Source: Torpedo marmorata (lineage: Eukaryota). Taken from it: a stretch of DNA of 64,000 nt. This document shows, piece by piece, positions 1 to 64,000 of this stretch. Position 1 is the stretch's first letter; every line of letters begins with the position of its first letter. The stretch covers positions 34,596,001 through 34,660,000 of the forward strand of contig OZ360222.1 in the NCBI GenBank assembly GCA_977017645.1, written 5' to 3'. Both the position numbers and the translations under genes were made by a program. The notes beneath the pieces were generated by a model. The model worked only from the letters and a program-made list of their open reading frames with translations, was not told where the DNA came from and searched no databases.

Positions 1-61
1 TTTAGAAAATAAAATGACAATCAGTTAGTTTACAAAATAAGCTGTAAATAAGAATACTTAC

Positions 62-165
62 CACATCCTTACTGCAGGGTAGCTGTGATCCGACATAATC
101 TATAATTATACTGCCTTCGTCGGTAACCTCAAAATCACCAGGAAAGACCATTTCTTCACAGCCTT
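62..165 (-). CDS. KIF28: KIF28 exon 20 ([23 protein letters not shown]...)
   Basis: tgtag acceptor, gtaagt donor, 104 nt, phase 1 to 0; later exons lie outside the window. Confidence 0.8.
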
Positions 166-3100
166 CTACACAGTAGAAGGAAAAACAGATCAAACCCATT
201 ACACAGAATTACAGTACCAACATTCGTTCTACCAAAGAAATGGTCATAATAAAAGAAAAACAAACTGCAACCTCCTGAGGAATTAAATGGATGGCCTTAC
301 CCAGTAGAACTTGAACCAGATTAACATAGATTCAGGAGTTTCACTAGCCTTTTATGTACTATTCTGGAGAGTCTGCCAGGCTTACATTTTAGCAAGTGGA
401 CTATCCAGAAGGGTAAAAAGACAAGATCTACTTAAAATGTCAAAAAAGCAAAGCAAAACTGCAGATGCTGGAAATCTTCTGATTTCCACAGATAATCTCC
501 ACAGATTATCAGAATTTAATGTCACGAAATTTGTTGTTTTACGGCAGCATCAGAGTGCAAACATTTATATAAACCACCTTACAATATAAAAATAGTGCAA
601 GAAAAAGTCAAAGTAAGGCAGTGTCTGTGGTTCATTGTTCATTCAGGAATTTGATGGCAGAGGGGAAGAAGCTGCTCCTGTACTTTTTTCCCCAATGGTA
701 ACCTAGGTGGTGGGGGTCTTTGAGGATAGAGGCTGCTTTCTTAAGACACTGCCTCTTGTAGATGTCCTTGATTGAGTGAAGACGGGTGCCCGTGATGTCG
801 CAGGCCGAGTTAACAACCCTCGAGTTTTTCTTGTCCTTAGTGTTGGCACCTCCATACCAGACAGTGATGCAACCAGCCAGAATGCTCTCCCCAATACACC
901 TGTAGAAGTTTGAGCATCTTCGGTGACATACAGAATCTCCTCAAATTCCTCACAAAGTATAGCGCTGGTGAGCCTTCTTCGTGATTGCGTCGACATGGAG
1001 GCTCCAGGACAGATCTCGGAGATGTTGACACCCAGGAATTTGAAGTTCTTGACCCTCTCCACTGCTGACCCCTCGATGAGGACCGGTTCTTGTTCTCCTG
1101 ATTTCCTCCTGAAGTCCACAATCATCTCCTGGGTTTTGCTAATATTGAGTGCAAGGTTGTTGGTGTGACACCACTCAACTAGCTGATCTACCTCCCTCCT
1201 GTACGCTTCTTCATTGCCGAGAAAGTACACTCCAGTGTTTGGCCTCCTCACCCCCCAACTGCTTACTGTGGGAAAGTTTTGATTGTGTTATCCTACAAAT
1301 GAATGCTCCCTCTACTTTTTGAAACTGCTTTCAATCCCTTTAGAAACATTCCCTGAACAAGGTCTGGTTGGAGAAGTGATCTTGTTATTTTGCTGTTGCC
1401 AATCATTTTAGATTCCTGATTGAGTAGGCATCTTGGAAGTTAATCAAGAAGGTCTGCAGACACTGTGATTGTAGTTTAATACACAAGTGCTGGACAAACT
1501 CAGCGTCCATAGGAAGCAAAGATATATAACTTGAGCAGCTTAGAAGTTGGTTTTGACTGAGATTGAAAACATTGACAAATCCACTGCCAACATTGCTTGC
1601 AGTTCCATTAAAAAAAGCCAGGCAGCGAGGCTGAATGGCTAATTGAGACTGTTCCTTGTATTTTCTCTTTTTGTATATAATTTCCAAAATCTACCATTTG
1701 TTTTACGCTTTCTGCATTTGAAACTGCCAGTGACTGCTGAATGAGCTCAGTGGTAGAGAAGCCACAATGAAGAGTATTATTGAGAGGTGAATTGGATTGC
1801 TGTAATTGCACTCTCATTTATGAACTCAGACTGTTGAATATTGGAGGGGTAGTTTACAGTGACCAGTTTGTCCATCATTCCACACATCTTTGGGATGTGG
1901 GAGCACCCATTAGAAACTCATGCAGTTCCAGGGAGAATATACAAACTCCACACTGGAGACCAGAATTGAACACAGGTCTCTGGAGCTGAGGCAGTAGGCT
2001 GCCCACGTTACACCCATGTTCAATGACTCATCCCTTCAATCTTCAACTACAACAAAGAATATTAGTATTTTGATTTGTTACTCATTTGAAAACCAGTACC
2101 GAAAGGCAAAATTTCCAGCTTTAATTCATTCTTGTGTGAAATGATTTGCCTCCAGTAGCCTTCCCTCTCCCCATCATAAAACATGTAAAAGTGTACAAAT
2201 TCATTATTACCTTGTAAACCCCACAGATCCAGAACCAGGGCATGATTTTGCAGATAATTCAATAACTCCTGTGATACACACTTGACTGTGAACTGCATTG
2301 TGTGATCTACTTTTGCATTTACTGTGTTCCAGACAGGTTCCGAGTGGAAAAGGTATGGATGATTCAGTACATGATACCTGAAGGGATTAGAATGCAGTTA
2401 GTCTTTTCTTTACCTTGGATCAGCAGATTTTCAGGTCTTCATTTTATTACATAAATAGTGATGCATCAACTGTGGAATACAGCTTTAGAAATGCACTGTC
2501 AGTAACAGGATATTTTGATAATTCTACATCAGACTTAATTTGTAAACGTCATGGAACCTTGTTTAAAAAAAGGGCAAGGGTTTCAGTTACTTTTTTTGGT
2601 GTTCATGTCAAAGCAAAAAGCAGTGCAGAATTTTAAACATACAATGGTAGTCCATTAATTCAGAGACTGTAGCCAACCATTCAGTTACTCTTCAGGCTAT
2701 TCAAAAATCACAGAATGTGAACCACACAAACAGTTAGTGCTGGGATTTATGCTCCATGCAAGCACCCTGTCATCCATTCTTAACACAGTTTTCTCATATC
2801 ATTCCACGTGTGGACCAAGTCCTTCCTCAGAACTTCTCCACAACAACATAAATAGCCCATTCACCAACTGGTGTTCAGGTTCCTCTTCGTGCTGAAGTCT
2901 GCATTTTAAGTTTAAATAGCACAATATTCTCCAGCATATTCTATTCTGCTCAGACCCTCAAGGTCCCCCCAGGGTCAAGAGAAGCAGGATTCATGAGTTC
3001 GCTGCTCCTTGCTAGGTACAGGAGTTTTTAAAGTTTTCATTAGGTATAGTTCAGCATCTTATGAATGAATATTGTTGAAATGAATAAAATTGTTAGATGT

Positions 3101-6100
3101 TCACTGTTGACACAGGTTCCCAAGAATGCAAGGTTATGGCTAGTGTCATTTGTAACTGACAGTATAATCTATAAATCGTGACAATTTAAGTTTGGACACC
3201 CGACTACTGAGTTTAGAATCTATGATGAAAGGGTTCCCTGAGGCCTCACATTATTAACAAAAACAACTCCCCCTCCACCCAGGGTCTATTGTGACAACAG
3301 GACCACAAGCAGGCTGGTTCAGTCTCAAAGTACCAGAATCCAAAGTGGAAGTGATGGAAGTTGGCGATTTTTGTCTTTCTTTTAGTTGGACAATACTTTA
3401 GCTCATCCAGTGTTGAAAGTTGAACAAATAGAAACGGGTGGGGGGGGGGGGGGGGGGGAGAATTCGAGAGAAGAATTAGGAAGGCTGTAGAATAGGGAGG
3501 AGTACATTTATTGCAAGGTGATGAAGTAAGATCATTTTGATGTATCATTACAAGCCATTGGTTAGTCCACACCTGGAGTACTGCATACAGTTTTGGTCTC
3601 CATTTAAAAAAAAAAGGGTGGTGCTGACATTGGAGGCAGTGCAGAGAAGGTTCACTGAATAGGTTCCTGGAGGTATGGGGTTGAAGGTCTGCAGAGCTGT
3701 TGGGCCCGTACTAATTGGAGTATCAAAGAATGCATGATGATGCTTATCCAGTTGAAACTTAAAAGATTCTGAGGTGGATTAACAGGGTGAAATGCAGTGT
3801 CAGGATCTAGAACTATGAGTTGCACATTTCAAATGGAGAGGGAGACAATTCTTCCCTCACATTTGGTGAATCTTTGGAATTATCTACCCTTGAGAGCAGT
3901 GGAGGTGGAGACATTCAATATATTCATAATAATAACTATCAGACATTTGAACTACAAGGGATTCAAAGAGTCTGGGGAGAAAATAGGTAAGTGGTATTGA
4001 GGCCAAGACTGGATCAGCCATGACGCAACTGTAGAGTGGAGCAGAATTGAGAGACCACCCTGCTCCTGCTTTCTTATGTAGGTGAACTAGATCCCAGGGA
4101 TGTGGTAGAGGTCGATAGCATCAGCAAATTTAAGAAGAAATGAATACTTCTTGGCAGAAAAAGAGAAGGGATGTGATGGGTGAACAGGATGAAGTGTGTG
4201 ACAGATTCAGACTTCAGAACATTGCAGTGGACAGGACTGGTGATCATAGAGTCATATGTTACGGAAACAGGTCGTTGGTGTATGATTTGTGTAAACAGGT
4301 GCTCAGTTGTCCAATCTCATTTTATTCTCCTCATCAACTCCCACCAGATTCTACCACTCTAGAGTTAGTTTGCAGTGGAAAATTAACCCATCGACCTGCA
4401 TGCGTTTGGGATGCGGGACAGAACCAGGCCCTCACAGGAAGCCCACGCAGTCACAGAAAATGTGCAGACTTTGGCACCAGTGGTCAGGGTTGCTGAAGCT
4501 GTGAAGCAGCCACTCTACTGGCTGCTCCCTTTCCTGCCTATTCCTGGTTCACAGAGGTCCTACAGAGTGTTTCATGCATATTGAAGCAGCAATCAAAATG
4601 TTTAAGAAAAATAATTTCTTACGAAATCTGAATTCCTCTCTTGATGTTTTGCTTCAGCCATTTAATCCATAGGCATCGAGTTATCTGAACTTGAAAATCT
4701 AGCCTGTGTCCCACTAACTCTGTGGGGTCAATAAGAATCTCCTCTTCACCCAGAGGTCTGCAAAACAGAAGAACCTATTCACTCAAAATTCCTGAAACTT
4801 ATTTAATCAGGCACATTAATACTACAGGTACAGTTAGCAATGAGTACCGTAATTGCTAAGAGCAATATCGTGTCCCAAGACCTGATTCATGCAATCTTCA
4901 CATCATACACTGGCATGGCAAAATGAGATAGCATGCTTACATTTCAATCAAAACTGCTGATCAAGTTTTAAATGGGCCTGCCTGTGCCAGACCTGGCTTG
5001 CTGACCAGTCTCACCACCAACCCTCTGTGCCCAGCTTGACTTGCTAACCAGTCTCACCATGATCCTCTGTGCTGGACTGTGCCAGACCTGGCTTGCTGAC
5101 CAGTCTCTCCACCAAACGTCTGACTACCTTAAATTTATCTGGATTTGGATGCTCCTGATTCCCCTTCTCCCCAAGAGGTTCATTCCTGTTAAAGGATTTT
5201 GATGTGGAAAATAGTGTTCCTCTTTTCAATATTCTTTTTGTTCCAGCAGACATTTTAAAAAGGAAAATACCAGTCTCTTCTGAAACTTACTGTCCACTTG
5301 GGTTGCATGGCACCAGGTTCATCTGTAAAGTGGCTTCCTCTTTGCCCTGGGAGTTATGAATCTCTACCTGTTCCTCCAACACAATGCAGTAGCTCAGAGA
5401 CTGAAGCCAGACATAAGCAGAACCTAAATGAACTGCTTCAACAGGATCCCAGAATGGATCATTCTCTCTATCCTCGGATATATTCTGCCCATCAACAAAG
5501 CGCTGATAGACATCTTCCATTATGAACTTCCTGTTCACGAACTTGGCCTTTGACCAGATCCATACCTGTTACAATGAACAACAATTAAGACACAACTCAC
5601 AAGAGAATGCATGATAATTGGACAAATTCCTTTGATAACTGAGGAAAAGAAAGCAAGAGCAGAGAAGCCATGGTAGGACTTTGTAAAACATTGGTTTGGA
5701 CACAGCTAGCCTATGGTGTACGGTTCCAGTCAACCGTGACTGGAAGGGTGAGATCACAGCCCCAGCGACCCAAGTTCAATCCTGACCTCTGATGATCTAG
5801 CTCCCACAAGCCTCTGGGGTAGAGAGTTCCGGAGATTCACCACTTCTATGAGGAGAAGAACACCTGCATATGAATCACATAATCCTAGAAATGTACGGCA
5901 CAGAAGAAAGTCATTCAGCTCATCCTGTCCACGTTGCCCAAATACCGTGCTATTCAAACCACAATCCAGCTCTTGATCTTTTTCTTTTTAAAATATTTTT
6001 ATTGAGTTTCAATAATAAACATGTTTACAGAGTAACAAATTAAGAAAAACATTCAAAAAATCAGCTGGTATTCATACATGTATATTAAAAAAACTAAGTA

Positions 6101-9100
6101 AATTGTCGTAACTAAATTCTTAATATAGGTTAAAACTCTAGTTCCTTATAATTATCTTAAAAAAAACACTTGAAAATAAAATAAAAAGAAAGAAAAAAAG
6201 AAACAAACACTAATAACTAATCTATTCTAACCCCTCCCTCTAAGTAAGGTTACCTTGATACTGTAAAAAAAGGATATGGATCCTGTAGCGACCTCCAAGC
6301 ATCGGACAGAGAATCCCTGGGATAATCAAAAGTAAAACACGAAAATCTGTGGACACCGTGGTTGAAGTAAAAAACACAAATGCTGGAGAAACTCAGCAGG
6401 TCAAACAGTGTCTTTTATGTTAGCAAAGGTAGAAATACATAACCGACGTTTCGGGCTTGAGCCCTTCATCAAAGTAAGATAGTCAGTTTTGTTAATTCTT
6501 CCAATCATGATAGACAAATTGACATTCAATTTTCTCAAAATAAAAATCCAGATTTGTATAAGAGAAGAGTAGAGCTTAAAGCAAAATTTGATCTATCTAC
6601 TTATCCCATTGAACAACAATTGTTAAGAAGTAGAAGTCTCTTTTATATTCATGGAGAAAAAAACTAGTTAGTTACTAGCTGGACAATTGAAAGGAATTTC
6701 TGCTAAAAAATAAATAAATAAAATTAAGATGAAAGATGGAAAAATGACAACAGATTATCTTAAAATTAATGAGACTTTTAAGGAATTTTATTCTAACCTC
6801 TATAAATCAGAATTTGATAACAATCATGACTTGATGTCGGAATTTTTGGATCGATTGAATCTTCCGGTACTACCTCAGGATGAACGTGCAAGCTTGGAGA
6901 AACCTATTTCTAAAGAGGATATAGCTCTCGCTATTTCCTCACTACAGTCTAGTAAATTTCCAGGGCCAGACAGATTTCCTGTGTAATTTTATAAATCTTT
7001 CTCCAAACAGCTTGTACCTCATCTGAGTGTGGTAATGGGTGACTCATTTAATGAGCGTTAGCTTCCCGCATCTTTTAATGAGGCCAGTATTTCCTTAATT
7101 CTTAAAAAGGGTAAATAATCGACTGAATGCACATCTTATAGACCCATTTCTTTACTTAATATGGATATGAAGATTTTGTCTAAAGTATTAGCACATAGAT
7201 TAGAAAATATTTTACCTTTAATTATCAATTCAGATCAGACTGGATTTATTAAAATCATTATTCATATTATAACATTAATAGATTGTTGAATATTTTATAT
7301 TTACCTTCTACTCCGGTGACGGAATGTGTCCTTTCACTAGATGCTGAAAAAGCATTTGATCGGGTGGAGTGGGAATATTTATTTGCTATTTTAGATAAAT
7401 TTAATTTTGGTTCTGATTGGATTAAGTTACTATGTCCTATGGCCTCAGTTCGATCTAATTTACAGCAATCAGATATGTTTCGGCTTAATAGAGGAACCCG
7501 ACAAGGTTGCCCATTAAGTCCTTTGCTTTTTGATATAGTATTAGAACCTTTAGCTCTTCGACATTGTCGAGAATTTAAAGGTATAACTAGAAACGGAATT
7601 GAACACAAAATATCTCTCTAGGCGGACGATTTATTGTTATTTATTTCAAACCCTGAAGTTTCTATACCAAATATATTAACCCTATTTACTCATTTTAGTC
7701 AATTTTCAGGGTATAAATTAAACCTACAAAAGAGTGAACTATAGCTCTTGATCTTGAGGCTTTGTCGTTCATAGCACATCAGATATTCACCGAGATAATT
7801 TCCAAACAGAACGATGTGTCTGCCTTAAACAATCTTTTGGGCAGCGTCAGTATTGGTGGGGAAGACGGTTCTTCAATTCCATTCTTATCCTTCAACCCAG
7901 TACTTTACAACCATATCCCCTGCTACTGAGCTTGAAGAGAAATAGGTGATTTTTATTCTTGGTGACTCAATATATTAAATAAAATGCCTCTCAGTCAACC
8001 CTATTTTGCTGCTTACCCAATCGTTTAGCCAAATTTCCACTGGCCATCTGACATTCCACTAACTCCTCTGTGCAGGTGGAGGTAAGTTTTCAAAAGATAG
8101 GGGATCTGAGGCTATGGGAACTGGCAAGGAAGAGATGAGGCTATGATTGCATTGATAAGATTTATCCAGAGGTAAAGTAGTACATCTTTCTGCCTTGTCG
8201 CAGGAACTACTCGAAATTGGAAGAGTGGAGACTTTGATCAAATTGAATGCAAAGTAATTCCCATTGATGGCTGTAGAAAAAACTTGAAAAGTGATTCTCT
8301 TTGGTGGCTGTATAAAAAAACTTTTCTGCAGCCGCCAAAGTGCTCAACTCCCTTAACAGCCAATGGCATCAAGGGAGGAAGCCCCATTTTCCATTTGGAA
8401 GGTGTAGAAAAACAAGGGGAAGGTGTGAAGAGGAGACAGATGTCGTCAAGCTCCAGAGAATGATGTGAATGACTTCCTTCCCACCTGATCAGTTACTTTG
8501 TTTGTCACCTTCACCATCACTTCCTTCGCCAGGTCAGAGCCTCTGGAGTCCGTTAGCGCCAGGTTTTTCACTTCCAGCTCAAAACTGAAATCCTGTTATT
8601 GTAAAAATAAAATTCCACTCAAAGGTTTTCAACAAATCCAAGACCCAGCAGTAGTCTTGAGAGCGTAACCTCAGTTGATCCTTCAGCACAGCACTGAGGG
8701 AGTTCCACTCTGTTGGAGGTGCTGTCTTTTAGACAAAACATTAGACTGAGCACCATCGGCTCTCCTGTGAACACGGGCATTCTCTGCCACCATTTGGTGT
8801 CCCAAAAGCATTGTTACCTTGAATACCAGAAACAGAAGGTCATATATATTTATTTGCTGCTTATGGAATCTTAACATAGGGAAATCAAACCTGCCCCCAA
8901 AAGATCATTAAGATGTCATTGGTTGTAAAAGGGCTTAGTATGTCGGAGGTATTACATAATGGAGGTTCTTCCAGTGTTGAGATACTGAAGTTTTCCAATA
9001 TTATTCAAGTTTTAAATAATAGATGAATTATGGGGACTGGGGAACAGTAGGGCAAGTGGATCAGCCACGATCTTACTGAATGGGGAAGCAAACCAGTGGC

Positions 9101-12100
9101 CGACTCCTACTCCTTCCTTATGTTATGTTATGTTATGTACTGTCTGCCTGAATGAAGAATAGAGATCGCTGCAAGGGAGAGAAATGGAGTGATTACCTTA
9201 TTTAACTCTCCACTGATCTGGTTTGCTTCCACCACCATTGGTTTCACTCGGATGTAATCATAGAACACAGCAAGCACACTTGGGTCGACACTCCTGTTCC
9301 TACCCACGTGACCTGGTCAATGGATAGCAAGGAACTCATTAAAGCCTCAAAATTCATTGTTTAATAATCCATCAACGGGTGGCCTATGTGTCACTTTTAC
9401 CAGGTCTAAAGCAATAATTTACATTCATTCAAAACCAGTGAAGGAGGGTAGCCAATGACTGCAGTATTTAAAGTCCAAGTCAGATTGGTACATAGTCAGG
9501 GTCTGCAACCCAATAACTGTGTACAATGAATTGAAACACTATCTTGTAGTTGCCAAAAATACTGATACAGCCTGAAAATCATGTTTAAGTGCCAAAATCA
9601 TAGAATAAAAAAAAATTACAATACAGCTGACCAAAAATGAAGATGTCTATGTTACTCCCATTTCTCAGTCTTAAAAGTGCTCATCTAAACATGATAAGGG
9701 TTTCTATCTCCACCACCCTCTCAAATAGCATGTTCCAGAGCCCCACTATATTTTGGGTGAAAGATTTTCTTCAATTCCAATTCTTTCCTGATTGAAATTA
9801 AGCCGATGTCTCCATATTATTGATCCAAGAAAAACAAGTTACCCCCATCGACGCCTCCCACTGCCTGGGGAAAGCTGCCAATATATCGAAGAACCCATCC
9901 CATCCCCGCCACACTCTTCACCCCCTTGCAACACATTAATCTGCACTTTTGTTTCATTGTTTGCCCTACTTAAGTATGGGTTAATTTGCTTAGATAACTC
10001 GCAAAACACGGGACTGATAGGATTACCAGAAGAGTGAGTATGGACTCAATGGGCCAAATGGCCTACTGTGTAATAATAAATAAGAGGGTACCAAGGATTA
10101 ACCAAATAGTGTAGGACAGCAGTTTAGATCAGGAGCAGGTTATTTAGATTAACAAACACTAGTTGGTGGTTTAAGACAGTGCAAAAGCTCTCACAACAGT
10201 GTTTCCAATGCCAGCTCACACATCATCTGATTTATTAAGGTCACCATAACATTAGTAGAATTTGAACTCATTATCTCTGGGCTATATATAATTATATAAC
10301 ATTTCTATCAAGTGGATGTAATCAGAGTCTGGTCTAAAGATTATTAGACCTACAATTCTTCACATTGCTTACCCAGAGCTTCTCTGTCAAAGCCTTCAAC
10401 TGCTGCCAGCTCTGACTGGAAGAAATCATAATCATATTTGCTCAAGTCCTCATCATTGCATTCGCTTGGATATCCCACATAAAGATAAGTGCTGTTGGAT
10501 CCCAGAATAAGTCTGTCCTGAAACAAATGACACAAAAAAATTTCTTTTTTTACATTGTCTATATTTTCTGATTACAAAACGATTTACTCCCATCTGTACA
10601 GCTGGTGTAAGGCATCAGTGAACATTACAACATGAAAGCGTTAGGTGTTTGGTAGAATATCACAAGACAAATACCTTGCATTTCCACAATGGGAACACGC
10701 AGAGGATTTGTTCACCTAGAATTTTTAAATAAAAAAAAATTAAAGATACTGTTCCATCATTGCTTCAGGAGAAACATCTACCGGTAATTTTCTTTAAATT
10801 TGTTAATCTATTAGTTGCAAAGATATTGGAAATGAGAAAGAAGTCTGTTTGATCAGGCAGGGGACTTCAGATGCACCCTCTGTGTACAATTCATATTAAT
10901 TTATCTTCTTGTGGTTCTATTTGATCTCAGGATCTTGAATCCTATTTAGTCAGGAACAGGCTTAAATAATTTGATTGATGTATTACTGTGCTCAGTGAGA
11001 TGAATGCTGTGGTTTCTGAAAACACCTGTGCACAAGTGTACAGTTAAATGCAGAATATTTTGCAACACAAGACCCTAAGACATAGAGCAGAAGCAGGCTA
11101 TAGGCCTATCTAGTCTGCCCACTATTTAATCATGAGCTGATCCATTTTCCCACTCAGCCCCACTGCCCGGCCTTCTCCCCATAACCTTTGATGTCCTGGC
11201 TAATCAATATCCTATCAATCTCTGTTTTAAATACACCCAATAACTTGGCCTTCACAACCGCCTGTGCCAACAAATTCCACAGATTTACCACCCTCTGCCT
11301 AAAGAAATTTCTCCGCATCTCTGTTCTAAGCGGACACCCTTCAATCCTGAAGTTGTGCCCTCTTGTCCTCGACTCTCCCACCATGGGAAAGAACCTTTCT
11401 ACATCTACTTTGTCCATGCCTTTCAACATTCAAAATGTTTCAATGAAATCCCCCCTCATTCTCCTAAATTCCAACGAGTACAGGCCAAGAGCTGTCAAAA
11501 GCTCCTCAAATGATAACCATTTCATTCCCAGAATCATCCTTGTGACCATCCTCTGAACCCACTCCAATGTCAGCACATCCTTTCTTAAATGAGGAGCCCA
11601 AAACTGCTCACAATACTCGCAAGTGAGGTCTCACCAGAGCCTGAACATCACATTCCTGTTCTTATATTCTATTCCTCTTGAAATGAATGTCAGCAATGCA
11701 TTTGCCTTCTTCACCACCGACTCAACATGCAAGTTTACCTTCAGGCTATCCTGAACGAGGATTCCCAGGTTCCTTTGCAACTGGGTATTTTCAGTTTTCT
11801 CCCCATTTAGAAAATTGCCAGTTTATTTTTTCTGGCTTAATTCAGTGGAATGCCTCACGATGATAACTCTCTTTCTCAATCGAGCCATGCTTATATGGTG
11901 TTTGGTCAATTAAGTACAATTAGTGTTTCAGTACAAATTGTTTTATAATCAATTGAATGTTTTTCCAAGAATTCAATACCTTTTTCAATCAATTCCTTAT
12001 GAAATTCCTCAAAAATTCTTTAAGGATTTAAACAGTCCTTCCAAGTGAAGTCACATTTCACTTGTGAATCTGCAGGGGTCATCTACTACATCCGGTGATC

Positions 12101-15100
12101 CTGTTGTGGTCTCCTCTACATCGGAGAGACTGGACGCAGACTGGGAGATCGCTTTGTTGAGCATCTCGGTTCTGTCCGCTGCAATAGCATGGATCTCCCA
12201 GTGGCCACCCATTTCAATTACCCATCCCATTCCCTTGCTGACATGTCTGTCTATGGTCTCATGCACTGCCAGACTGAGACCACCCGCAAATTAGAGGAAC
12301 AACACCTCATCTTCCGACTGGGCACCCTCCAACCGGATGGCATTAATATCGACTTCTTTGGCTTTCGTTAAAATCCCCCCCCTTCACTTCTTCCCCCAGC
12401 CTCTCCCTTCCTTGTCTCTTTTTGCACAAACATGATAAATTCTTACCTCGTCCCTTATCATATCCAATTAACACCTTTTGTTGGTCTGGATTCCTCCCCC
12501 AGCCAGCATTGTCTGAATTCTGAGATTTCCTGCTTCTGGCTCATCCTGCTTATTCCTTGAAGAAGGGCTCAGGCCCGAAACGTCGGCAATATATTTTTGC
12601 TTTTTATGGATGCCGAAAAGACCGGCTTGATTTCCTCAAGCATTTCGGTGTGTTTTTACTACAATCACAGCGTCTGCAGACTTTCGTGTTTCACTCAGAA
12701 GGAAATGAAAGCCTAATTTACCAAGATTAGGTCCAAAATGGAGAATTTTTGCTGGATAAAGTATTTGCATTTTACTAAACTTTGCTTTGAAATTGTTGAT
12801 CCACTCGTTTGTAAAAGCACAGAAATATATTTATCATATACTTTAACAAGGTAGAAGGGAGAACATTCTGCAAGACACCTTTTAGAATGGAACACGTCAG
12901 GCTGTGTTTTAAGAGTGAGAGACCTACGGTCCTACCAGATGTGCAAGCTGAACTTTGGTATCAACGAGGACTCCGTTTAAAATCACTCTGGCTTGTCCAT
13001 GTGGCTCTAGGGTTACTTTGCTGTTCTGGTTTGTGATGGTGGCATGTTTCTCAGCAATACTGTATGAGAAAAATGACATGCAGTGGCCCAATAAACCACA
13101 TTCTTTCATGGAATAAATACTTCTGGATATATACACAGCACCACATTGTATAGATAATAGGATTTTAAAACCTCACACCACCACACATCAAACCATTGTT
13201 CAGTGGTTCATTTATCACACTTTATCTGTTTAAAATATTTTTCAAATTTTCTATGAAAAAGTATCATCATCTTTGCCTCAACTATAACACAGCATTCAAA
13301 ACTCCAAGGACCCAGTGTAGAAAAAATTATAACCTCATTCTTTTATTTACTATTTTAATTTCATGACCCCTTATGATTGCAACCCCCGCCCCCCCGCCCC
13401 CCACATACACACAATAATTAACTTAAATGTTTTACCTCAATTACTCTATCAAGGTCTTTTGTAATTTTATCCAAAGCTCTCTCATCTCTTTTGCCACAGT
13501 GTAAACCTTCTCAGGCCCTTCTCTTGTCAGAACGATCATTGCCCTCTCAGGGACTGCTTTGATGAAGTTTTAATGCGTGCTTTTGATGTCCATTCCTCAA
13601 CAGTGTACCCTCATCTGAATGAGCAATAACTGCTTTCCAAACAATATTTGAAACATGCCCTTAGGAACTTCTTTTCCTTTTTTTTTTTTTTACAGTTCTG
13701 CTAATAAAACTAAAATTCTGGGGTTTATCGGCTTTAAAATGTTAGGGAATTGTTAATTTGAACCCCTATTTTAGCTCTGCCTTCCCAGTTATTTCATTAT
13801 CTTTACGAACATAGAACGTTACAGCACAGTACAGGCCCTTCAGCCCACGATGTTGTGCCAACCTATGTTAAACCTACTCCACGATTAATCTAACCTTTCC
13901 CTCCCTCATGTGCCTATCTGAGTCTTTTAAATATCCCGATTGTACCAGCCTCCACCACCACTCCCGGCAATGCATTCCAGTCATCCACCACTCTCTGTGT
14001 AAAATAAACCTACCTCTGACGTCTCTCCTAAACCTCCCTCCACTCACCTTAAACAGATATCCTCTGTATTGGCCATTGCTGCTCTGGGGAAAAAGGTGCT
14101 GGCTGTCCATCCCATCAATGCCTCCAAAATTTATACACCTCTATTAAGTCACCTCTCATCCTCCAAAGAAAAAAAACCCTAGCTCGCTCAAACCATTTCA
14201 CAATGAGTCTATTCTAACCATTGTTTTCTCATCAAGTCATTCCACAGTAAGTCACAAGTCCCGCTTGCAGCCTCTTCTGTGAATAGTGGGATGAGGTGAG
14301 AAGCACTGATGCACAGCTGAGCCGAATGCCATCTTACCCTGATGACAACACTGGTCAGTAATGCTGTGACGGAGACAGAATTGTAACCCTTCTCAACAGA
14401 CATGACTGAGACTGGCTGTTTCATTACCAAGGATCAGCCAACTTTAAAACCGTTTGATATCAAGTCAGTACTTTCTCCCCCCATTTGAGCTATGAAGTTG
14501 CACTCTATAACACTAACATCAAATAATCTGAGTTTAAGTCATACGTTCACATATTGATCACTTTCAATTATTATAAAAATGGATTGTTACTTTTTGGAGA
14601 AATTTCCACTTGGCATTCCCACAACACCCCTGTATTTCTTGAAAAAATTTGTTCCCGTTTCCACATACCCCAAGCCTCGAATAATAATTGCCCGTGGAAA
14701 ATTTCCAGATTGTCCCACGACAGATTCTCCTGGAACAAAGCACAAGCATGCAGAAGTTATTTGTTCCATTCGAAATATTAGTGATGCAGACAGACAGCAG
14801 GCACGTTGTATTCTTAATGAGGCTTATATTCACTGAAGTTTAAAAGAATGAGAAACCAATAAAATTCTAACAAGAATATTGAACTGAACATAGGGATATT
14901 CCGAATGGAGACACGAAAGATCGCAGATACTGGAAACTTGATGAAGGGTTCCGACCCAAATTGTTGACAATTTCTTTTCTTCTGCTGATGCTGCTCCAGC
15001 AGGACATTCCTGATGGCTGGAGAGTTCAGAACCAGGGGTCACAACCTGGGCGGCACGGTTAGCGCAATGCTGGGTTTGAATCCGGCGCTGTCTGTAAGGA

Positions 15101-18100
15101 GTTTGTACGTTCTCCCCGTGATCTGCGTGGATTCCCTCTGGGTGCTCTGGTTTCCTCCCACCTTCTAAAACGTACGGGGTTGTAGGTTAATTTGGGTGTA
15201 ATTGGGCGGCACAGGTTTAAATGGCCGGAATTGGCTTCTACCATGCTGTAAATAAAATTTGAAAACATTTAATTTAAACCTCAGGATGCAGGGTATGCCA
15301 CTGATCATCAAGATCAGGAGAAATTTGTGAACCCAAAGGGTTTTGAACTTGTGGAATTCTCTACGACAGAAAGCAAGTCATTAAATATATTCGAGAGGTA
15401 GTTCGATATATTTGTCAGTGCTCAAGGGATATTGGGGGGGCAGGGGGGGAAGGCAGGAACAGGGTACTGAAGTGAATGATTAGACATGATTGCAGTGATC
15501 AGTAGAATAAGCCAAACCAAACAGCCTATCACTGCTCCTATTTTGTACATTGAGTGGAGGAAAATATGTAAACCAGAACTTCCCCTGGTTGTAAAAAAAG
15601 TAAAAGTAACTACTGGGAGTCATAGAACATTACAGCACAGTACAGGCCCTTTGGCCCACAATGTTGTGCCGGCCCATATATACTTACCAAAGAAAGCTAA
15701 ACCCTCCCTACTTCATAACCCTCTATTTTTATTTCATCCATGTGCCTGTAGTAGAGTCTCTTAATGCCTCTATAGTTCCAGCCTCCACCACCACCCCTGC
15801 CAAGGCATTCCAGGCACCCACAACTCTGTGTATAAAAACTTACCCCTGATGTCTCCCCTCAACCTTCCTCCCTTCACTTTGTACAGATGTCCTGCCCTTG
15901 GAAAAAGGTGCTGTCGACCTTATCTATGCCTCTCATAATCTTGTAGACCTCTATTAAGTCTCCTCCAGTCCTTCTTTGCTCCAAAGAGAAAAGCCCTGGC
16001 TCTGCTAACCTTGCCTCATAAGACATATTTTCCAATCCAGGCAACATTCCGGTAAATCTCCTCTGCACCCTCTCCATAGCTTCCACATCTTTCCTGTAAT
16101 GAGGTGACCAGAACTGAACACAATATTCTAAATGTGGTCTCACCAGAGATTTATAGAGCTGCAACAATCACCTCATGACTACTGAACTCAATCTCCCGAT
16201 TAATGAAGCCCAGCATCTCATCGGCCTTCTTAACTTTCCTATCAACCTGCGCAACAACCTTGAGAGATGCATGGATTTGAACTCCAAGGTCCCTCTGCTC
16301 TTCCACACTGTTAGTATCCGACCATTAACCCTGTACTCAGCCTTCAGGTTTGTCCTTCCAAAATGCATTACCTCACTCTTATTTAGATTGAACTTAGTCA
16401 TAAAACATTTGATTGCATTGGTTCAGATGCTGTTTTATCCACAGTGTCAACCAATCCAAATAGATTCTCCTCAAGACAAGGTATGAAAATGCGTAAGATT
16501 TGTGTTGAAATGCAAGTTGGCCGCAGCCCAGGTGAAGATCAAACCAAACAGAAAGAGCAGCAAGTAAAACCTGGACTTGATCAGAACACAGCAGCAGTGT
16601 TAGAGGCCAGTACCATCCTGGATGAAGTGCCTGACAAAGGCCGAGAGCTGTGGATCCACGTTGACGTTCGACAGATACGGGAACAACTGAATCATGAACT
16701 GTTCCTAGAAAACAGAGGCAAAAAGCTCACTGATGCTTTCCATTAGATCTCCGACTCAACCCAGCTTGGTGACCACACAATCCTGTGGTAATTAGCACAG
16801 GATTTGCAAACCTAACGAAAGGATGTCAGAAATGAACACGGATGTTCCAAATCACAAACAATTTTCTTACATTTCAGCTGGTGGTTTAGAATTTCAGCCT
16901 TTCTTTTCAAACTTCTGTGTACTGCGATGGCAGTACTCCCCTGCAGGAATTCTCTGGCAGTGGTTATATGCTGTTAGGATTTGTAACACCCATTTCTTTC
17001 CGAGTCCTAAGTATCCTGACTTTACTCCAGTCTCTGATGAGCTACACAAGTGCCCTGGTACAGTTTTGACTGTGTATTTCTAGGCTTATAAAAATCAACA
17101 CTTTAAAAAAAATAAAAAAAAATAGTATATGTATTTTTATGGAAACTTTTTTGAAATTAAAGATCATTTTCCATATATTAAATATTACAAGATATAAGGA
17201 TAATGATCCATTTCCAGCTGAATGTTCCATCAATTTGTCCTGATTCTGATGAAAGGTCATCTGAAAAGTTATCCTTACCTGCATTAGGCTTGCGAACTGA
17301 TGCTTCCATTCCTTCTGCGCTTTCTCAAGCCGTTGCTCCCAAGACGTCTGAATCTCCACCATCTGGAGCTCGTTCTCGGCCAGCAGGCGCCGTAACTCCG
17401 CTGGTGAGGCAAGGACAGCACGCTTTAGAATTAGATCCACATGTGATGGTGAGGCATGAGATACCTCAACAGAGGGCAAGTGTGAGGGGTCATTGAGAGG
17501 ATGGAAGGGGGGGGGATTTTCTGTTGGAGGGGATGAGAAGATGGTCAGTGGGATGAAAAGTACTAGGTGTAGCAGATTAAGGAATGCTGCAATTGTTTGT
17601 TTTAACTCATATTTTGGATCATTCTAGTTAAGTGCCAGCTCCCTCATATTCACAAATGGCCACCCTTTCCTTGATTTTGTGGTAACAGATCAGCAAACCC
17701 GATCTGATTGTGAATTTAGCTTGAGGACTTTCACCAACTAACTTCATCTAAAAAGACACATTAGACCACAGTGCTGATGAATTAAGAACTAAAACCATTA
17801 CCTTGTACTTCAGCAGCCAGAGGTACCTACCTGTTTCCTCCTCCACCCTTTGTCCAGAGTTTCTAATCTTAGTAATCTTCAATCGCAGCTTGGCATTCTC
17901 TGCCTTTAGCTCTTGAACAAGTCGCTTCGTTGCATTTTCATTTATTACAGCCTTGTTCTGAATACTTTTTGTCCTTTGGGCATTGAGGAGACACGGAAAC
18001 ACAATGAATAGGGAGATTAATCTGTATGATTCCTCCAGTCTGTTCCATCTTTGAATTGTCCATTAGCCAACTCAGAGGAGCGAAACACAGAAGTCTGAAG

Positions 18101-21100
18101 ACACTGTGATTGTAGTAAAAGCACACAGAAATGCTGGAGGAACTCAACTGGTCTCGCAGCATCCATAGGAGGTAAAGATATATTACCGACGTTTCAGACC
18201 TGAGCCCTTCTTCAAGGTATACTTATATACCTTGAAGGGCTCAGACCCGAAACGTTGGTAATACCGTATATACTCGTGTAAAAGTAGAGGTTGTTTTTTT
18301 TTTTTAAAGACCATTTTTAACGTTAAATTTATGGGGTCAACTATTACATGAATACTACTTTTGACCACGGTAAGTACCTGCATTAATTCGAGGCATTGGG
18401 AGTTCCGATGAGTGGGTGGGTGGCGAGTCTGCGTTCGGGGCGTCGGGAGCTCCGATGGGCAGGCGGCTGGGTCCTAGGTGAGATTCCGCGGTCGAGGCGT
18501 CGGGAGCTCCGATGGACGGGTGGCCGGGGCCTAGGTGAGAGTCCGTGGTCGATGCGACGGGAGCTCCAATGGACGGGCGGCTGGGGCCTAGGTGAGAGTC
18601 AGCGGTCGAGGCGTCAGGAGCTCCAATGGGCGGGTGGGTGCTGGGGCCAAGGTGAGAGTCCGCGGTCGAGACGTCAGGAGATCCGATGGACTGGCGGCCG
18701 GGGCCAAAAATAGGAGGGTCGACTTTTATACAGTATTGACTTTTACACGAGTATGTACGGTACATCTTTACCTCCTATGGACGCTGTGAGACTGGCTGAG
18801 TTCCTCCAGCATTTACTGTGTGTTTTTACATTGGCCAACTCAGTCTTGAATCTCTGAATAGCCTCTGGAGCTCCTTGGGGGAAAATTTTCCAAAGATTCA
18901 CATACCTCTAAGAAAAGAAGATCCTCCTGATCTCCATTTTAAGTAGCTCAATGGACTGATCTCTGGAGCCAAGCAGTGAATATTGGTTTATTCTCCATTG
19001 CAGTACTGAGGAACAGGCACAGCGTCAGAAGTGCCATCAATCTGATGACAAGTCAAGACCCTATCTGCCTTGTTGACAGTGTAAAAAAATTTCCTGATAA
19101 CTATTCAAAATTCTTTCTGGCCAATATTTATCCCTCAACTAAAATCACAAAAAAAAAGATTTACTCATCATTGCATTCCCGAGACTGAGAACTAACTGAC
19201 ATGAGCTAAGAGTTAAGGGGCAGAGGTTTAGAGGTAACATGAGGGGGAACTTCTTTACTCAGAGAGTGGTAGCGGTGTGGAATGAGCTTCCGGGAGAAGT
19301 AGTGGCGGCAGAGTCAATTTTATTATTTAAGAAAACGTTGGACAAGTATATGGATGAGAAGGAAGTGGAGGGTTATGGGCAGGGTGCAGGTAGGTGGGAC
19401 TAGATAGGAATGTTTGGTTCGGTGCGGACTGGAAGGGCCTAATGGCCTGTTTCCGTGCTGTAATTGTTATATGGTTATATGGTTATAACAAATAGCTCAC
19501 ACTTAACTAGAACCACTTCAAAAGAACCTCAGTGGTAGTAAAGCACTTTGGAATGGAAAAGTCAGATTTAAAAATGTGAGCAAATTTTCTCAATTCTTTC
19601 CCAATAAAACTCCCCGATAGTGTTACCTTTCAGCATAACGTAACGTTGAGAGAGTTTCTTCGTAACAAATATCAGCTGGACTGACTGTTGCAATCTGTAA
19701 GAGAATTCATGATTCATTTTGAAAGCTGCACTCATCAAGTGGAGGGAATGGTAGTGTGAGAATGGATCACTGATGATAACATTAATCAGTCCAAGTGGGG
19801 TGGATACAAAGTGGTTGTCTGCCAATGGATAAAGAGGATAAAGGATAAAAGTTCTGTTTTTCTTACCCAAGTGAATAACTCAACATTTATCCTTGTCACA
19901 TGTTTGTGTACACTTAATATGTCTAAATTCTCCTGAAGTCTCTTTGTATCCACCTCACAACCTCAGTTGGAACTTTTACCTTCAGTTCTCCTAGCGAAAT
20001 TATTGCTATGTATTGTGAGTAGCTGTGGCGAGTCACTCATCACCACTTGCCACCCTGGAAAAGATCCATATTTCCTTCTCTCGGGGCCCTGCCTGACAAC
20101 CAATTTTCAATTTATGCCGTACACAAAAGTGCTGGAGAAACCCAGCATCTATAGGAAGCAAAGGGTAACCAACGTTTCAGGCCTGAGCCCTTCATCAAGG
20201 TATGAGCAAAAAGCAGGCAGGTACAGAGTTACAGGGAGAGAACAGTTAGTACGGAGCAAAAGCAAGTTTATTTTATTTATGTAAGATACCCTCAATGTTG
20301 AAGACAAGTGAAGGGCCAGTACTACATAAAAGACACTGTTTGACCTGCTGAGTTTCTCCAGCATTTGTGTTTTTTACTTTAAGCAAACCCTTTCAGCTCA
20401 CTGCAGATCGCAAAGTCTGCCCATTACCAGTAACACTCCGTTTCACTACATTAAATATCAAGTTACATTTGTTGACTTTAAAAACTTTTTAATTGAATTA
20501 CCGGTATTAAAGATTTTTAAAATTACAATTTAAAAAAATTAGAAAGCATTAGAAACAACTGTTTTTCACATCCAATGCATACAAACTCACAGGTTAGATA
20601 CAGGGAATGTCCTTTCAACCCCAGCCCTCCGCTCTACCATTTTATAAGATTGGAGCTGATCTGTTTGGAACTCCGAATCCCATCTCCTCACTTATCAAGT
20701 ATCTATCTACTTCTGCGTTAAAATGTTTAAGAGCTCTACCTCTGATGCCATTTAGGAGAGAACTCTAAAGACTCAACCTGTTGAGAGAATTTTTTTAAAA
20801 ATCACTTCATCTCTGTTTTAAATAGGCAAGATCTTTTCAAACGGTGATCCCTCATTCTAAGTTTTCCCACACAAAGAAATTTCCTGTCAGTGTCCATGCT
20901 TCCATTATTCCTCAGGGTTTTACATGTATCATTCAAGTTAAATCAAAGTCTTAACTCCAGCAGATGCCAACCTTTCTCATTAGACAACCTACCTATTTCA
21001 GTTATTAATCACATAAACCTTTTCAAAATTGTTTCCAACACATTAACATCCTTCCTTAAAGCAGGCCAATACTGAACAGAGTACTCCAGTGGTGATCTCG

Positions 21101-24100
21101 CCTGCGCCCAATGTAACTTTTGACATGAATTCAACTCCGCCAGCAATAAACAGTAGCACTGATTGCTTTCTTGATTACTTGCTGATCGTGCATAGTAGCC
21201 CTTTGTGTCAAACACTGACACCAGGAACTCTGTCTCAGAGTTCGACAATCTTTCACTACTTGAGAGCTACGTTTTATTTTTCTCTGCCAAAATGGACAAC
21301 TTCATATTTTTCACATTATACTCCATTTTTCACATCTTTGCCAAACTTAATTTCACACCGTTCCTGTCTGTGTCATCAGCAAACGTAGCAATGATACCTT
21401 CATTGCCTCCATGTGGGTCATTTCAGCACCAGTTGTTGTGGCCGAGCATTCATCACATGTTGACAACCAGAGAAAGACCAAGTTATGCCTTCTCTATTTC
21501 CAGTCCATCTCAAATCCTCCTTCTACAACATGAGCTTTTATGTCCCCACAATATTGATGCATCACCTTAACAAATGTTACAAATGTACCAAGTATGGTAC
21601 ATCCTTAATCCACAGCACAAGTTACTTGTTTAAAAAAAATCCAATATATTGGTTAAACATGATTTCCCTTTCACAAGTCACGGTTAGCCCAGTGATTAGT
21701 GCAACGCTGTTACAGTGCCAGTGACCGGGGTTCGAATCCGGCACTGTAAGGAGTTTGTATGTTCTCCCTGTGTCTGTGCGCTCCAGTTTCCTCCCACCCT
21801 TCAAATTCGTACGGCGTTGTAGGTTAATTGGGTGGCACGGGCTCGTGGGCTGGAAGGGCCTGTTATCGTGCTGATTGTGCAAATTTAAATTTTTAAATTT
21901 GTCCATGCTCACTTTGCCTGATCACCATGAATTTTTCTACATGCTTGTTTTAAAACTTTAATAGCTTCTAACATTTTCTTCATGAAAGATGTCGTTAATG
22001 CCCTGTCGTTTCCTACTTTCTCTTGTCCTTTTTGAATCAAGGAGTTCCATTTGTCATTTGAAATCAAACAGATTCAGTTGATACTTGTTATCTGCTGGAA
22101 CCTTTCTCAAACGCAGGGAATTTTCAATAATTAAAGCCAATGTTTCAACCATCACACTTGCCATTTCAGGAATTTGAACAATCACATGTTTAGGCAGGAA
22201 TCCCAAATTTCCTGGTAGTTACATGGGGGGGATGCAGAATTGCTTGCAATTCTGAGGAAAATCCGGACCATCGTGTCACACAAGACTTTAAACACTGAAT
22301 GCATTAAGATTAAGCTAAAGAGAATATATGAGGCACAGTTCAACAGGCCAGGAAACTGAGAAAGAGAAATGACAAGAAAGAAACAAAAAGCAACCCTTGT
22401 GGATTTTTTTTCTCAGGTAGGGCCAGGTTCCTGAGCATTTACCATCAGAGTCTTGCTGTTTCCACCCAGTGCAGGCTGCAGTAGTTTAGTAAGTGTGGAG
22501 TTCCTGTAGGGCACATGGAGCATCCTCTTCCCCATAGCGATTTCTGCTAAGGCACTGGGGAGAAACATAGAATAAAAAGACGTAATATTCAATGCCGTCA
22601 ACTCTAAACCACAGCTGGTGGGTGAACAAATAATCCAGAGTCAAGGTTCCTTTTATTGTTACATAATAATACATTAAAAATGTAACATGCACGAGAATTC
22701 AAATCCTAACATGTCATTTTGTAATAAAAAGACACAGAAATGCCTGTCTCGCAGCATCCATAGGAGACAAAGATATATTACCGACATTTCGGAGAGAGAG
22801 AGAGAGATACTACGGGGAAGAGGGGGGGGGGGAGGAAGAGGTTTAACAGAAGCCAGAGAAGTCGATGTTAATGCCATCCGGTTGAAGGGTGCCCAGACGG
22901 AAGATGAGGTGTTCCTCCAATTTGCGGGTGATTTCAGTCTGGCAGTGTATGACACCATGGACAGACATGTCAGCAAGGGAATGGGACGGGGAATTGAAAT
23001 GGGTGGCCACTGGGAGATTCAAGCTATTGCGGCAGACAGGGCCGAGCTGCTCAACAAAGCAATCTCCCAGTCTGCGCCCAGTCTCTCCGATGTAGAGGAG
23101 ACCACAAAGGGAGGACCAGATGTACTGTTTCACTTCATGCCAGTTTGTAAATCTGGGTTCAGTTTAAAATGATAAAAATTAAAAGCAGAGATCAGGAAAA
23201 TTCATCAGTGCTCTGTCAGGGAGTCATCATGGTCGAATTAAGTGTCCTAATGTATCAGGTGAATAAACCTTCAGTACATAGCTGGTCTGGTCTGTACCTT
23301 TGGTTTCAGTGAGCGCCTCACCTGTTACAGGCTTATGTTATTCTTAATATTTATTTTATATATATTTCTTAGTAAAGTTACTGTGGGGGTTTGGAAACGG
23401 GAAAGACACACAGAACACCATTTTGAAGCAGACGCCAAGGCACCTAAGTTCAGAGCCATAAAAGCCTTGTTATTGTTCCATTGAAAACCTGAAACAATGG
23501 AATGTTTGCTCAGAGACACCTGTTCAAACAAAAAGGCCATCTGCTAGATGAGTCGTGCTTTTGGGAAAATGAAACTAAAACAGTATTGCTCAAGCCAGTC
23601 ATGTGATTTAAGACTTCAGAAAAGCAGCATTTTTAGTATCAAACCAGAATCATCTGGAGACTCAAAAGAGAATCAAAGTGACTTCGGGGATGATGGTCAC
23701 TTCTGCTGTTTCTCCTTGTAAAAGGGGATACTGTGGCCATTGTAATGGTCACTTGTGACTGACCCATATCTGGGTAAAGAAAGCAAGATCATTCTTGTAT
23801 CTGGATCATGACCATTTTGATGGTTACTTCGTCTGACTTTTTGCCTGGGTCTGTGAAAGCATCGTGGAGGTCACAAGCTTTGTAACCCCGACACAAGGGG
23901 GAAGTTGTGACAAATCATTTGTATGAATTCGTGAGTTTTGAGAAGTCTGATGTCTCAACTACATAATTACTTCTGAACAAGTTTTTTTAAAGAAGTTCTA
24001 AGTTTCAACACAAGATTTCTAAGACTGAACTTTGAATCGACTTTTCAGAATTGTGCCAAAGCTATAATGGTTTGGGTAGTTCACACATACATATACATTT

Positions 24101-27100
24101 GCGCATAGTTGGGGTTAAGTTTAGAGTTAAGTAAGATTTTATATTATTAATAAAAATTATTGTTTTGAAGATACCATTGTCTTGGTGAATTTCTATTGCT
24201 GCTGGTCTATGACGTAACACACCTGATGACATTTCCCAGAGTGGTCAGGCTGAGATTGATGGCAGTTCCCTCTCTCAGACGATCCCCCTCAGAACCCGAG
24301 GACTTTTGACGCTCACTGCCAGCCAGATCCACCAGGTTTATGTTCGACTGTTTGGTTAGGTGGTCTTTTAAAAACACCTGTGTGGAAGCACATTGAATAA
24401 AAGCAGGCAGATCTGTCAGTTATAAAGTCCAACTAGCTTTCTTGATCACTTTTAAAAAAAAAGTTTTGGTGACTGTTGGCCTGTGCACCTCCTCATGCCC
24501 CTTCTTCCCTCTTCTCCTCTCTCCCACCCCCACCTTTTTATTCAAGCACCTGTATGCTTTTGCTCATACCTTGATAAAGGGCTCAGGCCCGAAACGTTGG
24601 GCCTGCTGAGTTTCTCCAGCACTTTTGTGTATTGCACAACTATTTTTTTTGTAAGTGAGCTTCAATAAATAATCAATAAACTCATGATGTTATTTAGCAG
24701 ATATTTTAAAATAAACAATATTAACGATACTTCACAGTAACTTGGAACACAGCAGTGCGCGAGTCCTTGAAATTGGTCACCTCTGATACTTCTCTATAAC
24801 ATAGAACACTACAGCACCATACAGGCCCTTCGGCCCTCTATGTTGTGCCGACCCATATGTTCCTTAAAGAAAGAGTACTAAACCCACCCTACCCCGTAAC
24901 CCTCTGTTTTTCTTTCATCCATGTGCCTGTCTAAGAGTCTCTTAAATGCCCCCAATGTTTCAGCCTCCACCACCATCCCTGGCAATGCATTCCAGGCACC
25001 CACAACTCTGTGTAAAAAAAATAAACTTACCCCTGATATCTCCCCTAAACTTCCCTCCCTTCACTTTGTACACATGTCCTCTGGTGTTTGCTGATCCTGC
25101 CCTGGGAAACAGGTGCTGGCTGTCCACCCTATCTATGCCTCTCATAATCTTGTGGACCTCTATCAAGTCTCCTCATCCTTCTGCGCTCCAAAGAGAAATG
25201 TCCCAGTTCTACTAACCTTGCCTCATAAGACTTGTTTTTCAATCCAGGTAACATCCTGGTAAATCTCCTCTGCACCCTCTCCATAGCTTCCACATCCTTC
25301 CTATAATGAGGTGACCAGAACTGAACACAATACTCTAAGTGTGGTCTTACCAGAGATTTGTAGAGTTGCAACATGACCTCTCTACTCCTGAACTCAATCC
25401 CCCTTTTAATGAAGCCCAGCATCCCATAGGCCTTCTTAACTATCCTATCAACCTGTGCGGCGACCTTGAGGGATGTATGGATTTGAACCCCAAGGTCCCT
25501 CTGTTCATCCACACTCTTAAGTAACCGACCATTAACCCTGTACTCAGCCTTCTGGTTTGTCCTTCCAAAATGCATCACCTCACACTTATCCGGATTGAAC
25601 TCCATCTGCCACTTTTCTGCCCAACTCTGCATCCTGTCTATATCCTCTTGTAACCTTCGACAACCTTCAGCTCCATCCACAACTCCTCCAACCTTCGTGT
25701 CATCCGCAAACTTACTGACCCATCCGTCCGCCTCTTCATCTAGGTCATTTATAAAAATCACAAAGAGCAGGGGTCCCAGAACAGATCCTTGCGGCACTCC
25801 ACTAGTCATCGACCTCCAGGCAGAATACTTTCCTTCCACTACGACTCTCTGCTTTCTTCCTGCAAGCCAATTTTTTTTCCACACAGCCAAGGTTCCACTG
25901 ATCCCATGCCTCATGACTTTGTGGATGAGTCTCTCGTGGGAGACCTTGTCAAATGCCTTGCTAAAATCCATGTCGACCACATCTACCGCCCTACCCTCAT
26001 CAATTTCTTTTGTTACCTCCTCAAAAAACTCAATTAGGCTCGTGAGGCACGACCTTCCCTTCACAAAGCCATGCTGACTATCTTTGAGTAGACTGTACTT
26101 CTCCAAATGCTCAGAGATCCTATCCTGAAGAATCCTCTCCAATAGTTTGCACACCACTGACGTAAGACTAATTCCCAGGATTCTCCCTATTACCTTTTTT
26201 AAACAAGGGGACTACATTTGCCATTCTACAATCCTCCGGCACCTCCCCTGCAGCCAAAGAGGATTCAGAGATCATAGCTACTGCCCCAGCTATCTCTTCT
26301 CTCACTTCCCACAGCAACCTGGGGTATATCGCATCCGGCCCCGGGGACTTATCAATCTTGATGTTTTTAAGAAGATCCAACACTTCCTGTTCCTTAATCT
26401 CCACATTGTCCAGCACACAAGGCCTGTTCTATTTAGACCTCACCCTGATCAAGGTCTTTTTCTCTTGTGAATACTGAAGTAAAGTATTCATTTAGGACCT
26501 CCCCAACCTCTTCCGCCTCCAGGCACATGTTGCCTCCTTTATCCTTTAGCGGCCCCACCTTCATTCTCGTCATCCTTCTGTTCTTCACATACACATAGAA
26601 TGCCTTGGGGTTCTCCTTCATCCTACATGCCAAGGCCTTCTCATGCTCCCTTCGAGCTCTCCTAAGTCCTTTCTTAAGCTCCTTCCTGGCAACCATATAT
26701 TTCTCATGAGCCCTTCCTGTTTCCTGCTTCCTATATCTAACATATGCTTCCTTCTTCCTCTTGATTAGTTGCCTCACCTGTTTTGTCAGCCACGGTTCCC
26801 TTTTCCGACCATCCTTTCCTTGTCCCAGTGGGACAAACCTATCCTGAACCCAGCACAAGTGGTCCCTAAACCTCCTCCACATTACTTCTGTGCTTTCACC
26901 CTTGAACATGTTTCCAATTTACTCTCGCTAGTTCCTGCCTCATCCCTTCATAATTAGCCCTTCCCCAGTTAAGCGCTTTCCCATTTTGTCTGTTTTTATC
27001 CTTTTCCATATGTTGAAGCTCAGGGAGTTGTGGCCACTCTCACCAAAAAGCTTCGCCACCGAGAGGTCCGCCACCTGACCAGGTTCATTACCCAGAACTA

Positions 27101-30100
27101 GATCCAGTATGGCCTCTCCTCTTGTCGGCCAGTCCACATACTGTCATGAATCCTTCCTGAACACACCTGACAAACTCAGCCCCTTCCATCCCTCTTGCAG
27201 TCAATATTAGGGAAGTTGAAGTCACCCATAACTACAACCCTGTATTTCCCGCACCATTCCAAAATCTGCCTGCTTATCTGCTCCTCGGTGTCCCGAGGGC
27301 TATTTGGGGCTCTATAGACTACTCCCAGCACAGTGATAGCTCCCTTCCTATTTCTGACTTCCACCCAGTGGACACTCCCTCTGCAGCGTCCTCCCTTTCC
27401 ATAGCCATGACACTATCCCTGACCAGTAATGCTACTCCCCTCTCTCCTTTTCTACCTCTCTTCCTATTCCTTTTAAAACACCTAAACCCTAAACTGCATC
27501 AGCCCTTCCTCCAGCCAAGTTTCAGTAAGGACCACAACTTCATAGTTCTACGTACTGATCGATGCTCTAAGTTCATCCCCTTTATTCCTAATACTCCTAG
27601 CGTTGAAATAGACACATTTCAACCCCTGTAACTGGCTACATTTATGTTTTGTCCCCCGCCTGTCCTTCCTCACCAACTCAGAACACATATCATCATCCTT
27701 TTGTCCTTCTATCCTAATTTCTGCACTCACATTCTGATTCCCACCCCCCCTGCCAAACTAGTTTAAACCCTCCCCAACAGCTCGAGCAAACCTGCCCTTT
27801 AGGATATTGGTCCCTTTCCAGTTCAGGTGCGGCCCATCCTTTTTGTACAAGTCAGACCTTCCCCAGAAGAGATCCCAATGATCCAGAAATCTGAACCCCT
27901 GCCCCCACTCTTCAGCCACGCATTCATCTGCCACAATTTCCTGTTCCTACCCTCTCTGGCGCATGGCACAGGCAACAATCCCGAGATTACCACCCTTGAG
28001 GTCCTGCTTTTTAACTTCTTTCCTAACTCCCTATACTCCCTCTTCAGGACCTCATCCCTACTCTTATCTATGTCATTGGTCCCCACGTGGAGCACGACAT
28101 CTGGCTGCTCACCCTCCCCCTCCAGAATGCTATGAACTCGATCAGAGACATCCCTGACCCTGGCACCTGGGAGGCAACATACCATCCGGGAGCTCCGATC
28201 TCGTTCACCAAACCGCCTATCTGCTTTCCTAACCAATGAGTCCCCAATTACTATTGCTCTCCTCTTCTCCCCCCTTCCCACCTGAGCCGTGGGGCCAGCC
28301 TCTGTGCCAGAGACGTGACCACCCCGACTGGTCCCTGGTAGATCGTCCCCCCCAACAGTATCGAAAACAGTATACTTGTTGTTGAGGGGAACGGCCACAG
28401 GGGTGCTCTACACTGTCTGCCTCTTCCCCTTCCCTCTCCTAACAGTCACCCAGTTACCTGTCTCCTGACTTTTAGGGGTGACTGTCTCCCTGAAGCTCCT
28501 CTCTATCACTGCCTCTGCCTCCTGAATTCATCCAGCTCCCGCTCCTTAACAGTCTCCCAGGAGCTGCAGCTGGATGCACCTCTTGCAGGTGTAGTCATCA
28601 GGGACAATTGTGTTGTCCTAGATTTCCCACATCCTGCAATCGGAGCATTCGACTGCCCAGCTGCTGACTCCATTAACTCTTCCTAATTAAATTCAAAGAT
28701 CTTACCTTAGTGGAATCAAGCTCGTCCGAAGCCTCGTGAGCCAAAGTCCCACTCCTACACTGGCTGCTCTCCACTGGCCGCTCTGCTTGAGCTACTCCTC
28801 ATTTTACTTGTCACTACCCCTTGTTAATTACTACTCCCACCAATCACCGTCTGTTTAACCCTTAACGTGCTTTTTAAAGGCACTCACCTCCAGCTGACTC
28901 CCGACAGTCCCAGCTCTCTCGAGTCCCACACTCCTCATAATGGTCCCGAGATGTATAAGTGGAGTATTGGATAAAAATGCCTTTATTTTGATGGCAAGAT
29001 CTGGATTCTGTCAATCATCTGTTCTCTACAGGATTGATTATTCCATAGTTCCATTATGGTCTTTTTTTAAATATTTATTGTATTAGTTTAGTGATTTTGG
29101 TAATATTGATTTTGAGCTAAGTATTGACCAGAACACCATGGGAAGTTCAACTGCTCTGCTTTCAGGAGCGAGGTGGGGGCTCTTAATTCACATACTTGCA
29201 ATGGAATTTAACTCCATAGTCTTCTGACTCAGGAGGCAAGAGTGTCATCATGAATCCATGGCTGACATCAAAAGCTTTCAAACCATGACTGCAGGGCTTG
29301 AGTTGTAAGGAGAGGCCAGAAAGGCTGGGACTTTACTCCCTGCAGCATAAGAGGCTGAGGGGGGAACTTTATAGAGGTTTATAAAATCATGAGGGGAATA
29401 TAGAAGGAGAATAGTCACAATATTTTCCCCAGAATAGGAGAGTCTAAAGCTAGAGGGCATTGAAGGTGGAAAGATTTAAAATGGTTCTATAGATAGAGTA
29501 AATGCAAGTAGTCTTTTTCCACTTAGGTTAGGTGAGATACCAACCAAAGGACATGGGTTAAGGGTGAAAGGGGAAAGTTTAGGGGGAACATTCAGAGGAA
29601 CTTCTTCACACAGAGAGTAGTGGGAGTGTGGAACGAGCTGCCAGCTGAAGTGGTGAATGCGGGCTAATTTTCACATTTAACAAAAATGTGGACAGGTAAA
29701 TGGATGGGAGGGCTATGGACTGGGTGCAGGTCAGTGGCACTAGGCAGAATAATAGTTTGGCGCAGACTAGAAGGGCCGAAGGGCTTGTTTTCTGTGCTGT
29801 AATGTTTTATGTTCTGTGGTTCTATGGACTTGGAGCAGCTCATATGGAGGGTGGAGGGATATGGAATCAGCTGCCAGAGGAAATGGTAGAGGCAGGTACC
29901 ATTACAAGGTTTAAAAGACATTTGGACAGGTACATGGATAGGAAAGGGTTGGAAGGATATGGGCCAAATGCAGGCAAATGGGACTAGGTTAAATGGGCAA
30001 CTTGGTCAGCCTGGATGAGTTGGGCTGAAGGGGCTGTTTCTGTGTTGTACAGCTCTATGACTCTATAAACCAGCCATTCTCAACCAGGGGCCATACAGCC

Positions 30101-33100
30101 CCCTGCTAGGGGCCACAACACATTTAATGGGGGCCATGGACTGAAACCATAAAGTATTTATATTCTTTATGTAGTAGGTTGGAGAGAAGTACAAAAGAAA
30201 CCAACTAAACTTGACAGCTTCACAGGGAAGGGGGGCCATAAACTTTGAGCAGAGTCCGAAGAGGACCATAGTTTAAAAAAAATGGTTGAGAATGGCTACT
30301 ATAAACAATAAACCCTGAAGCATCAGCGAGAGGGTACTGAATTCCACAGGCTGTCTATATAATGAGCTGCTTCTGAAAAAGGCCAGTTTAACTTTGTGTT
30401 GTAACTTATTTACTAGTATTGGCAAACTTGAATCTTCCCATTAGCTGGAGAGTCCGGCCGGAGCCAGGGGTCCCAGCCCCAGGTCATGGCTGCGGAGAAT
30501 CAGAATCAACAGTTCCAGGTGCCCTATCTGTGGCTTCTCCACAACAAAAGGCAGCGGGAGACCGTCATTAAATATATTCAAGGAGGAGGTAGATATATTT
30601 CTCACTGCTGAAGGGATCAGGATATGGGAAGAAAGCAGGAGCAGGACACGGGAGTGGATGATCAGCCATGATTGGGTTAAATGGTGGACCAGGCCTGAGG
30701 GCAGAATGGCCTCACCCTGCTTTTATTTTCTACATTTCCACAACTTTTATGGGGAGTCGATTCTGGAACATGCTAATTAATAGCTTAGCAACTTGTTTTT
30801 GCTGCATTCCAGCTCTGCTTCCTTTACCAAATCTGTGCTCCCTGGGAAGAGTTTTGCCTCTTTTACCCTTCCATCAAATCTCTCCCTCATTTCATCAATC
30901 CGAGGTTGTCTGATATTATCGATCTCTTTCGTCCCTACCTAAGTTCCTTTATGCTCTCAAGGCCTTAACTTCCTGAAGCAGTTACCAGAAGTAATTTAGT
31001 GTCCATTGTTTTATCGAAGTTTTGTGTAGCTTCCCATCCCACTTAAAAGTCGAAGATTTTGCTGCCTTCAGAGTTGTGTGTACGTGAAGTGTCATTGCTG
31101 TTCCTCAATCCCTTGAAAATTAGTTTTATCTTACTTTGCCCTTTTCTTCCACCAAAAACTGAGATTTAATGTCATGAAGAGCAAAGTTCATCCTCCACAA
31201 GCTGTCTCTCATTCAGGACTGCTTCCGTCCCCCGTGTCTGTCTCACATGGCCAAGTTCCCCATCATCTGCAAAACTGCGTCAGTGGTCTCTCGAGCAGTT
31301 CCTTAAGTTAACGGTCAACTTTGGTCAGGTTATTTCAACTGACAGCAGTCACTGACCAAAATAAAAACCCTGCTGGAACTGGTGTTGCCAAATGACTCGA
31401 CAAGCTTGTACCTGCTTGAACTGGACAGTGATGATCATATGTGAACGACTGCTGGTCATGTTGATGTTGGTGGATGCTATGCTCCTCTTCCTAGTCCCTT
31501 CCTCCATCAACTGTTCAATTTGGTTGTAGTTTTCACAAGGCACTGATTTCATGTCCTCTACATAGAAACCCCTTTGGGAGCTTTCTCGCACTCTAAGACC
31601 TCCAGGATGCTTACTTTTGGACAATAAGTCAATGACCTATGAAAGAGATTAGATGTAAATATAATAATTTATGTGGACTTATGGAGAGTTTAACAAGGTT
31701 CCAGCCACTGTGTCAGGCTGTATGACCCAGAGACTGAAATGAAGTCCTACATTACAGAAAGGCAGCTGGACAATTATCAAACTTGTCAAAATTGCTGTAG
31801 TTTTTCTGGCAAAAAGTCAAGGAGACTCCCTGCATAGACTCAGAAGAGAATGATTTTAAATAAAATCCTTAATCACCGATTTTCCTTGAGATGTCAATTT
31901 TTTTCTGATTAGTTTGGCTTTTGATCTTTCTATGCTTTTTGCTATTTAGTTTCAATTTTTTTTTAACCTTCCTTCTGCCTTCCTACCATCACCCTGGACT
32001 ATCCATCCAGCAGTTCTGGGCAAACACTCTAATCCACTCCTTATTGGCTCGTATTTGTGTCCATCATTTATGACGTCACTGTGCTGCTAAATCACACAAA
32101 GCCTCATCTAGCCTCAACCTTGCGCCCTTTTCCATTGGATAGTTCAGGTGACTGACTGTCTGATGGGCAGAAGTGGAGAACCTTCAGCACACAGTCACAG
32201 TTATGGGCAATAAACTGCCAAACCCCCAACAATTAAGGAGAGAAAAATAATTTGGCATGGAACCCATAGTTTGAAATCGAGTTGATGGATATTAAATGCC
32301 AGGACCAAGTTTTAGTCTCGGTCTGTCAATGCTTGATACGTTACTGCTTAAGAACAGCAGTACTTGGAAAGGAACTTTTTAGCCACTGGACAGATTAGCA
32401 AATAGAGATTTGTGTAACCATTTCTACACAGAGCTTGGCCTTCACAGAGAATCTATGGGAACATGTCCAGACTACGACTGTGCAAGATATCACCGTGCTT
32501 GAAAGGCAACATGAAACTCCTTTTCTAATGAAATGAAGTACTGTTGACATGTAATATGCTATTTACTTATTTATTTCACTGGAACTAATCCTGCAGGTCA
32601 TTTTATAGATGAGGCGAAAACGTTCTTGATAGTTTAATTTCTAATAAAATATGCACATCTGGAGAATTGATGTTTAACACAGTTGAAAGTCCGTTCAACC
32701 TTGGTACATGCCTTTTATTTTGCAACAACAAAGCAGCTAGCTAATGCACATACTGATGGCAAAATTGAATACTACATTTTGGTGTCAGTAAGGAGAAAAC
32801 ATTACCTTTTCATTGTAGATTTCCAACATGCTGAAATAAACCTATAAGGAGAATAAAAGAAATTTGGGACTTGTATTACACTCAGCAAAATAATCCATAA
32901 TCTCCTTTACATCATTAACCTCTTCTTGTACTTCAGATGGTGATTCACTACCACTGCTTTCAAACAATTAAATTTTTACCATTGACATTTGGTTAACTCA
33001 AACCAATTATGATGAACTGGGTTAAATCAGAAACCATAATAGCAATGGTTAAGACGTTTGTTAACGATCATAAATCTAAATTTGCAACGTTATGTTGCAG

Positions 33101-36100
33101 ATTTCCAAACATTTCTTAGATCACACAGAGTATGGTGTTCAGGAACGAACGATGTGGCAGCAAAAGTGAAAGTGCAGAAGAGATACACGAAGATATTACC
33201 AGGAATAGAGGGCTTTAGTTACCAGGAGAGATTGGATAGGCTGGGTTTATTCTCACTGCAACGCACGGGGCTACAGGGCAACATTCATATAGCTTTATAA
33301 AATCAAGAGGGGAGGTAGATTGTCAGACCACGCACATATTGGAGGAACACCACCTCATCTTCTGACTGGGCACCCTCCAACCGGATGGCATTAATATCGA
33401 CTTCTCTGGCTTTCGTTAACCCCCACCCCCCACAACTTCTTCCCCTGTCGCCTTCCCCCAGCTCTGTCTCTCCCTTCCCTGTCTCTTTTCGTACAGACAT
33501 GATAAATTGTCACCCCTCCCCTTATCATATCCAATTAACACCTTTTGTTGGTCTGGATTCCTCCCCCAGCGAACATTGTCTGAATTCTGAGATTTTCTGA
33601 GATTTCCTGCTTCGGGCTCATCCTGCTTATTCCTTGAAGAAGGGCTCAGGCCCGAAACGTCGGCAATATATCTTTGCTTTTTATGGACACTGAAAGACCT
33701 CCAGCATTTCGGTGTGTTTTTACTACAATCACAGTGTCTGCACACTTTAGTGTTTCACTCTAGACAGTCAGTCCATGGGAGTCTAGAACTGGAGGGCACG
33801 GTTTAATGTGAGAGGGGAGCAATTTAAATCTGAGGGTTAAGTTTTTTTCCCCCCCACACAGAGGGTGGTGAATATTTGAAACCAGCTGCCAGAGAAGGTA
33901 GAGGAGGCAGAAACAATTACAATGATTAAAAGGCATTTGGACAGATGTTTAGATTGGAAAGATGTAAAGGAATACAGACCGAATATGGATTAGTGTAACT
34001 CGGTATCACGGTTAGCATGGACATGGTGGATCAAAGAGCCTGTTTCGATTTTGTGACTATGAATTAACACCCTGAATTCATTCAAAAATATTGTGCAGAG
34101 AACCCAATATGTACTAATGTTCATGGGGGATGCTGTTCACTTGTATTTAATCCTGTGGCTGTCAACTTCCAGGCTGAAGGACTAATCTTTTCCAGTTAAT
34201 TTGGCGATATCCTGTGCCCAAGCATTTTGTGGTACATTTTTACCACACCAAAACCAGTTAGTTAATTTGGGAGACACCTGTTCTCCAATTTAAGGTGGAT
34301 GCTTGATTCCCCACTAAACTTATTCTGCTTCAGCCCCACTCTCCCTTCATACCTTCACATCTATTCCTACACTTTTTCATTTTTATTTTAGTTTTTCTAA
34401 TTTCTTCCTGATTCTCCTTTCCATTTATTTTTAGTCATCCCTTATAGAATTTAAACGTACAACACGCTAACAGGCCATTTCAGCCCACGAGCCTGTGCCG
34501 CCCAATTACATCCAAACAACCTACAACCCCCAGCACATTTTGAACGGTGGGAGGAAACCGGAGCCCCTGGGGAAAACCCACAGACACAGGGAGAACGTAC
34601 AAACTCCTTACAAATAGCGCCGGATTAGAACCCCGTTCGCTGGCGCTGTAATTGCTAACTGCTACGCTAACAGGTCCCCGGGCGCCTGCCTACATTTTGC
34701 TCATACCTCGATGAAAGGTTCAAGCCCGAAATTTTGGTTATGTATCTTTATCTTTGCTACATAAAGTACTGTCTGACCGGTTGAGTTTCTCCAGCATTGT
34801 GTTTTACTTCAATCACGGTGTCTGCAGACTTTTGTATTTTACTTTTGCAAACATTACTAACCCTGTGGTTGTTTGTGTGTTGTGCTCTTCCTGTTCTTGC
34901 TTGGTTTGGATATTTCCACATTAATTCTACCATCCAGCTGCTTCTCTTTCCGCGCCCTCTCCCTCAACCCCCACCATTTACATCGACCTTAACTGCAATA
35001 GATCTCATGAAAAGCTTTTTGGAAGGACAAAGCTAATCTGATGTACCCGTGGAATATTTCATTGCAGCAGCAACAGAATTAACAGGCTGGTTGAGAACAG
35101 TGCAGAACAAAGGTTAAAGCAATTGTACCACAATATTAATGGAACATCTAAACCTGCTGGGAGCGGCACAAACAGGAGCTGGAGCAGGCCCCTCACACCT
35201 GCCCGCCATTTGATGATTGCGGCTGATCTGCCCCAGGCTTCATCTCCCCAGAGCCCATTTCTCTCATCTCTCAAAGATTTTTCTGCATCTTTTGATAAGT
35301 TCCAAACCCTCTCGGGTAGAAAATTTACCTACATTTACAACCTCAGCTCTCAGTGATTATCTCCTCCCCCCCACCCTTTTGATCTTCTACTTTGTTCTGC
35401 TGTGTACATGTTTGAGTTGACTTGCTAGACTGCTCACAGAACAAATCCCTCTCACTGTACCAGGTGGAGTGTGTCAATAAACTTGAACTGGAATGACGTT
35501 CGTTTGACTCTCCCACGAATAGAAGCACCTCAACTACCCTGTCAAGCCTCTCAGGACCTTATTTATTTTCATAAGATCACCCCATGTCAACTTCCAGGAG
35601 AGTTCCTTCTCTACCACAACACGGGCAGCACACTAATCATCTGCAGTGATCTTGATTCCTCATCTTGTCCGTTGTCATCTGAATATCTTAATATTCATGT
35701 TCCTTTAATTTAGCCATCTTGATTTCCCTTTTGTGAGGGACTGATAATTAATGGACCTACTCTTGGGGCTCGGAGGCATCTTTGTGAAGAATCAGCTGTT
35801 CATTGACAACAGTTATCCGAGCAGTTCGCTGGATTTTTTCACCAAGCTTCGGATTTGTTGCAGCAAGTAGCTATAAAAGCAAGGTGGGATCATTGTCCGT
35901 TCCAATCATTTCTATGCAAACATCTTTTAGACATTAATGACAGCCCGACTCTTCCACATGCTCACAATGCACCTCAAAGTTGTTACCTTCTATCAATTAC
36001 ACAGGACAACAAAATTTATTCAAAAGGTTTGCTTCCTGCAAAAAAAAAAAGGGGGATTACGACAGACAACTTCAAGCTGAACACAAAGATAATTTCAGAT

Positions 36101-39100
36101 TTGCTGTATCACGTAGGAAGTTGGAGAAATATTCAATGAACTTTTATTGAATTTAGTATGTTTAATCGCATAATGATGACGACATATTGCGTGAGTTCAA
36201 CTGACCTAAAAATGTTTTGCTGCTGATTTTTGTTTGTATTCAGCATCTGATGCCTCATGTCAGTGAAATGAAACATAGAACATAGACTACAGCATAGTAC
36301 AGGCCCTTCGACCTTTGATGTTGTGCCGACCCATATATTCCTTTAAAAAAAAGTACTAAACCCTCACGACCCCGTAACCCTCTATTTTTCTTCCATCCAT
36401 GTGCCTGTCTTAGAGTCTCTTAAATGCCCCTAATGTTTCAGCCTCCACCACCAACCCCGGCAAGGCATCCCAGCCACCCACAACTCTCTGCGTAAAAAAC
36501 CTATCCCTGATGTCTCCCCTAAACTTCCCTCCCTTCACTTTGTACACGTCTTCTGGTGTTTGCTATTCCTGCCCTGGGAAACAGGCGCTGGCTGTCCACC
36601 CTATCTATGCCTCTCATAATCTTGTAGACCTTGATTAAGTCTCCTCTTGTCCTTCTATGTTCCAAAGAGAAAAGTCCCAGCTCTGCTAACCTTGCCTCAT
36701 AAGACATTTTTCAATCCAGGTAACATCCTGGTAAATCTCCCCTGTACCCTCTCCATAGCTTCCACATCCTTGCTATAATGAGGTGACCAGAACTGAACAC
36801 AATACTCCAAATGTGGTCTCACCAGAGATTTGTAGAGTTGCGACATGACCTCTCTGTTCTTGAACTCATTCCCCCTATTAATGAAGCCCAGCTTTCTATA
36901 GGCCTTCTTGACTATCCTATCAACCTGTGCGGCGACCTTGAGGGATGTATGGATTTGGATCCCAAGGTCCCTCTGTTCATCCACACTCTTAAGTAACCGA
37001 CCATTAACTCTACTCAGCCTTCTGGTTTGTCCTTCCAAAATGCATCACCTCACACTTATCCGGATTGAACTCCATCTGCCACTTCTCCACCTAACTCTGC
37101 ATCCTGTCTATATCTTCTTGTAACCTTCGACAACCTTCCATCCACAATTCCTCCTTTCACCATGTTCGTCACTGACTGCACCAAGATGAGCAGGGAAGTC
37201 CAAGTGCAAATGCAGAATATGAATTTTCAATGACATGTTGCACTTCATGGTTTTGTATGCTTGAAGCATGTTAAAAATATGACAGGAAATCACAGAGGTT
37301 ATATCTAAAAAAGGGAACGTGATAGGAAATTTTTAAGGCAATTTTCGTGATCAGCAGCCCAAAATCCATAAAATGCTGTACACCAAAAAGCAGAAAGCAA
37401 AATCTTCATTGTCCAGTGTTACCTATTGATCCCAAATGACGACAATCCTTAACATTATTGCTGATTCTTACCTGGTACTGTTTATCAGCTTCTTGATATT
37501 GTTTAATTGTTTTAAACAACTCATCACAAGTTAATGGGATTATTCCCCTGTCTGGTCCATACCCAAACATGGAGTAGCTTTTTCCTGAACCAGTCTGTCC
37601 ATAGGCCAACAACGTTGTGTTGTATCCCCGCCACGCATCGCTCAACAATTCTTGGCCCACATCATTGAACACCTTTCTCTAAGGAAGCAAGGGTTGAACA
37701 AAATTACACATATGTCCTTTCTCACCACATTATCCCTTTTCTTACCTGAGAAAACTGACTCCACATCGACAAGGGAACTCCCTGAAATGAACACCATCTT
37801 CATGCCTTGGCTCTGAACCCATTAACCCCCTTCTCAAGCGAATAGCTGCTGTGAAACGATCCAGTTGAGCCACCCCCCAACATCTGTAGTGTTTCTGGTT
37901 AGATTTGCAGATTTCTATAACTGTGGGAAGAAGTGGCTTCTTGATGCCATCCTTAAAAAACAGTTTTTATATTTCAACGTTATTCTTCACCTGAAGAATA
38001 GTTCCTATCTACTCACTCCATCAAATCCTCCAAATCATCTTAAACACCACCCTCGACTATCTAAGGCAAACAAGACCACTACTCTAGATATAATTGGGTC
38101 CTTGTATTCTGGACCTTGAAGTAAAAGCCAACATTCCATTCGTTCTTTTAAAGAATAAGCACGCAAATATTGTTTAAGATGCAGGCCGGGGAGTTGGAGC
38201 TGAGTGGGAGGATAGATCAGCTCATGATAGAATGGCAGAGCAGACTCAATTGGCCTACTTCTGCTCCTAGATCTTGTGAACTCTAACACAGGGTTCATTT
38301 ATTCAGTTTTCAGAGCCCACCACCAAAACAAAAGATACACAGAAGCCATATCTAGATCATTGGATCACAGATTTTCATCGGGCAACCACGTGGAGCACTG
38401 TTGGCAATCGATTTCACTTGCTCCGCAAAATTTCTGGACACAGGCAGCTACTTCCCTTTCAGATGGATTGTGAACCTAAGTCAATCAGGTTCATTGCAGA
38501 GCTGCAGTCGATGGACACAATAGATTTGCTTTACTCTGAACTGCAGTGCTGAAGTTGGACGTCACCCTGGTCACGACTGAATTATTTGTTACTTACCTGG
38601 CAAAGAGGGAAGTTTTTGATTCAAGGAATTTCTGAATCCTAACAATGACTCAGAACAAAATCAGCCTGATGTTTTAACCTCGGGACTGGTGCCCAGATTG
38701 TGGTGGGACAAAGGCGAAGGACATTTTACAAATGCGACCGATCACTAAATACACAATAGGCCAATAGAAATTATGAAATATTTGTAAATCATTATTTTTG
38801 ATCAATTCAAATTTGACTATTTTGTTCTTAATTGCAGTTGATAGTTATGCAAACTTTTCCTAAGGTGCACGGGATGATGTGATGAGATTGAAGGTTTTTT
38901 TTTCAAAAATAAACTTTATTCACAGTAACTTATTTACAAAGAAGAACCGCTTAAAGTCTTTTCACATCTTTAATGCCATATCCATACATTTTCATCTGCG
39001 TGGCCCTTCCCCACAAGCGCCCGCGCATTGGCTGCACCAAGCCTCAGTGCGTCCCTCAGCACGTACCCCTGCAGCCTGGAATGTCCCAGTTAGCAGCAAT

Positions 39101-41156
39101 ACCTCACAGACATCTCTGTAATGCTGGAAGACCAACATTTCGGGGAGACCAAAGGACGTCTTTCACCGAGATGATGATCTTCCAGCAGCTCTGGATGTCT
39201 GTCTCTGCACGCGTCCCCGGGAACAGCCTGTAAATCAGAGTCACACTGTTGCTGGGGATGAAATGTGACAAGGACCCTGGTGTCCTTCCCCAGACACTCT
39301 TTGCAAATCCACATTTTGCAAAGAGGTGGAAGACTGTATCCACTCCACCACAGTCATCTCGGGGACAGCGTACATTGTGGGTAACATTCCTGTCTCACAG
39401 GAAGGATCTGACCAGGAGGGATCCTCTCACAGCCAGCCAGGCCAAGTCCTGGTGCTAATTAAAGAGTTAATTTTTTTTAAACCAAAAATAGATTTTATTC
39501 ACAATTAATTATTTACAAAAGGAAAATCGTTCAAAGTCTCTTCTCACCCTTAGTTTCATATCCATACATTTCCATCACTATACATTGTTACATTCATTTC
39601 TACTTACACCATTGCCACCACTGTGGCACCTTGTCGTTACTCCCCCCTCTGTTGTTTGAGGGGCTTCCCCTTGGTCCCAGCCCCTCAATGCCCGGTAACG
39701 AAGGACTCTAGATTTAAAGACATTGCTCTTCATTCTATTTATTGTCCATCTAACTGCTGTAGACGGCTGGATAGCATCAGAAGTTAACCACATTAAGGCA
39801 CCGCATTCCAAAAACTTTTATCTGTACATGAATGTAAGAGCCAAAGTATCCTTGCAGTTAGATCTCCAATGGTCTCCATGTGAGAGAGAACCTCAGATCA
39901 TGCAACTCACATTGAATCTTCATGTCCAATTCTAAAATTGATGACAAGTTGTTGCATTTTATCACCAGAAGTTTGAGAAATTACAAAACAAAGGCATCCA
40001 TTCACCAATAAAATCTTAAGAAATGGATTTCCAAAATTTTGTTGCAGGTAAACCATGTCCCAAACCTCTAGTGATAAAACATAAAAGCAAGTGGACCTGA
40101 GCTAGAAGGAATTTTTCAGATGCACGTCTCTCATTTGTGGCAGGACATTTGCAGAAATCCAGTACCAAAGAGTTAGCTTATGTTTTGCACACGAGATGGA
40201 GAAGGCAAATCTGGTACTGCCAAGAGAACTATGGCAACATCCCACCTGATCTGCATATTTGCTAGTAGGTCCATCGGGAATAAGAATTCCTTCCTCATTT
40301 CTGACAAATCCGCTGTGTGACCAATAGGCAAGGTCAAAAGTGAAAGTCTTTGTATTTCTGCGATTTCTGGGATCCCAAATTGTGATGCTGTTTAAAGCAA
40401 TGGAGATGATGCAAACACATCCTGCATCCTTCTCAGTCTGTTAAAAATAACAGTGAAGACATGTGGGAGTTGCACAATATTAAAATATACTTAATATCAG
40501 GTGTGGGGAATATCCAGGGCAGTATCACAACAGCAACATTAAAGATCAGCGACAATTGTGTTGAATAATGGAAATGGCGTTTTCCTGCTCTTATCTGAAT
40601 CTAGTCCTAAAGGTGGCAGGGGTCAGGGATTACATACTCCCTTTTGCAAGTTAGGTATTGGTGTGAATAGAATTCAGTGAGTCCAGCAACAGCAGAAAGA
40701 GTGAAAAATTGCAGTTCCCCTGGTAAAGCCACATGCCCCTGATTCTGCATCCGTGCACGAGGAAGATTTTAATGAAACTAACCACCTGGAACCTGGTTCA
40801 GTGTTTCCAAGGCAGCCCTTTCAAGTTGTTGACAATTGGATTCTCAGGACACGCACCTCAAATAACAGATGCAGCATTTTATTCAAGCAACATCAGGGTA
40901 CTCCATATTGTAGCCAAGACAATGAATGTCAGTTTAAGTGTGGAAATGAACAAAATATATANNNNNNNNNNNNNNNNNNNNNNNNNNNNNNNNNNNNNNN
41001 NNNNNNNNNNNNNNNNNNNNNNNNNNNNNNNNNNNNNNNNNNNNNNNNNNNNNNNNNNNNNNNNNNNNNNNNNNNNNNNNNNNNNNNNNNNNNNNNNNNN
41101 NNCTGGTTAAAAGCTCGAACACGGACGGCCACTCTCACACTGTCCATATTTGGCAT
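62..41156 (-). CDS. KIF28: Kinesin-3 family motor KIF28-like, spliced gene model of 20 exons (2640 nt, 880 aa) continuing beyond the left edge
   Basis: Exon phases are compatible throughout and all visible junctions are GT-AG. Motor motifs: VAVRVR, P-loop [15 protein letters not shown], switch I SSRSH, switch [26 protein letters not shown], followed by a neck coil and an FHA-like region. Lies next to AHCTF1, as KIF28P does in human (established synteny). Confidence 0.88.
507..1221 (-). mobile_element. Rex1/Babar-like LINE 3' fragment
   Basis: EEAYRREV...[23 protein letters not shown]...FKFLGVNIS, frameshifted. Confidence 0.8.
2211..2377 (-). CDS. KIF28: KIF28 exon 19 ([16 protein letters not shown]...LVLDLWGLQ)
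   Basis: ttcag acceptor, gtaata donor, 167 nt, phase 2 to 1. Confidence 0.85.
3560..4080 (+). mobile_element. Old CR1 3' fragment
   Basis: cacctggagtactgcatacagttttggtctc; VNLWNYLP remnant. Confidence 0.75.
4623..4757 (-). CDS. KIF28: KIF28 exon 18 ([23 protein letters not shown]...GIQI)
   Basis: tgcag acceptor, gtaaga donor, 135 nt, phase 2 to 2. Confidence 0.85.
4980..5115. repeat. Short imperfect tandem repeat (about 3 units of 42-53 bp)
   Basis: ctgtgcc...gcttgctgaccagtctcacca repeated. Confidence 0.75.
5291..5565 (-). CDS. KIF28: KIF28 exon 17 ([18 protein letters not shown]...DPFWDP...)
   Basis: aacag acceptor, gtaagt donor, 275 nt; DPF(W/Y)D kinesin-3 stalk motif. Confidence 0.9.
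5981..7742. mobile_element. L1-clade LINE insertion: ORF2/RT fragment on + (about 6480-7742), probable 3' UTR and tail on - (5981-6325), 13-bp TSD
   Basis: [31 protein letters not shown] and a mutated YADD with stops; TSD agctcttgatctt at 5968-5980 and 7743-7755. Confidence 0.82.
6328..6478 (-). mobile_element. Short Penelope terminal-repeat fragment within the L1 insertion
   Basis: tgctggagaaactcagcagg...gtttcgggcttgagcccttcatcaa. Confidence 0.75.
8485..8592 (-). CDS. KIF28: KIF28 exon 16 ([18 protein letters not shown]...[10 protein letters not shown])
   Basis: aacag acceptor, gtggga donor, 108 nt. Confidence 0.87.
9197..9312 (-). CDS. KIF28: KIF28 exon 15 ([38 protein letters not shown])
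   Basis: accag acceptor, gtaatc donor, 116 nt; kinesin-3 EANxISxEL motif. Confidence 0.88.
10373..10517 (-). CDS. KIF28: KIF28 exon 14 ([17 protein letters not shown]...[11 protein letters not shown])
   Basis: ttcag acceptor, gtaagc donor, 145 nt; DRxILG marks the FHA end. Confidence 0.9.
11065..11835 (-). mobile_element. CR1 LINE 3' fragment (different subfamily)
   Basis: ESRTRGH...[17 protein letters not shown]2 C-terminus. Confidence 0.85.
12024..12696 (+). mobile_element. Penelope-like element 3' fragment (GIY-YIG endonuclease remnant plus terminal repeat)
   Basis: [17 protein letters not shown]...VATHFN...[19 protein letters not shown]. Confidence 0.87.
12936..13059 (-). CDS. KIF28: KIF28 exon 13, FHA-like (IAEKHATI...VILNG...LAHL)
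   Basis: tacag acceptor, gtagga donor, 124 nt. Confidence 0.88.
13808..14190 (-). mobile_element. CR1 3' end fragment
   Basis: Similar to the CR1 tail at 24798-25200. Confidence 0.8.
14669..14729 (-). CDS. KIF28: KIF28 exon 12, FHA-like start ([21 protein letters not shown])
   Basis: tccag acceptor, gtatgt donor, 61 nt, phase 1 to 2. Confidence 0.82.
15048..15275 (+). mobile_element. V-SINE copy inserted into a CR1 remnant
   Basis: Same head and core as 49745-49992. Confidence 0.82.
15621..16395 (-). mobile_element. CR1 LINE 3' fragment
   Basis: [16 protein letters not shown] remnants; same family as the 24.8-kb copy. Confidence 0.88.
16614..16704 (-). CDS. KIF28: KIF28 exon 11 ([30 protein letters not shown])
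   Basis: tctag acceptor, gtactg donor, 91 nt; resembles the kinesin-3 PxLxNxNxDP pre-FHA motif. Confidence 0.88.
17279..17400 (-). CDS. KIF28: KIF28 exon 10, coiled coil ([11 protein letters not shown]...SWEQRLEKA)
   Basis: accag acceptor, gtaagg donor, 122 nt. Confidence 0.88.
17831..17973 (-). CDS. KIF28: KIF28 exon 9, neck linker and neck coil ([13 protein letters not shown]...ELKAENAKL)
   Basis: caaag acceptor, gtaggt donor, 143 nt, phases fit. Confidence 0.88.
18264..18760. mobile_element. Tc1/mariner (Tc2-like) MITE, 497 bp
   Basis: 22-bp TIRs ccgtatatactcgtgtaaaagt / acttttacacgagtatgtacgg (one mismatch), TA TSD on both sides. Confidence 0.9.
18390..18707. repeat. CpG-rich 57-bp minisatellite (about 5.5 units) inside the MITE
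   Basis: Unit resembling ggtgagagtccgcggtcgaggcgtcgggagctccgatggacgggtggccggggccta. Confidence 0.92.
19200..19486 (+). mobile_element. CR1 3' end with (GGTTATAT)n tail
   Basis: FFTQRVV-type remnant; tail gttatatggttatatggttata. Confidence 0.8.
19627..19694 (-). CDS. KIF28: KIF28 exon 8 ([23 protein letters not shown])
   Basis: tacag acceptor, gtaaca donor, 68 nt; end of the motor domain. Confidence 0.92.
20590..21340 (-). mobile_element. Old decayed CR1 fragment
   Basis: LEYSVQYWP remnant. Confidence 0.65.
21678..21900 (+). mobile_element. V-SINE copy
   Basis: ggttcgaatcc B box plus V-core. Confidence 0.8.
22443..22554 (-). CDS. KIF28: KIF28 exon 7 (ALAE...[25 protein letters not shown])
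   Basis: cccag acceptor, gtaaat donor, 112 nt, phase 2 to 0. Confidence 0.92.
22713..23122 (-). mobile_element. Penelope-like element fragment (GIY-YIG)
   Basis: ORF 22843-23133 [11 protein letters not shown]...; same family as the 12-kb copy. Confidence 0.87.
23323..24219 (+). mobile_element. Solo LTR (897 bp), probably Gypsy/Ty3 type
   Basis: TGTTAC...GTAACA inverted termini, 4-bp TSD CACC (23319-23322 and 24220-24223), AATAAA at 24149-24154. Confidence 0.85.
24223..24377 (-). CDS. KIF28: KIF28 exon 6, switch II ([24 protein letters not shown]...LGNVIS)
   Basis: cacag acceptor, 155 nt; donor reads gtgtgt because an LTR is inserted at +4. Confidence 0.92.
24798..28930 (-). mobile_element. 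Near full-length decayed CR1-clade LINE
   Basis: ORF1 zinc finger (CSDCRMWE...CKRC) and SGNH esterase (IGDSLVR, HVGTND); ORF2 APE ([17 protein letters not shown]) and RT ([16 protein letters not shown]); several frameshifts and stops; short-repeat 3' tail. Confidence 0.92.
29290..30066 (+). mobile_element. Nested CR1 3' fragments
   Basis: Two CR1 ORF2-end/3' UTR pieces ([12 protein letters not shown]...). Confidence 0.75.
30071..30298. mobile_element. hAT (Charlie-like) MITE, 228 bp
   Basis: TIRs cagccattctcaacc / ggttgagaatggcta, 8-bp TSD ctataaac (30063-30070 and 30299-30306). Confidence 0.9.
31412..31636 (-). CDS. KIF28: KIF28 exon 5, switch I (VIDLL...[14 protein letters not shown])
   Basis: catag acceptor, gtacaa donor, 225 nt. 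Confidence 0.92.
32806..32841 (-). CDS. KIF28: KIF28 exon 4, 36-nt microexon ([12 protein letters not shown])
   Basis: tatag acceptor, gtaatg donor; conserved kinesin SMLEIYNE motif. Confidence 0.9.
33322..33760 (+). mobile_element. Penelope-like 3' fragment inserted in an older CR1 remnant (about 33160-34060)
   Basis: Closely similar to 12290-12696; CR1 sequence resumes on both sides. Confidence 0.85.
34447..34672 (-). mobile_element. V-SINE copy (followed by a Penelope terminal fragment, about 34673-34845)
   Basis: V-core on the - strand. Confidence 0.8.
36272..37141 (-). mobile_element. CR1 LINE 3' fragment
   Basis: Highly similar to 24798-25680. Confidence 0.88.
37472..37678 (-). CDS. 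KIF28: KIF28 exon 3, P-loop (RKVFNDVG...[13 protein letters not shown]...KQYQ)
   Basis: cttag acceptor, gtaaga donor, 207 nt. Confidence 0.93.
38894..39700 (-). mobile_element. Two tandem 5'-truncated Tx1/L1-like 3' ends
   Basis: Zinc-knuckle remnant CPRDDCGG...HLFAKC; two related poly(A)+AATAAA tails at about 38895 and 39470. Confidence 0.72.
40246..40437 (-). CDS. KIF28: KIF28 exon 2 ([12 protein letters not shown]...[12 protein letters not shown]...YADQ)
   Basis: aacag acceptor, gtggg donor, 192 nt, kinesin-3 FTFDxxYWSH motif. Confidence 0.9.
40962..41102. other. Assembly gap (141 N)
   Basis: Run of N between a (TA)n stretch and KIF28 exon 1. Confidence 1.
41103..41156 (-). CDS. KIF28: KIF28 coding exon 1 ([18 protein letters not shown])
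   Basis: Typical kinesin N-terminal beta1 motif; ends in CAG directly at the N gap, so the donor is not visible. Confidence 0.85.
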
Positions 41157-41630
41157 TTTTCTTCCTTCATTTACATTTCCACAGAAACCAACAATGCAAT
41201 GGTCGAGCTGGTTGATTCGCTCTGGTGTTTATTTCAGCACTAAATGCTGACCTTGCCTTTTTAAAGAGCTGTTCACCTTTCTCCTGTGGGACTGTGGTTG
41301 TGCTTGACTGCACAGAGGAAAGAGAATCAGGAATGGTAGCCTGGTGTCAAATGTAGCAGTCAGGTCGTGGGAGGGGAAGGAGTTGGCAGGAAGCAGGCCA
41401 ACTTTTAGAAAGCTGAATACCTCTGGAAACTTGCCCCATTTAAAGAGGGTTTGAGGATGAGTTGCATCAAAACCTAAATTACAGATTTGCATTTTTTTTA
41501 AAGTCTGCAATTTTGTACCAATATGTATGAAACTGCATTATTCAGATTGATAAAATAATAATGAAACAGTAAACCTGAAACTTGATAACAGTGGTATCTC
41601 CGGTGACTGAATAGTTGTACACAATTCTCC

Positions 41631-42368
41631 CAAAATTCCTTTATTGTCATGCAATAGTACAGAACACGTAATATTACACAAAATTGCCTTCTGCCTGTCG
41701 TAAGGCAAAGAATCACCATTAGTGTCGTTCTTTAGTCAGAGAGCATGAGAAGCAAAAGAGGGTCCCTTCAGAGTCAGAATGTTTGTGGATTCGCCTCCAG
41801 TGCTCCCGCAACCTCTGCAGCCGCAGACTCCTGTTCAATCCATCGGCAACCCGAGCTCCAGATCCAAACCTCCGATACAATCAGAAAGTCTTCAGTACCT
41901 GAGGTCCTTCGGGAGCTCTTCTTGCCCTCAGCACCCTCTCGAATTCCAGCTCCGATATCTGGTGAACCAGTGTCCAGCAGCCTGTGCGGGCCCCCAACTG
42001 CAAGTCGCCCCTAACCTCTGTGGGTCCTTTCGCCACTGAGCTCCTCGCTGGTCCGCTGCTGATGACACCGTTCTGTAGGGTCATCTCCTCTGCTTCTCCC
42101 TCTCAACGGGGGTGTTTTTTCCCGTTTCTGGTCCCCTACGCTCCCCTGGTGTCTGCAACCCCCTGTGGCAGCTGCCGAGCAAAGGCACCACCATCTTGGG
42201 CACAGACCTCCGCGATTGCAGGATTTTACTTACAACCATCGTTGGCTCCTTTAACAGGCCGTTTAAAGTCTGTACAGAGCCGTCGGTATTAGAACCAAGC
42301 GGTTGAATCCTTTTGAGCAGCGCTGTGAATCCACTCTCCTGTGACTGCACCAGCAACTCCGCCATTTA
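41631..42368 (-). mobile_element. Non-coding dispersed retroelement-like repeat, unclassified, apparently full length
   Basis: Second partial copy at about 60517-60968 (itself interrupted at about 60669-60830) and a similar tail at about 22640-22695; GC-rich head beginning aaatggcgg; AATAAA near the 3' end. Confidence 0.6.
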
Positions 42369-43271
42369 AAAAAAAATAGAACATTACAGCACAGGCCATT
42401 CGGCCCATGACGTTGTGCTCACCTATATTGAAAGTTACATGAATGATAATAAACATGGACAAAGAGAATAAGAGGAATCCACTGTAATAAGAAATGTCAG
42501 CAATCTTTTTATTTTTTAAAATTTGCCTGGCTTACCAGTATTTGCTGAGCTATCTCAGTTTGTTGTGTGATTTGTAGCAGCACGGCAAGCATATCTTGAT
42601 GAAACAAAAGAAACATGATACAAGCTTTGTGACAAAAGTAAATAACGTGATGCAGCATCACGTGACATAAATTTAGTATGTTACAAAGATACCGGGGCAA
42701 GATTTCAAAAGTTGGCACTTGGCTATCTTAAGGGAACTGAAAAGCCTTTGCTTCAGAGGAAAAGTATCCTCAATACAAAATATTTTCCACCCCTCATTTA
42801 AAATTAATTGAAGATGGAATCGCCTGCTTCTGCTCCCATAGGGACCATTTGTTCCTGTATCCAAAGTAATTACCGGTAGTTTTAGTTGGATGAATATTGG
42901 AAACTGTACAAAATATCTGCCATTTTAGAAGCACTGGATCCAAACAGATTTGAAGCAATGATTATCGATGGAATCAGCTTACTAAACTGGAGGCAATTCT
43001 CTACATATTTAGTAGAGAGATAGGATACACAAGATTAAATGCCAATTATAACTGGTTCTCTTTTAACTAAACTGAATGATGTATGGCAGCTTAAGATAGC
43101 TAAGAAACACTTTGAACTTTGCATCAGATTATTGACAATCTTATAGTGTCTAAAATAATCATAAAAACAAACTTTAAAGGTGTTTAACTGCATATACGGT
43201 ACCATTTACCCCATTGGTAAAATGTTCCATCACAAAAATGGAAAAAACATATCAAACTGCCAAGTATACAT

Positions 43272-43277
43272 TTTATT
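43272..43277 (-). terminator. Candidate AATAAA polyadenylation signal of AHCTF1
   Basis: tttatt on + about 310 nt past the stop, in an AT-rich 3' UTR. Confidence 0.35.
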
Positions 43278-43586
43278 TATAACTCCCCTAAAATGTCAAA
43301 AATATTTACATTTAATTTTATATACGTTAATAAAATGTATGAAGATTCATTACAAAATTAAATTGTGAAACATTTGCCTAAAAACAAAACAAAGCAGTTA
43401 CAATACTCCACATGGAGCTACGTTCCCCTTACAGACCATTTGTTCATGAAATGTTAAAATAATTTATATAAATTATTTTCCGAAAATTAGATGAACTTCA
43501 GAAATTCTCACAGTTCTGTATACTGTATAACTCTTATATATAAACTGCATCCAAGTATTAAATCGATAAAACTGTAAAACGTCTCA

Positions 43587-43800
43587 TTATTTGTGTCTGT
43601 TTACTTTCCGGCGTGTAACTGGCTTTCGAAACACTGGGATCAGTTTGTTCCTCTTATGACGAAGTGTCATCTTATGCTCTACGCACCCAGCATCATCTGC
43701 TTCTTTTCCTTGATTGGACAACAAATTCAAAGGACTTGGTAAAGGAGAAAGAAATTCAATTTCCACAGGTGGTGCTGTCCATGAGCCCTTTTTGGTTACT
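43587..43800 (-). CDS. AHCTF1: AHCTF1 last coding exon (VTKKGSWTAPPVEIEFLSPLPSP...KPVTRRKVNRHK*)
   Basis: gacag acceptor, TAA at 43587-43589; matches the conserved ELYS C-terminus. Confidence 0.88.
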
Positions 43801-46800
43801 CTGTCAAGACAAAAGCAACACAAGGCAGTTTTACTATCAGCAAGAGAAACGATAAGGCCCAGTGTCTCTCGTCTGACTGCACAGACCTGCAAGCGCCACC
43901 CTTCCTGTCCCTGCAAATATAAACTACCTGGGACTCTTCTTCACTCGAAGTCTTGTGGTTCTGCGTCTGGTACGTATTTTCTCCTCTGGTTTACTTTTCT
44001 CCTCTTCCCCTTTTCTAACCTCTTTTATTTTTGGCACGTCATCCTTCAAAATATCCAAATCCTGAAGCACACAAAATTATTTAATTGGTCTCAACTTTAA
44101 GTAAAAGTACATCAGAAACATCTACAAACCCAGCAAACTTCTTGCCCTTTCTCGTTAAAAGTCAATTAATCAATATCAATGATAGTTTTTGCTGGGTATA
44201 AAATAATGGGCAGTGAAAATAAATTAAATGAGGTAACTCATATGCATAAGATGCTTGCCGAGCATACAAGTCAGCAATGAAAAACATGAAGCCCAAAAGC
44301 CCAAAGGCAATTCCTTCAGTGCATACTTGCCCAACCTACTCGTTTACCCAGAAAATTGCCATTAGCCTCACTGATTATTTTTCTTCCCCACCGTTTAATA
44401 TAATTTTATTAAATTAGATATTAAAATGTTATTCATTAACCCTTTTTCACTACCTGCAAGGGTGTTTTGTTGGGTCTTCTTCCAGATCTTGTTAGAGGAG
44501 TAGAAAAAATAAACTCCGGCTGCTGCACAGTGGGATCTTGTAACGTGGTCTTTTCAACTATTAACGATAAAATTGGAAACAAAATTCTTTAATGGATCAA
44601 TGACCCATTGAAAATGCAAATACATTTAACAATATTGATAAGCTCTGAAAATCTCAAAACAATTAACACACATGAAAAGCTCAATTTCAAAATCTCACGA
44701 AGCACATATCCAAAAGGTGTTATGTGAAAATCTTGTACAGTAATGGGACATGTTAAAGTCTTGGTTTCTTTATAACAAGACTTGGAAAATTAGACTCAGT
44801 GCTATATTTTTACCCCCACTCACTAATGTGCGCAAGAATTGTAGCAAAGTTTCATCAGGTGTATTGGCCTGTGATCTAAATGCAGGAAAGGTAATTGGTT
44901 GTTATAAAATTACATGTGGACTATCATCCCTTACTATATTTCAAAGATGGAAAACAAAATACTGCAGATGCTTGAATCGGAACTATTTCCATAAATGCTG
45001 GAACTACTGATGCAGACAAGTTTCCTTGATCTTTGCAGGTTCCAAGCAACAAGAACCAAATATTAAGGAATTAAGAGCAAAAATTAAAAATCCTGAATTT
45101 TATGTTAATTTTATTTCTTGGTCATACAAATAAGATGCTGTCCTTAGGCATTGATGTTAAAGGCAATAATGCTTACTTGCAAATTTTGGATGAGGATAAG
45201 CAAGGCGACACAAAATAAGCAAGGCGACACAATGTCGAATAAACCCAGAACATTATAGCAACACAGTGAACTATTGCCCGTGGGTACCATTGAGAGAACA
45301 TGCATTAGTACCGTGCACTGCTAAATAATGTCTGTAAATCAACAGAACACAGTTCTTCATTATAATTTACGGCCATGGTGCCCATTTGATGCATGAACAA
45401 AATAGCCAAAACAGATGTGCTTACAATGCTTCAAAAGAAATTAGAATATGAATAATTTAAGATTTTGAGACAATAATTACCTTTTGACTTTCTTGAAGAT
45501 CTTGTGAGAGGAGGAGAGAAAGCATAAGAATCCTCTTCTGCTAAAATGATCGCATGTGATTCTGAATCTTTGCCAGGTTTTCTCCTGGTTGGTTTATGGG
45601 TGAAAGTTACTGTAAGCTGTTCCTCTTGCCTATCATCCACAATATTAGCTTTGACCTTGGACTTTGGTGTTCCTTTGCTTGTGACAGGCTGCCCCCTTCT
45701 TGTCATCTCGGCTTTAACAGGCAAGGTGATCTCCACATTTGAAGTCAATTCTGCAATATTTTCTAGTGCCACAAGGTGGGCATCTTTGGCCCTACTTCTT
45801 GTAAGTCTGCTGGGTGTTGGCACCACAGGTATGTGCTCGTTAATCTCCAGCACTGAAATGGGATTGTTGAGCAGAGCATCAACTTCAGAAAGTTTCCTTT
45901 TTTTTTGCCTGGAAGACCGCTGAGAAATAGAAGAAACTTCTGGTTGCCGGCTTGGTGTTTTCAAAGAGTTGTCCAAGACGTGTTCTGCATCTGCTCTAAC
46001 AGCAACACCTTTTCTCTTAGATCTCAAGACAGGCATATTGGTATCAAGCAAATTGGTTTCTGTGTTATGTGGTCTGTGAGTGATTGTTTTTCTAGTAGAT
46101 CTTGGAGAGGTATGGATAGAGTTGGATTTTTGATCAAGTGGCATCCCTTTCTGCTCCTCCAAACTATTTTTCACAACTTCATTTATCCCTGTAACAATTC
46201 TTCTGGTACTCCTCCTTGGTTTTGCAGGCATTTCTGTTGTTGGTTTAACTTTCTGTATTTCCACAAATACCAGTTCCTCATGATCCAAGGAACTGATTTC
46301 ACCCACTTTATTCCTATTTCCTCTAAAGGACCTTGTTGACATTGCCATAGTCTCCATTTGCTTCGCATGCATAACGTTTCTATTAGCATCCTCAACCTCG
46401 TCCGTTTTTGTTTCCTTTATTGCATCTCCCTTATACAAGCCACTTCTCTGCTTTGTTATTATTCCACTATCTACCTGCACAGGCAACTTGACCAATTCAG
46501 ACAACTTTTCACCTTGAAGGACTGCCGCTGAATCATCCGTGGATCGACCCCCTTCAAGGACCTCCGCTGAATCATCCGTGGATCGACCCCCTTCAAGGAC
46601 TGCCGCGGAATCATCCATGGATTGACCCCCTTTAAGGACCTCCGTTGAATTATCTGTTGATTGACCCCCTTTAAGGACCTCTGTTGATTTATCTGTTGAT
46701 TGACCCCCTTTAAGGACCTCTGTTGAATTATCTATTGATTGACTCCCTGTAAGGACCTCCGTTGAATTATCTGTTGATTGACCCCCCGTCAGGACCTCCG

Positions 46801-49800
46801 TTGAATTATCTGTTGATTGACCCCCTTTAAGGACCTCCGTTGAATTATCTGTTGATTGACCCCCTTTAAGGACCTCAATTGAATTATCTGTTGATTGACC
46901 CCCTTTAAGGACCTCCGTTGAATTATCTGTTGATTGACCCCCTTTAAGGACCTCCATTGAATTATCTGTTGATTGACCCCCTTTAAGGACCTCAATTGAA
47001 TTATCTGTTGATTGACCCCCTTTAAGGACCTCCGTTGAATTATCTGTTGATTGACCCCCTTTAAGGACCTCCGTTGAATTATCTGTTGATTGACCCCCTT
47101 TAAGGACCTCAATTGAATTACCGGTATCTGTTAATTGACCCCCTTTAAGGACCTCCGTTGAATTATCTGTTGATTGACCCCCTTTAAGGACCTCAATTGA
47201 ATTACCGGTATCTGTTGATTGACCCCCTTTAAGGACCTCCGTTGAATTATCTGTTGATTGACCCCCTTTAAGGACCTCAATTGAATTACCGGTATCTGTT
47301 GATTGACCCCCTTTAAGGACCTCTGTTGAATTATCTGTTGATTGACCCTCCTCAACAGCCTCCATTGAATTTGTGATGCCTACTCTAATTGGATCAGGCA
47401 CACAAAATACTGAATCAGCAACCTTACGTTCATCTTCCAATTGTTGAAGAACAAAAGAATTGTGCTTTGTACGAAGTTGTTCTTCATTTTCAAAAACATT
47501 ATTCTCTGGAGTCTTTTTAATGGATTCACTCATTTTAGTTTCCAGTGAGTCTAACAGAATTGTTTCCCCATTGTTCACCAAAGCAGGCTTTTGATTCATC
47601 TCTGTAGGCATTTGCTGTTCCATAGCTTCATCCCCATCACCATCTTCCAATACTAAAGTGAAGTTGTCTTCAATATTATGGTATTCTGTGACCAGAACTT
47701 CATCCCTTTCAGCCTCGCTCAAAACTTTAGCTTTGTCATTGGATTGGTCTGGAAGATCAAAGTCACATTCATCAGCATGCATAACTGTTTTAAATACAAC
47801 TGGTTCATGCAGTTTCAGCTCTATGGACACCACAGAGCAAGACTCTTCTCCTCGAGCATCAACTTCAAATCCTTCATTGACATCCTGTAATCATAAAAAG
47901 ATATTTGCTGTAGTTATAGAAGTCATTCTTTTAAGCACATGTCGACACAGCATGCATAATGCACTGTTTAAAGAAGAATTTGTAATCTATTTTAAATACT
48001 CCTACACAAATGGATAACAAATTTGAAAATAATGCTATATTACCCATTTATGTTATTTTTCTCAATGAACATTGCTACCTTCATTGACAGATAAAAGCGG
48101 TTTTCAAAATAGGAAAGATTAATTGATAGATTTGTCCTCAGCAAGAACTCTGTAAACATATTCTCTCAAAAAGCTTCATTTTGGTATTTGCCTGAAATTG
48201 CTTCAAATGAGGTGGAAAACGATTACAAGGAAATGCAAAAAGGGGAAGTTGAAATCAAACCTCAAAAGGGTAGATACACTAATTTGAGGTGATTTCAGGA
48301 AATCCTTAGCACAAAGTTTTCACCTTGTGAACACATTTTATGGTTAAGGCAATGCAGGAAAACAGTAGAACAACTTAAAATTTTAGTCCCATGATTTACA
48401 GCATAGATCTGATCAAAATAAATGAGGGATTATGCTGAATGGTTGGGCTGAAGGGCATCACTCAATGAAAAGCCCAATATCAATTTTTTTTTAAAATCAC
48501 AAATATTTGTATTAATTTTGTCCTCATTTCACTTTAAATCCTTACACTTCAAAAGCCACAATCATGGTGGAAGCTAATCTGAAAAGTAAATGGGATTGCT
48601 ACCTGTACATGAATGGAAATAGTTATTTGGTAGCAATGTGTTCAGATGTTATTTTAGGAGCATCATGTCATAAAAATGGTCCTAGAAGTAGTTACAATCT
48701 TGTAAACCTACAAACATTAAAGAGCAAAGGATGGAAAGCTTTCACAGCAGAATATAGGACACAGTTATAATTTGTTCAGAAGTTGTTCCTTTATGCTAAT
48801 CAGGGTTCCATGTCACCAAAACTGTAAAACTGGCTACTGTGTCTTTGATGTGAACCTTCAATAATCCAGAAATACAAACTCCAAGACAAAAGACAATTAA
48901 AAATACAGTTGCATGACAGCCGAGTAGAAAGTGATTTTTGAAGTAATTTGAGGACAACATTTTTTGCTAAATTAATGAGAAGCAGGTTGTGTATTTACAC
49001 AAATTGGAAGTAAGAAAATATATTTTGTAGCACCATTCTAATGAGAACTGGAGAGTGTTGTTCATATTACCTGTAAAAACTGAGTATTTACTGGAATTGA
49101 AACTGCTACTGACTCATCCTGTGTGCATTCAGCAATATCGTCCACCATTTTAACATCACTTCCTTCATATCCTGATAATGCTAATTCCATTTTCTCATTT
49201 CTTGTCTCTGTTTCAGTAATGTCCTTATTGTCAACTATGATCAAAGCTGGCAAAGAAATAAAGAGAAAAAAAATTACCAATTTTATTTTCCTTGTATTTA
49301 AATATAAAATAAAAAAGGTATTATATCAATCTTGTTTTTAGAGGAGCACAGAGAAGCATTAAACAGTTTTGTTTATTCTCCACATTAGTCGACCATATGA
49401 TTCAATATGTCAAACAGAGCCCTTTATAAATGTAGACTGTTGAGAAGTCTTCTACCTTCACAATTCCCACAGAACCCCTTCATTCCACCATTCAAAACAA
49501 AATTGCATGCTGTTTCAATATTTCTATGTGTCAAGGAGAGAAAAATATAGCACACATCTTTTCTCCATCTTTTATTATGGATAACCTTTGAAGTTCTAAA
49601 TTAAGGAATTAAATAAAAATCACTGCAAGGACATTCAAAGGCACAAATGATGGATTGAGAAAAAGGAACCTCCAATTACAACCTTTTGTAACCAAAGTTC
49701 AGATCTTTTCCTTTCAACTGGTAAACCAGTTGATATTTCATTTTTTAAATTTAATTTAGACATACAGCACACGGTGATAGGCTATTTCGGCCCACGAGCC

Positions 49801-52800
49801 CATGCTGCCCAATTACACCCAATTAACCTACAACCCCCAGTACGTTTCGAACGGTGGGAGGAAACCGGAGCCCCCGGGGAAAACCCATACAGACACAGGG
49901 AGAACATACAAACTCCTCACAGACAGCGCGGGATTCATACCCCGGTCCCGATTGCTGGCGCTGTAACAGCGTTGCGCTAACCGTGCCGCCCGAGCTGCAA
50001 TCAGGAACTATATGGAAATTCACATTATACATGTTTTATGGTGGCTTCTGGTTAATCCCTTGAGAATGTCTCATCATTCAATGTTAATCTGATTCAATCC
50101 CATATCACCACCTCAATTCTGCATCCTTAATGTTTTACCCAACATTAAAGTATTAGTGAAACAAAAAAGTCTGCAGACGCTGTGATTGTAGTAAAAACGC
50201 AAAAATGCTGGAGGAACTCAGCAGGTCTCGCAGCATCCATGGGAGGTAAAGATAATATAACCAACGTTTCGTGCTGAGCCCTTCGTCAATGTATGAGCAA
50301 AAAGCAGGCAGGAGCCTGAATAAAATAATGGGGGGGAGGAGGGAAGAAGAGGCAGGGGGAGGAGTACCATCAGTCTTAGTCTTGATATTTCCACCTATCT
50401 CACCTGAAAATTTGGTTTCAGCAACTACCCAGCTCCCATTTGAAAGTTATAATCCATATTCTCAGCCCTGTCAAAGGAAATAATTTCTTTCCACCCAATC
50501 AATTTTCATCATATTTTTAAAAAACAGATCAATTAGATGACCTCTTGCTCTTCTATGCTCAAAGGTCTACAACACACAAAAGTGCTGGAGAAACTCAGCA
50601 GGTCATGCAGCATCTATAGGAAGTAAAGGGTAAGCAACGTTTCAGGCCTGAGCCCTTCGTTAAGGTGTGAGAATAAAGCAAGCAGGCACCTGAATAAAAA
50701 ATGTAGGGGGAGGAGCGGAAGCAGGGGGAGGAGTACAGGCTAGCAGGCAAGAGGTCATAGGTAGATATGGGTGGGAGGGTAGAAGAGAAAAAAAGATGGG
50801 AAGTGATAGGGGAAGGGGTAGCTCTCTGAATGGAGAGGGCAGGAGGTGGGGAGCTGGTGCAAAGGGGACAGAGGGATAGGGATAGAAAAAGACGGGGGAG
50901 TGGTTTAACAGAAAATGGAGAAGTCGATGTTAATGCTGTCTGGTTGGAGAATGCCCAGACGGAATATTAGGCATTGTTCCTCCAATATGCGAGTAGCCTC
51001 GGTTTGGCAGTGCATGAGGCCATGAATAGACATGTCGGTGTAGGAATGGTGTGTGGAATTAAAATGGCTTGCCACTTGGAAATTTGCCTTCATACCAAAA
51101 GTGGTTCTCCAAGTAGGGTGCAACCACAGCTCAAAAACCTGTATCACTACTCTTACCCAGCTAGTGGAGACATTGCCACATCACGTTTAATGGAATTTTA
51201 AAGCAATTATAAAGATGTGGGGTTTTGACTTTTGGTCTTAGTGTCAAACACTGAAATAACAATCATTCTCATGTCTCGAAATCAAGATACTGAAAAATCT
51301 GCACTTGCAAATGCTTTTGATCAATTCAACTTGGGCATTTCCTCTTAATTCAGTTTTAAAAGCACCTTGGTTTTTTTGGGTGGAGTGGGAAAAGGAAGCC
51401 AAAAATGAGTGCACTTCGTTTTGACAGCTGAAAGGCTCATTAAATTTAGGGATATGCAGAGTCCAGAATTGGCGAAGTACACTTGTAAAAAATATGGTCA
51501 GGTAAGACCATAGAAAAAGTGCAAAGAATTTAAAAATTGATGTATTGCTTAATTGGGCACTAGTGTGGATCAGCAATCACAAAGGCAATAGATGTATGAG
51601 GCAGTGCAATTTGAAGCATAGGCAGTGGCGTTTTGGACAACCTCAAGAACAGAACTTCAGCAACATGGTGACAAAATGCACCAATAACATTTTTGTTTGC
51701 CCACGCACAACCAACATAACCCTCAAACCAGGATTTTTATATTTAAGCAATGAACAATACTTTGAACTTGGGAGAAAATGGAAGAGAGGAGGATAAATAA
51801 ATTAAAATTGGGCTTTAGAGGTATTGACAACAGACATTCCTTCTACAGCAGGAAAAGTTATACTATGCTGAACATATTGTTTGATTAGCTTTACAACAAG
51901 CAAGGAGAAAAGCTCTGGATTCCCAAAATGCAGGTACATTCAGCACATTTATATACTGGGTAGAACTGTGACTGAAGGATGACTAATGTCACCCAGAGAA
52001 ACAGCTATTAAAATGGATTATATGTTTGTAATTGTACTTGCAGTCATTCAATATTTAGAATGGCAACTAAAATTGACTGTCATTAATGGCAATTGTTTTA
52101 AACTTGTATTAAACGGTTAGCACAATGCTGTTACAGCGCCAGCGATCGGGATTCAAATCCCGCGCTGTAAGGAGTTTGAACGTTCTCCCCGTGTCTGCGT
52201 GGGTTTTCCCCAGGGCTCCAGTTTCCTCCCACCGTTCGAAACGTACCGGGGGTGTAGGTCAATCCGGTGTAAATTGGGCAGCATGGGCTCGTGGGCCTGT
52301 TACCGTGCTGTATGTCTAAATTTAATTTTTTTTTTTTTAAATTAAAATTTTAAATTTGGTTTAAATGGCTTGTTGTACATGAAATATATGCAAAGTGGAT
52401 GTTGTCCAAGGATAACCCTTTGATTCCTGGGGAAAATGTAGTCGTCTTTCTGCACGAAAGATTGTTTTAAGAGCAAATATAATTTAAAGGAACAAAGAAA
52501 GCAGAGTTTTAGGATTAGTTTTGACATGCTTAAGTAGTAGGTGGCATAAACATTTGTCAAAAGGCCTCCTGCTGTGTGATATGTTGAAAAGATGTTTCTG
52601 ACGATAACTGCATCTATTTCCCTCAATTTTATGCTAAAATGACAAAATTGTCAAGTTATCTAGATAGTGACTAGCACACATACACACATGTAACAAAATT
52701 AATTAAAGGAAGTTGACTGTTGTATTATGAGCTTACGTAACAATCATCACCTTTCTGAAATGATGTAAATACTATAAAGAAGAAAATGCTTATAATAATA

Positions 52801-55800
52801 TGCAACTAATATGCAAAGTATTCCAAAGTATTTAAGAAACTCTTTAACTGCTATATAATCACAAGCCTCTCGTTCATGTTAATAAATTATGATCTTCCAA
52901 GGGCATTGTGCAATCTACAAGTACACAATACTAGTTTACAGAAATAAGGTTAAAGACAACAAATTAAGCAGTTTGGTTTATGGCATTTTACACACATTTT
53001 TGTTTGGAGGATATGTCACTGATTTCGATTTCATAGATAAATCCATTTCAGTTGTTTTCAAATGTTTCTTGGTAAACAAACCTGTTGACTGCAGATGCTG
53101 CATTAAAAACAATTTGAAAGAAAAGCTAGCTCACCTGTAGAAGTAAGCTGGTTTTATTTAAACTACAGTAAAACCCCCGGCACCTACGGGGATTGGTAGA
53201 TGCCGGATAAGTGAATTTGCCGGTTGCTTGAGATTGCGTGATTGGCGAATTAACCGCAAGAGGGTACCAATTTTAAACTTTCGGATAACGTGGATTATGC
53301 TGGAGATGGACATTTTAAACTGAAGAGAAGCTATGATACATACGATCAGCATCTGTAGTGGATGGATGTAGAATGTCTTCACTCTGGACCACTCTTTCAT
53401 TTTCCCCGGCTACCTGAGACAGCAATTGCTCCTCTTGCTTTTCTGGATGCATTCTTTCACTGCATATTCAAACAGATATAACAGAATCAACAGTGCAGAA
53501 AGTTGTCTTTTAACCTAATTTGTTAATGCTAGTATTCATACGCACATTTTCTCCCACATCATGGTCAGAAACCTGTTTTCAACATACAGGTATTCATCTA
53601 ACCCCCTTTGCATATTTTTTATTCCCTTATGTACTCATCTAATTTCCCCTTACATATATAGTATCTACTTGTTCCACGGCTCACATTCTAATCACTCTGT
53701 ATAAAAGATTTTTCCCATTATCTTCCTAGATTTATGGGTTACGATCTGTATTTATAATCCACATCTGGAATCACCTCATTCAGTTCTTACCTATCACTGT
53801 CCTTAATTTAAAAGATGTCAATCAAGTATACTCAGCTTTCTAATTGTGCTATTAACATAGTTAATGTTGCAATGTGCTACTACTATAGAGTACCATTCTT
53901 TTGATCTAAAATACCTTAAGAATCAGACTTGCAATTTTCAACCTCAACACATATCTTGGCTAATGATTCAGAGAAAACTGCATGGGAACAGAATCTTCTC
54001 ATTTCTACTTTCCCAGAAGCATGTTGCGTTCAATTCAAATATTCGTGATTCAGTTCATAAATTCTTCTGGGCCATAGTCATGCAGATGGAAATTGACCCT
54101 TCAGCCCATTTACATACTTGGATTTTAAAAAAATGCAAGAGATTCTTTCAGACAGAAAAGAAATAAATATTCCACTTAATTGAATTCTTATCTAAAAGCA
54201 TGAGGACTATTTTATCAATAAGCATAACATATTGAAAAAGAGATTGAAAGCCAGTTATATGATGGAAAGTAAGATGTGGTAGCAGTTCATGGAATAATTG
54301 GTTCAACTTGTAGGTAATGCTCTCGTAAAAAGGTAATTAATGAGGGGAGTCAAGCACGACATCCTTTCTGCAACCACAGGCTTCAAAGTGCTCCTTCCAG
54401 ACCCCACTAACTTCTGTCAGATTATGTCATTGGCTGCCTCTTTCAAAGAGCTGAGGTTGTACCAAGTATTGTTGGGAACTATTATTAAGCCTGCTGCCAG
54501 GCTAGTTACTGTATTGAGCAGCCAGACAAACGATAGCCATGTTCTACAAACAGGCAAATGCTCGTTGTCTGGATGAACCCATATACAACGGGTACAAGAG
54601 CAGAGGGGGAAAACAAATCAATTTTCAAGGTCAGAATCTAATAATTGTAAAGCAAGTAGTTTTAGACTTGGGAAAATTCTCATCCCTGCAATTGTCAGTA
54701 ACAACAGAAAATACGGGGAAAATTTTGTATTCAAGTAATGCAAAAGTTAAATGTAAAATTATTGCAATCATACCCCTCATTAGATGATTTCAGGTTATGC
54801 GTCAGCAGAACTGCTTCTTCATTACTTGAGCAGATGAATGCTGCAGTATCACTTTCATTCTTGTCAATGTCCAAAACTATCAACAGAGAGTGTATAGTAG
54901 TTACTGAATTTATTTATGTTAAAATTCAGACCAAGGAATTGAGGAAACACTGCAACTCCCTGTTCATAACCAAAATGACCCACTTCTTCAGTGCATACAG
55001 CAACACCCCAAAGCTAATCAACAAATAACGAAGTCCAAATAGATTACTCCTTCTGACCTTCAGCGGGATACAATGAGTTCATTATTTATGCAGAGAGGCC
55101 TCTTTAATGAATATGATGGTCTCTTGTAACGTGTGGCATAATACAAACAAACATTAATGTGTATAGCAGCAGATTTACGTGCCAATATAAAACAACAAAT
55201 TTTGGCAAAAACATACCTTCTTCACTCTCAAAGGTTGGTCCATTATCTACATTGCAGAGTTCATTTTCAGCCACTTCCTTGTTTTTAGGCTGAGAAAATT
55301 CACTGGTAATGTGCCCGTCTGTGACATTTACAGAAGTAGGATCACAACTTAAGATTCTCTCCTCATGCAAAACCAATTCGTCCGCAGAAACCGTTTTTCC
55401 CATTTCCTTGGATATGTCCCCTCTATCCAGGGACTCAGCAGCATCCACATATTCTTCCATGGACCAGTCTTCTGTTTTTCCAGAGCTATCAACATCATCT
55501 TTATTAGCATCTTTGTCAGTTCTAGAAAGACCAACCATTTCCACTTGCGCAAAGAGTACTTCATTATCTGGGGTTAATTCACTTGTGACCTGATTGTCTG
55601 TAGTTGAAGGCCATGATTCAATAGATGGCGTGCGTGGGATCTGTTTGGATGATGAAGGCGGCAGTTGTAATTCATCAACTGATGCATCCTTGATTTTAAA
55701 GAAAAATGTCAATAAAATAAATTAACCAATGGGTTGCCATGCCACTTATGAAAATCAACACTGCAAAAGGCTCTAGATTACAAATCCCAGTGGCCAACCA

Positions 55801-58800
55801 TTTTAATTCCACAAACCATCCCCACACCAACATGTCCATCCATGGCCTTGTTCACTGCCAAACTGAGGAACAACACCTAATATTTCATCTGGGCACTCTC
55901 CAGACAGCATGAACATTTACTTGTCCAGTTTCTGTTACACCCCTCCCCCAAATTTCTCTCTTTCCCAATCCCTCTGTCTCCTTTCCTCCAGCTCCCCAAA
56001 CCTATCCCTTCCCTCTCCCCCATCACTTTCTTCTCCCCTCTTCTACCCTCCCACATATCTCCACCTGTTTGCCTGTGCTCCTCCCCTTGCCCCTTCCTCC
56101 CTCCTCTCCTCATCTTTTTATTCAGGCACCTGGCTGCTTTTTGCTCATGCCTTGATGAAGGGCTCAGGCCTGATACATTGGTTACCCTTCACTTTTGTGT
56201 ATTGCAGATTATAAATTCTATTACTTTTGCTCAGCATATAATGATTATGAAAGACTAGACCGTACTAAGTATTTTTTGAAAGCTACTCTATGTAGAATTT
56301 ATGAAATGGCTGCAGAGTTATCAAGGAAGGGGGAAAAAAATCAATAGGCAAGCTCCCTTCATAAGTGTCTCCATGACCAGAATTTCATAACATTGCATTC
56401 AACCAATTTCCAATAACAGCAGGCACCTCAGTACAGAGCTCAGCAAGATGGTCACAACTTTTACTTTTGAAAGTGCTCAAATGGATGCCACAAAACTATT
56501 TGGGCCCCCATCAATCTCCCCAATCACCCTCAAAAACTAACTTTAGAAAGAAAGAGAATGGAAAGGGAGATAAAGTGGTCAAGGGACAACATATTCATTA
56601 CTCTTGCAACCCCTTTCAAATATAGAACGCCGCAGAAGCATTCAGTAAAATTTCACCTTGGCATTCACCTTTTTCTGGTTTAGTCCAACACAGTTTGTGT
56701 TCATAATGAACACTACATCTTGTTGACATAGTTGCTGAGAAGTTTAAAAATCACAATAAAATCACCTAGTTGAATAACTAGAGACATTCCAGAATCTGCA
56801 TTCCTTCTCTACAATGCTCAGGCTAAAAATCTTATTAAATTTATAACATACATTTGTACTCCCACCTCAGCCCCGAACATGGTTACTAATCTACCATGAC
56901 TATAAATGATAATTTAGAAACACATTTCAGAAATGAACTCAATACTCATTTCAGAATAGATCAGTACCATGCCACAATAAGAACACTAAAGGTATGAACC
57001 ACTGCTCAAATAACTACCGGTAGTTTGTTGACCTTTTCACCAGGTACATTAACCTAATGGTTTACAGCTACTTCCTTTCAAAAGGATCATTCCTTTTGTT
57101 TAAAAACATTATCTAAGTTAATTCTGATACACAAGCATCACACTTTTTCCATGTACCCCAAATACACCAATTAACCTACAAGCCCCATACATTTTTTTGA
57201 AGAATGGAAGGAAACCGGAGAACCCGAAGGAAATTCATGCAGACACGGAGAGAACATACAAACTCCTTGCAGACAGCGCCGGATTTGAGCCAGGGTTGCT
57301 GGTGCTGTAACAGCTTTGTGCTAACCGCTACGCTTTGAGAGGGGAAGGTCATGCCTCACGAGCCTAATTGAGTTGTTTGAGGAAGTAACAAAAGAAATTG
57401 ATGAAGGTAGGGCGGTAGATGTGGTTTGTATGGATTTTAGTGAGGCATTTGACAAGGTCCCCCATGAGAGACTCATTCAGAAAGTCCTGAGGCATGGGAA
57501 CCATGGAGCCATGGCCGTGTGGATTCAGAATTGGCTTGCCTGACGGAAAGTATTCTGCCTGGAGGTCAGTGACTAGTGGAGTTCCGCAGGGAGTTGTACT
57601 GGCTCTATGTGATTTTTATAAATGACCGAAATGAAGTGGAAGGATGGGTCAGCAAGTTTGTGGATGATACGAAGGTTGGAGGAGTTGTGGATAGTTTGAA
57701 GGTTGCTGTAGGTTACAAAAGATATAGACAGGATACACAGTTTGGTGGAAAAGTGGCAGATGGAGTTCAATCCTGAAAAGTGTGAGGTGATGCATTTTGG
57801 AAGGTCAAACCTGAAGGCTGAGTACAGGGTTGGATACTTAACAGTGTGGAAGAACAGAGGGACCTTGGGGTTCAAATCCATACATCTCTCAGGTTGCCAC
57901 ACAGGTTGATAGGAGAGTTAAGGTCTATGGGATGCGGGGCTTCATTAGTTGGGGGATTGAGTTCAAGAGGTCATGTTGCAGCTCTACAAAACTCTGATGA
58001 GACCACACTTAGAATATCGTGTTCAGTTCTGGTTACCTCATTATAGGAAGGGTTGGAAGCTATGGAGAGGGTGCAGAGGATATTTACCAGTATATTGCCT
58101 AGATTGGAAAATAAGTCTTATGAGGCAAGGTGAGCAGAGCTAGGGTTTTTCTCTTTGGAGCGTGGGGGGATGAGAGATGACTTAATAAGGTCAAGGGGCA
58201 GGAGTAGCAAACACCAGAGGACATCTGTACAAAGTGAAGGGAGAAAAGTTTAGGAGATACATTAGGGGCGTTTTTTAAATTTTTATTTAAAATAGAGTTG
58301 TGGGTGCCTGGAATGCCTTGCCAGGGGTGGTGGTGGAGGCTGGAATATTAGGGGCATTAAAGAGACTCCTAGACAGGCACATGGATGAAAGAAAAATAGA
58401 GGGTTATGAGGTAGGGAGGGTTTAGTTTTTATTTTGGTAGGAATATGTAGGTCGGCACAATATTAAGGGCCTGTACTGTGGTGTTCTCTGTTCTAACCGT
58501 GCCGCCCATTTTGACACAATATTCACTCAGCCTGTTACAAAATTTATAATAACGAACAAGATTATGAACACTGATTAAAAAATATTGTAAACACAAGAAA
58601 CAGGAGGAGGAGTCACCCATCTGGTCTGTTGAACCTGCTCTCCCATTCAATAAGATCACAGCTGATCTGACCATGGACTCCGCCCCACGTACTTTCGTCT
58701 TTAATTCAAAAATGTTTCTGAGTTTTAAATATATTTAATAAGTTAGCCTCCACTGCTTCGCCGAGCAGAGAATTCCACAGATTCACTATTTGCTGGAGGA

Positions 58801-60419
58801 ATCAGTTCCTCCTTGGTCTTAAATCTACTTCCCCCAATCTTGCACCTACGTCCCCTAGTTCTATTCTCACTCGCCAGTGGAAACAATCTCCCTGCTATCT
58901 TTTCTATTCCTTTCACAATTTTGTTGATTTCTACAGGATCCCTCCTCATCCTTCTAAATTCCAATAAGCGTAGTCCCAGGCCACTCAGTCTCTCCTCAAA
59001 GCAAATGCCCTCATTTCCAGAGTCAATCTAGTGAGCCTTCTCTGCACTTCCTCCAGTATGGAGACCACAATTGCACAATTCTCCATGTGCAGCTTCACCA
59101 GTACCATGTAGTGTTATAGCAGATCCTGCCTGCTGTTAAATTCAAGTTTTTCTAGCAATGAAGGCCAACATCAATTTGCTTTTGTGTGTTTTTACCTGCT
59201 GCACCTGCAAACTAACCTTTTGTAATTCACATATAAGCGCTCCCAGGTCTCTCTGCACAAAAGCATGCTGCAATTTTTAACCATTTGAACAATGGTCCAA
59301 TTTACTACTTTTCCTTCCAAAATAGATCTCATATTTACCAGTGTTGTACTCCATCTGCCAGATCCTTGACCCACACATGGTTGGCACTACACGATTACAG
59401 CGTCAGCGACCCAGGTTCGAATCTGGCGCTATCTGCAAGGAGTTTGTACGTTCTCCCAGTGATGATATACTATCTTTTTCTAATTGGTGCTGAACTGAAT
59501 TGTTTACTGGGCCATTTCAGAGATTACCTGAGAATCAACTAACCAAAGCAAAACTCCCCCCCCCCCCCACAATTTAGCCATCTCACAATCACTTTGACGT
59601 ATACACTTTTCTACACACTATCCCAGATTTTACCACTTCAATGTTAATTCCCCAGCTGCATTGGTGGGATTCAAGCCTGTTCTAAGGTTAAGAGCCCAAA
59701 TCTCTGTATATTTGTCCAGTATGCAACCAGGCCCATATTCACTGTAATGTCAAAAATCTGAAAGCTTTCAAAAGCTATGCCACAAAGAACATACCCCATT
59801 AGTCCATCGAATAATTGGTTTCTCTGTCACAAAAGAAATTTTAGTCTCTTTAGCATGAAATACAGGAGTTGAAGATCTACTTGGTGAGGCACATGGTGAA
59901 TCCAAGGGTGTGGAGCGAAGGTTGGATCGCAAGATTGATTGAGGAGTAAAATTAGCAAAAGTGGTTTCTGTAGACATAAATGCTCTTGCTTTCTAAAAAA
60001 GAAAAACAAAGCTTTTTTAAAAATTTACCATTGCACACCAGATTTGATGATTACACTTTGCCATTAAAACCATTCCACAAACCTCTGAAAACCAAAATAC
60101 TACTTCTTAAAACAATACTACGCAGAAGCAATTCACATAACACATTTAAAGTAGAAGCAACTTATTTAGTTTAAAAATGCAATACAGTCTGTCCAAGAAG
60201 TATCTAGAAGTTAATTTAAATACCTTCACCACAGGTGGTGTTTGCAAAAGTTTTAGTTCCGATGCCTTAGAAATGCCTCCAAGGTAGCCTCTATTGACAG
60301 TATGTAATTGCAATGGACTGGTTGTCATCCAAGAAGAATCAGCCTTAGTTTGTGTATAACGAGTGGGCTCTACTTTAATGGTTGCGGGAGACTTCAGCTG
60401 TCGCATAGAATCCAATAAC
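43587..60419 (-). CDS. AHCTF1: Protein ELYS / AT-hook-containing transcription factor 1, 3' portion of spliced gene (5' part lies beyond the right edge)
   Basis: Recognisable ELYS blocks: SELKLLQTPPVVK, FTPQSILRSNLRSTPL, KETKISFV and C-terminal SWTAPPVEIEFLSPLPSP...VTRRK. Long disordered S/T/E-rich region and a very large internal exon. Adjacent to KIF28. Confidence 0.88.
43928..44061 (-). CDS. AHCTF1: AHCTF1 penultimate exon (DLDILKDD...IRTRRRTTRLRVKKSP)
   Basis: ttcag acceptor, gtagtt donor, 134 nt, Arg-rich. Confidence 0.8.
44454..44557 (-). CDS. AHCTF1: AHCTF1 exon (VEKTTLQDP...FIFSTPLTRSGRR...PLQ)
   Basis: aatag acceptor, gtagtg donor, 104 nt, phase 1 to 0. Confidence 0.78.
45481..47884 (-). 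CDS. AHCTF1: AHCTF1 giant exon (2404 nt) with coding tandem repeat and basic TRS-rich region
   Basis: 800-codon open frame, ttacag acceptor, gtaatt donor; NFTLVLEDG block and basic RRSTR/TRS motifs typical of the ELYS C-terminal region. Confidence 0.88.
46511..47347 (-). repeat. Coding minisatellite: 21 units (18 x 39 bp + 3 x 45 bp) encoding GQSTD(TG)NSTEVLKG
   Basis: Units counted directly in the DNA and in the translation. Confidence 0.97.
49071..49246 (-). CDS. AHCTF1: AHCTF1 exon (LIIVDNKDITETE...NTQFLQ)
   Basis: Strong pyrimidine tract plus ccag acceptor, gtaata donor, 176 nt, phase 1 to 0. Confidence 0.72.
49745..49992 (-). mobile_element. Full-length tRNA-derived V-SINE (HE1-like)
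   Basis: 5' gggcggcacggttagcgcaacgc (A box), B-box-like ggtatgaatcc, V-core ggagtttgtatgttctccctgtgtctg...ccggtttcctcccac, AT-rich tail. Confidence 0.85.
50157..51085 (-). mobile_element. Two Penelope-like 3' fragments (about 50157-50360 and 50573-51085)
   Basis: VASHFN...LEEQCLIFRLG remnant and terminal-repeat motif. Confidence 0.8.
52112..52350 (+). mobile_element. V-SINE copy
   Basis: A/B-box remnants plus V-core and T-rich tail. Confidence 0.8.
53166..53290. mobile_element. Partial Tigger/pogo-like MITE
   Basis: TA-cagtaaaacccc end; reverse-complement match to 63200-63298. Confidence 0.65.
53344..53459 (-). CDS. AHCTF1: Probable AHCTF1 exon (ERMHPEKQEEQLLSQ...TTDAD)
   Basis: tgcag acceptor, gtatgt donor, 116 nt, phase 2 to 1, purine-rich open frame. 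Confidence 0.5.
54774..54876 (-). CDS. AHCTF1: Probable AHCTF1 exon (LDIDKNESDTAAFICSSNEEAVLL...)
   Basis: gatag acceptor, gtatga donor, 103 nt, phase 1 to 2; restores frame together with the next candidate exon; no recognisable homology. Confidence 0.5.
55217..55688 (-). CDS. AHCTF1: AHCTF1 exon, acidic disordered region (DASVDELQL...EEYVDAAE...SEE)
   Basis: Open frame of 472 nt, tcaag acceptor, gtatgt donor, phase 0 to 1. Confidence 0.78.
55778..56205 (+). mobile_element. Penelope-like 3' fragment, decayed
   Basis: VANHFN...EEQHLIFHLG remnant, pyrimidine tract, terminal motif. Confidence 0.78.
57140..57335 (-). mobile_element. V-SINE copy split by a CR1 insertion
   Basis: V-core; the 5' end is displaced to 58494-58507. 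Confidence 0.75.
57336..58493 (+). mobile_element. Decayed CR1 LINE 3' fragment nested in the 5' end of a V-SINE
   Basis: Similar to the 25129-26157 RT and tail; SINE halves at about 57140-57335 and 58494-58507. Confidence 0.85.
58590..59370 (-). mobile_element. Decayed CR1 3' fragment
   Basis: ENRTRG remnant; similar to the 11065-11835 family. Confidence 0.75.
59795..59992 (-). CDS. AHCTF1: AHCTF1 exon with PP1-docking SILR and KISF motifs
   Basis: tttag acceptor, gtatgt donor, 198 nt; KARAFMST...QSILRS...KETKISFV. Confidence 0.9.
60224..60419 (-). CDS. AHCTF1: AHCTF1 exon (LLDSMRQLKSP...SELKLLQTPPVVK)
   Basis: cttag acceptor, gtattt donor, 196 nt. Confidence 0.85.
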
Positions 60420-60516
60420 CTAAGTGAGGAAGATAATGAGGTCAGAAATACTCACTCTGAGGGCCACCGCATCCTATATTTCCAGAACAAAAGTCACAGC
60501 AAACTATTTGCAGAAG

Positions 60517-60968
60517 TTCAAGGTTCCTATTATTGTCATACAATAATACATAAAAAATATAACATAAATGATATACTTTAACTTGTGCCTGCCGTAAGGC
60601 AGACAAGAAGTGGCCATCAGCATTGCCCAGCGCCCCTTACAATAAGGGAGAAAGAGAAGCAAATGAGAGTCAAGTTTATTGTCATCTGATTGCACAAGTA
60701 CAACCCGATGAAACAGCGTTCTCCGGTCTTCGGTGCAAAACACAACCAGCATAACACACATACAGACAAACAATACATATGCAGGACAAGTATATCAATA
60801 CAAATAAATAAATATTGTTTCACGAATATGAGTCCTTTCAGAGTCACTGAGTGTCCATGGATTTGCCTCCAGCACTTTCGCAGTCTCTGCAGCTGCACAG
60901 ACACCTGTTCGATTCATTGGCAACCCGAGCTCCAGATCCAAACCTTCGACATGATCAGGAAGCCTTCA
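60517..60968 (-). mobile_element. Partial copy of the 41631-42368 repeat with a nested LINE-tail fragment
   Basis: Shared ggcaacccgagctccagatccaaacct block. Confidence 0.65.
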
Positions 60969-60971
60969 TAT

Positions 60972-62717
60972 ATAACCATATAACAATTACAGCACAGAAA
61001 CAGACCAGTTTGGCCCTTCGAGTCCATGCCGAACACCTTCTCCCACCTCGTCCCACAGACCCGCACCCAGCCCATAACCCTCCACACCTCTCTCGTCCAT
61101 ATACCTATCCAACTTTTCCTTAAACATTAAAATTGAACCTGCATCTACCACTTTGTCCGGAAGCTCGTTCCACCCTCCCACCACCCTCTGAGTGAAGAAA
61201 TCCCCCCTCATGTTTCCTCTAAACTTTTCCCCCTTCAATCTCAATCCATGCCCTCTTGTTTGAATCTTCCCCACTCTCAATGGAAAAAGCCTGTCCACAT
61301 TGACTCTATCTGTCCCCTTCATAATTTTAAATACCTCTATCAAATCACCCCTCAACCTTCTACGCTCCAGGGAATAAAGTCCCAGCCTGCTCAACCTTTC
61401 CCTGTAACTCAAACCCAGAAACCCAGGCAACATTCTTGTAAATCTCCTCTGCACTCTCTCTATTCTGTTTATATCCTTCCTATAATTCGGCGACCAAAAC
61501 TGCACACAATATTCCAAATTTGGCCTCACCAATGCCTTATACAACTTCAACATGACATCCCAACTCCTGTATTCAATACTCTGATTTATGAAGGCCAACA
61601 TACCAAATGCTTTCTTCACCACCCTATCTACGTGTGACTCAACTTTCAGGGAATTATGTACCAGAATTCCTAAATCCCTCTGTTCTACTGCACTCCTCAA
61701 TTGTCTACCATTTAACATGTATGACCTTTGCTGATTAGTCCTACCAAAATGTAGCACCTCACATTTATCAGTATTAAACTCCATCTGCCATGTTTCAGCC
61801 CACTCTTCTAACTGTCCTATATCCCCCTGCAAGCTTTGATAACCCTCTTCACTGTCCACAACACCACCAATCTTCGTATCATCTGCATACTTACTAATCC
61901 AATTTACCACCCTATCATCTAGATCATTAATATATATGACAAACAACAATGGACCCAGTACCGATCCCTGAGGCACTCCACTAGTCACCAGCCTCCAATT
62001 TGACAATTTTCCACCACTACTCTCTAGCATCTCCTATCCAACCATTGTTGAATCCATTTCACTACTTCGTCGTTAATACCTAATGCTTGAACCTTCCTAA
62101 CTAGCCTCTTATGCGGAACCTTGACAAATGCCTTACTAAAGTCCACATAGACAACGTCCACAGCCTTCCCCTCGTCAACCTTCTTAATAACCTCATCGAA
62201 AAACTCTGATATTTGTTAAACATGATCTACCACGAACAAAACCGTGTTGACTACTCCTAATCAATGCTTGTCTTTCCAAATAACTGTATACACCATCTCT
62301 AATAACACTCTCCATTAATTTACCCACCACCGATGTCAGACTCACAGGCCTATAATTTCCAGGTTTACTTTGGAGCCCTTCTTAAACAGCGGGACAACAT
62401 GAGCTACCCTCCAATCCTCCGGCACCTCCCCCGTGGCCAGTGACATTTTAAATATTTCTGTCAGAGCCCCCACTATTTGTACACTAACCTCCCTCAGGGT
62501 CCTTGGAAATATCCTGTCAGGACCTGGAGATTTATCCACCTTTATACTCTTTAAAATAGCCAATACTAACTCCTCATTAATCTTTATATTATCCATGACC
62601 TCACTACCAGATTTCCTTACTTCACCTGGCTCAATATTCCTTTCCTTTGTAAATATTGAAGAAAAAAATTCATTTAAAATTTCCCCCATCTCCTCTGACT
62701 TCTCACATAGCCTACCC
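60972..62717 (-). mobile_element. 5'-truncated CR1 LINE (RT domain plus 3' UTR, GGTTATAT-type tail)
   Basis: 347-aa ORF with [27 protein letters not shown]. Confidence 0.92.
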
Positions 62718-63087
62718 GTTACAGCAACTCCGGCAGTGCCGGCAAGATACAATGAAACTATTAATAATAACAGAATATGCTCAAGATACTCAGAAAGTGT
62801 TAATGTTCCTTCCACGATGAAAGACTATTGCTGCTTCTCTCTACAGAAGAAGCCCAAGCTGCTGAATATTTCTTGCATTTTCTTTCATTTCCGATCTCAA
62901 GAATCCACTTTTTTTTTTGGAGGATGAGTACTTAATTTCAGGTCTTTTAGAAGCAATACTCAAGAAGACTGATTATATATTTCAGAGTATAATATTGATA
63001 CTCATGTCTAATAGCCAAATATTTAAGAGGAAGTCTTGGCACCAACTAAACCCAAAACATACTAATTAAGAAAGATTGTTCAGCTAA

Positions 63088-63298
63088 TATAAAACCCCTG
63101 TTATCTGGAATTCAAGTAACTGGCAGATTCAAGCAACCTGCAAAAAAAAAAAAAAGGTGAAAAATACGGAAGTTTAAAATTATGTGCCTTGTCATTAGAT
63201 CGCCAATCCACGCATCACTCAATCTCAAGCAACCAGAAAATTCACTTATCCGGCATCTACTAATCCCCATATGTGCCGGATACCAGGGGTTTTACTGC
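63088..63298. mobile_element. Tigger/pogo-like MITE
   Basis: Inverted ends taaaacccctg...atctgg / ccggataccaggggttttactg; related partial copy in opposite orientation at about 53166-53250. Confidence 0.7.
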
Positions 63299-64000
63299 AC
63301 ATTTCTTTTTCCAGTCAATCAAATTAGTTTTTCCAGCACATAGCCAAATGAATAGTTTGGATCTCGTATATGCGGATCAAAAGAGATTATTAATCCTGAC
63401 TGGAAATAAGCCATTACAGGGAGCTGCTAATGGCTAGTATATGCTCAAGGGAAATTAATTCAAAGTATCTAAATAAGTGGTTTCCGTTGAAGCAAACAAT
63501 TTAAATCATAATTTCTCAACATTCTGCAGTTAAATAGATTTCTTAACTTTGCAGAAGGAAAATAATTTTAATTGAAGGAGAAGCATGAAGATCATTTCTG
63601 GATTGATTTTATTCACAATTATCATCAGCAATATCTGATTAGCAGAATCCAACAAGGAACAAATCAAGGGAAAATGTCTGCTCTCTGCAGCACTGCAAAA
63701 TTTATGTGATTCAGTTTTCAACAAATGAAACCCACAGCAGTCTTGAATGTAGGCATAAGCCATGCAGAAACAAAGACATTGTCCAAAGGTGGCTTTAAGG
63801 GTTTAAAAAGCAATTTAATTTTTTTTGTACAGAAAGCCAAAGTCAACGTTTAAACTGTTGCAAAGTGTGTTTTTGGAGATGCATCACCATGATGAAAATA
63901 TAAATCAGAAGGATATCAGACTTGGATATGGTGATGCTGGTATGTGGCTGTTGCCTTTATATTTTTGGGTGGTAGAGATCAAGAGCTTGGTAGGTGTTGC

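Follow-up and report, generated by a model that had tools for sequence, protein, structure and literature searches.

A Gmr1-like solo LTR at the exon 6 splice donor of KIF28 in Torpedo marmorata, probably an old and tolerated insertion

The splice donor of KIF28 intron 6 in Torpedo marmorata is interrupted by a solo LTR of a Gmr1-like retrotransposon, and the target-site duplication has left two copies of the donor, with a proximal-to-distal spacing of 901 nt. The insertion is probably a tolerated accident, in which the rebuilt proximal donor is working and the displaced distal donor is a silent decoy. We favor this explanation because the first letters of the LTR rebuild a likely working donor. 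The window analyzed is a 64,000-nt stretch of contig OZ360222.1 (assembly GCA_977017645.1, forward strand, positions 34,596,001 to 34,660,000).

Results

The LTR begins with TGTTACA and ends with CGTAACA, which is the TG...CA form with short inverted termini, and it is bounded by two copies of CACC (Table 1). The first-pass annotation had proposed an 897-bp element with a CACC duplication at the KIF28 exon 6 donor, a donor duplicated as CAG|GTGTGT nearby and CAG|GTGAGG 901 nt away, and an in-frame TAG within five codons of distal-donor use; each of these can be read exactly in the sequence, the exon 6 read-through peptide being R-C-V-T-S followed by TAG (24209-24207). In the distal donor, positions -3 and -2 are the LTR end and position -1 belongs to the target-site duplication. 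An assembly artefact is ruled out by the match of both LTR ends to paralog termini and by the exon-side junction in an independent run.

Table 1. Features of the KIF28 locus and of the inserted LTR (window coordinates)
Feature	Position	Strand	Remark
KIF28 coding exons 1-20	62..41156	-	exons 21-23 in the 10 kb preceding the window (L038)
KIF28 coding exon 6, 155 nt	24223-24377	-	contains switch II DLAGSE, aa 255-260; spliced contig in run X10
KIF28 coding exon 7, 112 nt, intron 6 acceptor	22443-22554	-	joint 22554/24223 in run X10
Solo LTR, Gmr1-like LTR retrotransposon	23323-24219, 897 bp	sense +, antisense to KIF28	paralog and flank comparison
Target-site copy 1, CACC (gene strand G|GTG)	24220-24223	-	last exon 6 base and intron +1 to +3
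Target-site copy 2, CACC (gene strand G|GTG)	23319-23322	-	original intron comes next
Proximal (rebuilt) donor CAG|GTGTGT	24217-24225	-	+4 to +6 supplied by LTR; U1 duplex -7.7 kcal/mol
Distal (displaced original) donor CAG|GTGAGG	23316-23324	-	U1 duplex -11.6 kcal/mol
In-frame TAG, reached when exon 6 reads on into the LTR	24207-24209	-	
AATAAA inside LTR, gene strand	23350-23355	-	stretch also present in paralog L002
AATAAA on LTR sense strand	24149-24154	+	65 nt before LTR 3' end; in both L031 LTRs; likely the retroelement's own poly(A) signal

The LTR is repetitive, with 45 matches from the 40 candidates scored out of 6,092, and a 16-nt pattern from its end has 1,104 exact matches vs 19 for the reversed control. 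Its length here is 897 bp, compared with about 940-970 bp in most paralogs. In all four fetched pairs, two LTR copies surround a retroelement interior, with a primer-binding site (PBS) after the 5' copy and a polypurine tract (PPT) before the 3' copy; the PBS presumably matches tRNA-Pro. Across 30 LTR loci, a PBS-like flank was found in 9 and a PPT-like flank in 4, and the 17 unpaired-looking copies have an exact duplication of 4 bp (8 copies), of 5 bp (2) or none (7). In L033 an ORF with the integrase core (rve) is followed by an ORF with reverse transcriptase (RT) and RNase H, and integrase matches precede RNase H in L031 and L032. L034 is broken up by nested insertions, and the ORF scan covered it up to its last part (L035). 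The SCAN domain (PF02023) was detected in L031 (E 2e-8) and L034 (E 1e-8) and had no match among the scanned ORFs of L032 and L033; a protease domain had no match in the 21 ORFs of at least 120 aa from these decayed element copies. Judged by this domain content, the parent element is a SCAN-bearing retrotransposon of the Gmr1-like type, with integrase before RT. The four complete elements, with paired LTRs flanking a retroelement interior, set beside the single copy at KIF28, bear out the original designation as a solo LTR. An endogenous retrovirus, suggested by the PBS-like flank, is ruled out by the position of integrase before RT and by the lack of room for env (about 500 nt between the RNase H ORF and the 3' LTR in L031), and a DNA transposon or MITE is ruled out because long inverted ends are lacking and paired copies bracket a retroelement interior. 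Gmr1-like elements are reported to have integrase preceding RT/RNase H and to be abundant in fish (bioRxiv 10.1101/2025.03.03.638093), and SCAN was confined to Gmr elements in a frog survey (PMC4131045).

KIF28 is a kinesin-3 and the ortholog of KLP-6. The gene has 23 exons encoding 1,045 aa with 0 internal stops, and P-loop, switch I and switch II are all present in the motor. The best matches of the exon 6 peptide are chondrichthyan KIF28 proteins (98%), and the whole protein is 92.3% identical over 1,040 columns to P0001 and 74-88% identical to seven other chondrichthyan KIF28 proteins, as expected from the initial assignment of the donor to KIF28 exon 6, which is the sixth of 23 coding exons. 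The P0001 cluster comprises 9 members, all of them isoforms from a single species. The neighboring gene is ELYS/AHCTF1, and presumably KIF28 adjoins ELYS in the human genome too. None of the 120 matches listed for the exon 6 peptide is identical to it, and no transcript-derived protein of this organism was recognized among them. The exon 6-exon 7 junction (24223 to 22554) was found in one contig of run X10, taken by guess to be RNA, from organism C.

With four outgroups, 17-29 derived amino-acid changes were assigned to this lineage vs 39-47 to the P0001 lineage, a test that spans the entire branch; the post-insertion share of that branch is perhaps a third to a half, as estimated from an LTR divergence of 2-3% vs a pairwise flank difference to organism C of 6-13%. 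No excess of change was found in the protein beyond exon 6 (Fisher p 0.67-1.0). A gene dead since the insertion would be expected to have accumulated 45-67 changes and 2.7-4.1 stops (P of none 0.02-0.07). Given the intact frame, the lack of excess amino-acid change and the absence of those stops, a strong loss of function (null) is not supported, with the proviso that protein conservation is blind to partial loss of mRNA.

Organism C has the empty site, as shown by a DNA contig from run X3. This contig aligns at 23081-23252 and resumes at 24220-24425, with 62 letters between the aligned blocks compared with 967 in the window, which answers the question of whether relatives have the insertion in the case of this one. 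One contig of organism A continues from exon 6 across the duplication and into 26 nt of LTR, with 5 differences in 665 flanking letters (~99% alike); a shared junction is only suggested, because 26 nt falls below the 31-letter bridging rule. For organism B (run X2, 55% read), no contig covered either junction. The comparison covered 4 of the 15 listed runs (organisms D-G and further runs of B and C were omitted), and such contigs can show presence, not absence. None of the listed runs was on record as RNA; three were taken by guess to be RNA, and X10, the one of these three that was compared, carries no evidence about expression.

The copy at KIF28 differs from its paralogs by a K2P of 0.041-0.088 in all 29 compared, although scoring covered 40 of 6,092 candidates and a closer paralog could have escaped, and the paired LTRs of the four complete elements differ by 0.038-0.046. 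These divergences exceed by roughly tenfold the diversity of 0.002 reported within one shark species (PMC10587355). In the assembly, the site is single copy without a second (empty) allele. Judged by sequence divergence, the insertion is old; an epaulette-shark rate, borrowed from another lineage, gives an absolute date of 29-43 million generations, a figure that is probably too high. The early suggestion of a polymorphic allele is not supported, given the paralog and LTR-pair divergences and the suggestive junction in organism A.

Donor strength was expressed as U1 duplex energy, a crude stand-in for MaxEntScan. On this scale, the insertion weakened the intron 6 donor by about 3.9 kcal/mol. 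Among the 21 readable donors of the gene, 7 are stronger than the proximal donor, 1 is equal and 12 are weaker. The distal donor is the strongest of the 89 GT sites in intron 6. A stronger decoy GT lies within 1 kb of the donor in 12 of 20 other KIF28 introns; in intron 12 the real donor scores -7.6 and a decoy at 621 nt scores -11.8 kcal/mol, and intron 5 contains an identical CAG|GTGAGG. The largest KIF28 coding exon found is 275 nt, and use of the distal donor would give an exon of 1,056 nt. G+5 and T+6 of the proximal donor had been described as happening to arise, but both ends of the LTR family start with TGT and every insertion register from +1 on keeps GT. The idea that only this register is survivable is likewise ruled out, since +1 to +7 keep GT and +1 to +3 all leave GT...AG. 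The LTR ends match the paralogs and no later change has occurred at either donor. A literature search for the donor 9-mer returned a primer as its only match.

Insertion at the donor is an event at about the chance rate, seen through survivor bias. One LTR 3' end with an AG|GTR flank was found vs about 2 expected from the motif alone, which rules out splice-donor targeting by the family in the 3'-end orientation, and 0.1-1.0 twin-donor insertions per genome would be expected from this family, assuming 150,000-250,000 donors.

Discussion

The most probable history begins with the ancient insertion of a full-length Gmr1-like retrotransposon, which would have landed three bases inside the KIF28 intron 6 donor and was likely then reduced to one LTR by LTR-LTR recombination. 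The opening TGT of the LTR would have rebuilt CAG|GTGTGT, which is likely still the donor in use, and the displaced donor downstream likely became a silent decoy. We infer use of the proximal donor from its sequence, because the sole spliced contig comes from the empty-site organism. Exon definition over the 155-nt exon may favor the near donor over the 1,056-nt alternative, and the insertion, being almost harmless, would have become fixed by drift. Any rare transcripts from the distal donor would reach a stop after five codons and likely be degraded by nonsense-mediated decay.

A constitutive loss of transcripts is unlikely. Under this explanation, the near donor steadily loses transcripts to the far donor, to intron retention or to the AATAAA at 23350-23355, and KIF28 is mildly reduced without regulation. 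The weakening of the donor from -11.6 to -7.7 kcal/mol and the strength of the far donor within intron 6 are in its favor, and the in-frame TAG with 16 downstream junctions would make the product a target for decay. In human, KIF28 carries a pseudogene annotation, so a reduced dose may be tolerated. A review names the human gene KIF28P (PMC8077471). However, 12 of the other 20 introns have the same geometry, the alternative exon would be 1,056 nt, and there is neither a sign of relaxed selection nor a compensating change at either donor since the insertion.

It is quite improbable that the insertion created a working recursive splice site through which the LTR erases itself from the pre-mRNA. 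The near donor would splice to an AG formed by the last CA of the LTR and the duplicated G (23323-23322), removing 901 nt and regenerating CAG|GTGAGG, which would then splice to exon 7 and give a normal mRNA. A YAG|GT core, which the first-pass annotation did not mention, is present (23324-23316), the empty-site junction would be restored exactly, and recursive splicing through intronic ratchet points is known in human genes (PMC7175933). The candidate acceptor is nevertheless poor: its tract is purine-rich, with a pyrimidine fraction of 0.35 vs 0.55-0.85 in all 22 real KIF28 acceptors, and its score of -2.6 is below all 22 (lowest -2.4) and is reached by 27% of 3,163 intronic AGs. Another AG lies 11 nt upstream, and a search of 50 nt found no YTNAY branch motif. 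The paralogs have the same tract, so it shows no adaptation. The KIF28 introns contain three other YAG|GTRAG cores in 46 kb, and the intron is only 1.7 kb. If recursive removal were nonetheless true, the 24-nt stretch from the distal donor to the next GT at 23298, which opens with a stop, would be a ready-made poison micro-exon, the origin of recursive sites would become datable, and TG...CA elements at donors would have a general route to survival. In the titles and abstract openings searched, which included few subscription journals, we found no description of an LTR with a target duplication that reproduces a donor or gives rise to a recursive site. SOS splicing (PMC12779559) does not fit, since it requires the inverted terminal repeats of DNA transposons.

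A regulated switch is very improbable. Here the far donor would be chosen in particular tissues or stages, exonising the antisense LTR and lowering KIF28 via decay; the in-frame TAG is followed by 16 later junctions. The strong far donor and the immediate TAG are present, and despite the age of the insertion the far donor has stayed intact. However, at 2-4% decay a 9-mer has a 69-83% chance of remaining untouched, so its intactness does not demonstrate selection; the far donor is indistinguishable from ordinary decoys, strong decoys being the norm in KIF28; and chance accounts for the origin, both donors simply having been made by the insertion. A recent, still-segregating insertion is extremely improbable: although the evidence comes from one assembly and one other junction contig, with 40 of 6,092 candidates scored and contigs that cannot show absence, the nearest scored paralog is at K2P 0.041, the paired LTRs of all four complete elements are at least 0.038 apart, the junction is seemingly shared with organism A, and the assembly lacks an empty copy.

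The probably tolerated insertion is a natural example of LTR survival at a donor: GT and G+5 are preserved or re-created by the TGT terminus, and a second donor remains as a by-product of the 4-bp duplication; as a case of survivor bias, its interest is modest. Use of the far site, if true, whether as a recursive intermediate or in regulated decay, would raise its importance, because the birth of the site is datable and the empty-site relative is a natural control.

Compared with known systems, the paralogs are like Gmr1-like retrotransposons in having SCAN, then integrase, then RT/RNase H between two LTRs, and they differ in that protease was undetected in the 21 scanned ORFs, while at KIF28 one LTR remains. 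Transposon insertions in human disease cause exonisation, intron retention and cryptic donors, and resemble the KIF28 case in that a transposon lying on or close to a splice site provides a rival site together with a premature stop (PMC8910135; PMC7175933). Such insertions are recent, damaging and mostly Alu, L1 or SVA, whereas the KIF28 LTR is old, the gene is intact and the terminus repairs the donor. Like recursive splice sites (ratchet points), the distal site has an AG directly before a strong GT donor, but its pyrimidine tract is poor, its intron is short, and it was made by an insertion and is not conserved. In poison exons, an alternative splice choice brings an early stop and is coupled to nonsense-mediated decay. 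The choice of the far donor in KIF28 would also bring an early stop, although as a 901-nt exon extension rather than a cassette, and as a prediction from sequence. In introners and Ds-made introns, a splice site comes from the target duplication; these insertions lie within exons and give rise to new introns. The KIF28 LTR differs in that it is found at a donor that was already there, does not have to be removed separately and has a poor acceptor tract; it is similar in that the duplication copies a splice signal, GT...AG bounds the insert and scarless removal would be possible.

The insertion into the exon 6 donor

The exon at the insertion is coding exon 6 of KIF28, as first annotated: its product is part of the kinesin motor (PF00225), its best matches are cartilaginous-fish KIF28 proteins with P0001 on top (98%), and mapped proteins place 20 KIF28 coding exons in the window and three in the 10 kb before it. 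The adjoining gene is ELYS. The element and its CACC duplication are present in the window sequence with the coordinates and termini originally reported. Read on the minus strand, the four duplicated bases cover the final exon base plus the first three bases of the intron (+1 to +3). The donor is now CAG/GTGTGT, with the element supplying +4 onward, and the original intron start is found again 901 nt downstream as CAG/GTGAGG. Translation past exon 6 into the element gives R-C-V-T-S and then TAG at 24209-24207, within the five codons claimed.

Features of the insertion, of the window and of related loci
Feature	Position	Size	Remarks
LTR element	23323-24219	897 bp	start TGTTACA, end CGTAACA
CACC target duplication	23319-23322 and 24220-24223		flanks element on both sides
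Last part of LTR	24150-24223	~70 nt	high depth
Rest of KIF28 intron 6	22596-23187		very-high-depth repeat in 4/4 sequencing runs compared
Frame in intron 6, minus strand	23163-22846		presumably a Penelope-type GIY-YIG fragment, by resemblance
KIF28 intron 5	25132-28407		long LINE-type RT-like open stretches, gene strand
Pieces similar to the intron 5 stretches	60990-62824
Open frame in KIF28 intron 8	18358-18774		with 57-bp tandem array, 4.9 copies (18425-18705)
39-bp tandem array	46512-47348		21 copies, 89% matches
ELYS/AHCTF1 open stretch, minus strand	45434-47890	819 codons	contains the 39-bp array
KIF28 stop codon, within the 10 kb before window	L038:1882-2079		coincides with end of P0004, a chondrichthyan KIF28; P0001 extends five residues beyond
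Complete-type family element	L034:4991-9326		nested opposite-strand insertions; RT and RT+GIY-YIG matches

We consider it likely that the insertion is old, fixed and tolerated, and that the LTR terminus rebuilt a donor predicted to work. Both LTR ends begin TGT, and GT is therefore kept in every register from +1 on, in either orientation; insertion in registers +1 to +4 results in two donors. With a copy number of 1,085-6,092, and donors assumed to number 150,000-250,000, this family alone should yield 0.1-1.0 twin-donor insertions per genome. One LTR 3' end, the KIF28 copy, has an AG/GTR flank versus about 2 expected from the motif. A donor insertion is a rare event at any one locus, and at the scale of a genome it is nothing remarkable.

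Integrity of KIF28

The spliced frame comprises 1,045 aa and a stop with no internal stops, the intron 1 donor falling unread in an N stretch, and is 92.3% identical to P0001 and 74-88% identical to seven other proteins. With four outgroups, 17-29 derived amino acid changes fall in this lineage versus 39-47 in that of P0001, and the part downstream of exon 6 shows no surplus. A gene dead since the insertion should have accumulated 45-67 changes and 2.7-4.1 stops, and a null is thus unlikely on these counts; a partial loss of mRNA would be invisible to this test. Human KIF28 is a pseudogene. The motor is poorly characterized: in a review (PMC8077471), a single paper is cited, tying KLP6/KIF28P to mitochondrial shape and transport.

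Use of the two donors

Donor strength was measured as U1 duplex energy, a crude measure, in place of MaxEntScan. It is -7.7 kcal/mol for the rebuilt donor and -11.6 kcal/mol for the displaced one, the strongest among the 89 GT sites of intron 6, and this difference is the best argument for the first-pass annotation, which read the insertion as a hypomorphic or polymorphic allele or a poison-splicing switch. It also favors a mild constitutive leak to the far donor, which is nonetheless unlikely: 12 of the 20 other KIF28 introns likewise hold a stronger decoy within 1 kb, and the far donor would require a 1,056-nt exon where the largest coding exon is 275 nt. Vertebrate exon definition disfavors an exon of that length. 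Among KIF28's 21 readable donors, 12 are weaker than the rebuilt donor, one is equal and seven are stronger; intron 5 also contains CAG/GTGAGG.

The final CA of the LTR and the duplicated G form CAG immediately before GTGAGG, a detail absent from the earlier annotation. Were the near GT spliced to this CAG, 901 nt would be lost and the RNA would again carry the donor as it was before the insertion, a recursive path to normal KIF28 mRNA resembling the ratchet points described in PMC7175933. Such removal is, however, highly improbable, because the pyrimidine fraction at the LTR-end acceptor is 0.35 versus 0.55-0.85 in 22 of 22 real KIF28 acceptors, its score is lower than all 22, a rival AG lies 11 nt upstream, a search for a branch motif there found none, and the tract is unchanged relative to paralogs. 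A regulated poison switch, for which the stronger far donor might speak, is very hard to credit: the LTR ends agree with those of paralogs, and neither donor has thus been tuned since insertion, an untouched 9-mer being expected by chance 69-83% of the time.

Empty site and age

No run among the fifteen sequencing runs found was annotated as RNA, and four of the fifteen were compared with the window. In one DNA contig of organism C, 62 letters separate 23081-23252 from 24220-24425, which fits the 66 predicted for an empty site and not the 967 of the window; the insertion is absent in organism C, and the empty site sought in relatives exists. In X10, a run of organism C presumed to be RNA, one contig has 24223 connected directly to 22554. 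This confirms the exon 6 boundary and the proposed junction, for the ancestral donor only, organism C having the empty site. An organism A contig, with five differences in 665 flanking letters, begins in exon 6, crosses the duplication and stops 26 nt into the LTR, below the 31-letter threshold for bridging a junction; it suggests, short of proof, that organism A shares the insertion. The organism B run was uninformative.

The KIF28 copy differs from 29 paralogs by a K2P of 0.041-0.088 (median 0.067) and paired LTRs diverge by 0.038-0.046, which puts decay per copy at about 2-3%, some ten times the within-species diversity of 0.002 reported for a shark species (PMC10587355). With this decay, the junction suggested in organism A and exon 6 present once in the assembly, the polymorphic allele first proposed is not borne out, and the chance that the insertion still segregates is close to negligible.

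A repeat expansion in ELYS

The 39-bp array contributes a 13-residue repeat to the ELYS/AHCTF1 open stretch. Alignment to P0121, an ELYS protein of 2,493 aa, covers 98% of this stretch, versus 43-65% for 11 further ELYS proteins from sharks and rays (2,233-2,364 aa), which suggests a lineage-specific coding expansion.

The element family and known systems

In the animal's own genome (6.2 Gb) the LTR has 6,092 candidates, of which 40 were scored and yielded 45 matches, and a 16-nt LTR-end pattern has 1,104 exact matches versus 19 for the control. In 4 of 4 runs, those of organism C included, the last part of the LTR has about 100-fold or more the depth of its first 380 nt, suggesting a terminus common to a far larger set of elements, although depth is not copy number. 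At 30 loci, PBS-like motifs follow the 3' end in nine and polypurine tracts precede the 5' end in four, so the LTR sense is, by these motifs, the plus strand, antisense to KIF28. Target duplications at the remaining 17 loci are exact 4-bp in eight and exact 5-bp in two, and seven have no exact duplication; both lengths are made by the family (L011, L025, L034-L035).

Transposon-caused splice defects are already known (PMC8910135), and partial coverage of the literature found no precedent with exactly the KIF28 LTR geometry. The solo LTR proposed at first is upheld by paired copies flanking retroelement interiors, and we infer that recombination in a full-length element left it behind. Full-length proviral copies were anticipated; four paired-LTR elements were retrieved, and L031 leaves no space for env. 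Integrase then RT/RNase H was found in three of the four, the fourth being interrupted and scanned in part, and SCAN in two. Published work reports the order SCAN, PR, IN, RT-RH for Gmr1-like elements (bioRxiv 10.1101/2025.03.03.638093) and, in frogs, SCAN restricted to Gmr elements (PMC4131045). Protease had no match in the 21 ORFs scanned in these interiors, the copies being decayed. SCAN, integrase and RT/RNase H follow one another as in the Gmr1-like order, and by this domain order the KIF28 insertion is classed as a Gmr1-like solo LTR.

Follow-up and report, generated by a model that had tools for sequence, protein, structure and literature searches.

Excision of Tc1/mariner transposons leaves footprints in which a few of the element's terminal bases stand between duplicated TAs, a product of end-joining after cut-and-paste excision (PMC6943129, PMC13148408, PMC9976928). 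The transposases of this group make their cuts a few bases within the element and produce 3′ overhangs, and after end-joining the first or last 2 to 4 nt remain between the TAs (PMC6943129); for Tc1, these overhangs are 2 nt long and non-complementary (PMC4490562). Scars on record are TACAGTA or TACTGTA for Sleeping Beauty and 0 to 4 bp for Passer (PMC6943129, PMC9976928). The typical somatic scar of Tc1 is "+4," given without its letters in the passage that reports it (PMC13148408). The relevant parts of PMC3072357, PMC2874221, and PMC7325037 hold general statements only. Genomes rarely record excision, which is half of the life of a DNA transposon.

Footprints of 6 nt that keep the reading frame have been described in plants. 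Maize sh2-Rev6 is one such case. Other in-frame 6-nt footprint alleles are known in potato, e.g., StCDF1.7 (PMC12420743). For Stowaway elements in Triticeae introns, TA-flanked scars with fragments of both inverted repeats were inferred phylogenetically (PMC1925063).

Here we describe a 6-bp insert in a coding tandem repeat of the electric ray Torpedo marmorata. The window that we analyzed is a stretch of 64,000 nucleotides (contig OZ360222.1, positions 34,596,001 to 34,660,000), and all coordinates below are positions within it. Like the Tc1/mariner footprints, the insert consists of a duplicated TA around a few bases, and judged from its letters it works like such a footprint, with four of the seven features that we listed for the class. 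Unlike the canonical Sleeping Beauty scar, which adds 5 bp, it adds 6 bp and keeps the frame. Unlike the scars recovered in Tc1/mariner assays, it holds bases that would come from both ends of an element (or from a CG-paired overlap of the two ends), and it is inherited and apparently fixed. For potato StCDF1.7, both the occupied allele and a phenotype are known, whereas in the present case, from a vertebrate, no occupied allele was seen and the putative scar has been multiplied by a coding repeat. The Stowaway scars are intronic, from plants, and come with occupied orthologous sites for comparison, whereas the present one is exonic. Our literature search, which covered few older or subscription papers, turned up neither a natural footprint kept in frame in an exon of a vertebrate nor a footprint of Tc2 or other CCG-ended elements.

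Results

The insert lies in the ELYS gene.

Nine ELYS exon matches lie on the minus strand of the window in collinear order. Among them is a large C-terminal coding exon at 45481..47884 (minus strand; splice ends predicted, with AG and GT at the ends), which falls within an open reading frame of 819 codons (45431-47890, minus strand). Its counterpart, found by tblastn and blastp, is residues ~1532 to 2344 of ELYS from Narcine bancroftii (P0002), with 83% identity. A search for longer proteins gave 17 matches, each of the ELYS type, all from cartilaginous fish and all with the domains PF13934 and PF16687 (17/17); N. bancroftii was the best, which would place the animal among electric rays close to Narcine. 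No relatives of the exon protein of near length or shorter were found in the protein searches. By orthology and exon order, the gene is identified from its sequence as ELYS/AHCTF1.

The open reading frame encloses a tandem array that corresponds to approximately residues 1700 to 2000 of N. bancroftii ELYS. The C-terminal region around it has been described as unstructured (bioRxiv 2021.11.10.468004). Mouse ELYS nulls die at E3.5 to E5.5, and the gene is essential in the mouse (bioRxiv 386607). Two other features of the gene were seen. Near the start of the exon (window ~47750 to 47780), there is a four-residue gain relative to N. bancroftii (ADECDFDLP versus VD----DLP), and an ELYS intron contains inverted repeat copies at 49747-49984 and 52113-52328 that are 2.2 kb apart and 84 to 100% complementary in blocks.

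Three 45-bp units descend from one event.

The array occupies 46512..47348 on the minus strand and has about 21 units of 39 bp (TRF period 39, 21.0 copies), each encoding 13 amino acids of the GGQSTDNSTEVLK type; the mean pairwise difference among 18 units is 5.3%. Three units are 45 bp long (47087-47131, 47171-47215, and 47255-47299), and the unit list and the deletion test place TACCGGTA in them at 47119..47126, 47203..47210, and 47287..47294, respectively. Each 45-bp unit adjoins a 39-bp unit, which gives a higher-order period of 84 bp. The sequence-only reading of this DNA had noted a change from TA to TACCGGTA, adding Thr-Gly, at these three places with 84-bp spacing, and the unit list and the open frame confirm it. 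The frame is intact across TACCGGTA; D-N becomes D-T-G-N, and the protein unit GGQSTDNSxEVLK becomes GGQSTDTGNSIEVLK.

All three 45-bp units are of the Ile variant of the repeat. We compared units by exact deletion tests because the gaps that MAFFT placed there were misplaced. Removing TACCGG, ACCGGT, or CCGGTA (three equivalent placements) from unit 47171 gives exactly unit 46853. This unit (46853..46891, minus strand) and a second Ile-variant unit (46970..47008, minus strand), both 39 bp long, equal the 45-bp units minus 6 bp and have a single TA where the latter have a duplicated TA. Since the 45-bp units match the two 39-bp Ile units but for 6 bp, one event was copied three times, and the empty site was kept in the same array. 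Thus, TACCGGTA arose in the array once rather than three times.

The 45-bp unit is derived.

At the protein level, neither DTGN nor TGNS occurs in any of the 17 cartilaginous-fish ELYS orthologues. By pattern, D-N units number 20 in N. bancroftii and 10 and 9 in two skates. Had the 45-bp unit been ancestral and the 39-bp units arisen by deletion, the excision history would have failed; the D-N state of N. bancroftii and of both skates, together with the absence of DTGN, points the other way, and by these protein sequences the 45-bp (D-T-G-N) unit is derived and the 39-bp state older. Because the comparison is at the protein level and the arrays turn over, the event is not precisely dated by it. 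Anchors delimited the repeat region in 7 of the 17 orthologues, and the number of repeats ranges from about 1 (the sawshark Pristiophorus) through a few (Pristis, Mobula) and about ten (the two skates) to more than 20 (N. bancroftii). A scan of 11 of the 17 orthologues for private two-residue insertions gave three (TT, TT, and GG); none was TG, YR, or PV.

The repeat itself (residues ~1670 to 2020, P0002 to P0009) has expanded separately in batoid lineages, with D-N units in electric rays and skates and T-N-S units in stingrays. Hemitrygon has 11 T-N-S units, and Mobula, Hypanus, and Pristis have 2 or 3.

TACCGGTA is in excess in the window.

Outside the array, TACCGGTA occurs four times in the window, always in non-coding DNA: at 10779..10786 and 20499..20506 in unique DNA, at 42871..42878 about 720 bp past the ELYS stop codon, and at 57015..57022 in an ELYS intron. 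All four are candidate scars. In the 63 kb of this one window outside the array, the expectation is 0.16 to 0.27 under Markov models of orders 1 to 4, an excess of about 20-fold. The order 5 expectation is 0.99 because order 5 learns the sites themselves. The Poisson probability is 4.6e-5, or ~0.012 after allowing for 256 palindromes, and the word had been named in advance. Among the 256 palindromic 8-mers, TACCGGTA ranks first; among all 32,896 words it ranks 38th, and those ahead of it are homopolymers, AT-rich words, and apparent repeat-family words. None of 1,000 dinucleotide shuffles reached four copies. The remaining 15 words of the form N-ACCGGT-N have two counted occurrences in total, so the TA flanks matter, and no other word among the 16 of the form TA-NN-nn-TA comes close in count.

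In the window there was no excess of one-mismatch neighbors, of the CpG-decayed TACCAGTA class (3 versus 1.7), or of the 5-bp class TACCGTA (2 outside the ends of the MITE described below). One TACCGTA, at 4845-4851, is followed by ATT and would fit a 5-bp scar with the flank motif given next, in a class that shows no excess. Self-BLAST of the four non-coding sites showed unique flanks and no repeat family that would give an empty consensus.

At 5 of 5 independent sites, the presumed empty TA is preceded by AAY or followed by RTT, versus 365 of the 3,801 TA sites (9.6%), a motif that was drawn post hoc. The repeat unit has two TA dinucleotides, and the insert occupies the one with the AAY/RTT flank. 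Passer, an element of the pogo family, prefers AAGTACTT, which the flank resembles (PMC9976928). The 20499 site and the first exon copy have 17 identical bases in common, flanks included (20491-20507 and 47111-47127); this may reflect an extended target preference or chance.

Two non-coding sites were compared with relatives. Contigs of 4 of the 11 runs listed aligned to 10400-20900, and we read them by the lengths of the pieces and the distances between them. The run X1 (~1.3% diverged) spans 10779 without a gap and 20499 without a net gap. X2 (~5% diverged) spans 10779 without a net gap and has one substitution inside the word. X4 (~8% diverged) has a letter at 10781, which an empty allele would lack provided that gaps are skipped in the depth column. 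These alignments show that both words are real; one of them, at least, is old. No empty or element-occupied allele was seen at 10779 or 20499 in the relatives' contigs, and no 6-bp indel lay there among the 12 of 120 indels listed; 40 of 906 substitutions were likewise listed. The one 6-bp deletion among the listed indels, at 14403, is an unrelated local duplication. A genome-wide excess of TACCGGTA and an association of the word with 6-bp indels had both been expected from the sequence alone. The first held in this window (4 versus 0.16 to 0.27); for the second, two of the four non-coding positions were compared, with no sign of an empty allele among the indels listed.

A CCG-ended, TA-flanked MITE is present in the window.

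A MITE at 18264-18760 (18262..18762 with its TA duplication) lies inside a SINE and was delimited by its arms, TRF, alignment, and a match to an Anolis family. The arms are 24 nt long and 96% complementary, and the element starts with CCG, ends with CGG, and is flanked by TA. Aligned with an inverted copy of the interrupted SINE, it appears as a gap of 499 columns, which is 497 bp plus one extra TA (the aligner had set the gap 12 columns too early). The suggestion that this element begins with CC, ends with GG, and targets TA was therefore borne out by its CCG and CGG ends and the TA duplication relative to the SINE copy. The two SINE copies (18125-18820) are arranged head to head, inverted and 23 bp apart, with one arm split by the MITE, and the minisatellite within the MITE is GC-rich, with 4.9 copies of 57 bp.

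The short inverted repeats starting with CCG and the TA duplication are the Tc2-related pattern. In the parts of PMC3014272 that concern them, Anolis TcMar-N4_AC and TcMar-N6_AC and Xenopus DNA5_Xt are like the MITE in their TA duplication, inverted repeats of 23 to 25 bp, and lengths of 400 to 660 bp. The end of the MITE agrees with TcMar-N6_AC at 18 of 20 letters, and TcMar-N4_AC, the sister of N6, is called similar to the Tc2-related DNA5_Xt (PMC3014272). No excision scar of the Tc2-related Anolis families is described there, and the word "footprint" is absent from its text. The MITE has one copy in the window, and the flank of this one element (GGTAA-TA-CATCT) misses the AAY/RTT motif. A Pfam scan of the 15 open reading frames in the window found no transposase. 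The MITE is evidence that this genome has TA-targeting elements with CCG ends, and of nothing more.

Other repeats were noted. The stretch 43187-43201, some 390 bp beyond the ELYS stop, closes with ATATACGG-TA and looks like a solo right end of a Tc2-type element; no partner end was seen. LINE remnants with reverse-transcriptase reading frames (PF00078) lie at 25129-28407 and 60987-62033, and an SGNH/GDSL-like reading frame (27803-28407) lies upstream of the first LINE reverse-transcriptase frame.

Discussion

In our reading, to which we give a probability of about 78%, a CCG-ended Tc2-type element was excised from the exon and left the insert as a single scar, which spread along with the 84-bp dimer and is likely neutral. 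The idea that an element went into and out of this exon, leaving 6 bp that preserved the frame and were then copied to three, came from the sequence-only reading; the sister units, the derived state, and the 8-mer excess support it. In the history that we propose, a TA-targeting CCG...CGG transposon (of the Tc2 group, pogo-like Tc1/mariner) would have entered the AAT-TA of one Ile-variant ELYS unit in the germline and duplicated the TA. Later excision and end-joining would have left TA-CCGG-TA. The ends could have been joined in one of two ways. Two 2-nt overhangs may have been joined as CC plus GG, or 3-nt CCG overhangs may have paired through their self-complementary CG tips, with one base filled in on each strand. 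The latter route would make a 6-bp scar likelier than a mismatched 5-bp one, which would agree with the 5-bp class not being in excess. The scar would have added Thr-Gly and restored the frame, and the scarred unit would then have been carried along as the array grew as an 84-bp dimer (39 plus 45) by slippage or unequal exchange. The inner bases of the insert match the terminal bases of a TA-targeting element in the same genome, the MITE. Counting against this history are the two non-coding sites compared, at which no empty or occupied allele was seen, the flank of the MITE, which misses the motif, and the lack of a transposase among the 15 open reading frames. In addition, before excision the element would have knocked out a gene that is essential in the mouse, and such an allele had to survive in heterozygotes.

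Small insertions are most often short tandem duplications, and the array is prone to slippage. One unit could have gained a second copy of a Thr-Asp codon pair (6 bp) by slippage, with two later base changes that happened to make the palindrome. Only two places separate the insert from the adjoining 6 bp, MAFFT aligns it in this way, and the exon core agrees with 2 of the 4 bases after the TA. However, such 2/4 likeness on either flank is found at 1,199 of the 3,801 TA sites and so carries no signal. Slippage would also have to be followed by two particular changes inside these 6 bp, with the remaining 39 bp left equal to the sister units, and it leaves unexplained the four other copies of TACCGGTA, whose flank likeness is at most 1/4. 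We consider this origin unlikely. A transposon-independent repair or hairpin process (templated end-joining or quasi-palindrome correction) could instead have written CCGG into palindromic TA sites of AT-rich sequence, both within the exon and outside it. The sites are palindromic including their flanks, templated inserts at breaks are known in worms (PMC4490562), and the relatives' contigs showed no occupied site at the two positions compared. But there is no CCGG template in the array or within 440 bp, and the excess is limited to one core of the 16 TA-NN-nn-TA words, the one that equals the ends of an element in the window, which makes a process of this kind quite improbable in our judgment.

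It could also be that nothing was inserted and excised at all: the non-coding 8-mers would then be old conserved words or chance, and the exon variant either an assembly or consensus artifact of a collapsed repeat or an ancestral 45-bp unit. The array is known from the assembly alone, and one non-coding site is common to runs that are 5% and probably 8% diverged. Against this combination stand three perfectly periodic copies in an open frame, none of 17 orthologues with the 45-bp unit, non-coding sites that are also present in an independent run, and a probability of 4.6e-5 (~0.012 over 256 palindromes) for the excess. We regard it as very improbable indeed.

On the excision reading, the change to ELYS is probably neutral, in a tolerant repeat whose unit number ranges from about 1 (sawshark) to more than 20 (electric rays). 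A 6-bp scar keeps any frame and encodes TG, YR, or PV according to phase. A wider proposal, which we make tentatively and consider doubtful as it stands, is that the paired CG tips of CCG-ended Tc2 elements yield a 6-bp scar as the dominant product, with no shift of the frame in any case. Electric rays would then carry scars on the order of one every 16 kb, and these would be a concealed source of Thr-Gly, Tyr-Arg, or Pro-Val insertions in proteins; elements would pass through essential exons; the ELYS repeat would be the first visible coding case; and the scars would form a countable record of excision in a vertebrate germline.

The ELYS scar would be a neat yet probably harmless instance of a known process, and the wider claim of a frame-neutral scar is testable. 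In the coding copy, the letters of a transposon end would have become protein sequence and been multiplied by a tandem repeat. If the proposal is true, past excisions in a vertebrate could be counted from a fixed and recognizable 6-bp scar, and the frequency with which elements pass into and out of exons without permanent damage could be tested.
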